From positions 17,496,036 through 17,560,035 of the forward strand of contig NC_057747.1 of the NCBI RefSeq assembly GCF_004010195.1: a stretch of DNA of 64,000 nt, read 5' to 3'. This document shows, in pieces, positions 1 to 64,000 of the stretch (the first letter of the stretch is position 1; every line of letters starts with the position of its first letter). This DNA is from Chiloscyllium plagiosum (taxonomy: Eukaryota). Under the pieces are notes generated by a model. It saw only the letters and a program-made list of their open reading frames with translations, had not been told where the DNA came from and searched no databases. Position numbers and translations under genes: made by a program.

Positions 1-583
1 TTATCCCTGTATTCCGCATTCTTATTTGTCTTTCCAAAATGGACAACCTCACACTTGACAGGGTTGAACTCCATCGCCACTCCTCTGCCCAGCTCTGCAT
101 CATATCTAAGTCCCTTTGCAGCCGACAACAGCTCTCATCACTATCCACAACTCCACCAATCTTCGTATGATCTGCAAATTTACTGACCCACCCTTCGACT
201 CCCTCTTCCAAGTCATTAATAAAAATTACAAACAGCAGAGGACCCAGAACTGATCCCTGCAGAACTCCACTTGTAACTGGGCTCCAGGCTGAATATTTAC
301 CACGTACCACCACTCTCTGACTTCGACCGGTTAGCCAGTTCTCTATCCAACTGGCCAAATTTCCCACTGACTTTCCGCATAAGCCTACCATGGGGAACCT
401 TATCAAATGCTTTCCTAAAGTCCATGTACACTACATCCACTGCTCTACCCTCATCCACATGCTTGGTCACCTCCTCAAAGAATTCAATAAGACTTGTAAG
501 GCAAGACCTACCCTCACAAATCCGTGCTGGCTGTCCCTAATCAAGCAGTGTCTTTCCAGATACTTATAAATCCTATCCCTCAG
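1..583 (-). mobile_element. CR1/L2-group LINE reverse-transcriptase fragment, truncated by the window edge
   Basis: Minus strand reads RT-like motifs (..[17 protein letters not shown].., ..QGSVLGPL.., ..KFAD..) resembling the CR1 at 63291-63677. Confidence 0.75.
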
Positions 584-3299
584 TATTAATTAAAATCCAA
601 TTCTGAAGTTCTGAAGAAACGTGAACTCAATTTCTCTCTCCACAGATGCTACAAGTCCTGCAGAGTTTCTCCAGCAATTTGTTTTCCATGTGACCGTTCA
701 TTGATATTGCTAAGTTGATATATGAATATTGATCCGAATCCTTGAGGTCGTCCTCATAGGTGTGTCAGTCAGCCCCAGCTGCTTTCACCATTTTCCAGTG
801 TTTTCTGTGGGTGCTGGACGGCTGGTTTGTGGCACAGTGAGAGGTCAACAGCGTGGGTTCAATTCCTGAACTGTCTGAGGTTACCGTGAAGGACTCTCCT
901 TCTCAGTCTCAACTATCCCCAGTGTCTCTCTATAATGACAGAGTAACCCGGTGGTCTCGTACGATTATGGTGACCTTTACTGGTGCAACATGTAACCTAT
1001 TTCAGTTTGAAGATATTTCATTCTACATCTTCGGTGTTACCTTCTCCCCAAAATGCTGACACAAAGAATTAATGACGTCTCGCCATTGCTAAACCCTGGT
1101 GACTCTAATGTAAAGTATGGAACAGCAGCCAGAGGTGTGTCTCTGGGCCACTGTAGTGGACTCAGTTCACTGGAACCACCAATTAAAACGCTTCCTGTTA
1201 CCATCATCGAAGTTTCTGCCTATGGAATAAATAATAATCCCCATTTCCCTTATAATTCTAAATCAAACCTTGAGGGTAGTAAAATTCTCTGACCTCGGGA
1301 TTTCAAATGATCTACCACATTTAGGGTTCCAGCTACAATCCCGGATGTAGAGTCAAACTTAGCCTTCAAAACCAAACCAGCTCCACTGTTACCAATCTCT
1401 GCGGCGAACTAGAATAACAGGGCTTCAGGAAACAGCTCTCCCTACTGCAGTCAGGAACCGACAGTGAGTGGGACTGATGTGGACTAGAATGATCATCACA
1501 TTTGGAATGGGGAGGGGCGTGCAGGAGGGAAGACGGGTGCTCTTGTGGTGCAGTGGTAGTGCCCCTACCTCTGAGCCACGAGGCCTGAGTTCAAATCTTA
1601 CCTGTTGCACAGGTTTGCAACATGTGTGAGCAAGTCAAACTAAAACCAAACTGATTTTCCTATTTAATTCACAGAACAGTTGAGAATAGTTCATCTCTGG
1701 TGACTACCACTGACATGAATAAAACAACTTTACCGCAGTTCTGGGGGCGGGGGTATCTTGTGACGCACTGGTGGTGTCCCTACCACTGAGCTGAAGGGCC
1801 TGGGCTCGAATCCAGAGGTGTGTGGTAACATGTCTGAGTCAGTTGATGTAAAAATACTCCTGAAGGTTAGTCCGCGATGACAAACAGCAGTTTGATCACA
1901 TTGATGTGAGATCACTGTGCTGTCTGCCCATTGTTCAGAATATGCTCCAGCCCCAGTCCGATTACACAGTCTACACAAGCTGAACAAAACTGGTGGCTTA
2001 ACTAAGCTTTTTCTTAAAATCAGGAAACAATCTCAGGGAAGAGTTTCAGTGCAGCGTTGAGTATGTGCTTGCCAGTCACTGCCCCTTAAACCAACCCAAC
2101 CTTGATCTCAAACCCAAAAACAGAATTTGCTGAAAAAGCTCAGCAGGTCTGGCAATATCTGTGGAGAGAAATCAGAGTTAACGATTTGGGTCCAGTGACC
2201 CTTCCTCAGAATCTCAAAACAGTTCTAACCGCTCAGCGATGTTACCTGCTCCTGGACTGTCATGTCTCCCTCCACCATGTCAGTTTACGTCCAGGTTAGA
2301 GATCTTGAAATCTTGTGCCGTACGAGGGGGCAAGAAATGTGGCTTGCTTGAACTGAGCAATGAACTGTTGGGTTTGATTAAATTGGGGGCGATTGGCAAT
2401 AAAGCGTCTCAACCGCATTGGTCAATGACTTTAGTTCAAGATCCATTAAAACAGCGCATTTGTAGCACGGTGGGAGTGTCCCTATCTCTGAGTTCAAAGA
2501 TATGCAGGTTAGGTGGACTGGCCATGCTAAATTACCCCTATAGTGTTCAGGGATGTGCAGGCTAGGTGGATTAGTCATGGGAAATGCAGGGTTACAGGGC
2601 TAGGAGAAGAGAGTGGCTCTGGGTCGGATGCTCTTCAAAAGAGAGTCGGTGTCGACTCGAATGGCCACACTGGAGGGCTTCAATGAATCTGCTTCTGAAC
2701 CGGAAAAAAAACCGGGTTCAAATCCCACCAGCTCCAGGGCTGAGCAATGCCATCTCTCATTCCTGATGAAGGGCTTATGCCCGAAATCGTCGACTCTCCC
2801 GTTCCTCGGATGCTTCCTGACCTGCTGTGCTTTTCCAGCACCACACTTGTTGACCCATCTCTCAACAGGTTGAGTAGAAAATATTTGCAAGCGAAAACGA
2901 AGGGCAATGGTTGTGTCCCTACCTCTGAGACAGGAGAGCCCATTTGAGTCCCACTAACGGGAGGGGGAAGGGAAGGGTCTCCCACCCAAAAAGAAATGTA
3001 CAAAACGGGGGAAATGAAGAGTATGGAAAAACGTCTCCAAAAATCAGGCGCTCTCCAAATCTTCAATATTCTACTCACAAACATTTCATCTTCCCCACCG
3101 CCCCCACCCCATTCTAGTTCTGAAATCGTTTCTGTTTATCTTAGAGTCGTGGAAGTTTGTTCCCAGTCCTGACGAAGCACCGATAAGTCTGTCAGAGAAA
3201 TCCTAGGGATGGGTTTGGATTGACTGAGTGCGCTGTCGGAGATCCACCCCCACTCCCCTCCCTCCGCCTCCCGCTGTCGCCAGGAGAGTGCGGGCCGGG

Positions 3300-3500
3300 G
3301 AAAGCAGTCCGGGTACTGTAACTGGGGAAATTGAAGCATTAACATAAAGGGGCGTGTTCAGATGGAAGCAGACAAGGGGGGAGGGGGAGGGGGAGAGCGA
3401 GGGGCACGTCATGAGCTTTAGAAAACCCGAGGAGGAGCTGGAGAGGATGCCATTCACTCGGTGGGAGTGAGGAATAGTTCCCGAGCCCTGGACGTTACAG
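3300..3500 (+). promoter_or_regulatory. Candidate promoter / non-coding first (R-type) exon of the cholinergic locus
   Basis: GC-rich unique sequence with CATAAA (3343-3348), CRE-like GCACGTCA (3404-3411) and a donor-like CAG|GTGGGA at 3500/3501. An acceptor-like TTTTAG ends at 3857, just before the VAChT ATG. Inference by analogy with mammals. Confidence 0.35.
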
Positions 3501-3752
3501 GTGGGAGCAGGGATGACCTCTTCAGGTTCGCTACCCCCTCATCCAGCCGCTAGTCACTAGACTCTCTCACTGTGGGGTCCCTGCATTTTGTTTGTTTTAG
3601 CTGGACTGGCCGAAGGGGAGGGGGGGTAAGCAGGCAGGAGTTCAGACGGTTATCTCTACCTGAGCCACCCCCACCCACTTGCTCCCCTTTGTGAGATCCC
3701 CCCCCCCAAAAAAAAGACCGAGCCGGGAGCATGCTCCCCAACAGCCCGCTCT

Positions 3753-3812
3753 GGGGGTGGGCAAGGGGGGGGTGGGGTTGGGGGCGGGGGAGGGGGGGGG
3801 GGGGGGGGGGGG
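3753..3812 (+). other. G-run cluster (potential G-quadruplex) upstream of the VAChT start
   Basis: Several runs of 3 or more G with short loops, plus a G homopolymer of about 21 nt. Confidence 0.6.
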
Positions 3813-3866
3813 AGGTGAGCGGAGGGAGAGAGCCCGTGCTACGCCGCTCGGTTTTAGGGGGTAGTC

Positions 3867-5465
3867 ATGGCTGCAGAGATGACCATCGGACTGGCCAAAG
3901 CGGCCGTGGTGAAATTCTCCGAAATGATCGGCGAGAGAACGAAGCAGATAAGCAGAGCGATGCAAGAACCCCGGAGGCAGCGAAGGGTCATGCTGGTGAT
4001 AGTGTGCATTGCCCTGCTGTTGGACAACATGCTGTACATGGTCATTGTCCCGATCATACCGAACTACCTGGAAACTCTGCGAACTTACAAGCTGGTCTAT
4101 GTCAGTTCAGCTTCCAATGGAACCAATGGCTCATCTCTGAACTCCAGCCAGAGAGTTGTGCGGTACACCAACCCCAATGCAAACGAAGACATACAAATCG
4201 GGGTGTTCTTTGCTTCCAAAGCCATCCTGCAGCTCCTCGCCAACCCCTTGACTGGCACTTTCATTGACCGTGTGGGCTGTGACATCCCTCTGTTCATAGG
4301 GCTGATCATCATCTTCCTATCCACCCTCACCTTTGCCTTCGGCGAAAGTTACGCCATGTTATTCGTGGCCAGGAGCATGCAGGGCTTGGGCTCAGCCTTT
4401 GCAGACACCTCGGGCATCGCGATGATCGCGGACAGGTACACGGAGGAGTCCGAGAGGAGCACCGCCCTGGGCATCGCCCTGGCGTTCATCTCCTTCGGCA
4501 GCTTGGCGGCGCCCCCTTTCGGGGGGATCCTGTACGACTTCGCGGGCAAGCGGGTGCCCTTCCTGGTGCTGTCGTTCGTCTCTCTGCTGGACGGGATCTT
4601 GCTGCTGACCGTGGTGTCCCCCCTGGGCGGCAGAACCCGCGAGAACATGCCGCAGGGCAGCCCCATCTACAAGCTCATGATCGACCCATACATCGCGGTG
4701 GTGGCCGGCGCTCTGACCACCTGCAACATCCCCCTGGCCTTCCTGGAACCCACCATCTCCAACTGGATGAAGCAGACAATGAACGCGAGTGAGTGGCAAG
4801 TGGGGCTAACGTGGCTGCCCGCGTTTTTCCCGCACATCCTGGGGGTATACGTGACTGTCAGACTGGCTGCCAAGTATCCCAACTACCAATGGTTCTACGG
4901 AGCCATCGGCATGGTTATAATCGGTGCTAGCTCCTGTACAGTTCCAGCTTGCAGGAACTTTGAAGAACTCATTATCCCACTGTGTTCCCTGTGTTTTGGG
5001 ATCGCGCTAGTGGACACTGCCCTGTTGCCGACCCTTGCTTTCTTGGTAGATGTTCGCCATGTGTCGGTGTATGGCAGTGTCTATGCCATCGCTGACATCT
5101 CCTATTCGGTTGCTTATGCCCTGGGACCTATTGTGGCCGGCCAGATCGTTCACACGCTGGGCTTTGTTCAGCTCAACCTGGGCATGGGCTGTGTCAACGT
5201 CTTGTACGCCCCCGCCCTGTTGCTGCTCAGAAACGTGTGCCAAATGAAACCCTCGCTCTCCGAGACGAATGTCCTCCTGGAGGAGGGACCCAAAGGGCTC
5301 TACGACACCATCAAAATGGAAGAACGCAGCACCGGGAAGAAAAAGTACGGCAGCTCGGCCGGGAACTACTCCACGGCCGGGGGCCGAGATGTCACCGGGT
5401 TCGAGAGCTCCAGGAGGAACCAGGTTCAGTCTGAAGATGATTCATCGGGCAGTGATTACAGCTAA
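3867..5465 (+). CDS. SLC18A3: Vesicular acetylcholine transporter (VAChT), single coding exon, 532 aa
   Basis: SLC18/MFS motifs [47 protein letters not shown]; luminal N-glycosylation sequons NGT/NGS/NSS; C-terminal ETNVLL dileucine motif; intronless and directly upstream of CHAT. Confidence 0.98.
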
Positions 5466-6000
5466 CTCCGGCACTCTTCCACAGTCACATCTCCCAAGGA
5501 CAATAACATTAACGAGATGTAACATCCCATTGCCCGTCTGTGATGTACTCGGTGTCTAATATAAGCATTACCCATTGCTCGTGAATTAATTTTGTATAGT
5601 TTATGTAATCGCTTATTCCACTTGTTTTAAGCGGATGGAGAATGGGATAAAGTTGAAAAGATTATAATCTGCATTCTGTCAGAACCCAATATCCATTTAT
5701 CACCATTCTACTTAACTGATGTCCCAATGCCCCATTGCTCTATTGTATCGCTGTGTGCCAGTTTTAGTTTGTAATTTTTTTGTGAGGAGTAAATCGTTGT
5801 ATGTATTTAAACAAAATTCATGGATACATTCAGGGATCTGACGGGAAGTGAATAATTGTATATATTGTATGTTCCTTGAATTGTTCTCCCCAACCCTTTG
5901 AATCGAAGCAGAGGTGATTGTGTATTTTTCTCGGAGAATTAATCTCTGTATGGGACTATTCCGACCATTGTGTGCTGCTATATTATAAATACAATGTCAG

Positions 6001-6042
6001 ATTAAAGCCTGGATCAAGACACGGTGAATGAGTTTGAATAAA
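6001..6042 (+). terminator. Candidate VAChT polyadenylation signals (ATTAAA 6001-6006, AATAAA 6037-6042)
   Basis: Hexamers after an AT-rich 3'UTR-like stretch, about 550 nt past the stop. Confidence 0.4.
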
Positions 6043-8339
6043 TCGGTGTTCCAATCATATCACGGCTGGATACACGCACTGCACTTAGTGAAAAGTGTCA
6101 GGTTTGGCACGTCCCACTGTGTACTTCCTTAAAAAATAGCTGTATTTTCACTTTTCGAGCGCTCCATATTCCGATGTCAGGAAACCTTAACGGCACTTGA
6201 AATGTAATTGCTGGCAATTTAGTGAATGCACACATTGGAATAATGTGGTTAAAGTGTTGGCTTCATCTCCAACACAGAATAATTAAAACGTCCTCTGTGT
6301 CTTACTCGAATAAATTCGAGATCTGCTCGGAGCTCCCGTCCGAACAAATTCAAGTGAATACTATAATGTTCTCCACGATGAATCACTTGAAGACTGTAGA
6401 CCATTATTTGGTTCCAAAAGACAGGTTGTCTTAGCTTCACGTTTTAATAAGGTGGAGCACGCTTACTCCACGGCACTCAACGTGAAAATTGTTTTCGGTA
6501 CTAAATAAACCAATCGTCAGAATTATAAAACCAGAACATACCATTTGAAGGCGGTGGTTACAGATGAAACAGAGGCAGATGAGTGGGATGAAAATCCTTT
6601 TCTAAAAAGAACATTCAGCGTTTATGATTTAGGATGCACTCTGACAGAATGGTAGAAATTGATTCAATGGAAGTTGTAAAAAAAAATGGATTGTGTGTGT
6701 GTGTGGTTGGGTGGGTGGGCATGAATGCGGATAAAGAACCGAGCGGAGATGTTAACCGGAAAGGTCCTTCGAACAGCTGACACGCACCCGATGGGCCCAA
6801 TGGCCCGAAACATCGCACCATTCTGTAATTCAGTGAAAAGGAGGGTATCAGAGCGTATCCGAGAATTCTCTTTAGTTCACATATTAGCAATCATAGTTAT
6901 AAAAAATCAAAAGGCCGCTTAATCAGTGGGTAGACACTCTTACAAGTTGAAGTTTATAGTGTAGATTTAAGGTAAAGTAACATTGAAAACTACAAATGCT
7001 GGAGGTCACATCCATGGATGTTGTCAGACCTGCTGTGATCTCCAGCATTTGTTGTTTTCAGTACAGATTCCAGCATCAAAGGAATTTGCTCCCTTCAACA
7101 TTACAGTCTGCACGGGCTGCCGCATCTGTGAATATATTCGATGCCAGGAAGATAAAACAACGAGTTTCTGAAATATCTAAATCAAAACGGGGCCAACTCC
7201 GAGTGAGATGCATGAGGTGCAACCTGTTGCAACTTGAATAAAAATAGAGAAAATCCCCGTATGAGTAGGATATCGGAAGCCTCGACTTCCACGTGTGTCC
7301 AGACATTAAAATGACTAAATAGCAAACTAACTCTTGAAAAACGATCCGAAACCATTGTCAGCTTTGTCTCGAGTCGGCGCACGCTGCACAGAAAGCTTAG
7401 TTACTGTCTCGGCTGACATTGAGTATCACAATTCACCGAAAAATTAAACAGATACACAGACGGCATAGAAAAAAAAACTCATAGACAACTGACGCACATG
7501 ATAAATTCATCAGTAGAACTTGCCAAGAAATACAGTCCGATAATCTGGAGGTCATCTTTCACAAGTTTGGGAGTAAATAACATTTTTAATATATATTTGA
7601 AAAATCGATGAGCAGTTTTAATTCAAATTCATCTAATAAATTGCAATAAACGTGGTGCTTTTTTGTTGAAGAACATGATTAATGGGGAAAGAGGTAACTA
7701 ATGACTGACTTTAATTTGAAAGAAGGTTTCTATTTGTGTTTGAATATTTCAATAATGTAAGTCAATAGTTTATACATCGTACAATGATTGGTGGAGTTAG
7801 GCGCTAACTGTGCCCTCGGTTATGCCATCTCAGGGTGAAATCTAACAGAACCCTCGATTAAGACCTACAACAGCACATTAATAATCCTTCATCGCGAAAT
7901 TATTCATTACACACATTGCAATACTCATTCCGCATCCTCCCAGCCACAGACAGAAATCATCCCCGCTTTCGACCAGGTTTTGCGACCTATCTTTCACACA
8001 AACATGCAAATCGTCAAATTTGACTCTGGAATTTAATACCAAGAGTGAAATCTGGGTAGAACTGACAATATGCGTTTGTAAATATTAATATGTGTACATG
8101 GAAGAATATCTATTTGTATATGCAAAAGTGTGCAATAGAGAATGTGGGTATATGTAAATTGTGCTGGTAAGATTATTTGCAAATGCATACATAGGTATTT
8201 GTGTGTTTGCATGTGTAAATGTACATTGGATAGACCAAATGCTTGGAAATGTAAATGTGCACAGGTGAGAATGTTTGTTTGCGTATGTAAATATGCACAG
8301 GTTTGTATGTTGGTTTGTATATATGTATATATACAAATT

Positions 8340-8698
8340 GTATGTGTGTTTGTATATGTAAATGTGTACAGGCGTGTACGCGTGTTTGTATATGTAAATG
8401 TGTGCAAGTGTGTATGCGTGTTTGTATATGTACATGTGTTCAGGTGTGTACGCGTGTTTGTATATGTAAATGTGTGCAGGTGTGTAGTGTGTTTGTATAT
8501 GTAAATGTGTGCAGGTGTGTACGCGTGTTTGTATATGTAAATGTGTGCAGGTGTGTATGCGTGTTTGTATATGTAAATGTGTGCAGGTGTGTATGCGTGT
8601 TTGTATGTGTAAATGTGTTCAGGTGTGTACGCGTGTTTGTATATGTAAATGTGTGCAGGTGTGTATGCGTGTTTGTATATGTAAATGTGTTCAGGTGA
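8340..8698. repeat. 36-bp minisatellite, about 10 copies (gtgtttgtatatgtaaatgtgtgcaggtgtgtacgc), with degenerate copies back to about 8090
   Basis: Tandem units visible directly; explains the repetitive 12-aa-period ORFs on both strands. Confidence 0.92.
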
Positions 8699-9359
8699 GA
8701 ACATGTGTTTATACGCTTCCCATATCCATCCTGTACCAAACTTTCACGAGGAAATATTCCGGCCACTTTTTTCAAAATAGTCGATGGAAGGCAACAAGTA
8801 GGTTGCTCTACAAATTTTGCTCGGTATACCCATTAAAATCTTCACATTATTTTGGCCTATAGCACTCTAGCTCACTTTAAGAATGTTTGCATGTTTCTGA
8901 TCGTCAAAAATAAGATTAAAGTGACGAAAACTCACATGTCGGTCGAGTACAAATTACACTCCCTGTTTAAATAATTCCCAAGGTATTCGAGAAGGATGTG
9001 AGCTATACTCTAATGTTATTCTTCTCTGAATTCGGAGGACGCTTCAATGACACTGCACCTATTAAAAATCTGTTACTAGCGTTAGATTCTATCAAGATTA
9101 CCATCTGAATGTTCATTGCTGAAATGGTATGATATGTAAATACACACACCCTTATAGCTCAAATGTTACAAGGCATCGACACTTAGGGAGACGACTCCGA
9201 GGTATTACACCCTCACCGTCCCCCTACCCTGAAGTATGGCCCCACCAATGTCCAGTGACTGATTCTGGTGCTACGTATGAATCTGTCGCTTTTGAGGCTC
9301 GGCGAATCGGGAAAAGGGGAGGGTTCTGATCCATCAAGAAAAAGTCAAGCGGAGGTCTG

Positions 9360-9569
9360 CTCGCATCTCTCTCTCTCTCTCTCTCTGTGTCTCTCTCCGT
9401 TCGGGCTCCATCGCTCTGAGCGCGAAGAAGTCAGAATGGGTAGAAAATGCCAGCAGACTGAGAAAGTTTTCGATGCAGCTCAGACCTAGTTTGCCGCCAT
9501 GCGCTTGGCGAGAGGCGTTTGAGTGGAGTCAGCATTGCCTTCGTTTTCCATGAAACGGAGGGCAGTTCG
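9360..9569 (+). promoter_or_regulatory. Candidate CHAT-specific non-coding (M-type) 5' exon
   Basis: CpG-rich unique sequence after a (CT)n tract, ending in a strong donor TCG|GTAAGT (9570-9575), 539 nt upstream of the acceptor at 10108/10109. Confidence 0.45.
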
Positions 9570-10172
9570 GTAAGTAGCAAACCCCAGCTTGTGAACGGTG
9601 GGCACGGATTGATTCTTAGGAATGTTCTGAGTGCTCGCTTTCTGCCAGAACAGGTTGGATTAGATTCCCGGGCAGGTGGGGATTTCAGAAGTTGTCGGAT
9701 CTGAATTCTCCTGTGGGTGCTTTTTCAATGGCCTTATCTCAAGTAGGAAAACAAATACATTTTCGTAATTTATTTACACAGAATCGGAAAGGCTATTTGG
9801 AATATTAGGCGGGTTTAAGGTTGCTGGGATTGCTTTAATGATTTTTTTAAGAGGAAGTGTCGCCTTGCGCGTTATCTCTTCCATGCATTTTATTACCCTT
9901 TTCTTTTTCAATTTGATTTTCTAGAACCATTAATAAGTGACCCAGTATTCTGATTAGTTTTCGTGTGAGAGTAAATAAAATACAGAAAGGCAAGCAGAGA
10001 GATGGAGGAAAACATGTACTGGGTCTTCGTGTGTGTGTGTGTGGATCTTTATCCCTCATACATTGATACGGAGTTAAACGTACACCTAACTGTGTTTTTT
10101 CACACCAGGAGTTGGCTGATCCCCGAGCTCGGTGTCTCCCTCCTTTCGGTAGTCTGAGATCAAACTGGAACC

Positions 10173-10235
10173 ATGCCCATCCTCAAAAACTCCAGCCAGG
10201 ATGCGGTCCGACCCAAAACTCGCCGGAACAGCTAT
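10173..10235 (+). CDS. CHAT: CHAT coding exon 1 ([21 protein letters not shown]); exon begins at 10109
   Basis: ACC-ATG context, MPIL start as in rodent ChAT, acceptor cacaccag at 10108. The donor GTACTT is weak but phase 0 matches the next exon. Confidence 0.75.
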
Positions 10236-13200
10236 GTACTTCAACTTTTCTACACACTTAGATGTACAAGTGTTCTGTTGCCATGTCCTTTCATATGTGC
10301 CTGTTCTATGCTGTGCTTGGTAACAGACTGAGTCCTATATTAAAGTTAAACCAGGAACAGTTCACAATCAAACCCAAATAACAACATGTAGCTTTTACAG
10401 CATCCTCGGGACGTGAAATAGATAAATCCAGTCGTTTTATTTTCGATGGAGAGAATTAGGTTTAGTGCTATCATGAACAATAATAATGCAAGATGGAGAA
10501 AGCAGAGTGTAGAACTGATTGAACTGTCCTTTCCCTCTGGGAGCTAGAAAAGAAACCAGGCAAATGACATGCAGGAGGTGGCCCATCTCAAACATGCTGA
10601 ACGTTTGCAGAAATAATAAAGCCATAAGGCAAAAGACACGCCGGTACTGTTTACAAAGGCAAGTTGCTGCCCGAGACCAAGTCAGTACGAAGCGTAAACG
10701 AAGCATCAAACTGCTGACATTTTCTCGCCTTCCCGTTTCATTTGATTTTTTTTTTACATTTAGTTGAGGAGCTAAAACGAGGGTTGCATGTCATCTCATT
10801 GCTCCTGAACCTGTCTGTGTTGCAGGTCTTGCCCAAGTTGCCAGTGCCGCCTCTGCAAGAGACCTTGAACATGTACCTGAAGTCTATGAGACACCTGGTC
10901 ACCGAGGAGCAGTACAGAACCACTGAGGGCATTGTGCAGAAGTTCGGTGCCCGTGGCGAGATTGGCGAGTTTTTGCAGCAACAATTGATAAAGCGACGGG
11001 AAAGAGAAGCTAACTGGGTAAATGAAGCCACGGTACCTTCAAAAGATAACGTTGTCCTAGCTTATTACCTTGGAATGAATTTCGCCAAAGTACACACGTC
11101 CTTTGAACTGCTATGAAATGTTCATAGAGTCGTAAGTCCGATAGCCCAAGAGAAAGAGCCATTTAGTCCATCGCGTCCGTGCTCATTAAAAATACCGACC
11201 GTACAATTCTAATCAGATTTTCCAACACTTGGCCCATTGCCTTGGATACGTTGGAATGGAAAGTGCACGTCTAAATACACATTAAATGTTATCTAAATGA
11301 TAGATGGTGAGTTCTAGATTTCCACCACTCTCTGGGTGAAAAACGTCTTCCTCATATCCCCTCTAAACCTCCTGCCCCTTATCCCACCCCCATCCCTCCA
11401 TCAGTGGTTAGCACTGCTGCCTCACAGCGCCAGGTTCGTTTCCAGCCTGGGGCAGCCTGTCTGTGTGGAGTTTGCACATTCTCCCCGTGTGTCTGCCTGC
11501 GTTTCCTGCAGGTGCTCCGGTTTCTTCCCACAGTCCAACCATGTGCAGATTAGGTGGATTGGCCATGGGAAATGCAGGATAAAGGGAGGTGGGGGTGGGG
11601 GGGGGGGGGGCTCTTCGGAGGGTCGGTGTGGACTCCATAGGCCGAATGATGGGGAAACATTCTTCCCATCTACTCGGTCTATGACCCTCATAACTTTAAT
11701 CAATGAGTCATAGAGTCATACAGCACGGTCCTTCAGTCCAACCACCCCATGCCGACCAGAATCCCAATCTAAACCAGTCCCACCTGCCTGCACTTGACCC
11801 ATGTCCCTCCAAACCTTTCTTAATCATGCACTTATCTAAATGTCTTTATAAACATTGTAATCGTATCTGTATTCACCACTTTCTTTGCAAGTTCATTTCA
11901 CACAGACCACTCTCTGTGTTAAAAAAAAACTGCCCCTCATGCCTTTTCAAAATCTTTCACCTCTCACTTTAAAAATATGCCCCCGGTCTTGAAATTCACC
12001 ACCCTAGGGAAAAGACACTTGACATTCACCTAACCTATACCCTTCAATTTATAAACCTATAAATTCACCTCTTAAGCTCCTAACCTTCTGTGAAAAAAGC
12101 CTATCCAGCCTCTCCTTGTAACTCCACCCCTCCATCCTCGGCAACATCCTGGTAAATGTCTTCTGAACTCTGTGCAGCTTAATCAGATCCTCCCTCTAAC
12201 AGGGAGACCTGAACTGGACATTGTGCTGAGTCTCTCTGCTCTAATGGAACAACCCAGCCTGTCCAATCTCTCTTTACAACTAAAACTCTCCAACCCAGTC
12301 CACAACAAATTCTTTATACAAATCTTCCGGCCTCGTTTTACAGATTATGTATGTTTACGAGTTTCGAGAGGCATTTTCGTATGCGTCAATTTCAGAGGCA
12401 ATAGCTTCGATTCCTTCCGAAAAACACATCATTTCCGCATGCTCACCAAGATTTTCACATGCGGTTTCTTGCTAATTAAACCACAGACTCCTGCAATTAG
12501 CTTTGCGTCAGTTTTCCGAACAATCTGATAGATCTTTGACACGAACGGTTTGAACAGTTTGGAGTAATGTGTGCAGTTCTGGTCGCCTCATTTTAGGAAA
12601 GATGTGGAGGCTTTGGAGAGGGTGCAGAGGAGATTTACCAGGATGTTGCCTGGAATGGAGAATAGGTCGTACGAGGATAGGTTGAGAGTGCTAGGCCTTT
12701 TCTCATTGGAACAGCGAAGGATGAGGGGTGACTTGATAGAGGTTTATAAGATGATCAGGGGGTTAGATAGAGTAGACAGTCAGAGACTTTTTCCCCGGGT
12801 ACAACAGAGTGTTACAAGGGGACATAAATTTAAGGTGAAGGGTGGAAGGTATAGGGGGGATGTCAGGGGTGGGTTCTCTACGCAGAGAGTGGTGGGGGCA
12901 TGGAATGCGCTGCCTGTGGGAGTGGTAGAATCAGAATCATTGGTGACCTTTAAGCGGCAACTGGATAGGTACATGGATAGGTGCTTAAGCTAGGACAAAT
13001 GTTCGGCACAACATCGTGGGCCGATGGGCCTCATGTTTATAACAAGAAACCATTTCCTGCTTCAGAAATGTCTTTAACATTGAAGTCGAAACTGAGCAAT
13101 GAATCAGATAACAACAGAGGCAGCGGAGTCATCGTTTCCAGTCCAGTGACTCTTCCGCAGAATAGGACCCGAAACGTTAATTCTGCTTTGTCCCTCCACA

Positions 13201-16200
13201 AGTGCTGGCACACATCCTGAGTTTCTCCAGCAATTTCTGTTTTCAGTTTCAGATCTCCGCAGTTCTTCATTTTATTTTAATGAATCAGACAACCGTGTAT
13301 ATAAAACAAGGACATTTCCAGGATTGAATGTGACATTAGGGTAACCTTTCCATTTCTTCCTGAGGTGTACGAGTGGTGGCTGGATGACATGTATCTACGC
13401 AATCCAGTGCCCCTGACAGTAAACTCCAGCCCTGGGATGGTGTTCCCCCGTCAGATCTTCCGCGATCAAAATGATCAACTCAGGTACGATCCCACCCTTA
13501 CCCGTCCAAAAACGTTGCATCACTCGGTGTCCACAATGTATCTCAGGGCACTGCAAGTTAAAATATCACCTCGGTAACTTTTCAGGGTGGTGTTTTCCAG
13601 AGTTGGCCCCAGTCCATGTGGCACGGATTCGTTGCTGCTGGGTTCTTGTTTTTAACAGAAGCAGTTTCCAACGTCAGCTTTTGGTTTACAGAAATAAAAT
13701 CAGAAAACGTTGGAGAAACTCGGCAGGTCTGTGGAGGGAGAGCAGAGTCAAATTTTCGAGTGCAGTGACTCCAGGACTCACAGTTCTTTGCTTTATTGCA
13801 ATTTTATTTTGTTAAGTACACTCCTTCGGGTATATCGGCTGAGTATTCAGTGCAATGGGAGAAACATCAGCGTAATTTACTACAAGAATGGCGTAGGGCA
13901 GCTGCGAGGTCACATTGTCCCCCTATCGACATTGGGAGGCTTAAGGTTGTAAATAATTGGGACTTGGTCAAACAGTCTTAGTTAGGAGCTGAGCTCTTTA
14001 GTGTTGAGTATGAGGTATGGGCGTTACAACATGATTCTCGTGAATAATAAGTGGAGCTTCAGGCTTCTTCCTTTCTCTTAGTATTAGCTCGTACTTGGCA
14101 AAAATCTCACTATGGTGCTATTATTACCAGTATTTATTTTTATCCTTTACAGGTTCGCTGCCCGCCTGATTGCGGGAATACTGGATTACAAAGTTGTAAT
14201 AGATGCGTAAGTTATAATATAGATATCAACCTCACATGGAATAATATCGGTCATAGCAATAAACGCAGTAACCCCCTGAATACTATGTTCCCTTTGTTTC
14301 TCCACTAAACCTAAGATTATTGCGTGAAAACGCCTCCTGTAAATCACTCGACTTCGATTTTAAAATACTCCTTCGGTAACTTTGGATCTTGAAAAAGAGC
14401 GAGAGGCAGATATGTGCAGTGGATTCCTTTTGCTGATGTTGGGAAGCCTGTAGCCTTTGATCAATGGACCACCGAGTTCAGAAAGACCAGAGAATGCAAC
14501 GATTAGGTGGTTGGAGGTCATTGCAAACTCTAGAGATTGTGTGGAATGATTGAAGGAGTTATGGGGTTAGACAGTATTAGGGCATTGCAGTGAGCCAAGT
14601 CAGGCATGTCAAGGATTTTGTCTTCATGGCAATGTAAGGATTTAGAATCTAAAGGGGAACTTGTGATAATATCTCACCCATCATGTGGAGATCCACTCTT
14701 AAAGATAGTGGAATCAAGGGTTATGGGGATAAGGCAGGAACAGGATATTGATTGTGGATGATCAGCCATGATCATAATGAATGGCGTGCTGGCTCGAAGG
14801 GCCGAATGGCCTACTCCTGCATCTATTGTCTGCTGTCTATCATCCACTTTGGTCCATTTAGCTTTCCACAAACAACAGCAGTGGGGACAGCACAGATCTC
14901 TGCAAGTCAACTAAAGTCCTTATGTATAGAATACTTGTCATTACATCTTGTCATTGTCATTCCCATTACAATGAATGCTGAACTATGTACATGTACTATT
15001 GACACATAAGAGAAACTCTATCAGCAAACCCCTTCAATGCACCTTCATTGGGATTCAATATGAGAGTCACACTAACGTCCTTCTGGAAAGCAGTTCTGCA
15101 GCATTCAGGCAAAACTCCAGGAAAATCTGCAGTGATGCACTGTACTCTGGACAGGTGAAAACAACTTCCATGCCAGACTAACTCAACACTCATATGGCTG
15201 ATGTTCTAGAGGAGGACAAATAAAACAATTCAAATACACTCAGAATTTCTCCTTGAAATTAATGACTGAGTCTAAATTGTCACCAATCATTCAAAATCGT
15301 GACAGCTAGTCTATCAATCTACATCATGCTCTGAGTCACAACATCTTAATGATGAGGCTGCATGCCCAGAAAAGGAAAGAGAAAGGAAGTAAACTATGTG
15401 TTCTAGATCCTGCTACTTCATGGCACATTCTGCCTCACATTACCAAATAACTGTGGACTGAGAATCAGTCTGTTCAATCAACCTGAGCAGATGTCAGCCT
15501 TGAAGTGAAGGATATCTGTTGATAATAATGAATCATCTGCCCTTCTGCATTGCTCGAAACTACTGTTTATGGTTTCAGGTATGGACTTTGATGGTCGGTA
15601 TCTATCTATAGTTTCCACATTGCATTTATATATTTTCTGGTGGTTGTTGACAGCTAACCATATTCATTGTATTTTAGATTTTTAAAAATGCAGGCTCCTA
15701 ACAAAATTAATATTACATCTAGATTTTCAGACCTCTAACCAAGTTGAGCAGAGTAAAAATCTGGATCTTTGCTTTTAGCAGCTGTTACAATCAGAGAGAA
15801 ACTATGGTTTTATAAAAATTATTTCATGGGATGTGAAAACTGCTGCCAAGACCAGTATTTGTTGCCCATTTTTAATTGACGTTGTGAAAGTGATACTGGG
15901 CAGTTTTCTTGAATAACTATAGTCATGTGATGTAGGCATACTCATGGTGCTGTTAGGGAAAGCCTGAATGTTGTGCGTGTCTTGTTAGATATGTGTATGA
16001 CTGAGGATTTGCAAATGGTATTGAACATTTGAGGAGTTGTGAATGTTACTGAACATTGTGCGATCTATAGTGTACATCCGCATTTCTGAAAGTATATCGA
16101 GAAAGTCATTGATAAAGCGGATGAAGATGACCTAGGACACTCTGTTGAGCAAGATAGAAACTTAGAAGGTGGGAGCAGAATAGGCCACTAGACACCCTCA

Positions 16201-19200
16201 AGACAGCTCAACCATACTTTGTGATTGTGGTTGATCATTGAGCTCATCAATCATGCCCTCTCCCTCTATCCTTTGATGCCTTTTGGCGTAAGAACTATAC
16301 TAACTTCTTGAAAACAGCTGCAGTGATGTCTGGGTCTAAGATGACAGACCTCCAACAAGGACAACCATCGTCATTGTGCTTGATATTGCTCCAGTCAGGA
16401 GGAAGGCTTTCCCTCATTACCATTTACTTCAGTTTTGCTGTTGCTTCTTGATGCTATATTTGGTCAAATTTTGCCTTGATGTCAACTTCTCACCTCACTT
16501 CTTGAATTCAACATTGTCAATTATGTTTGAAACAAGGTTATAATGAGGCCCAGAGCCACATAACTGTGGTAGAACTCAAACTATATAAGAGTGAGCAGAT
16601 CATTACTGAGTCAGTGCCACTTGATAGCCCTGTTGATAAAGTTCCCATCACTATGCTAATGATTGAGAGTACACTGATACGTTAGTCCTTTTTTATGTGT
16701 ACAGGATATACTTGGGCAACTTTCCACATTGTCAGGTAAATAGCAGCAGTGTAGCTCTAATGGAATAATATGACTATAGACATGGTTACAACTGGAATAA
16801 TATTGCTGAACTATTGCCAGGCTACACAGCCTTTGCTGCATACAGTGCTTTCAGCCATTTCTTGATATCATGTGGAGTGAACTGATTTGGCTGAAAACTC
16901 AAATTGTATGATGCTGGGTATCACAGGAGTATCTGGAAACATTTCCCTTTGCATCTGTTTTTCAGCCGTGCTTTACCTGTTGATTATGCCCGCGGTCAAT
17001 TGGCTGGACAACCCTTGTGTATGGAGCAGTACTACAAGCTGTTCTCATCCTATCGTCTCCCAGGTCACCAAAAAGATACACTGGCAGTCCAGAAAAGCAG
17101 CGTCATGCCTGAACCAGAGCATGTTATAGTGGCTTGTCAGAACCAGGTGAGAAGGCTTATCCCAATTTCTACATGTGACAGAACACAAATAAATTGCAGA
17201 AGAATTGGAAATTTATGCCAGAGTGGCTGAAATTGGAGTGAACATTAGTAAGTCGATGTCGGAATGAGATCAAATGAGATCATAACTTCAGACAGCTCAC
17301 CTGATCATTATCTTTTTAAGTTATCAAACAAGATATAAATAATGGACTTTATTCGCATCAAGTAACCAAAAACACAAATTAAATAGGTCTTCAAAAACAT
17401 AACCCATATCTTTTAATACTTTACACAATCTCTGAACATTAACGTCAGTTCCATTTGTTTCCAGTTCTTTGTTTTGGATGTTGTCATAAACTTCAGACGT
17501 TTGAACGAAACTGACTTATTCACTCAGTTGAGAAAGATTGTGAAAATGGCGGAGAACCAAGAGGAACAAACAGCTCCAATTGGGCTGCTCACATCAGACA
17601 GTAGGACCGAATGGGCAGAGGCGAGGAGAGTGGTCATGAGAGGTGAGATACAATCCAGCAAAGCATGCAAAGTATTCCCATTATTCAGTAACATGAAACC
17701 AGGTAGTCAAATGCTTTGGGCCAAAGGTTATTTGTTTTGAATGCAAATGATATGGGATTCTATCTGTTCCCTGTACCACGAAAATACAAATGGGACAATG
17801 TTTTCCATTAATTTGAGAATGCCAATGTTTTCCATTAATTTCAGTTTCACCAGATGCAAACTGTCCAAATAGAAATTCAATTACAGTTGGATGTTCTAAT
17901 TTTCTCTCACTTTAATTTAATTTTATGATGGGAAATTTAATGCCGATTTAACTAAAATGACGGCTGTCCAATCAAAGTCACAAATTGATGTATTACATAA
18001 ATCTAGCAAGCAAATTATATGGATGGTAGTCATAGGTACCAGTGAACTCCCACATCAGTTTCATTTCAGACCACAAATTCATATTAGTGTGTCTTAAAAT
18101 AATTTGTCTGTAAGAAGCACTTTCCAGTCTTGCATTTCATTGTATCATGGACATTATGTAGACCTGCCAGCTCATTACCATTACAGGAAATTAGAATGCA
18201 TATCTCATTGACATTAGAGAAGCTTTTCTTATATTTACACAAATTCTATCTTTTTTTTAAGGATAGAAGCCCGAGTTTAATTTCATCTGCATCTAGAACT
18301 ATAACGCCTTCAAATCTATGGAAAGCTTTGCAATGGATTCATTGCTACCATTACTTTACTTCAAGAATATATTTTAATTTTCCAAACATTAACAGTGCTT
18401 TGTCGGCATTCCTGATGTTATTTTGAAGAGAAATACATCTCTAAGGACAGAATATATACATTGCCCTTGGAATAAACATTTTGTAGCACTTTGTCCAACA
18501 GGTAGATTCTATCTTCCCATGGCGAAAGATCTAATCACTGTTAATACATCCAACAGAAGGATTGCTCACAGTCCCTTGATAGAGGCTGATTTTTTTTGAC
18601 ATTGACTACTTCCCAAAATCAGATTCAAAGTTGTTTTGTATTGTAGATATTATAGATCCATGTTAGTGAGTTTTGAACAGATGTGAAGCTTAGGTTGAGG
18701 TTCTGGATGCAGGCTTGCTCACTGAGCTGGAAGGTTCGTTTCCAGACGTTCCATCACCATACTAGGTAAAATCTTCAGTGAGCCTCCGGATGAAACACTG
18801 GTTGTGTAGCCCCCTTCCTATTTATATGTTTGGGTTTCTTTCAGTTGGGATGTCATTTCCTATGGTTATGTCATTTCCTGTTCCTTTTCTCAGGGGGTGG
18901 TAAATGTGATCCAACTGAATGTATTTGTTAATACAGTTTCGGTTGGAATGCCATGCTTCTAGGAACTCTTATGTGTGTCTCTGTTTGGTTTGTCCTAGGA
19001 TGGATGTGTTGTCCTAGTTGAAGTGGTGTCCTTCCTCATCCATATGTAAGGCTACTCGTGACAGTGTCTTTTTGTGGCTAATTGTTGTTCACGTATCTTG
19101 GTGGCTAGTTTTCTGCCTGTTTGTCCAATGTAGTGTTTGTTACAGTTCTTGCAAGGTATTTTATAAATGACATTACTTTTGCTTGTTGTCTATATTGGGT

Positions 19201-22200
19201 TTTTCAAGTTCATTAGCTGTTGTTTTAGTGTGTTGGTGGGTTTGTGGGCTACTATGGTGCCAAGAGGTCTGAGTAGACTAGATTACTTACAGTGTGGAAA
19301 CAGGCACTTCGGCCCAACAAGTCCACACCGACCTGCTGAAGCGCACCCACCCAGACCCATTTCCCTATGTTTACCCCTGCACCTAACACTATGGGCAATT
19401 TAGCATGGCCAATTCACCTGACCTGCACATTTTTGGACTGTGGGAGGAAACAGGAGCACCTGGAGGAAACCCATGCAGACACGGGGAGAATGTGCAAACT
19501 CCACACAGTCAGTCGCCTGAGGCGGGAATTGAACCTGGATCTCTGGCGCTGTGAGGCAGCAGTGTTAACCACTGTGCCGCCCACAAACAGAGTAGTCTGG
19601 CGGTAATTTCTTCAATATAGGGGAGAGTGGCTAGGGTTTCTGGATGCGTTTTGTCTGCTTATTTGGGATCGTTGCTGAGAAATCCATTCTTTTTTAATAC
19701 ACTGTTTCGATGATTTTCCTCTGCTCTTTGTAGTTCCTCTGTGCTTTAGTGTGTGGTGGCCCATTGAAATAATATTCTAATGCAGCTTTGTTTGTGGATG
19801 TTTGGATGATTGCTTCTGTAGTTCAATATTTGGTCTGTATGTGTGGTTTTCCTGTAGATGCTGGTTTGAAGTTTCCCATTGGCTGTTTGCTCTACTGTGA
19901 CATCTAGGAATGGCAGGTTGTTGTTTGTTGTGTATACAGACAACAAGCAAAACTAATGTCATTTACAAAGTACCTTGAAAGAACTGTAACAACCACTAAA
20001 TTGGACAAACAGGCAGAAAACTAGCCATCAAGATACATGAACATCAACTAGCCACAAAAAGGCATGACCCGCTCACACTAGTTTCCTTACATACGGATGA
20101 GGAAGGACACCACTTCAACTGGGACAGCACATCCATCCCAGGACAAGTCAAACAGAGACACGCATGAAAAGTCCTAAAAGCGTGGCAATCCAACCGGAAG
20201 TCTATCAACAAACACATTGACTTGGATCCCATTTACCACACTCTGAGAAAAAGAACAGGAAATGACACCACAATAGGAAATGATGTCACCACAAGAAATG
20301 ACATCACCAACCCAAGGAAAGCCAAACATATAAAGAGAAAGCAGGCTATGCCACCAGTGCTTCATCCGGAGGCTCACTGAAGATGTTACCTAGTATGGTG
20401 ATGAAACATCTGGAACAAACCTTCCAGCTCAGCGAGCAAACCTACATCTAGATCCATGTTAAAGGCCATGTACAATGTATTAGTTGAATTAGAGAATGGT
20501 CTTAGAATGAACTTTGGTATTGCAAATGCACCAAACACATTTCTTTCCATGAGTTATTTCAGTGTCCTTTGATCATTGGACTCTACCAGACATAACCTTA
20601 TACAGGGAGAAAGTGAGGACTGCAGATGCTGGAGATCAGAGCTGAAAATGTGTTGCTGGAAAAGCGCAGCAGGTCAGGCAGCATCCAAGGAACAGGAGAA
20701 TCGACATTTCGGGCATAAGGCTTATGCCCGAAACGTCGATTCTCCATAACCTTATACTGTTCACTTCTTAAGTATAGGTCTGTGAATCAATTGATCCGAA
20801 TTAATTTACAATTAAATGATGAGGCAAGTAAGTTGCTTGACAGAGTATGCTATAGATAACTAAATACCATGAAATCAAAACAAGAAAAATAATAAAATAC
20901 AAGCACCAAATATTTGGAAAATATCGTGGAATCCAATTGAATAAAATGAGAATATAATTCATACAGTCATCTTAAACGCGATTGCCTTTAAAGATCTGGT
21001 TAAACTAATGGGATATACTGGATTACTCATACCCTCAGACATTACTCAGTACATCTTGATGCACCATCAAAGATTGCTCATGCACAATTGACTTTTTTAT
21101 TGTGGGCTTTGCTGCCAATTCCAAAATCACTTGAGAAGGTGGTGGTGAGCAGCCTTCCTGAATGCTGCAGTCCATTTGGTTTACATAGATCTGCAATGTT
21201 GTTAAGGAGGGAGTTTGACCCAGTGACACATGAGGAACAGCAATATATTTCCAAGTCAGGTAGGTATGTGGCTTAGAGGGAAATTTGCAGGTGGTGGCGT
21301 TCTCACGTATTTGCTGCCATTGTCCTTTAGATGGCAGCGGTCATGATTTGAAAGGTGCTTTGGTGAAATTGTTATTACCACCATGCAAAATGAAGTCACC
21401 GATCAATATTTATAATGTTTAACACTGCATAACATAAAAAAGTCACATTACTACTAACTAATGATGGTGATAATAACTGGGACAGTTAAATCTAACTTTC
21501 TGCAAGCAATAGATTTGATCCAGCTGTAAAATTCCGTGAATTTGTAATAGAAGGTGAGTTAGAAAAAGTGGAAAATATATTTGACTAAAATCAATACTTT
21601 TTGAACAAATTGTGCCTGAAACATACAATGTGGAAGACAATTCCCCTTATTTATTGTGTACAATTGTAATTGTTTCTTTTGGACTTGTTTTGCTACTCCA
21701 GTCCATATGCAAATATGAAAGCTTCCTATTAGATTTACAGTGCTTCTGACCTACTGATTACAAAAGTCAATATTGAGTACAAGTACATTGGCTTCTTTCA
21801 GAGGTACAACAAGTAACTATCTTTGCACACATTGATAAAGACGTTTTCATGTTTCAATGATGTAAGTGACACATAAAAGTGAACGTGTACTTTATAAAAT
21901 CCAGAAGAACTGCGTATGCTGTAAATCAGAAACAAAAACAGAAGTTTGCCAAAAAGCTCAGCAGGTCTTGTAGCATCTATGCAGAGAAATCAAGGTCAAT
22001 GTTTTGGGGCGGGTGACCCTTTCTGCAGAAGGGTCACAGGACCCGAAACTTCAACTTTGATTTTTCTTCATACATGCTGCCAGACCTGCTGAGCTTTTCC
22101 AGCAACTTGTGTTACTATTTCTGAATGTGTATTTTGGTCAGTTCATGCTTTCCCTTATAGCATTGAGTACTTCACATTATGCTCTAGAAAGAGCACAAAC

Positions 22201-25200
22201 CTCTAGAAGTATCAAACAAAATCAATAGTTACAGATAATAAATGTGGTAAGTTGTTCAGTGAAAGCTTGTGGCATTGAATGTATTTTACTCATTATCTCA
22301 AACAAAATAATACCGAATTAAAAAAAGCAACATGTTTCTCATGGTTGTGGCAATCACTTATAACTTATAAGAAATGTAGCTCAAGCTGAATTCAGTACAT
22401 ATGCTATTTACATTTCATATCTTATGAATTCCGATAGACCTTTTGGGACAGGGTAAATATGAGTTGCTATTAAGAGATAGAAATTTGTTTATGCAGATAT
22501 TCCGGTTTTTGTCTGCACAATGCCCTACAGTCAGCTGTAAGGGCTAATACTCTATATATTCAATCGACACTGTATGCTTTAGAAGTTCAACACAAAACCA
22601 AACGAGTTGTGCATCATTGTCCAAACTTGTAATGGAGCTCAATGATGAATATATCTTTGGGTTTGGTTACAATGTCATTGTTGCATTGTTGCGCTGTATT
22701 TTCCATTTTGTAGTAACTCAAGTATGACAATAAAGTCTGGAGCCCATCCCAATTCAGACCTCGGAATGTTGCAGTGGAAGTAGGGGAATGTGTATCACGT
22801 GCAAGTTACCCTCCAAGCCATAGGCCATCCTGAACTATATCAATATTCCTTTACTACCATGGGTCAAAATCCAAGAACACCCTTCCTTAAAGCACTGTGG
22901 GTATGCCTGCACCCTAAGGGCAGGAGGTCAAGTAATAGTAGTTCAAGAAGGTAGCTCACCTTCTCCAGGGCAATTAGGGGTGCAATAAATGCTGCATAGC
23001 TCATGATGATCACATTTCACACAAATTTTTAAAAAATGAAGTGCATTGCATGGAGTATTCTATGGAGTATAACTCTAGTGCAGTGTCGAATTGAATTTTA
23101 AAAATGTTTAGAAGATTCATTAAACCTTTTATTTGCTTTATAAACTGGAACTTCTTTAAACCTTTGAGAGCACAGGTATTTTGCCCATGTATTTTAGATC
23201 AGCAGTACAGGGATAATGACAACTTACTTTCATTAAATCCAAATCAGAAATGTATCTATAATAAAGCTAATGCCTCAACTTTTCAGTTATTGTCTGGATC
23301 TGGACATCAGTATTCTGTAAGCACTGATTTGAAATCAACACCTGTTAAACACAATGTAAAACCTATCTGTGCTACTAGAGTGCACCACTCTCTCTGAAAG
23401 AAGTTATCGTGTTCCATATGCCAATTAGATAATACAAACAAGAACTCAGTGTGATTGGCCGAATGGCTCTGGTGACATTAAAATGATTCAAACCATCTCA
23501 CATATCATACACTTTGTATTTTATTAGATGCAATCACAGTGCAGTTGTTCTGAAATGAGGCAATATCTGATGAAGAACTACTTTCCAAGAAGCCTTAATA
23601 CCAACAATTACAGTTAATATACTAGTCTCACACAAATTACACGAAATAGTTTGGCAAATTCACTTTTGAATTAACAGAATTTGTGCAATACAAGTGGTCT
23701 AAACATTGAGGAAAGTTATATAGTTATTAGATCTGTGTCACCTGATAAATGGCAGCTGTAATAAGAATATTTTCGCAAGTATTATTTAACAGTATATACA
23801 ACTGGTGCCCAACAGCCATTTTGTCCTAACTGTGGCACCCTAATTACAATGGGTATCTAAAATCTGTTTGCTTGAGTTCTGAATTTTCTCTTTGCAGACT
23901 CTACTAACCGAGACTCTCTGGATGCGATCGAACGCTGCATATTTCTGCTGTGCTTAGATTCCCCAAGTGGTGTTGAGCAGACAGATATAAACCTGGCACT
24001 ACAGATAATGCATGGAGGTGACTGTCACAAAAATAGAGCAAATCGCTGGTATGACAAAACCATGCAGGTAATGGATGCAGGGCTCTCATGTAAAACATTA
24101 AATGATCTCTTAAGGAAGTTTCTTTAGGGGATTGTTTCTTTCCTATTGACAAAGATCAAATCATTGTATATGTTTCAAAATCGTAGAAAATTCTATTCAT
24201 GATAATAATGGATGAATGCTTTCTTAGTTTCTTGTTTATTATGAGATATTAACCTATTTATTTAAGTGGTATTCATACCAGTGCTGACATCTAAATTCAC
24301 AAAGATCAGTGGGCTTAACAAAAGTGAAATACTCAATGGAACAGTTGACTATTCACGAAGTCAGATAGATATGGCTACATTGTCAATCTCCTACAAGATT
24401 TGGCTGAGGTGAGAGATGCTCATGTTTAAGCCAGATCTCTTTCAGGAATCACTGGAGTCAGGGAGGGTCTCAGGGGACTGGAAAATTGCTAATGTAACCC
24501 CCTTGTTTAAGAAAGGAGTGAGGCAAAAGATGGGAAATTACAGGCCGATTAGCCTAACCTCGGTCATTGGTTAGATTTTGGAGTTCATTCAGGAGGAGGA
24601 AATTCCTGAATACTTGGAGGTACATAGTAAAATAGGGCAAAGTCAGCATTGTTTCATCAAGGAGAGGTCATACCTGACAAATCTGTTGGAATTCTTTGAG
24701 GAGGTAACAAGCAGGTTATATCAAAGAGAGCCATTAGGTATTAATTATTTGGATTTTCAGAAGGCTTTGACAAGGTGCCACACAGGAGGCTACTGAGTAA
24801 GATAAGGGCCTATAGTATTAGAGGCAAGGTGCTAGCATGGATAGGAGCATAGCTGTCTGGCAGAAAGCAGAGAATGGGGATAAAAGGGTCCTTTTCAGGA
24901 TGGCAACCGGTGACTAGTGGGGTTCCACAAGGCTCAGTGTTGGGAAACGCAACTTTTCACTTTATACACTAATGATCTAGATGAAGGAACTGAGGGCATT
25001 CTGGCTAAGTTTGCAGATGATACAAAGATAGGTAGAGGCACTAGTAGTACTGAGGAAGGATTTGACAGGTTAGGAGAGCGGGCAAAGAAGTGGAGATGGA
25101 ATACAACGTGGGAAAGTGAGGTTGTGCACTTTGGTAAGAAGAATAGATACATGGACTATTTTCTAAATGAGGAGAAAATTCAGAAATCTGAAGTGCAAAG

Positions 25201-28200
25201 AGTCTTTGGAGTCCTAGCCCCAGTTTCCCTTCAGGTAAACTTGCAGGTTGAGTCTGTGGTTAGGAGGGTAGATATAATGTTGACATTTATTTCAAAAGGA
25301 TTAGAATATAAAATCAGGGATGTACTTCTGAGGCTTTATAGTTTCTGGTCAGACCACATTTGGAGTATTGTGCACAGATTTGAGTCCCATATCTCAGGAA
25401 GGATGGACTGACCCTGGAGCAGGTCCAGAGGACGTTCACGAGAATGGTTTCAAGATTGAAAGGCTTAACATATGAGGAACGTTTGAGGACTCCAAGTCTA
25501 TTCTCGATGGGGTTTAGAAGGATGAGAGGGGATCTAATTGAAAGTTAAAAAATGCTGAAGGGCTTGGACAGAGTGGACATTAGCAGGAGAGACTAGGATC
25601 CAAGCGCACAGCCTCAGAGTAAAGGAAAGACCCTTTAGATTGGAGATGAGAAACTTCTTTAGCCATAGATTGGCAAGTCTATGGAATTCATTGCCACTGA
25701 AGGCTGTAGAGGCCAAGTCATTAAGTAGACATAAGACAGAGATAGCCATGCGGTTGGTGCAGCTACCATCCCCACGGTGATTGATGACGTCACTTCCGCC
25801 ACCCATCATGGTCACTTCCACAGCCACTTCTGCTCCTCACAATTCCTCATAGCACACATGACATCACTTCCGCCCCTCACATCATCGCTGATGTCATACG
25901 CTCAGTGGTTTCCGCCCCCTCCCCCCACTGCCGCATGTGCCACCACTTCCGCCCCCACCAACGCCACTCACCTGCATTCTGCTGACATGCCCCTCGCAGA
26001 TCCCACTGTCACCATCCCCGACCCCCAGAACCCTGAGGGGAACACGACCCCTGCTCATGACTCCACCCCCATTCCACCCACCACCACACCACTCCAGTTA
26101 CAGGCTCCGCCCCCACACTGGGTCCCAGCTCCCAGTCCTGCCGAGTTTTCACTATTCCCCCAGACCTCCACCTCACTGAGGACGAACGATCAGTCCTCAG
26201 CAAAGGACTCACCTTCATCCCCCTCTGCCCACGCATCAATGAATTTAATATACACTGTGACGTCCGGATGCTGCCTGAACTGCTGTGCTTTTCCAGCACC
26301 ACTCTAATCTAGAATACGACAGAGATAGATAGGTTCTTGGTTGTCATGGGTATTAAGGATTACGGGGAGAAACCAGAGAATGGAATTGAGAAACTTATCA
26401 GCCATGATTGAATGGTGGAGCAGACTTGAAGGGCTAAATGGCCTAATTTGTGCTCCTATGTCTTATGGTTTTATAGTCTTTTCTCCATATTCCTGCCACG
26501 AGCTATTGCACTTGAAATTTTAGTTACAAGAAGGGAAATGCTTCATGTGTAATTCAGATGATGTTGCTAACCAGAACTTTCTCCCTTGACCATAAAACTT
26601 GAAATCCAATATTAAATCAGCAGTTGTTAAATCAGGATTGCTGCTGTATGCAATGGGCATTAGGAATTTGATGCTTTTTGACCGTGATTGTACAGGCTTT
26701 ATTCATTTTCTTGCAATTTCATGAAGTTGCAGCCCTTGTTGAAGTTCTTTCCATTTGCATGCTGCTATCCCATTAATGGTAAAGGATCCCTGAGCATTGG
26801 TGAGATTACACCTTGAATGCTGTGGGCAGATTTGGTCTCCTTACCTGAGGAAGGATGCTCTTGCTATGCAGGAATTGCAACGAAGGTTTTTAACCAAACT
26901 GATTCATAGAGTTATAGAGTCATACAGCACAGAAACAGATCTATCGATCCAACCAGTCCATGCCAACCATGATCCCAAACTAAACTAATCACACCAGCCT
27001 GTGCTTGGCCCATATACCCCCAAAAATTATTAATTCATGTATTTATCCAAATGTATTTTAAATATTATAACTGTTCCCACATCCATCACTTCCTCTGGAA
27101 GTTCATTCCATACATGCACCACTCTGTGTAAAAAAATTGCCTCTTATGTCTTTTAAAATCTTTCTCCTCTTGCCTTAAAAATATACCCCAATAATCTTGA
27201 AAACCTCCCCCCTAGGGAAAAGATATCTGCCATTCACCATCTGTATACCACTCTTGATTTTATAAATCTCTGTACGGTCACCCTACACTCCTACACTCCA
27301 GTGAAAAAGGTTCTAGCCTCACCAGCCTCTCCCTATTACTCAAACGCTCCATTCCCAGTAACATCCTGGTAAATCTCTTCTGAACCATCTCCAACTAAAT
27401 AATATCCTTGCTATAACAGGGTGACTAGAACTGGACACAGTACTCTAGAACAGGCCTCACCTGTACAACCTCAACATGATGTCCCAACTCCTATACTCAA
27501 AAATGTAAGCGATGAAGGCAAGAGTGTTAAACACTTTCTTAACCACCCTTTCTATATGTGATGCAAACTTCAAAGAATTATGTACTGGAACCCCTGGGTC
27601 TCTCTTTTCTACAACACTACCCAAAGCCCTACTTTTAATTGTATAAGTCCTGCCCTTGTTTGTTTTACCAAAATGTAACACTTCTCATTTATCCAAATTA
27701 CACTCCATCCGTCACTATTCAGTCCACTGACCCAATTGATCAAGAACTCTTTGTAAACTTAGATAACCATCTTCAATTTTGGTGTCATCTGCAAACGTAC
27801 TAACCATTCCTTTTATATTTTCATCTGAATGATTTATACAAATGACAAAGAAAAGTGGATCCAGCACCGATTCCTGTGGATTCTATGGTCACAAGCCATG
27901 GATGGTAGGACTAACATCTAAGGAGAAATTGAGTCAGTTGGAATTTCACTAAAATTTAGGAGAATGAGGGGGGGTTATCTGACAGAAACCTAGAAAACTC
28001 TAACACGACTGGATAGGCTAAATACAGGAAGGATGCTCTCAACGATAGGGGAGTACAGAACGAGGGTTTGAGGATAAGGATAGTTTAACCTCTGGACTGA
28101 GATGAGGAGAAACGTTTTCATCTGAACCTGTGAAATTTACTACCATGGAAAGTAGTTGAGACCAAAACATTGTGTTTTCAAGAAGGAGGTAGAAGTAATT

Positions 28201-31200
28201 CTTGAGGCTAAAAGGATCAACGGATGTTGGAGGGGAGGGAGGGATTAGGGTGATCAGCCATGATCTTATTGAACGGTGGAGTAGGTTTGAGGAGTAAAAT
28301 GGCCTACTCCTGTTCCTATCTTCTATGTTTCTATATTTTAATGAAGCAGTAGTGTTGTCTGTACGGATATCTAAAGAAAAAATGGCAAACTGAGCGGTTA
28401 TCAGAAGATGTATTAACAATTATTTTCATGATACATTTGGTTTGACCTCACAATTTAACCGAAGAAAAACTGACAGATTTCCATTTTTCATGCAGTTTGT
28501 TGTTGGAAAAGATGGAATCTGTGGACTGGTTTATGAACACTCACCTGCAGAAGGCATCGCAGTTATACAATGTGTTGAACACCTACTCTGTTACATGTAC
28601 GTCATTGTTTTCTTGTTAATATTCTCACTTCAATGACTGTTATGTTGCAGAAATCTATTTGGGAAAACCTTTATTTATCAGTAATTTAATCAGAGGGTTA
28701 AGTGAATAATAAGGGTAGTGGAATTCTCAGATAGAATTAAAATGTTACAAAAGTTTTTTAACCCAGTTTATTGTAACAGTGAAAAAATGCAATGTAAAAG
28801 GTGTACCCAGCGATTCTCGATTATGATCCTTTTTAAGCAAGAGGCGTGTCATTACAGAGAAAATTCCCTTAGCACTCTTGACTGACTAGACTCACAAGAA
28901 TGGGAGGCCCATACAAAGAACAGCTAAAAAGACAGTTTTTCTCAATTTCACAAAACAAAACTAACAGCAAGTAAGCCTCTACCCTAAAAATAACAATGCG
29001 ATATTAGCTTTCGAATGCCTAACACCTTCATATGAAGTTAGTTTGTCTGTTGTCTTAATGCAGAAGTGAATTATTAAATGGGCTGGCATGTTGGAAAATC
29101 GTGGAAAAGCCACTATTGAGCTTTACGTACAGCATATATTCACAACAGGTGGAAAATGAATATATTATTTAGAAAAAGCCCAGTGTACAAGTCACACCAC
29201 TATTTGGAACTCTGCACTTGCTGGGAACACATTTGTACATGGCTCTGCTATAAATAGTACATGAACTGGTCGAATTGTTGAGGTTGTTCTGAGCTGTCGT
29301 GAAGCATGAAAATAATTGAAGAATTATTCTGAGTATTCCGCTATCCTTATTGTTCACCTGCTCCCCTGACAAATTGACTAATGTTAAAAGATTGAAGAGC
29401 TCAAGTTCTTTTTTTTGCAAAAAGAAAGTGTGGTCAGACTTCACTTGGCAGTGCATTCAATACAAATTCATTGGCATGTCTACACAAAGCCATTTCTAGT
29501 TCTATAATTCTGACCCAAGTGTTGAGTAATGTACACATATTGGTGTATCCGTTTTTTTAACAGTAAAGAGACTTCAAAAAAGTTAGTACGAGCTGATTCT
29601 GTCTGTGAGCTGCCTGCTCCAAGAAGACTGAGGTGGAAATGTGACTCTGAAATACAAAGATATTTAACTTCAGCAGCTGATAAGCTTCAGAGGTACAGCC
29701 AAATGATAAGTAATATGTTATGAGAGTTTATTTGTGTAAAAGTTATGAAAATAATTACAGTGAATCATCTATAAATGGATTTCAGCTTTCACTGCAGTTC
29801 TGGCTACAGTATTGTATTTGTTACACCTTGGAATAATACACAAAGATGACATATAGTAATCTGAAGAAATGAGTTTAAATCATAACATACAAAATGGGGA
29901 ATTTAAGTTTGATTAATTAAATAAAAATATAGAATAAAAAACTAATATCAGATTTGGTGACCACAAAACTATTGGATTATTGTAAAACTCCTTCTGTTTC
30001 ACTAGTATTCTTGGCTAAACCTGAGGTGTAAATAGTGCAAATTATGATATTACATGTATCTTATAATTTTGGTAATATGTTTTTTCCAGGTTGATAGACA
30101 ACATTGATCTAAATGTGTACTGGTTTAAGACTTTTGGCAAAGACTTCATTAAAAAACAAAAGATGAGTCCTGATGCTTTTATCCAGGTTGGATTGCAGCT
30201 GTCTTATTACAGGTAAGTCTCTGAAGTTGCCTTGAAGTTCAGCAATTTACAATGATCTCCAATCTAGCTTTGAAGCATGTGGGATCGTATAGAAATGGCA
30301 TAATTGAGCTTCTTCTTTTTGCAGACTAGTCAAAACTTGATCTCCTGTCATAGTTCTTTCTAGTTGAATCATTTGACTTATCAAATTAAGGAATTCAAAA
30401 TATTTTCCCCCTCTCTTAAAGCAAAACTAAAAACCATCCTCCATTATAAATTTATAGCATCAAAAGCTTTACTTTACCCTGAATGGTTTCCTTCCTTGAG
30501 ATGAAACTTCAAATCCCTGCCAACTTAACAACTGAAGTGATGTATATATCATTCAGCTGTCTCCATTGCTGCTTAACCTGGTAACAACCATTACTAGGTT
30601 GCGGAATCCATTCTAACCAGGTTAGGAAATAATTCTGTAGGGAGCACTCTTCCAATTTGCTTGAGGTTTCTTACTTTCATGGTCTTGTGTTTTATGTCAA
30701 GCATTCAAGTTAAGCAACTTATTTGCATGTGCATGGCGCAATGTCACAGCATTTTAATCACCTTTTTCATCATCCTTCTTGATTTCTTAAAATCAAATTA
30801 AAGAAAGGTCTGGTTTATATTGCATTTATGGCACAGATTCTGGCCCCGCTGAATCCATGCTTCCACAACATTCTTTCTAACTTTCTTCATCTAAGTCCAA
30901 TAACATATTTTTCAATTCCTTTCTCCCTAATTTAATATAACTTCCCTTTAAGCACATCTACACTCTTCACCTCAATTACGCCTTGTTTCAGATTCTAATT
31001 AAAATTCAGATTCAGGTTACAGTTCCTCCTGCATTCCAATTTGGATTTATTAATGACTACGGGAACAAATTACTGCGGACATCAGATTCTGTACTTAAAA
31101 CTAAAAATGCTTGAAGTCCCAGTGGAGCAGGAAGCATCCATGGAGAGTCAGCAAGCTTATGTTCCCAGTCTAGATGATTCTTCATCAGACTGTCTTGAGT

Positions 31201-34200
31201 TTATGACCTCTAATTTTGGTCTCCCCTGAAAGTGAAAACATCCCCTTTACAAGTCAAATGTCCTTCTTATACTGCAGTGGGATGGTCTCTAACATTTTCA
31301 GGTTGACAGGACAGCCTCAGTGATTGAGCAATAATAAGTTGTATTTTTTTCCCATTGCATGAGTGTTATGTCCTACTTTTGCCTCAGCTGACTCCAAAGG
31401 TACTCAAAGAGCATAGTTTAAGCAGTATCAAATTCTGTTTCCTAAACTTCCAATAAGTCTACAAAGCCTTCAGTTTAGCCTACAGAGTTCCAATTTTAAT
31501 GCAAGCCCAAATGTTTGGAGAGTGTACCGTGTCCTGCATTGAGGGTGAGATTTCCCTAGCAAAAATAAAAAATAAAAATCTATTCATAAGACCGTAGCAA
31601 GATCTCCTCCAGGGCCAAGTCATATTGCTGCAAAATCATGTTCCTTCGATATGTTTATAAGAAAGTTTTCATAATACATCAAATATCACAATTCCTGTTT
31701 CAGTTTACATCTATTTGAATTTAAATCTTAAATTATTTAATTTAAATCCCTCCTGCCATTCCTACTCTAAAGCACTCAATTGATCTTGATCTCTTGCAAT
31801 GTTATCAATCTTGCATGATTGACATCCAGCCAAAACGTTTGCCTTTTCATCTGATATTGCAAGCATCCTTTTTAGGATAATTTCTGATTTATGTGAAAAG
31901 CAGGAGACTAGCAAAAAATGCCTCAAAGAACTTATCTAGTTATCCCCCTCCAGCAGATACTTTTAAATTTATCATCATCTGCCACTTTTTAATACTAATA
32001 CTGTTTGCAATCCAATTAACTAATATCCCAGTAATGTCATGATGTTTCCAAATGAAATTAAAGCTTCTGCACCACCAAATGTTCTGTCATGCAATAAAAT
32101 GATTTCTGAAAGCATAAGTGGATCATACCCTCTGGATTGCTGTTACCAGTTGACGTTGGTTACCTCTCCGAATTTAGAAATCTAAGTCTTTGTTCTACCT
32201 TGGAGCATCAACAAGATTGGCAGAATGCCACTTAGATCTCAAAAAAACATGTAACCTGAGGCAACATCATAAGACACAGGACAGGAGTAGGCCATTTGGC
32301 CCATTGAATCCAGTCCACCATTGAATGAGATCATGGTTGATCTGATAATCTTAAACTTTACTTTCCTATCTTTTCCCTATAACCTTTAATTCCCTTACTG
32401 ACCAAAAATCTGTTTCTCTTAACCTTCAATATACTTCATAATCCAGCCTCTATACTCAACTGGAGTAAAGACTTCCACAGATTCACTGCCCTCTGAGAGC
32501 AAAAAATCTCCAACATCTCTGTCCCAACTTCATTCATTCACTGTCAGCGTGGTAGGCAACCATATATGAAACTGCATTACAGGAGGAACATAATCATCAA
32601 TGTTGATGTTAAAGATTAGCCAAGATTACCTTGAAAGATTGAGTAGGGTCAGTGGGCTGTATGGTCTATGTCTATTTCTTGTATTCTAATGCCTGGACTC
32701 TGAGACCAGTCATCCATATTTGCATGAAGAAAGGGAAAGACGGTTCTAGCATCAAAGATTATTGCCCTCATCAATATTCTTTTAGAATCCTGAGCAAGAA
32801 GTTGTAGCTTATGATTCTAGAAAGACCAGAATGTTTCATTTTTTTAAAACACAGTTTTATGTTGCTGGCTGGCCAGACTTTAATGTCCGTCCTTAGTTGC
32901 CCTTGAGTGGTGAGCATACACCAAACACAACTTATACAGGAAATAGATATAGAATGATTTAAGCTAGATTATTAAAATTGCTAAATCTCAATTTTAAAAA
33001 AATTATGCTCTGAACGGAATAATTCACATCTAGTTCAATTCACTGCATTTGTCAGACCCCTTACTATCGCTTCCTCAATGTTGAACACAAATCATTTGTA
33101 TCTCTCACACAATTCCTCTCTCATCTCCGTAAAGATTATTGAATACAAGCCATCTGATTCCCTGGACACATTTAATTAACTTGAGGTTCTTCATAATGCA
33201 TGCATTAGTTATGTCTAAATAGAGTGTACATTCCAAGTTAAAATTACTGCATCTATAATTTCATATATATTAAGGTTTGTTGAGAAAAAATATTATCGTA
33301 TACCTGATATTTACTGATCCTCCATGTTATTCCAATCATATTTAATCTTTAATTGATATTTCTGTTCGTCAACCTTATATAAAATGTCTTATTATTCTTT
33401 CTTTCTGCTATCCAGGACCTGGTTTTCTATTATCTCCTTTCTTTTCTGGTGTTAGTTTTATATTTATCCTTTGCTGTGTTTTTCACATTACTGATAAAGT
33501 ATTTGTTTCCTTACTTTTCAAATTGTTCTGCTCATCTTTCACATTTACTTTTGTTCTGCTTGAATCTCCCTCATTCTTGAGGACTTCTCACATTATTAAA
33601 AATTGCTGTTGTTGCTTCTAATCCAGATGCCATGGGAGGCTTGTCCCTACTTATGAAAGTGCTTCAACACGTCGCTTTCAGGAAGGAAGAGTTGACAATA
33701 TTCGATCAGCAACGAAAGAGGCATTCGATTTTGTAAAAGCAATGATAGATGGGGGACCATCTATATCGGTGAGTTTTTCTCTTGATCTTTCTCCATCCTT
33801 CAGTTTGACTTACTCTCATTTTTGAATCTGCCTTCTTTTTGTCTAATCTTGACTTCTCCCTCTATCCTCATTCATCACCACTATGTTAGGACTGCATAGG
33901 ATAGAAATGTCGTAACTTCCAAAACTGAATTTGAAAACATTATAGAAAAAAAGTGACAAAATGACAGAGGAATGGGACTATTTGAACAACTCTTCCAACG
34001 AGCCAGCATAGGTACAATAGATTGAATGGTCACCTTCAGTGTTGCATGTTTCCAAACAAAGACTTGCCACATTCATCTGACATTCCTTTTGCTTCATTTT
34101 AGCAGAGATGTTTTAAATGGATTAACATCTCTGCTAAAATAAGAGAGAACCGAACATCAGTTAAATGCTGATTGTGCTCAAATATTACTAAGACCCATCC

Positions 34201-35914
34201 CAGGTTCAGGTAGAAATCCTCCTCTTTCTTTCCACATGAAATGAATATTTCTTCTATACTTTGTACCAGCTGTAGTTTTATTCTCCTGAATTCTCTTGTG
34301 CTTTTGTGGTGGCAGCTTAGTAATTTATTGCACTTAGTCTAAGTCTATAAAAATGTGCTGGATAGTCTGAGATAGTGCATGCACAGCTCTTATTTCCTTC
34401 TGCTCTCTAGGATCTGGTTTTCTATTATGACCTTTCTTTGCTGAAGTTAGCTTTATATTTAACCTCAATTGATGGGTTTTTTCACATGTGTAACAAAGTA
34501 TTTGTTACCTAAGGAGTATAAGTGAATATATGGTGGATCTGAGTGTACGTGAGGGATACACTGAATAAACACATGCAAATGTAAAGCTGAATGATTAACG
34601 GGATGCACCCATGTGTATGTACTGATAAATGAATGTGTGCACCAACAATAATTTGTATACATGCACTTCTAACAGAAATAAATGTCCCAAGGTGTTTCAC
34701 TGGAGCAGTATAATGCAAAATTTGACAGTGAGCACGTAAGGATAATTTCAAGCAAATTACCCAAAGTTTCCATGAAGAGGTAAATTTTAAAGAACATCTT
34801 GAAAGTGGAGAAGTTTAAGAATGGAGTCCAGAATTTGGAACCTTGGCAAGGATGGCCACCGATGAGATGAGAATTAAAATTGGGGCTGCTGTCTCTGGTC
34901 TTTCAGCCAAATGCACTGAGAGGCTGGAAACTGCCAAACCCCTCAGGCTATGTGTCTGATGTTGAACGTACATAGCGAACATCAACAGTGTTGAAATTAC
35001 ATTGAAGCACTTCAAAATGGAACACAGTACATGGAGAAAAGCTTATTGCAGCTTCTATAATTTTCAATTTGAAGGATTTTGTCCTCAGGACAATAGACAA
35101 TAGGTGTAGGAGTAGGCCATTCGGCTCTTCAAGCCAGCACCACCATTCGTTATGATCGTGGCCGATCATCCACAATCAGTATCCTGTTCCTGCCTTATCC
35201 CCATAATCCTTGATTCCACTATTTTTAAGAGCTCTATCTATCTCTTTCTTGAAAGTATCCAGAGACTTGGCCTCCACTGCCTTCTGGGGCAGATGCTCGA
35301 AACAGAATGATTTAAGACTATTTCTATCCTATCCTATCCAGGCACAGAAGAGTGGCAGCTTCATGGCTCAGTATAAGTTTGGAGACATGTTAAATTTTAT
35401 TGCACTTTTCATAATTTTTGAGTCCAAATGTTTTGTTGTATACCATAAATTTTATGAATAATATACAATTTTGAATGATCAGACATACTCAGGAGGCCAC
35501 AGCAGTATGTGAACTTTAAAAAAAATTATTATTCATTCATGGCATGTGACCATCACTGGCGAAGCCAACATTTAATACTCATCCCTAATTGCCCAAACAG
35601 CAGCTGAGAACCAACCGTATTGCTGTGGGTCTGGATTGTCAGGTATGTCAGACTGGATAAGGACTGCAGTTTCCTTCCCATAAAGGACATTAGTGAACCA
35701 GATGGGGTTTTCCAACAATGACTTCATAGTCATCATTAATCTCTAAATTCCAGATTTTTATTGAATTCAAAGTCCACTATTTGCCATGGAGAGACTCGAA
35801 TCCAAGATGGGAGTTTTAAATTGAAGGCATTGCTTAACTGGAGCTAACATATGTCACTAAGCACAAGGGGTGGTAGGTGGAGGGATGTTATGTGCGAGTG
35901 CAAACATACAGGTG

Positions 35915-35966
<52 letters not shown>

Positions 35967-38900
35967 AACCAGTTGTCAGGCACACTTGTACACTATCAAC
36001 TACCTAATGTATGATGAAACTTGACTTTTAATATTAGGACTCAAAGAAGATGGAGCATCTCTGGGAAGCAATCAATGCACAGACGAATTACACCATCCTG
36101 GTAAGTGAAAATAATTTCCATTTCAAATGCTGCGCTAGCCAAGTAAAAGTTTTATTGATTCCAACATTTATAGGCTAATTAATTAATTACTTAATAAAAG
36201 GGAAGCAGTAAGTGGTGCTCTTGGTAACAGAATGCACTTACAGCTTCTGCTATTTTCATTAGCTATTCAATAAATCTTGCAGTTTCATACTGTCCTGCTC
36301 TGTAACAGGAAAGTTAAGATTGTGTAATTTACTATCTCAAGACAAGGAAAAAAGATCCATATTTTAAAATTGCATCTTCATGGCTCAGTATAAATGTACT
36401 CACTGCACTGTGATGTTTCAATCTACTCAGACTCACCAAGATCATTCTCTGTGATGCAATCTATCATAAAACAGATTTGATTTAGGGACAGACAATGTGA
36501 TTTCTTTTAATCAACTATGATTTAAGTCACTGTGACATGCACTTTTAAAACTGTATAACAGTACAACCAGGATGACTAGTTTTAATCTAATTGTAAAATA
36601 GATAACTAAATGTTTCGGTAAAATGTGCTGATCCGTTCTCCTGCAAACCACCGAAACTGAAAATTAAAAGGAGTACACTTTCACAAAATAATGTTTGCAA
36701 ACTAAAGGCTTGTCAAATCACATGGGGTGAGGAAATCAATCATTGACAAATGACTTTGATTTGATTTCATTTATTGTTATCACATGTACCAAAAATGCAG
36801 TGAAAAGTGTTTTGTGTGCTCTACAAGCAGATTGTACCAAACAACGTACATCAGGTAACAGAACAGGGTGTAGACTACAGTGTTACAACCACAGAGAAAG
36901 TGCAGAGAGAGAGATAAACATTAACATTTGAGAGATCTGTTCAAATGTCTGATAACAGTGGGGAAGAAGCTGTTCTTGAATCTGTTTGCACATGTTTTCA
37001 AATTTTTATATCTTTTGCCCGATGGAAAAGAGTATAACTGGGGTGTGAGGGGGTCTTTGATTGCTTTCTGAGGTAGATGGAGTAAATGGATGGAGGGCTG
37101 GTTTGAGTGATGGACTGAGCTGTGTTCATGTCTCTGTAGTTCCATGTGGTCTTGGGAAGTGCAGTTGCCATAGCACACTGTGAGGCATCCAGATAGGACG
37201 CTTTCTATGAGGCATCAATAAAAATTGGTAAGAGTCTTTGTGGATATGCTGAAATGACTTAGTCTCCTGGAGAAATAGAGGCATTGTTTTGCTTTTTTTG
37301 ACTGTCACTTTGACAGAACCACAATGGAAGTAAAGAGATAGTAAACAAGAGACCGATGAAGCAAATGTATCAAATAAGATCAGGAAACAGAATAATGTTA
37401 AAGTGGCTGAATTAAAGGCATTGTATCTCAATGCACACAGTAGTTGCAATTAGGTTAATGTTTTGAAGACTCAAATTGAAGTAAATGGGTGTGATTAAAT
37501 TACCATTACAGTGAAGTTGCTACAGGGTGACCAAGTTTAGGAGCTGAATATCCAAAGGTATTCATCATTTAGGAAGGATAGATAAAAAGGCAAAAGAGGT
37601 GGGGTAACTCTTAATAAACAATGAGATGAATAAATATGTGACAGATCTTAGATCAAAGAATCAAGCTGTAACCTCAGTTTGGGTGGAGCTTTGGAACAGC
37701 AAGGAGTAGCAAACATTAGTGGGAGCTGCTTATAGGTGACCAAACTGTAGTAGTAATGTTGAGCATGATATAACTCAGGAAGTTGGAGATGCATGCATTA
37801 TGAGTAATACGGTATTAGTGGGAAATTTCAAGTTACATTTCAAATGAATAAAACTAATAATCATTAATGCTGCAGAAAATAAATTCCTGAGATGTTTTCT
37901 GTAGCAATACATTGAAGAACCAAGCAGGAATTGGGATTTTTAGGTTTACTATTATGTAATGAAAAATAGTTAGTTAATAATATTGTTTCAAAACAGCCTT
38001 TAGGAAATGGTGATCATAATATTATAGACCCTCACATTAAGTTTGAATGTGATATCATTTACATTTTGAAACCAGGGAAACCAGGGAAAACTGAACAAGG
38101 GAAAGCATGAAGATGTCTGGAGAAAGTTGATTATGATGGATTAGGAAATACACAAAATGATTTGATAATAGATAAGCAATGGCTAGTATTTAAAGAAGCA
38201 ACATATGATAACAGATAGACATTACTTCCAACACATAAACACACACTAGGAAAGGTGAATGAAAATGGCCAGCAAGAGATATTAAAGCAGGAATTGCTGG
38301 AAAAACTCAGCAGTTCTGCCAGCATCTGTGCAAAGAATGCAGAGTTGACATTTCAAATCTAGTGACTCTTCTTCAGAATGGGAAAGAGTATTATTAGACT
38401 CAAACATTAAATCTGCTTTGACTTCACCAATGCTGCTAGACCTGCTGAGTTTTTTCAAGATTTTCTGTTTCTTTCATTGTACTGCTGTCCGGCTGTGCCA
38501 TTTAGTACAGACACAAAGTCAGGAAGCTTGTCATGAATGTCACCTGTCCTCAGCCAACTCAAGGACTGTGTTGTGGTGGATGCATTGTCAATTATCTTTT
38601 AAAATTCTGTAGATTCTGGAAAAGATTCCCATAGTCTGAAAAGTGGCAAATGCAACTCCATTACACAAATAGGGAGGGAGAGGGGAAAGTGGAGAAATAA
38701 AGACCTATTAGTTTGACATCAGTATTCGGGAAAATGTTAAAATCTTTTTTTAATAAATATTTTTATTGAAAAAAATTTGTTTTTTTACAAAAACCAGGAC
38801 AAAATAGTGTGACAACTTTATAATATAATAACAATAATAGGAAACAAACTACTACTCTACTCCACAAACGACTGAAACAAGAAAAAAAGCAAAAAAAAAC

Positions 38901-41900
38901 CTCTACAAAAACTACAATTCAATAAATAACCAAGGAAAAGAAGAAAAATAAATAAACAAACAATAAAATTAAACCAAATTATAGCACATTAACTTAAATT
39001 ATATGCAATTAAATTACTACACACCATGCAATCTCACTGAAGCTCCCCACCACTAGGAGCAATAATAAGCAAACCCATACTTGTTAAGGATTCTTCCTCC
39101 CCCAGGGACCCCGGACCACCAGACACAACCCTCACAGCTACACAAAGGCTCTAATCAGTATAGTCGAGAAGTCTGCATCAATATAATTCAAAAAGGGCCG
39201 CCATGTTCTGTAAAACAACTCAGTTTTCTGGTGCACCATACTTGTAAGGAAGTCCAGGGGGATGTATTCCATGACTAACCTACGCCAGCTCAAACGTCCC
39301 AGGGGAATCTCTGACACCCAGCTCATTAGAATGTTCTTTCTCGCACAGAATGAAAGAATATTAAGCAATTTGGAAGACCCAAAAGGAGGGACACCGGATC
39401 CAACTTACCCTCAATTCCCAAAACCTCTTCCAAAACACTCGCTATGGCATCCCAATATCTGACCACACATAATGAGTGAGAGTGCCAATGTCCATTGGGG
39501 CACATGGGGGACACTCCTGTCTTAAATTTCGCAAGCCGTTCCAGTGCCAAGTGAACCCTATGGAGTAGCTTCAGTTGAATAGCCTGGATCTTATTGCAAA
39601 TTGAGATCTTCCTAACATTTTCCCAGATATCCTCCCGCGTCTCTGACGAGATTTCCACCCTCAATTCTTGAGTCCAAGTTCTGCATAGCTGCTCATGTCC
39701 TTCAAAACTTCCTAACAAGTGATAGAGTGCTAACCGAGAGGGTGCCTGTAAACTGGAGCACTCTCCTCTCCATATCTGACTTGTAGGGACTAACTATCAA
39801 TGTAGTCTTTTTTTGAATGAAGTCTGTAACCTGAAAGAGATCTCTCCTAGGTAACTTAAATTGCTGACTCAGCTGTTCAAAGGACATAATGACCTCCTTG
39901 TCAAATGGATTTCCCAAATAGGAGATTTCTCTGAACTCCCAGAGCTTAAAGCCAGAGTCCATCGACCCTGGCTGGAATCCCAACATTCCCACTGTGGGAG
40001 TGAAAGGGGAAGTTTTTTTTGTAAAATATATCATTCTCCATGCTTTAACTGTGTTTAGGACAATTGGGTTTCTGCAGTGGTCCATAACAGTTCTCATCTT
40101 GTCCACAAACAACAAATTAATGAGGGGGCATTTTGTCTGGGAGGCCTCAATGTCCTGAAGAAGGGCTAATGCCCGAAACGTCGATTCTCCTGTTCCCTAG
40201 ATGCTGCCTGACCTGCTGCGCTTTTCCAGCAACACATTTCCATCTCTGATCTCCAGCATCTGCAGACCTCATTTTCTCTTCAAAGGCCTCAATGTCCAAC
40301 CAGACAATGAGTTGGGACCTGACGGGCCCATTCAGCGACATAGGATAGTAAAGAACTCAAGGGTATTTCTTAAAGTCCAGAAAATCTAGACACCCCCTCT
40401 CCTGAGGAAGCTGCAATTTATCTAGAGTCGTATAGAGATGTATAGCATGGAACCAGACCCTTCGGTCCAACCTGTCCATGCCGACCAGATATCCCAACCC
40501 AATCTAGTCCCACCTGCCAGCACCCGGCCCATATCCCTCCAAACCCTTCCTACTACCTCTTAAATGTTGCAATTGTACCAGCCTCCACCACTTCCTCTGG
40601 CAGCTCATTTCACTCTCACCCTAAACCTATGCCCTATAGTTCTGGACTCCCTGACCCCAGGGAAAAGACTTTGCCTATTTACCCCATCCATGCCCCTCAT
40701 AATTTTGTAAACCTGTATAAGTCGCCCCTCAGCCTCCAACTGTCCAGGGAAAACAACCTCAGCCTGTTCATCCAGCTTAATATGAGGCAGCCTATGATGC
40801 CAAATAAAAGATCCAAGCCAGCTGTAAAGCCTGCGTAGTGCTTGCCTTGGCAGCATCAATGGGAGCATTCACATGGGATATAATAAGCAAGGAAGAACAT
40901 TCATTTTAACCAGAGCTATCCTGCCCAACCAAGATATTGGAAGGTCTTCCCTGTGCCGAAGGTCCAGCCTTATCTTCTCTAACAACTGTACATAGTTGGC
41001 TTTATATAATTGATCGAAGACCGGGGTGATAAAAACACCTAAATACAGAAAACCTCCCTGTGACCACCAGAAAGGGAAACGGGTTCCACCCCCAAAGTTG
41101 GATATACTGGTAAGACCCCCCCAACAGGCATGGCCTCCAATTTCATGAAATTAATTTTCCTGAAAACAAACCAAATAGATTAATCACTTGTATTAAGCGG
41201 GACACGGATGTCATTGGATCCGTTAAAAAGAGAAGAACGTTAATCACATAGAGGGTGATTTTCTGCCCGCCTGATCCTACCTCTGGGGCAGTTGTATTGG
41301 GATCAGTCCAAATGTCTTCTACCAGCAGCTCGATCAGTAGTGGCAAGAGAGGGCACCCTCGTGGGCAGCCTCTGCTGACACTAAAACTATCTGACCTTAT
41401 TATCCATTAGTGCGAATTGTTGCTTTCGGATAATTATACAACACTGCCACCCATTTGGCAAAAACCCCTCCAAGACCAAACCGTTCCATGACATAAAAGA
41501 GCTACGGCCACTCCACCCAATCAAGTGCTTTCTCTACATCGAGGGAGACTACTAAACCCAGGATCAATCTTTGCTGGCATATTTGGACCATATTTTGTAC
41601 TCTTCTAATATTGTTGGTAGACCTACAACCCTTAATAAAACCCCTCTAGTCCTCCTTTACAATGAAAGGCAATGCCATCTCCAACCTTTATGCCAGCATT
41701 TTCGACAGTAACAATATGGACCTGTACAAAGTGCAATCTTCTGGCGCTTTTCCTTTCTTAAGAATAAGAGAAATATTTGCTTCTCTTAAAGAAGATGGGA
41801 GGCAGCCCTGACTGAATGAGCTGGCATGGCCAGCTTGTCTATAAACTCCTTATAAAACTCACTTTGAAATCCATTTGGTCCGGGCGCTTTCCCACTCTGG

Positions 41901-44900
41901 AGCAGCCTCACCACCTCCTGTATTTCCTAAATTGTCAGGGGGACGTTCAGAAAGGACGCTGCTCTGAGGTTACACCCGGAAGGTCCAGGGTCTTAAAAAA
42001 GGATTCCACCTTCATCATTCTGTCCTCACAGCCTTCCGACCGGTACAGCTCACAGTAAAACTTTCTAAATGCTGCGTTAATTCTTTTGGCATTGCAAGTA
42101 AGAGTAGCAGCACTCTCTCTCTGATGGATGTAATAGATTGGGGGGGCGTTCTTCTTTCTGGCCAAGTATGCTAGATATCTACCCAGTTCATCACATACTT
42201 AAACAATTTCTGTTTCGCAAAAGAGATTTCCCTCTTTGCTGACTGGGTAAGTGCAACATTCAAAGTAGCCCTAAGGGCTGTAATCCGCTGCAATTTAGTT
42301 ACAGAAGGTCTGTCAAAGTATGCTAACTCAGCTGCCTCCAGGCGAGCCTTGAGCAAACGTTGCTGTTCTCCCTCTGTCGCTTCTGGGTCGCAGAGTAAGA
42401 AATAGTCAAACCCCGTGCCTGGCCTTGGCAATCTCCCAGAGCACCGATGGATTACTGGCCATACCTAAATTAATATCTCAAAAGATTTTAAACTCCCGTG
42501 AAAAATACTCTATAAGATTGCTATCTTTCAGGAGGAAAGGGTCTATGCGCCAATGCCAGGAGCCTATCCCATTACCGTCGGTCTTGACCTCCACGTACAC
42601 TGCCACATGACCAGAAACGGCTATGTTCCCTATTCTGCAAGACTGCACCGAGTTCAAAAAGGTCGATCAGACGAAAAAAGTGTCACATTTAGTATAGCAC
42701 TTATGTGGATTAGAAAAACAGGTAAAATCCCTATCTTCGAGGTGAAGACATCTCCACACATCCACCAACTCCAGCTCCCTGTTCAGGTCCACCAACTGCA
42801 TGGATTGTGGAGACATGCCTGCAAGGCCCCTAGGTATCCTGTCCACTTTGGGGTCAATAAAATGATTAAAGTCTCCCCCTATAATTGTATAACGCGCCCC
42901 AAGGACCATCAATCTAGAAAGTGCATCCGTTAAGAATTTAAGGAGATGTGTCGGGGGGGTTGGGTGGGCCGGGCAATATACATTCAGAATCCCATATTCC
43001 TCTCCATGTATTAAAGCTTTAAGAATTATGAATTGCTCACACTCATTCTTAATTTGGCCTAGCATTTGAAATGGGAGATTTTTCTGGATGAGAATAGCAG
43101 CTCCTCTACTTCTCAAATTAAAGAATGAGAAAAATACCTGGCCAAATCCTCCCTATTGCAACTTCAAATGCTCCTTCTCGGTCAAATGTGTTTCTTGCAA
43201 CAAGGCTACATGACCATCTCTTTTCTAAGGCTTGACAGTATATTTTTTCTCTTAATTGGTGAATGACTCCCCTTAACATTCCAGGCACACCATTTAAAAG
43301 AATGGCTAGCCATGATCGTCCAAAACAGTCAGTGATCCCCTGGGAGGAAGAATCCCACTCATAGCACGCCGAGTGAAAACCACAAGCAGTTTGTATAAAA
43401 TGCAACTTCCAAAACTACCAAATCAAAACTTCTAACAACTATTTCTACAACATACCAATATATAACAAATGAAAGGAGACTTTCCCCCTTGTCTACAAGG
43501 GCGCGCTCATACCACCCATTAGCCCCACCATGACTCCTTCTGGCTGAAGCCATAGTCCTGCCCAGACAATACAAAGTAAGAACAAAAATACAAATATCTT
43601 GTAACAAGAAAGTTAAAAGTGGGCACTCAGCCCATGCCCTCCATACTGTAGAAGGTTTTCCTGAAGAAGGGCTTATGCCCGAAACGTCAATTCTCCTGTT
43701 CCCTGGACCAGCAACACATTTTCAGCTCTGATCTCCAGCATCTGCAGACCTCACTTTCTCCTCCATACTGTAACCCTAGCACTCCTGATAGAACAAAAAA
43801 ACCACTCCCCGTTTCCTCCCACCGCCCACCCCCCCCCATCTCAAAATGGAAAAGACGAATAAAAGGAAATAATAAGAAGAGAAAACCCAGGAAAATAAAG
43901 GATGATGGGAACGGAGAGAGAAAGGGGAGGAAAGAAAAAAAAGGAAAATAATTATGACCCCGACACATATTAAAAAAAACAAGACCACCCTCCAACAACC
44001 AGGTAAACCTGGCAAATTACAGAGAAAAATAAAATAAACATAATTGTCCATATTATTAAAGCCAGTCAGTCTATTTTAAAGTATCCAAGAAATCCTTTGC
44101 CTTTTCCGGTGAATCAAAATTGAACACGGACCGTCCGTGGCTGAAATGCGGTATTGCCGGATATCTAACAGAATACTGGATAGTCAAGTTCCTCAGCCAC
44201 CTTTTTACCTCATCAAAGGCGTTCCTCTTGTGAATCACAACCAGAGAGAAGTCCTGGAAAAGCATAATTTGTGATCCTTTATACATCAGAGCCTGAGGAT
44301 CCTTCCCTCGTGCTCTAGAGGTTTCCAGCATCATTGCTTATCTCTATAATGCTGGAGTCGCACTAGGACTGGGCGGGGGTGCTGGTCTGATCCGGGCCTG
44401 TGCACTGTGACCCGGTGGGCCTGCTCGACCTTCACATGGCCTACCTCGACTTTCAGCCTCAGAAACTGTGGGAGCCACTGCTCCAAGAAGCTGATGAGCT
44501 GACCTTCCTCCTCCCATTCAGGAAGCCCCACCAAACGGATGTTCTTCCGATGACCTTGATTTTCGAGTTTGTCGACCTGCTCCTCCAAGGCCTGCACTCG
44601 GCATTCTAGGGCCTGTATCCAACCGCTGAGGATTCTGCTGCGGTCGCAGAAGCCATGGCCTGTTGCTCCGCCTCCCCAACATGCTGTCCGAGGTGCTGGA
44701 TCTCCTGGTCATGCCTCTGCAGCATGACTGAGGTTGATTCAAGTCTGGCCCAAGTCTGGCTCCTCTGTCGACGAATCGATCTCCTCTCAGAGTCTCACGA
44801 ACTCCGAGATCAGGCTCTGCCCCATAGGTGAGTCCCCTGAGGTGGTCACAGAGACGGGGGTGCGGCCACAGATGTGTCCATTGTTCCTGCCTGATGCGAT

Positions 44901-47900
44901 CCTCATGCTACATTCCCTTTGGTCGTTTTCTTGACAATTTAAAACTGATACTAGATGGTTCTAGGGGTCAAGAAATGGTTATTTCCAGCACATTAAGTAG
45001 TAAAGAGAGGGTGGGTGCCCTACTTTGGGTTCTGGTGCAGAGCTCAGCAAAGCAGACCTACTGGGTCACCGCCATCTTGGATTCCCAAAATCTATTTTAA
45101 AGGACACTGAAAATAATGGTAGAATTAGGCAAAAATGTATTTAGCTATTCATTCATGGATTTTTGGAAGGGAAATCATGTTTGACAAACTATTAGAGTTA
45201 TTATGAGGAGAACCAATGGAAGTACTGTATTTTTACTTTCAGAAGATCTTTAGGAAAGGTCCCACCACAGATTAGTAAACAACATTAGAACACGTGATTA
45301 CTGGAAACATATCAGTATGAATTGAAAATAGGTTAATACACAGACAGCAGAGAATAGAAATAAATGGATCATTCTCAGGAAGACAGGCTGTTTCTGGTGG
45401 AGTACCAGTGCTAGGCCTGCAGCAGCTCAAAATGTACATAAATGATACAAGGGCCAAAAGTAATATTTTCAAATTTACTAGTGACACAAAGCGAGGTGAG
45501 AATGTAAGTTGTAAAGAAGATGCAAGGAAGCTTCAAATGGACTAGATCACTTAATTAGATGGACAAGACATGGGTGGTGGAATATAATGTGAATACATGA
45601 AAAGTTACTTGCTGCTTTCTCCTGAATGGTGTCAAGATTCATGAGTGTTTTTGAAGCTGCACTCATTCGGGGAAATGGCAAGTAAAACACCACAGTCCTG
45701 TTTTGTGTCTGTTGATGGTGGATAGGCTTTAGGGAGTCAGTGAGTGAGTTATTCACTGCAGAATTCCCAACCTCTGACCTGTTGTCGATGCCATGATATT
45801 TGCACAGCTGGTCCAGTTAAGCTTCTGGTCAACAGTAACTCCCAGAATGTTGATAATGGGGGAATTCAGTGATGGTGATGCCAATGAATGTCAAGGGGGT
45901 GATGATTGGATTCTCTGTTCAGCCATTTCAGTTTGCTACACCTCAGTTGAATAACCTGGTTTCTTGTCACAAAATAGTGTAGCTTTTACACTTAATATTC
46001 AGCCACAATGTCTACGCTGTGTGCAAACCACTGGTCTACATCTAATTCATTGGCAGCAATAATCTTCAGTGCAGTCCAAATTTTAAAACACGTGGAACCA
46101 TTTCATTTTCAAATTATTCAATAATATTTGAGAACACAGTAAATTCCTTCAGAAATTTTATAACAGACAATTCAGAAACTAGTAAAATGCAGTCTGTGTT
46201 GTGAATTGGGAGGGGTGTATTCGGAGTGAGTCAGTGAGGGGTCAGATGTTCCTGTACAGATGGGATGGGAGAGGAATACACTTTCCACTCTGCCAAACTC
46301 ATTCACTTCTTGGCAGCTGGTTAAAATTTGATACTGGCATTTACTGAAAGCTTGCTCCCCTGAAGAAGTGATGTATTTTGATTATTGAAAAACTTGTTTT
46401 GTGATATTGTGGTAACCTACTATTTCAGTAATGAGAGAGCATGATTCTAAATGGGAAAATGCAAATACTCATTGATGATAAAATCCTGTAATCCTTCATT
46501 ACTACAAAGCCCTAGGAATTTGGGTGTGCCCATTTTCCAACCAGTTCCATAATCAAGGTGAAATAATATAACTTATTTTGTTGCTACAGACATTAAGTAA
46601 GGCTGGTTTCCTGTCTCTTATTTGCAAAGTATACACTGCTTAAGGCAGAATACAATCCCTACGGTGTGGAAACAAGCTATTTGATCCAACAAGTCCACAC
46701 TGACTCTTTGAAGAGCATCCCAACCAGACTCACCGCCCCCCCACCCCCCACCTTCCTATCACCCTGCATTTCTAATGGCGAGCCCACCTAACCTACATAT
46801 CCCTGGACGCTGTGATTTAGCATTGACAATCCACCTAACCTGCAAATCTATGTATTGTGGGGGAAAACAAGCACCCGTCGGAAACCCGCATAGGCAAGGG
46901 GAGAACATGCAAACTCCACACAGTCAGTCGCCCGAGGCTGGAATTGAACCTGGGTTCCTGGCACTGTGAGGCAGCTGTGCTAACCACTGAACCACCGTGC
47001 CACTCCCAAAAGGTGTGGCTGAAGGATGCTTTTTGTTTGTGTACATTGAAAATAATGGTTGTTATATTTTCAATGAAAAGTACGATGTACATTTCTGACT
47101 TGCCATTTTGTTGACTTAGAGGCTGCATCACTCCTGAGAAGTGAATGCCACAAGGCTATAGTTAATATCAGATAATATTAATTTAGTTTATCTTCCCACA
47201 TCTAGGCTATTACTGGGATGGCAATTGATAATCATTTACTTGGACTGCGGCAGATGGCAAAGGAACTGCAAATGGATTTACCTAAATTATTCACTGATGA
47301 AACATACCTAATAAGTAACCATTTTACCCTCTCCACCAGCCAGGTCAGTGTCAAAACACCATTAAACTATGATTATTAATTAGATTCTCACTTAACCAAT
47401 TCAAATAAACAATTGCAGATGAGACATCCATATCCAATACCATGGAGTGATAGACCTCAAATCTCCACATGATGTTTCTACTCCAGGATTATGTTGGGTA
47501 GGAGTTGGCAAAGTCCTCAGAAGTAGAGATATTAAAGTCGGTTGCGCCTGGTATACCTAAGTGATCTCCCATCAAAGCATTAACCAGCCTACATCTGACT
47601 AGATTCTCAAATTAGTCAAGATCTGAAGGTTCCAGACAAGTATGGACACAGACTGCATTGGGAAGAGTATTATCGACTATTTAAAACTATGCAAAATATT
47701 AAATCTATGACATGTTGAACATTTGTCATAGCAGCATTGTTCAAATAATGTCACCATTCTGTATGCACAACTGTGTAAATGCAGACAAAAGATTGTTGTT
47801 TAATAAGTCAATGGGAAACACTTAAGATTTACCCATATTTCAGCAAAGTGGAACAGGTAAATGTAAAGTAGCTGTGTACTCAATCAAGCTCATAGCTCAA

Positions 47901-48201
47901 GATCATTAAGTGTTCCATTACTCCACAGGTACCAACTACAATGGAGGGCTTTCTGTTTTATGGGCCTGTAGTTCCAGATGGTTATGGTGCTTCCTACAAT
48001 CCACACTTAGACCATATCATCTTCTGCATTTCTTGCTTTAATGATTGCAAGGAGACCTCTTCTACCATGTTTGCAAAAGCTGTGGAAAAGAGTTTTATTC
48101 AGATGAAGGAGCTGTGCGTTAAGTACAACACCAAAGCCAAGCAAAGCTTCATGGGGAATATAACACAGAAGGTTCAAAATGGAAGGAAGTTGTATCATTA
48201 A
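10173..48201 (+). CDS. CHAT: Choline O-acetyltransferase, 14 coding exons, 641 aa
   Basis: join(10173-10235,10826-11017,13365-13483,14153-14206,16966-17146,17465-17642,23898-24067,28496-28596,29564-29692,30090-30212,33627-33768,36038-36100,47206-47343,47929-48201) = 1926 nt, open, all GT-AG. Motifs [60 protein letters not shown]. Confidence 0.96.
10826..11017 (+). CDS. CHAT: CHAT coding exon 2 ([11 protein letters not shown]...REANW)
   Basis: tgcag| ... |gtaaat, 192 nt. Confidence 0.95.
11400..11690 (+). mobile_element. tRNA-derived shark-type (HE1-like) SINE
   Basis: tcagtggttagcactgctgcctcacagcgccagg head and ggagtttgcacattctccccgtg body; homologous copies at 19277, 46650 and 49525. Confidence 0.75.
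11705..12220 (-). mobile_element. CR1 LINE 3' fragment
   Basis: Similar to 52851-53612; gagtcata tail repeats. Confidence 0.7.
12562..13030 (+). mobile_element. CR1 LINE 3' fragment
   Basis: [30 protein letters not shown]...RGDLIEVYK, typical of the CR1 ORF2 C-terminus. Confidence 0.9.
13365..13483 (+). CDS. CHAT: CHAT coding exon 3 ([11 protein letters not shown]...NSSPG...DQL)
   Basis: 119 nt; acceptor ctgag (rare GAG), donor gtacga. Confidence 0.93.
14153..14206 (+). CDS. CHAT: CHAT coding exon 4 ([17 protein letters not shown])
   Basis: 54 nt; ttacag| ... |gtaagt. Confidence 0.93.
16966..17146 (+). CDS. CHAT: CHAT coding exon 5 ([22 protein letters not shown]...ACQNQ)
   Basis: 181 nt; ttcag| ... 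|gtgaga. Confidence 0.95.
17465..17642 (+). CDS. CHAT: CHAT coding exon 6 ([13 protein letters not shown]...[17 protein letters not shown])
   Basis: 178 nt; ccag| ... |gtgaga. Confidence 0.95.
18666..20448 (-). mobile_element. Penelope-like retroelement relic with inverted arms and a 13-bp TSD (TAGATCCATGTTA at 18653-18665 and 20449-20461)
   Basis: Minus-strand RT C-terminus LPFLDV...[19 protein letters not shown]; GIY-YIG-like [17 protein letters not shown] in the + arm; about 18705-19190 and 19935-20448 are inverted copies. Confidence 0.85.
19277..19585 (-). mobile_element. HE1-like SINE nested in the Penelope element
   Basis: Reverse copy of the 11400 SINE, flanked by GAGTAG (19271-19276 and 19590-19595). 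Confidence 0.8.
20604..20744. mobile_element. Short fold-back insert of the Penelope-associated family, 13-bp TSD CATAACCTTATAC
   Basis: TSD at 20591-20603 and 20745-20757; hairpin ggagaatcgacatttcgggcataag / cttatgcccgaaacgtcgattctcc. Confidence 0.8.
23898..24067 (+). CDS. CHAT: CHAT coding exon 7 ([14 protein letters not shown]...HGG...NRWYDKTMQ)
   Basis: 170 nt; ttgcag| ... |gtaatg. Confidence 0.95.
24440..26470 (+). mobile_element. Degenerate CR1 LINE (RT to 3' tail), interrupted by the insert at 25746-26317
   Basis: ORF fragments [28 protein letters not shown]; frameshifts and stops. Confidence 0.88.
25746..26317 (+). mobile_element. Penelope-like fragment inserted in CR1, 11-bp TSD GACAGAGATAG
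   Basis: Reads [29 protein letters not shown] (LSKGLxF motif typical of Penelope ORFs), fused to the gatgctgcctga..cttttccagcacc tail; TSD at 25735-25745 and 26318-26328. Confidence 0.7.
26905..27895 (-). mobile_element. CR1 LINE fragment, nested in a + strand CR1 relic (about 26790-28330)
   Basis: Minus ORF LHFGKTN...[13 protein letters not shown]; the flanking + CR1 text resumes after about 27900. Confidence 0.8.
28496..28596 (+). CDS. CHAT: CHAT coding exon 8 with the catalytic His ([33 protein letters not shown])
   Basis: 101 nt; tgcag| ... |gtacgt; His codon at 28538-28540. Confidence 0.95.
29564..29692 (+). CDS. CHAT: CHAT coding exon 9 ([22 protein letters not shown])
   Basis: 129 nt; aacag| ... 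|gtacag. Confidence 0.95.
30090..30212 (+). CDS. CHAT: CHAT coding exon 10 ([26 protein letters not shown])
   Basis: 123 nt; ttccag| ... |gtaagt. Confidence 0.95.
33627..33768 (+). CDS. CHAT: CHAT coding exon 11 ([23 protein letters not shown])
   Basis: 142 nt; atccag| ... |gtgagt. Confidence 0.95.
35917..35962. repeat. (GT)23 microsatellite
   Basis: Perfect dinucleotide run about 75 nt upstream of the exon 12 acceptor. Confidence 0.97.
36038..36100 (+). CDS. CHAT: CHAT coding exon 12 ([21 protein letters not shown])
   Basis: 63 nt; attag| ... |gtaagt. Confidence 0.93.
36775..37310 (-). mobile_element. Old LINE 3' fragment (Rex1/Babar-like)
   Basis: Minus ORF ends [23 protein letters not shown], a C-terminal motif typical of this clade. 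Confidence 0.55.
40156..40283 (+). mobile_element. Short hammerhead-core insert nested in the L1, 14-bp TSD AGGCCTCAATGTCC
   Basis: TSD at 40142-40155 and 40284-40297; CTGAAGA-A-GGGC-TAAT-GCCC-GAAAC-GTC. Confidence 0.8.
40425..40770 (-). mobile_element. CR1 3' fragment nested in the L1
   Basis: Closely similar to the reverse complement of about 54950-55360. Confidence 0.8.
43651..43759 (+). mobile_element. Short hammerhead-core insert nested in the L1, 13-bp TSD CCTCCATACTGTA
   Basis: TSD at 43638-43650 and 43760-43772; core at 43661-43688. Confidence 0.8.
46650..47003 (-). mobile_element. HE1-like SINE
   Basis: Homologous to 19277-19585. Confidence 0.75.
47206..47343 (+). CDS. CHAT: CHAT coding exon 13 ([15 protein letters not shown]...FTLSTSQ)
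   Basis: 138 nt; tctag| ... |gtcagt. Confidence 0.95.
47929..48201 (+). CDS. CHAT: CHAT coding exon 14 ([25 protein letters not shown]...stop)
   Basis: ccacag| acceptor; TAA at 48199-48201. Confidence 0.95.
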
Positions 48202-49409
48202 AGTTCTCAGACTGTTGTACTGTGAAATGCATAAATGGTCATTTCTCTATGCAAAAGAATAGCATACTGTTATCAGTCTTAATCCATTTAGTAGCTGTAT
48301 AGAATCTGAAAAAACATTTACTTGCCACTGTTCATGCACTATGAACAAAGAAATCACAAGTTTGTTAAATTATAGAATTAGCTCTAATGTTTTTACCATG
48401 AAAAATAGAAAAAAAAATCTCTCTCTCTCTATAATGATACATATATGTTGCACATCAGTCCAGGATAGATTGGTCTGCCAAATGTTTTGATGATAATCAG
48501 CAATGCAATTTAATCCAAAACATATAACTCATGTCTGTATTGTTTATGCAACACAAGAAGATAATGTATTTTGCTTATTGAAGAACTTGTTTTGTGATAT
48601 TGTGGTAACAAAATCATGAAAGCTAGAGAATTAAATAATTTTGTTAACCATATCATTTGAATCAAGTTGAACAGTAAAGTTTCTTTTTGGTCATTTGTTT
48701 TTAAGTAAATTACAAAATTGTTGTGCTAAAAAAATGTGCTGTAGTTCGAGAATATGAGTCTATCTGTAACTGTTTCACATGTGAGTCTTACTGGAAGTAT
48801 TCTTGTATCACTTATCGTAGCAATAGAATGTAAAATATAGCTCTGAAACGAGCGCTGGTGCAGTCATAATCCTGGCTGTATTCTTCCAGGGCGAAGACAT
48901 GTGGTGTGCTTTGTTCTGTAAATAATTGTGGTGATTAATAATTGCCTCATTGCCTCTCTAAATGCCAATCAGATGAAACTATTTTTATTTAAATGTCAGG
49001 ATTATTGGAGTCCTGCTTTTATTTATATAAATTATAATTATGCAACAAAAGAAACATATTTTAGAAATTAATTATAGAAAAGTCAAATATATATGTACAA
49101 TCAGTACAGTATAAACGTATATTGTACATAATACATCTGTTGGAGAAGCATGTTCAGAGGAAATTCTCATAATTCATGCTGGAAACTAACAAAAGTTCTC
49201 TGTATTTTTCACTATATTTTACTTTCAAAATGTGTATTTCTTGTTGAAATGTAAAATCAGTGTGTGTGAGTGGAGTGTTATTAATTTTATGTTCACTGTA
49301 CAATGACAAATTTTATCCTTTAACACTGCCTATAGAGGCAGATTGCTGAAGAGTTGGTGCATTTGAACAAGTGAAAGGAAAAAAAACAGACAATTGTGCA
49401 ATACTGTTC

Positions 49410-49415
49410 AATAAA
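49410..49415 (+). terminator. Candidate CHAT polyadenylation signal AATAAA
   Basis: Hexamer at the end of about 1.2 kb of AT-rich 3'UTR-like sequence, just before repeats resume. Confidence 0.4.
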
Positions 49416-49459
49416 TTGCTTATTGTGAAAACAGTGAATGATCATTATAAGTCCACAAA

Positions 49460-50215
49460 TACTGACAAGAGATTTACTAGAATGTTGCCAGGAATGGAGG
49501 GTTTGAGTTATAAGGAGATGCTGGATGATTAGATTAGATTCCCTATAAGTGCAGAAACAGCCCAACAAGTCTACACCAACCCTCCGAAGAGGAACCCACC
49601 CCCCTACCCTATATTTACCCCTGACTAATGCACCTAACACTATGGACAATTTAGCATGGCCAATTCACATCTGAGTTGCACATCTTTGGATTGTGGGAGG
49701 AAACCCACACAGACACAGGGAGCATGTGCAAACATGACACACAGAAAGTCACCCAAGGCGGGAATATGAACCCAGGTCCCTGGCACTGTGAGGCAGCAGT
49801 GAGCTACCATGCCACCTGGATAGGCTAGAACATTTTTCACTGGAGTTTAGGAGCTTGAAGGGTGACATTATAGAGGTTTATAAAATCACGAGGAGTATGG
49901 ATAAGGTAAACGGCTGGTGTCTTTTCCCTAGTGGGGGATTTCAAGACCAGGGGGCCTATTCTTAATGTGTGAGAAGAAAGATTTTAAAAAGACAGTAGGG
50001 GTATTTTTTTTAACAGTGTGTGGAATGAATTTCCAGAGGAAGTTGAATGCATATACAGTTACAACATTTAAAAGACATTTAGATAAGGACATGAATAAGA
50101 AATATTGGAGGGATATGGGCCAAACGTAGACAGGTGGGACTACTTAAGTTTGGGATTATGGTTAACATGGACTTGTTAACTGAAGGATGTGGTTCTATGC
50201 TGCATGACTCTTCTC
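49460..50215 (+). mobile_element. CR1 3' fragment with a nested minus-strand SINE (about 49525-49815)
   Basis: CR1 text agatttactagaatgttgccagg resumes after the SINE at ggataggctag. Confidence 0.75.
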
Positions 50216-50503
50216 TATGACCTGTGCTGATTGCTAATTCTACCAGAGTGCCTCCATCTCAGAAGATGCCCATTATCAGTTTGCTGTATCCCAAGCCAAA
50301 AGCAATACCGAGAATATTTCCTCTCATTTCAGTAACAAACACATTAAAATGATAATATTACAAAAGTACATTACAGTCCTGATCTTTGCCTATCTAGCTT
50401 TGCTACTGATTATGGATTTAGTATTTTGGAAAAGAAGCATTTTACTTGTAAAAAGACTTGAAAATTTAGACCTTTTCCTGTAATTGAAACAGAAAAAGAT
50501 CAG

Positions 50504-50720
50504 GAGAAAGTGAGGACTGCAGATGCTGGAGATCAGAGCTGAAAATGTGTTGCTGGAAAAGCGCAGCAGGTCAGGCAGAATCCAAGGAGCAGGAGAATCG
50601 ATGTTTTGGGCATGAGCCCTTTCCTCATTCCTGAAGAAGGGCTCATGCCCGAAATGTCGATTCTCCTGCTCCTTAGATGCTGCCTGACCTGCTGTGCTTT
50701 TCCAGCAACACATTTTCAGC
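50504..50720. mobile_element. Palindromic Penelope-associated element, 84-bp inverted arms, 15-bp TSD ACAGAAAAAGATCAG
   Basis: Arms at 50538-50621 and 50637-50720; TSD at 50489-50503 and 50721-50735; hammerhead-like core at 50631-50658. Confidence 0.88.
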
Positions 50721-52850
50721 ACAGAAAAAGATCAGTAAACCACTTAATAGAGACTTTCGTTAGAGTATTCAAAGCAGTTGCTTATGCAGCCAAAAAAAAT
50801 GTTATCATTGGAAAGATAAAGGGTTAAAATTATCCACTGAAATTGAGTTGTAATAAATGATTACTGGCAAAGGAACTGGATGAGTATTTGAAAAAGATGA
50901 CTAGGAAAATACAGGCAAATGATAGTGGGAGTTGCATGACTGTAATGATCTCCTACAGTGGTGTAATTTCAACAAATCCATTTATCGTCAAAATAATCAG
51001 AAACTTCACTGCTGCATTTCTGATGAGTTGTCTATTACTTAATTTGATTTTTTGGCGAAACAGCACAGCTTCAGAACAAATATGAACAAATTTATGTGGC
51101 AGGTTCTGAGATTAAATGTCACTTCTGATTGATTAGAATGAAGTGTTAGAAAAATTATTTTCCTGTAACTTCCTAGCAGCAAACCTTATACGACAGGACT
51201 GGGAAAGGCAAAATAGCAGTTAGCATTTCTTCATTTGCTGCCACAGAAATTCTTTAACTTTTCATGCCATCGCATTCATTAGTAACTGGGCATTTATTTA
51301 AATAGGGTACAGAAGCCATTGCAAAAGTCAAGCTGAAAAGCTTGCATAGGGTTTTTAGCAGAAGTAAATCTGAAGTAGGTGGGAATCACTGTCAGGAAGG
51401 GAATTACAGTCAGAAAATTGTGACACTTTAGTCTGCTAGGAGCATTGTTAAAGCCAGTTAAAATATCAGGAGTTTAGAGAGGTCAGATTCTAGAGTCATA
51501 TTTACTGAACAGAGCTATTCTGAATTAACAAGCACCATTTTTGCAAATCATAGCATAAAAACGCAGAATAGAGAGGAAAATGCATTGATTTTTAATGAAT
51601 TTATTCTGTGACAAATATTATGTAAACAATTGTACACTCGTATTATGCTCTTAATTCTTTGTATTCAACCTTAGATTTGGAATTTATTCATATTAACATC
51701 ACCTGCCTGTGAATTTCAGCATGACCTTCAGCTGCCTTCATGGCACAGTTTTTGTTTCATGAATATAAAATATGTGATAAAAATAATATAGATGATAGAA
51801 AGTGGGGCTGTGATTGAACTTCTGTTTTCAGATGACACCATAAACAATTTGAGTTTTGCTATCAAGACTTGTCAGCTAAAACTGTGACAAAATTACAGCC
51901 TTATTATTCACTCCCAACCAGCCATAATTCTGTTCCAGTTTCAAGTATACATTTCTGATCCTTGCCAGACTATAAACAAATCTGCACAAAAAATTGCAAT
52001 GATTCACAATAGGTATTGTGCAAACATGATTTTTTTTTATCATTTGCATATAACCTTAGTACAAAATAAAATTTGGACAAAATCTATATTCTTATATCAT
52101 TTGTCAGGAGTGATTTTGTGGTTTTATGTCAATTTTGCACAGGAAAGTATAAATGTACGTCAAACATTTAACTCAACAGTTTTCAATGCCACACTCTTTT
52201 AATTAATGTTTGCAAATCTGATAGTGGAATTAAAATACTGTACATAATTTAGGGGTACAAATGTATCTTTAAATTGTGTCTACCCCATAAAATTTCTTCC
52301 TGAAGAATTAATAAAATGGAAAATGTGTGTAAAAATGGGGAAGAAAGACTTTCATTTCCCCATTTTGCATCTTGCACCATCATCAGCATGAACACCCAGA
52401 CTTTGTGAAAGACTGTGACAGCTATCTCATCCCATTATTATATTCTGATGACCCTTATTGCCTCTTCCAGCTAGCAGGTTACTTCAAATCAAAACAGTTA
52501 AATTGTTCAATAAATTTGATAAATTATTTTGCAGTAAACTGATTGATGAACTGAGGAATTACAGCCAAGCATTTTAATATTTCGAGAGAATAAGACAACT
52601 TTTTTCTGCTCAATACTATCTTGCATGCATCCTGTTCAGACCTTATAACTTTTTTCAACTTACATACGCCTTAAAAGACCATTTTAAACAAATGGGTGGA
52701 AACAGATTGTGGTGTAAATAGTACAGGAAGCCTACTGACCCTCAAATGACCTGGACAACAAAACACTTTGAAACCATGTTAACATTGCCACAGGAGCTAA
52801 AATTGTGAATATGAAAAATCTAAAATTGAAACAAGGAAAGCTGTTTCCAG

Positions 52851-53612
52851 TCATAGAGTCATAGAGATGTACAGCACAGAAACAAACCCTTCGGTCCAAT
52901 CCGTCCATGCCAGGCAGATATCCCAACCCAATCTAGTCCTACCTGCCAACACCCAGCCCATATCCCTCCAAACCCTTCCTATTCATATACCCATCCAGAT
53001 GTCTTTTAAATGTTGCAATTGTACTAGCCTCCACCACTTCCTCTGGTAGCTCATTCCATACACATACCAACCTCTGAGTGAAAAAGTTGTCCCTCTTTGA
53101 TATATTTTCCCTCTCACCCTAAACCTATGCCCTCTAGTTCTGGACTCCCCAACCCCAGGGAAAAGACTTTGTCTATTTATCCTATCCATGCACCTCATAA
53201 TTTTGTCAATCTCTATAAGGTCACCCCTCAGCCTCCGACGCTCCAGGGAAAACATCCCTAGCCTATTCAACCTTTCCCTATAACTCAAATCATCCAATTC
53301 TGGCAACATCCTTGTAAATCTTTTCTGAACCCTTTCAAGTTTCACAACATCTTTCCAACAGTGGCCTAACCAATGTCCTGTATGGCCACAACATGACCTC
53401 CCAACTTCTTAACCCAATAATCTGACCGATGAACGAAAGCATACCAAACACCTTCTTCATTATCCTATCTACCTACGACTACACTTTCAAGGAGCTATGA
53501 ACCTGCACTCCAAGGTCTCTTTGTTCAGCAACACTCCCTAGGACCTTACCATTAAGTGTATAAGTCCTGCTAAGATTTGCTTTCCCAAAATGCAGCAACT
53601 TGCATTTATCCA
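52851..53612 (-). mobile_element. CR1 LINE 3' fragment
   Basis: Minus [26 protein letters not shown]. Confidence 0.9.
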
Positions 53613-54814
53613 GCAATTATGTATTTTCAGAATGGTTGTTTTTGTTAACTCTGACAAAGGGTTACTGACCTGAAACATTGGTCTAGACTCTTTTAGTGTC
53701 ATGGAAACACAACTACTCATCCAAAACAGCACGAGGAACCCAGAGCCTCAAGTCCCAACACCATTTCTGACCATATCCTTAATGAGAGGTAGGAATTTCT
53801 AGCTTCAATAAGGTCTGTGGAACTGTCAATTTGTCAGTTAATCAAATAAATCTGATCAATATAACCCCCTACCCATTAAATTTTGGATTTGTTTTAAAAT
53901 GTGAGCTGAAAGAATCAGTTTCAATAGATGTTTGTTGACATATTCCTAAGTGCTATAACAAAGACATCGTTACTGCTTGACTGATTTCACAACCTTTCAT
54001 TATGATGGGGGTGGGAGTTTGGCTGTAAATTAACAATTGTTTTACAATTACAGGAGGTTATTAGAGTTGACTTTGATGTGGAGCTATGAATATAAATGTA
54101 TTGTATATAGGAGATTTACATTTATCAAATGAAGGGCTAAGGCTAGATCCTTTGCAGAGCTAACAATGTGGGAGCTGAAAGAGAAAACATTGATTAAATT
54201 CTCTCGTGATAATTAGATATGATTGCCAATAGTTGAGTGTAGCACGACTCTCCTGAATAACGTCAGAGAGCTGTTGGAACGGAATGGTTTGGTCAGAGGT
54301 TTCGAAGGCTGTAAACAAGATGAGAAGGGGATCGAGAATAGTTTACTTCCGACAGTCATCAGTTATGACTGTGATCAGAGCCCTTTCAGTACTGTGACCA
54401 GGCTCGAAGCCTACATAGAGAGATTCAGACATGGAGTTCCAGAAAAGGCAGGGTAGACTGAAAAAGTGGCAACATGTTCAAAGACTTTGGAGAAGGAAAG
54501 GAGGTTTCAGAGCAGGCAGGAGATTGGAAGGAGGGAAGGGTTGGAGTTTTGATTTGATTTATTGCAGTCACGTGTGTCTAAATACAGTTAAATGTTTTTT
54601 ACAAGCAGTACAGACAGATCATAGCAATCAAGGACATACAGATCATAGCATGTATAACGACAGATCCAAGTGACAGGGAGACAATACTAAACATTAGCAG
54701 GTTAACATTATCAGCTAACAAGGGAACCAGGAAGGGAAGTTGGGTGGCTATTAATATGAACAACTTCTGTATACCACCAAAAGCTAGAGAAACTACAACA
54801 TGTCCCTCAATAAC

Positions 54815-55360
54815 ACTGTTGGAATATTGTGTGCAATTCTGGTCTCCTTCCTATCGGAAAGATGTTGTGAAACTTGAAAGGGTTTGAAAAGATTTACAAG
54901 GATGTTGCCAGGGTTGGAGGATTTGAGCTATAGGGAAAGGCTGAACAGGCTGGGGCTGTTTTCCCTGGAGCGTCGGAGGCTGAGGGGTGACCTTATAGAG
55001 GTTTACAAAATTATGAGGGGCATGGATAGGGTAAATAGGCAAAGTCTTTTCCCTAGGGTCAGGGAGTCCAGAACTAGAGGGCATAGGTTTAGGTTGAGAG
55101 GGGAAAGATATCAAAAAGACCTACAGGGCAACTTTTTCACACAGAGGGTGGTACATGTATGGAATGAGCTGCCAGCGGAAGTGGTGGAGCTGGTACAATT
55201 GCAACATTTAAGAGGCATTTGGATGGGTATATGAATAAGAAGGATTTGGAGGGATATGGGCCGGGTGCTGGTAGCTGGGACTAGATTGGGTTGGGATATC
55301 TGGTCGGCATGGACGGGTTGGACCGAAGGGTCTGTTTCCATGCTGTACATCTCTACGACT
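54815..55360 (+). mobile_element. CR1 LINE 3' fragment
   Basis: [31 protein letters not shown]. Confidence 0.9.
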
Positions 55361-56154
55361 GTATAATAAACTGAGCACCATAAACCACTCTAAGCCACAA
55401 AGGAATCATTAATGTGAACCAAGAGCCATTAATGCCTTTTATGCAGCTATCAAGGTGCTGGAACACACTAACTTTCAGAGTTTTACATTGCTGGACGCCA
55501 AAATGAAAAAAATTACTTTACGTCATTGACTGAGTTTCAACAACCGCCGACATATAACCTGAAAAAAAAAACCCACTGACAAAACATTAAAAAGTTACAC
55601 CAACTCTGAAAATCTGAAACGAAAGAGGATTAGAGGCAAAATACCACGGATGCTAGAAACCCGGAACAAACCCAGGAAATGATGGGGAAACTGAGCAGAT
55701 CTGACAAGTGTCTCGGATGAGAGAAACAGGCAACGCTTCGAGTCCAATCTGAACCATCCAGAAACATTTATTGTATTTCTCTCTCCCCAGAGGCCACCAG
55801 ACCTGCTGAGTTTCCCCAGGATTTCTGTTGTTTCTTATTAAAGAAAGGGGACCTTTGTTTCTTGTCTGATGCACATCAGCTTTTTTGCATAATGCATTGT
55901 TTGACAGTAACGCAATCACACGAACTGGGAATGTCTGCACGGTCACAGCAGAACGGGCTGGATATTGAAGCAAAACAAGTCAGCTCCGACCAAAACTAAA
56001 CCTTTAGACAGCACCGAAGGAGAGCAGAAAGATTTGTCACAGCGAAACCTGGAAAAGTTAGCGACTGTTCTTCTATCGAGTTCAAAACTCAGAAGGGACC
56101 CACGGAAGTTTTTTTTTAAAAAATCACTCAATGCTTCCACCAATAATGATTTCA

Positions 56155-56167
56155 CTTCCTTAGCAAC
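56155..56167 (+). promoter_or_regulatory. Candidate RFX X-box in the C10orf53 promoter
   Basis: CTTCCTTAGCAAC, with one strong TAGCAAC half-site about 65 nt upstream of the ATG; CCAAT (56140-56144) and CGGAAG (56103-56108) nearby. Confidence 0.45.
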
Positions 56168-56231
56168 GTTTTGTATTGTTGTCAGGTCGGGTGGCGGGGT
56201 GGGGGGTAGTGGGGCTGCAGTGGGAGCTGGA

Positions 56232-56325
56232 ATGCCACAGGCAGCGCTAGTGACAATTCGTTACGGGCCGTATGAATCCTGTGGGGTGGTGGATTACAGG
56301 ACCAGCCGCCTGCAGGGCTTGCAAG
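56232..56325 (+). CDS. C10orf53: C10orf53 (UPF0728) homolog, coding exon 1 (MPQAALVTIRYGPYESCGVVDYRTSRLQGLQ); later exons not found in the window
   Basis: Matches the recalled human N-terminus MPKNAVVILRYGPY...FRLQGLQ; strong donor AAG|GTAAGC; same position downstream of CHAT as in human. Confidence 0.88.
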
Positions 56326-58082
56326 GTAAGCAAAGGCCGCAAGCTCACCTCTGCCTGATGAAGGGCTTTTGCCCGAAACGTCGAGTCTCCTGCTCCTCGG
56401 ATGCTGCCTGACCTGCTGTGCTTTTCCAGCAGTACACTGACCTAGACTAAAGCTCCCAACACTCTACCTGCAGCGCTATTCACTCTGAAAGAATGGCAAC
56501 CCGATGAGGGGAATTATTTGTAAACCTCCATTGGACAAAAAAAAAACGCAAAATAAATTCTCTGTCCCCAGTTGTATATCTGCCTGAAATGATTTGGGAA
56601 GTGGAGAAATTATGTTAATTCTACATGGAGTCTTTACAACTAGAGTGCTAGGAGAAAGTGAGGACTGCAGATGCTGGGTATCAGATAAGGGCTTATGCCT
56701 GAAACGTCGATTCTCCTCTCCTCGGATACTGACTAACTAATAACTAGAGTAACCGTATGAAGTTCTGGTCACGACTCGAAACTTAACTATGTTTCTCTCT
56801 CCACCGATGCTGGGTTTGTCCAACAATTTCTGTCTCTGTCACAGTCCCACTGTCTAGCCATGCCATTTAGCACAGGCACAGAGCCAGGGAGTGTGTTATG
56901 GGTGTCAGCAGTCTTCAGCCAACACAGGGGTATAGCCTTCATTCAGGGGATTCCAGCCCAGAAAGTCAAGGGCAGCCTCTGCCACCAGACCAGAGGCTTG
57001 GCCATAGACAGTCCGTTAGGATGCTCTCAACATAATGTTGGGCTGCACACCACTCGTTTTGACTCAATTTGCTCTATTGCCAGCTGTTTTTGTTTTCTGA
57101 TTTTTCAAGAAGCAAGCTATCTCAAGTCATTGTTTATTTTGAAGTCAAGTTACAGATGAGCTGGCGCCAGGGGACCTGTGTATAAATGGAGGTTCGGGTA
57201 GCTGAATGGTCTGGAGATGAGGGACCACTTATTTTTCTTCCTTGTTTCTTTGTGTGTGTGTGTAGTAACTCAGTAAAAAAAAGACACCATTGTGCAAAAG
57301 CTTTATTCCATACCTCCCACCACCAGGAAAACACCTATGTGGCCAGTGAACCATTAACAAGCAAAGCTGGATAAGGACAATGCTTAAGTGAAGAACATGA
57401 AGGGGAAGGGAGAGACCAGTTATCAATGACAAAGCTCTCTTGTCTGCCAATGACTATGCTATTGACTCCGAGTTGGCTGAACAGCTTATGAATGTGAATG
57501 CTTGAGGGAGATTGAATCTCCAAAAAAGGGAAGGAGCTGTTTTCCCTCTGCAGTTAAAAAACATCTCAAGCCTAAAGATAGCAGTTTATTTCCCCTTGCA
57601 ACAAGCTGTGACTTTAAATGAATAAGTCAGAAATTTTTCTAAGTTACAAACCAGTCACCCTGTGCCTGCTACAAACAGATAAAACTTCCTGCAGAAGGAA
57701 GATCAAGAAACAGCATTCTGATCAGAAGAAAAATTATCCTAGGCAAACCCTGTGAACAGAGACTGGGAACTGTCTTCCCAATCTTTCACTCCACCCAGAA
57801 CATGCGTTTTTGTGTCTGTGTGTGTGTATAGAGGGGAGTCCTATAAATGTTGGAGTTTTTATTAGTATAGTTATATGTCAATGGTTCATCATTGTTTCTG
57901 TTGGAATCAATGTATTTGCAATGAATCGTACTTTTTGTTAAGTATAGAAACCTAGTCTGCATTTTCTGCCACTCTGGGTCTAATTGATAATTAAATTGGG
58001 GAACTCTGTGTTTTAACGTTGGTGATGACTCAGGGAAGAGCGGGACTTGACTTTCAACTCTATCCAGGTGACATGTAACTAG

Positions 58083-58513
58083 GTTAAAAATCACACAATA
58101 CCAGGTTATAATTCAACAGGTTTTTTGGAAAGTACAAGCTTTTGGAGCGCTGCTCCTTTGGCAGGTAGCTAGTGGGGCAGGATCATAGGACACAGAATTT
58201 ACAGGAAAAGATCAAAGTCTAATACAACTGATGCAATGTATTGACCAAACCTAGATTGCTGTTAAGTCTTTAATCACTTAAAATGGGGTCACAGGTTTCG
58301 ATTCATTAATATGTAAATATATTAATATTTGTTCAATACATTGCATCAGTTGTATGACACTTTGATCTTTTACTATAAATTCTGTGTCTATGATCCTGCC
58401 CCACTAACTATCAGATGAAGGAGCAGTGCTCCAAAAGGTTATACTTGCAAATAAACTTGGTGTGATTTTTAACTTTGTCCACCCCCGTCCTACACTGGCA
58501 CCTCCACATCAGG
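58083..58513. mobile_element. Fold-back element with about 150-170-bp inverted arms, 9-bp TSD TGTAACTAG
   Basis: Arms at about 58083-58250 and 58327-58474; TSD at 58074-58082 and 58514-58522; decayed gatgaaggagcagtgctccaaaag hammerhead-like core. Confidence 0.75.
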
Positions 58514-59258
58514 TGTAACTAGTCACTCTGAGGACTTAAGAAAACCAGAACAGCAAATTCTCTTGCATGTAGAAATCTCTTGTGATTTTTTTCTCTTTGC
58601 GACATATTTATTATTTCCATATTCGTAATTTTCCATCAGCGGTTATAGATTTATCAGTAATATAGTTGCTAATTCAGAATGTTATCCACTAGGTTAGCGC
58701 TTATCATGCCAACAAAGCAATCAGCTTTCATGGTTACTGGTTGACCACTCAATTTATTAAATTCAATTTTGTAATTTAAATTCATAACATTTGCCTTACC
58801 AGTTCTGTATCATCACCATTAAGTCACCATATTACAAGTAAATCCATAACCTTGGTTAGATGAAGTATTCTTGCTCTGGGTCAAATAAGAATCTGTCATA
58901 TCATCTATCGCAACAACTCAATGTAACTATAAAGATGCATTCCACTTTGGAAAGTGTTCCTTTGAATGAGGTATTAAATTGAGGGTCAGTGTCCTGGCTC
59001 TGGATATAACATATTCCAGGTGTGTTTTCCCTTGTGTCTGAGCCAATATTTATCTGTCAACTAACATTACTACAACAACTAATACAGAAACAGAAAGTGT
59101 TGGAGAACTGACTTCTGAAGCCGTCATATTGGACTCAAAATATTAACTGTGCTCCTCTGTCTACTTTGTTTATTCATTCCTGGGATTTGGGCATTGCTGG
59201 CTAGGCCAGCTTTTATTGCTCGTCACAAATTTTGCTTTGAGAAGGTGATAGTGAGTGG

Positions 59259-59349
59259 CTTTCTTGAATTGCTACAGATATATTCGGTGTAAGTAGTCCC
59301 CAATGTTGTGACTACTTACACCGAATATATCTGTAGCAATTCAAGAAAG
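59259..59349. repeat. Perfect 40-bp inverted repeat with an 11-nt loop
   Basis: 59259-59298 is the exact reverse complement of 59310-59349. Confidence 0.95.
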
Positions 59350-60329
59350 AGTACCAGGATTTTTGACCAACTAAGGAATGGCGATATATTTCCAAGTCAG
59401 GATAGGAAGGGAAATTGCAGGTTATGTTCCTATGTATCTGCTGCCCTTGTCCTCGAGATGGATCTACTGATAGTGCCAGACCTGCAGAGTTTCTCCACCA
59501 TTGTCTGTTTTATTCCAGACCGACAATATTTTGCTTCTACTATATCAATTCGCTGGTCATCTACCACATCACGTTACTGTTTTCAGGATCTAACTGTAAG
59601 CAAATTAAGTTCTGAGCTGGACTCTCCTGTTACGTTAAAATTACTGCTTTAACTTTAAATGTATTCCTTTCATCCTTACCCCTTAGACTTGACCAGCTGT
59701 CTTGTACATCAAAATACAACGCAAGAACACCAAAGCTCAATTCATAGTTACGTCAGTGAGAAGAAATATCAGTGCCAAAATTCTCAAGCTCTCTCTACCC
59801 CACGACTTTCTTTCCTCTACCAGAATCTTGTCTGTTTATAGTTTGTTCTCTCACTTTGATTTGAACTCTTGGAATATAAATTTCACAGAATAATGTTTAA
59901 TTTATTGAATGGTTGAGTGGGCTGATGGACTGAATGGCCTTCTTCTGGTCTAATGTCGTATGGTCAGATAATAGAAGGGTTGTGCAGGAGAATATTCCTC
60001 AGAAAAGGACAATTGGGGATTTGCTGAGATAATACTTTTGTCAAAATTCCTTAATATTTATGGAGTAAAGAGGTAACGGGAGCTATTTTAACCCAACCCA
60101 CCTAAAGACTATGGATTGGGTAAAAAACTGGGTTAAACTGACCCATTTTTACTCTCCATTGAAGTCAGTTCATTTTTATCCCAGTCATATTAAAATATTC
60201 TTTTTTTAAAGGGAAAAGTTACATAGTTAAGAGCATATCATATTCAATGACCAACATTTATCAAATAATCACGATTGATCTTGAAGTTCACAGCACAGAA
60301 GCAGATTGTTGTTTTAAGTGTGACCTACA

Positions 60330-63300
60330 GAAAGGCTACAGTAGTGAATAGAGTGGGTTCTTTCTTGATTATATGTTTTGGAGATATGTCTCTTGATTAA
60401 ACTTAAAATATAAGCCATAACTATTAATTTAACCTGGGGCAGTGTTTGTAGAGGAATAAGATGGTGTTAGTTTCTGGGTCTGTACATTGTGAAGAAGCAA
60501 AAATGGCCTTTAGTAGAGTGATATGCGCTTCTTGTCAGATGTGGGAGTTTAAAAAGTTTAAGGATTACAGCGTATTATATCTGCCATAAATGCTGTTGGT
60601 TGCGAATCTTATCAGATTGAATGGATCAGTTGGAGAGACGGTTAGAAGCAATGAGGAATTTGCAACAACAACAGTACGTGATGGATGGCATTTATAGGAA
60701 GTGGGGGGGGGGGGTGGGGGGAGTCTCAGATACAGTCACATAGATGGGTTAACTCCAGGAAAAGTAAGAGAGGTAGGCAGCTAGTACAGGAGTCTTTTGT
60801 GGATATACCCATTTCAAACAAGTATGCTGTTTTGGAAAATGTATGGGGTGATGGATTCTCAGGGGAATGTAGTATGAACAGCTAAGTTTCTGGTATTGAG
60901 ACTGGCTCTAATGCAACAAGGCTTCCAAGAGATCAATTATGTTCGGGGATTCTCTAGTCCGAGGTATAGACAGACGTTTCTGTGGCCAGCAGTGAAAAAT
61001 CAGAATAGTGTGTTGCTTCCCTGGTGCCAGGATCAAGGATGTCTCAGAGAGGATGCAGAATGTTCTCACGGGGAAGAGGGGCCAGCAAAAGGTCATTGTC
61101 CACATTGGAACCAATGATATAGGAAGGGAAAAGGATTGAGATTCTGAAGGGAGATGACAGAGAGTTAGGCAGGAACTTAAAAAGGAGGTCCTCGAGAGTA
61201 GTCATATCTGGATTATCCCGGTGCTATGAGCTAGTGAGGGCAGGAATAGGAGGATAGAGCAGATGAATGCATGGCTGAGGAGCTGGTGTATGGAAGAAGG
61301 ATTCACATTTTTGGATCATTGGAATCTCTTTCGGGGTGGAAGTGACCTGTACAAGAAGGACGGATTGCACCTAAATTGGAAGGGGACTAATATACTGGCA
61401 GGGAAATTTGCTAGAGCTGATCAAGAGGATTTAAACTAGTAAGGTGGGTGGGGGAAACCCAGGGAGATGATGAGGAAAGAGGTCAATCTGAGACTGGTAC
61501 AGTTAAGAACAGAAGTGAGTCAAACAGTCAGGGCAGGCAGGGACAAGGTAGGACTAATAAATTAAACTGCATTTATTTCAATGCAAGGGGCCTAAGAGGG
61601 AAGGCAGATGAACTCAGGTTTGGAATACGGGACTGGGATATCATAGCAATTACAGAAACATGGTTCAGGGATGGGCAAGACTGGCAGCTTAATGTTCCAG
61701 GTAACAAATGCTGGAGAGAAAGGGAGGCAAGAGAGGAGGGGGAGTGGCGTTTTTGATAAGGGATAGCATTAAGTTGTGCTGACGGAGGATATTCCTGGAA
61801 ATACATCCAGGGAGGTTATTTGGGTCGAACTGAGAAATAAGAAAGGGATGATCACCTTATTGGGATTGTATTATAGACCCCCCCCAGTAGTCAGAGGGAA
61901 ATTGAGAAACAAACTTGTAAGGAGATCTCAGCTATCTGTAAGAAAATAATAGGGTGATTATGGTAGGGGATTTTAACTTTCCAAACATAGACTGGGACTG
62001 CCATAGTGCTAAGGGTTTAGATGGAGAGGAATTTGTTAAGTGTTTAAAAGAAAATTTTCTGATTCGTATGTGAATGTATCTATGAGAGAAGGTGCAAAAC
62101 TTGGTCTACTCTTGGGAAATAAGGCAGGGCAGGTGATTGATGTATCAGTGGGAGAGCACTTTGGGGCCAGCGACCATAATTCTATTAGATTTGAAATAGT
62201 GATGGAAAAGGATAGACCAGATCTAAAAGTTGAAGTTCTAAATTGGAGAAAGGCCAATTTTGACGGTATTAGGCAAGAACTTTCGAAAGCTGATTGGGGG
62301 CAGATTTTCGCAGGTAAAGGAACGGTTGGAAAATGGGAAGCCTTCAGAAATGAGAATCCAGAGAAAGTATCTTCCTGTTAGGGTGAAAGGAAAGGCTGGT
62401 AGGTATAGGGAATACTGGATGACTAAAGAAATTGAGGGTTTGGAAAAGAAAAAGAAGGAAGCATATGTCAGGTACAGGCAGGATAGATTGAGTGAATCCT
62501 TAGAAGAGTATAAAAAAACTAGGAGTATACTTAAGAGGGAACCCAGGAGGGCAAAACGGGGCCATGAGATAGCTTTGGCAAATAGAATTAAGGAGAATCC
62601 AAAGGGNNNNNNNNNNNNNNNNNNNNNNNNNNNNNNNNNNNNNNNNNNNNNNNNNNNNNNNNNNNNNNNNNNNNNNNNNNNNNNNNNNNNNNNNNNNNNN
62701 NNNNNNNNNNNNNNNNNNNNNNNNNNNNNNNNNNNCAAAAGGGTAACTAGGGAGAAAATAGAGCCCCTCAAAGATCAGCAAGGTGGCCTTTGTGTGGAGC
62801 TGCAGAAAATGGGGAGATACTAAATGAGTATTTTGCAACAGTATTTACTGTGGAAAAGGATATGGACGATATAGACTGTAGGGAAATAGATGGTGACACC
62901 TTGGAAAATGTCCAAATTACAGAGGAGGAAGTGCTGGATGTCTTGAAACGCAAAAAGGTGGATAAATCCCCAGGGCCTGATCAGGTGTACCCTAGAACTC
63001 TGTGGGAAGCTAGAGAAGTGATTGCTGGGCCTCTTGCTGAGACATTTGTATCATTGATAGTCACAGGTGAGGTGCCTGAAGACTGAATGTTGTCTATCGT
63101 AGTGCCACTGTTTAAGAAGATGGTAAGGACAAGCCAGGGAACTATAGACCGGTGAGCCTAATGTCGGTGGTGGGCAAGTTGTTGGAAGGAATCCTGAGGG
63201 ACAGGATGTACATGTATTTAGAAAGGCAAGGACTGATTAGGGATAGTCAACATGGCTTTGTGCGTGGCAAATCATGTCTCATAAACTTGATTGAGGTTTT

Positions 63301-64000
63301 ATGAGGAAGTAACAAAGAGGCTTGATGAGGGCAGAGCAGTAGATGTGATCTATATGGACTTCAGTAAGGTGTTCAACAAGGTTCCCCATGGGAGATTGAT
63401 TAGCAAGGTTAGATCTCACAAAATACAGGAAGAACTAGCTATTTGGATAGAGAACTGGCTCAAAGGTAGAAAACAGAGGGTGGTGGTGGAGGGTAGTTTT
63501 TCAGACTGGAGGCTGGTGACCAGTGGAATGCCACAAGGATCGGGGCTGGGTTCTGTACTTTTTGTCATTTACATAAATGATTTGGATGCAAGCATAAGAG
63601 GTACAGTTAGTAAGTTTGCAGATGACACCAAAATTGGAGGTGTAGTGGACAGCGAAGAGGGTTACCTCACATTATAACAGGATCTTGATCAGATGGGCTA
63701 ATGGGCTGAGAAGTGGCGGATGGAGTTTAATTCAGATAAATGCGAGGTGCTGCATTTTGGGACAGCAAATCTTAACAGGACGTATACACTCAATGATAAG
63801 GTCCTAGGGAGTGTTGCTGAAGAAAGAGACCTTGGAGTGCAGGTTCATAGCTCCTTGAAAGTGGAGTCGTAGGTAGATAGGATAATGAAGAAGGCGTTTG
63901 GTATGCTTTCGATCATCGGTCAGAGTATTGGGTTAAGGAGTTGGGAGGTCATGTTGCGGCTGTACAGGACATTGGTTCGGCCACAGTTAGAATATTGCGT
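60330..64000 (+). mobile_element. Long decayed CR1 LINE: ORF1 with SGNH esterase, ORF2 APE and RT; runs off the window
   Basis: GDSLVRG..CCFPGARIKD..VHIGTND (about 60945-61120); CIYFNARGL..IAITETW; MDFSK..DDTKIGG; many frameshifts. Confidence 0.9.
62607..62735. other. Assembly gap (129 N)
   Basis: Run of N inside the CR1. Confidence 0.99.

Follow-up and report, generated by a model that had tools for sequence, protein, structure and literature searches.

Short paired pLTR pieces of a hammerhead-bearing Penelope-like element in Chiloscyllium plagiosum, and what they may record of its insertion reaction

Minimal hammerhead ribozymes (min-HHRs) in the pLTRs of metazoan Penelope-like elements (PLEs) have been described by Cervera and De la Pena (2014; PMC4209133), and the parts of that paper considered here present them as type I motifs with no loop III, a palindromic 15.2-16.2 stretch, an extra base 9/10.1, a G10.1-C11.1 pair and a helix I of about 4 bp, which mostly occur as scattered single motifs in truncated PLEs and fall into many covarying consensus families. 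The motif that we analysed in the genome of the shark Chiloscyllium plagiosum is alike in all these respects, but it differs in its copy number (96,402 exact matches in the 3.56-Gb genome and none for the reversed control, against ~4,000 in the coelacanth and ~9,000 in Xenopus) and in its stem II of 4 bp; cartilaginous fish are not named in the portion of the main text compared. The insertion layout has precedents as well. For EN+ PLEs, the relevant sections of two papers (PMC3846280; PMC8557442) report head-to-head arms, a one-sided tail of ~35 bases, a target-site duplication (TSD), partial tandems, heavy 5' truncation and, in Neptune, a CX2-5CxxC linker, all of which recur here, and they explain the inverted one-tail layout by self-priming or by endonuclease resolution. 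What sets the present copies apart is that whole insertions consist of two stubs of ~100 bases, that the one-tail rule is near absolute (80/82) and that the 5' ends pile up at the ribozyme.

A biochemical system for comparison is the anole Poseidon element PAc, in which both strands are cut and extended in vitro and reverse transcription begins at two sites, one at each border of the tail (Frangieh et al., 2024; PMC11167929). PAc resembles the present element in having the ribozyme at the pLTR-ORF border, start sites ~90-125 bases downstream and a predicted dimer; however, it belongs to another clade, and the part of the paper considered here reports no start-site difference between the strands, does not tie the two sites to inverted insertions and finds no RNA ends at the ribozyme cut. 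Non-LTR retrozymes, as portrayed in the consulted part of a preprint (bioRxiv 10.64898/2026.07.22.740005), are likewise related to PLE pLTRs, non-coding and equipped with a type I hammerhead, but they form tandem arrays with a ribozyme per unit, whereas here we find dispersed pieces identical to an autonomous pLTR. Lastly, chimeric U6/LINE-1 pseudogenes arise by RtcB ligation, in which the 3' oligo-U of U6 is joined to a 5'-truncated retroelement RNA that requires a 5'-OH and is then retroposed (Moldovan et al., 2019; PMC6789731, in the sections considered). We found comparable chimeras, but while the L1 joints are variable and the nuclease is not known, the seven joints found here all lie on one bond.

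The ribozyme type (PMC4209133) and the insertion layout (PMC3846280; PMC8557442) are hence already published, as the parts considered make clear, and the element itself is ordinary. Its short copies, which we refer to as stubs, nevertheless bear on two questions from this literature, namely (i) by what route PLEs come to have inverted ends of which only one bears a tail, and (ii) whether weak PLE hammerheads cut in vivo. A search of titles and abstract openings, exclusive of subscription journals, Repbase and Dfam, found no paper making these mechanistic points. In the twin priming of L1, a second nick primes internally on the same RNA, the head-to-head joint forms at short homologies and the TSD is kept, which yields non-overlapping inverted pieces at variable sites. 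Here, in contrast, both start sites appear fixed and the arms overlap, so that a palindrome results.

The insert at 50504-50720 and other copies in the window

The window, i.e. the whole analysed stretch of 64,000 nucleotides of contig NC_057747.1, contains a 217-bp element at 50504-50720 between exact 15-bp repeats at 50489-50503 and 50721-50735. Its features are as follows, with arm coordinates numbered from the first C of CUGA as position 0:

50489-50503: left TSD, 15 bp, exact repeat of 50721-50735
50504-50621, minus strand: inverted arm, pLTR +6 to about +125, tailed, without the CUGA core
50504-50537, minus strand: 'tail' extension, absent from the sense arm; the distal RT start site would lie at the end of this extension (bimodal 3' ends near +90/+126)
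50619-50720, plus strand: sense arm, pLTR -12 to +89, tail-less; overlaps the inverted arm by 3 bases at the joint
50627-50630, plus strand: ATTC, the 5' strand of stem I, with an A that falls inside the 5'-end pile-up zone and is the likely transcript start
50631-50658, plus strand: minimal type-I hammerhead, CUGAAGA + extra A + GAA, with the descriptor features given in the considered part of PMC4209133
50639-50642 with 50647-50650, plus strand: the two strands of stem II
50654-50657, plus strand: helix III 4-mer AUGU, with the predicted cut after 50658
50659-50662, plus strand: 3' strand of stem I, GATT, 3/4 pairs
50721-50735: right TSD, exact repeat of 50489-50503

An earlier note on this DNA had described the insert as an 84-bp fold-back, and this is correct: the palindromic arms at 50538-50621 and 50637-50720 are 84 bp long each and show 6 differences, four of them at CpG sites. 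The two arms are not equivalent. The CUGA core is confined to the plus arm, as the minus arm begins 6 bases inside the motif, and the 34-base extension that corresponds to the PLE 'tail' is found on the minus arm and not on the plus arm; the tail-less arm extends further 5' than the tailed one. The RNA of the element is predicted to fold with -165.8 kcal/mol (z -21.7), and in this model stem II, the GAAA and the cut site are all within the duplex. Because its helix III is changed to AUGU and the motif would be buried in the hairpin, the ribozyme of this particular copy is probably dead. As such, the idea of an antisense arm that sequesters the ribozyme is right insofar as the fold-back would bury the motif, but the effect looks like a by-product. 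The suggestion of recent mobility would fit a part of the family, as 7/35 fold-backs have identical arms over 78 bases; the insert itself has 6 differences in 84.

The motif pattern matches the window at 2763, 40155, 43661, 50631 and 56355, always on the plus strand and with the stem II loops TTAT, TAAT, TTAT, TCAT and TTTT in this order, and it does not match the shuffled window in 100 shuffles. This pattern search reproduces the five recurring copies with varying loops that had been recognised before, and the two partial copies previously placed at about 20720 and 56690 are real. Apart from the insert, the family is represented in the window by seven copies:

2755-2854, plus strand: tail-less single-arm copy with a 10-bp flanking repeat and one additional base in helix III
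20607-20745: fold-back of a minus-strand tailed arm from +7 and a short sense stub, without the CUGA core; 13-bp TSD
26265-26316, plus strand: tail-less copy, truncated at +43, without the ribozyme
40153-40278, plus strand: tailed single-arm copy from -2; 14-bp TSD
43658-43760, plus strand: single tailed arm from which an internal segment is deleted; 13-bp TSD
56354-56448, plus strand: tail-less single-arm copy from -1; TSD not found
56652-56737: small fold-back in which a minus-strand tail piece faces a sense stub that begins at +6; flanking repeat of 9 bp

The TSDs of the copies at 20607, 40153 and 43658 are exact (13, 14 and 13 bp), with 3-7 extra bases at one joint. The range of 13-15 bp given earlier for several copies hence fits these three and the insert (15 bp), but not the copies with 10 bp at 2756 and 9 bp at 56652, nor the one at 56354, where a search for a flanking repeat gave none that was convincing.

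The ribozyme and its parent element

Judged by its sequence, the motif is the known minimal type-I hammerhead of Penelope pLTRs. The core CUGANGA...GAAA...UH, the extra base before stem II and the G10.1-C11.1 pair are invariant in 12/12 aligned copies. Stem II covaries, with compensatory changes from GGGC/GCCC to GAGC/GCTC; the latter variant belongs to a sister subfamily and is the main form among the matches listed (100 of 959), and an older family has a 5-bp stem II, GGGTC/GACCC (1,165 matches). Where the upstream sequence is intact, stem I has 4 bp, the third of which is a U.U mismatch, and it reads ATTC/GATT (with the U.U) in subfamilies A, to which the insert belongs, and B, ATTC/GAAT (perfect) in C and AGTT/AACT in the older family, with pair 1 switching from C-G to U-A between families. 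The stems I of only 2-3 bp to which the earlier reservation referred result from 5' truncation. Across 12 hand-picked copies, 4/8 pairs change on both sides, two of them in stem II, and 88.5% of the alignment cells pair compared with 6-50% when the alignment is slid, counts of a kind that is inflated by related sequences. Core and covarying stems I and II together support the view of the earlier note that this is a minimal type-I hammerhead of the Penelope kind.

Helix III is a palindromic ACGU 4-mer in 105/124 copies, and the predicted dimer duplex amounts to -3.1 kcal/mol for ACGU versus +1.1 kcal/mol for the AUGU of the insert. Folded as monomers, the five window motifs are predicted to gain no stability over shuffles (z -0.6 to -1.9), and the hammerhead fold is predicted for none of them, which is expected since they have no helix III. 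In an Rfam search (E up to 10), none of the 19 matches was to a hammerhead family. The ribozyme would be a passenger in the stubs and would need dimerisation or the assistance of a protein to cut.

The origin of the motif can be read from longer copies, in which the end of a reading frame lies upstream and the start of one lies downstream of the tail; exact tail-to-ORF junctions occur at 569 places in the subfamily of the insert. In the longer loci the order is hammerhead, N-terminal frame, RT motifs, GIY-YIG motifs and a second hammerhead, and the two ribozymes are spaced by 3.5-3.9 kb (three loci). When loci were chosen by RT similarity (n=15), 11 had the motif 1.25-1.63 kb downstream on the same strand; among the others the motif was upstream in one and on the opposite strand only in one, and two ran into N. 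Pfam recognises RVT_1 in 2/4 frames and GIY-YIG in 2/4, both together in a single frame of locus L096 (E 1.5e-4 and 2.9e-4, both under the curated cut-offs, which the GIY-YIG scores miss narrowly), and the only match above its curated cut-off is RVT_1 in L101 (E 4e-10). Copies examined for an intact full-length ORF were all broken or carried N runs. The layout is nevertheless that of an EN+ PLE, with the RT followed by a C-terminal GIY-YIG between two pLTRs, partial tandems, an inverted truncated pLTR, a one-sided tail of 30-40 bp and a TSD. Ahead of the endonuclease we find a CX4CxxC linker (CNRRRCNTC in L096, CHRRNCKAC in L084), which suggests an element of the Neptune type; an RT-EN linker of the form CX2-5CxxC marks Neptune, and Nematis also has such a motif (PMC8557442, part considered).

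The plus arm of the insert is identical to six RT-linked pLTRs at 91-99 of 102 bases, and the best match (99/102, L106) is a pLTR located 1.3 kb downstream of an RT. The RT/GIY-YIG linkage, together with this identity, makes the motif-bearing sequence the pLTR of an autonomous PLE, and the longer loci, the RT loci and the pLTR identity contradict a motif that is unlinked to an RT/GIY-YIG frame. We hence regard 50504-50720 as very probably an insertion of two short pLTR pieces of this autonomous RT/GIY-YIG element. The same linkage supports mobilisation by a Penelope RT, as the earlier note had proposed.

Ends, pairing and U6 joints of the stub copies

The ends of copies were surveyed in 755 kb, comprising the window and 90 loci, most of them centred on a known motif. 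The 3' ends are bimodal, near +90 and +126, and thus ~35 bases apart. Among the 179 arms that reach position 0, 95 stop within -12 to 0, which equals a density of 0.061 per base compared with ~0.004 in each upstream bin (~15-fold), where counts at or before position 0 are inflated by the fact that ~100 of the 260 arms were selected for the whole motif. No such pile-up of 5' ends is seen at the cut site (0.0023 per base from +9 to +29). Units reading into the ORF also mostly lack long upstream sequence (16/19). Most simply, the pile-up reflects the start of the RNA in this zone, which we infer from DNA only. An extra G at -5, possibly cap-derived, occurs in 12/23 cases and is a weak signal, G being common too at -2, -8 and -9.

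Head-to-head pairs (n=55) consist of one tailed and one tail-less arm in 45 cases, of two tail-less arms in one and of two tailed arms in none, the other nine being unclassifiable; tail-to-tail pairs were not encountered among the 55, and 34 have a TSD of 12-17 bp. In an independent set of 42 loci picked by their centre only, 35 were mixed, one was tailed/tailed and six were unclassifiable, so that a tailed arm faces a tail-less one in 80/82 classifiable fold-backs of both sets. In 23/45 pairs it is the tail-less arm that extends further 5', by at least 5 bases, and in 10 it is the tailed arm (P 0.035); at L008 the tail-less arm is longer by >200 bases. Since either arm may reach further, neither can be a plain copy of the other. 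The joints show short overlaps and cluster around stem II. Genome-wide, at least 6,299 fold-backs with exact centres are present; 50 of them comprise 31 different kinds of centre, of which some recur (up to 7/50), and in four centre types the tail is not confined to one side (L247/L271, L260/L263, L250/L264 and L244/L254). Single arms are as common as fold-backs, and the 150 inspected are tailed in 75 cases, tail-less in 58 and otherwise in 17. The frequency of tail-less single arms (58/150) argues for +90 as a start site in its own right. A stub of the partner arm was absent beside 95/97 single arms, and a narrow search found a TSD of at least 8 bp for 26/108.

A search for the 3' end of U6 ahead of the element gave 13 matches, seven of which (at six loci) join U6 exactly at +28. 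This is the first base after the predicted hammerhead cut, and all seven U6 joints lie on that bond; the other six matches, as well as 2/3 in another U6-joint search, were not U6. Rfam confirms U6 at three of the loci, and the other three carry 14-25 bases of the same U6 end. Positions from about -21 to +45 were probed, and near the 5' pile-up zone none of eight pattern matches was a U6 joint, with a pattern that misses subfamily C. At L286 and L293, both of them fold-backs, the U6 joint is present in both arms, and at L283 it is present in the tail-less arm and absent from the tailed one. Five of the loci belong to subfamily B and one is D-like; subfamilies A and C, which provide 83 of 121 sampled copies compared with 29 for B, gave no U6 joint, also with a shorter pattern.

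RtcB ligates U6 to 5'-OH ends (PMC6789731) and a hammerhead cut leaves a 5'-OH end (PMC6155905), as stated in the parts of these papers considered. Since RtcB needs such an end, U6 at the scissile bond provides indirect evidence for cleavage in a vertebrate germ line. We consider it likely that the hammerhead cuts in vivo in the sister subfamilies, and have low confidence in any cleavage of the copy at 50504-50720. Family copies are contained in 2,111 RNA reads of a related or identical organism, on both strands and with 93% running into unlike sequence; starts and ends do not pile up in these reads, which stem from a poly(A) single-cell library that is unable to show a cut or a start. A second raw-read run contained 0 such reads.

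Routes to a head-to-head pair

From these observations, we favour the reading, at a probability of roughly 0.65-0.7, that the two arms are reverse-transcribed from one RNA, with two nicks priming at the two start sites of the element. In this scheme, the element RNA would start between about -4 and -12, just at the 5' border of the ribozyme, and the protein would nick both DNA strands 12-17 bases apart, which creates the TSD. Priming on this one RNA would then begin near +126 from one nick and near +90 from the other, both cDNAs would be extended towards the RNA 5' end, with most products measuring 95-135 bases, and a few matching bases would finally serve to join the two cDNA ends head to head. 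At L286 and L293 both arms carry the rare U6 joint, which argues against two separate RNAs, although these two loci alone are also compatible with a cDNA that folds back. Twin priming is evidently not obligatory, given the single arms that lack a partner stub and the small share of single arms with a TSD (26/108); a single priming nick may produce a single arm. The stronger version, in which every insertion is twin-primed, was rejected, as only 2/97 single arms have a partner stub beside them.

If the argument is carried further, the ~100,000 stubs could represent a fossil record of the PLE reaction, in which a two-headed enzyme primes both nicked strands on a single RNA. The two priming sites, fixed and ~35 bases apart, would lie close to the front of a transcript led by the hammerhead, and the hammerhead would cut in the germ line and yield an end that is joined to U6 before it is copied. 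We give this composite picture about even odds. Stubs of a strong-stop kind and head-to-head palindromes would then result from run-off, and long copies from a jump to the 3' pLTR. Sharp predictions for the in vitro PLE system follow from the one-tail rule (80/82), from the fixed 5' zone and from U6 joints common to both arms.

The same PLE origin could also lead to paired arms if the first cDNA snaps back on itself, is copied as far as +90 and is then resolved at this site by the endonuclease. Self-priming and endonuclease resolution of the tail have both been proposed (PMC3846280 and PMC8557442, respectively, in the sections considered), and joints with short overlaps around stem II, as well as rare variants and a U6 joint common to both arms, are what such a route would leave behind. 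A snap-back copy, however, cannot hold sequence that is missing from the first arm, and the tail-less arm is the longer one in 23/45 pairs, by >200 bases at L008 and by U6 at L283; a lopsided deletion of the palindrome centre could account for tail-less arms that reach further, but the many tail-less single arms also speak against this route. We hence regard it as unlikely, though worth keeping in mind. Even less probable, from our perspective, is the separate non-autonomous retrozyme-like family advanced by the earlier note, in which short or palindromic copies would be transcribed, released by the ribozyme and re-inserted by a Penelope RT. The very high copy number, the discrete TSD-flanked units, the recurrence of some centres (up to 7/50) and the existence of PLE-derived vertebrate retrozymes, one of them chondrichthyan according to the considered part of the preprint (bioRxiv 10.64898/2026.07.22.740005), would fit this view. 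Yet the sequence is the pLTR of an autonomous element with 99/102 identity, no short form with any specific sequence was found, and the cut site shows no accumulation of 5' ends. Retrozymes are tandem arrays, whereas the window copies are dispersed, single or head-to-head, with no tandem array of one ribozyme per unit among them; short two-unit tandems elsewhere in the genome include ORF sequence. Furthermore, binding of the anole element needs ORF sequence beyond the tail (PMC11167929, part considered), which the stubs lack. A master palindrome that is copied would fix both the centre and the tail side; with 31 centres in 50 and four centre types tailed on either side, the fold-backs look as if they were built anew at each insertion. 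Centres, tail side and identity with RT-linked pLTRs all speak against propagation as an independent non-coding unit.

One could lastly speculate that the hairpin serves the host as a regulatory element, e.g. in the 3' region of the neighbouring acyltransferase gene, and that the antisense arm acts to silence the ribozyme. The insert is located ~2.4 kb behind the last exon that matches Carn_acyltransf (choline/carnitine acyltransferase), its predicted fold has -165.8 kcal/mol (z -21.7) and family copies appear in RNA reads. It is, however, only one of at least 6,299 similar fold-backs, its arms have decayed mostly at CpG sites, its helix III is mutated and the RNA reads come from both strands and run into unlike sequence in 93% of cases. 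This makes the idea very improbable, and nothing suggests a host function for the insert. As to the further gene context, an exon matching UPF0728 lies 5.5 kb beyond the insert, and the copies at 20.6, 26.3, 40.2 and 43.7 kb are located between exons of the acyltransferase gene.

Junctions with U6 and tandem copies

In several of the genomic loci sampled outside the window for family copies, the predicted ribozyme cut, i.e. the hammerhead scissile bond before position +28 (counted from the first C of CUGA as 0), coincides with the junction to U6 3' ends (L282, L283, L286, L287, L288 and L293, each near position 1500). At L293, both arms of the copy are associated with U6, and one U6 piece is in addition partly duplicated. 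A U4-like sequence is present at L284 (2031-2162, minus strand), with a score below the Rfam gathering score.

Short tandems were found at eight loci (L052, L055, L060, L065, L067, L071, L072 and L078), in all of which a unit that extends 90-430 bases into the ORF of the Penelope-like element is followed by a second unit, and this second unit mostly starts immediately 5' of the ribozyme. The arrangement looks as if the RT had jumped from the 5' end of the RNA back to a downstream point.

Around the ribozyme (loci L032, L033, L042), subfamily B has a frame that is open without interruption across the ribozyme and the tail into the ORF, whereas in subfamily A, that of the main fold-back element, the ribozyme/tail stretch is not in the same frame as the ORF.

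Host genes and hammerhead copies

Domain matches place the following host sequences in the window:

3858-5465, plus strand: MFS transporter frame, intronless, 535 codons
10718-48198, plus strand: exons with a choline/carnitine acyltransferase match
56232-56325, plus strand: exon with a UPF0728 match

The three follow one another in this order, which is that of the vertebrate cholinergic locus (SLC18A3, CHAT, C10orf53). All five intact hammerhead motifs within the window (5/5) lie in the sense orientation of the host genes, and the intact-core copy at 56354-56448, likewise sense, begins about 29 bases 3' of what appears to be the splice donor of the exon with the UPF0728 match.

Older family and other repeats

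The older, related family, whose stem II is 5 bp long and whose stem I is AGTT/AACT, has copies at:

2127-2209, minus strand: older-family copy
21952-22106: older-family copy, which looks like a fold-back
38294-38327: older-family copy

Two further near-perfect inverted repeats, detected through weak matches to microRNA models, are located at 58210-58367 and 59259-59349 and are possibly MITE-like. An RVT_1 match (E 6e-15) in a frame at 63291-63677 (plus strand) represents a fragment of a different retroelement.
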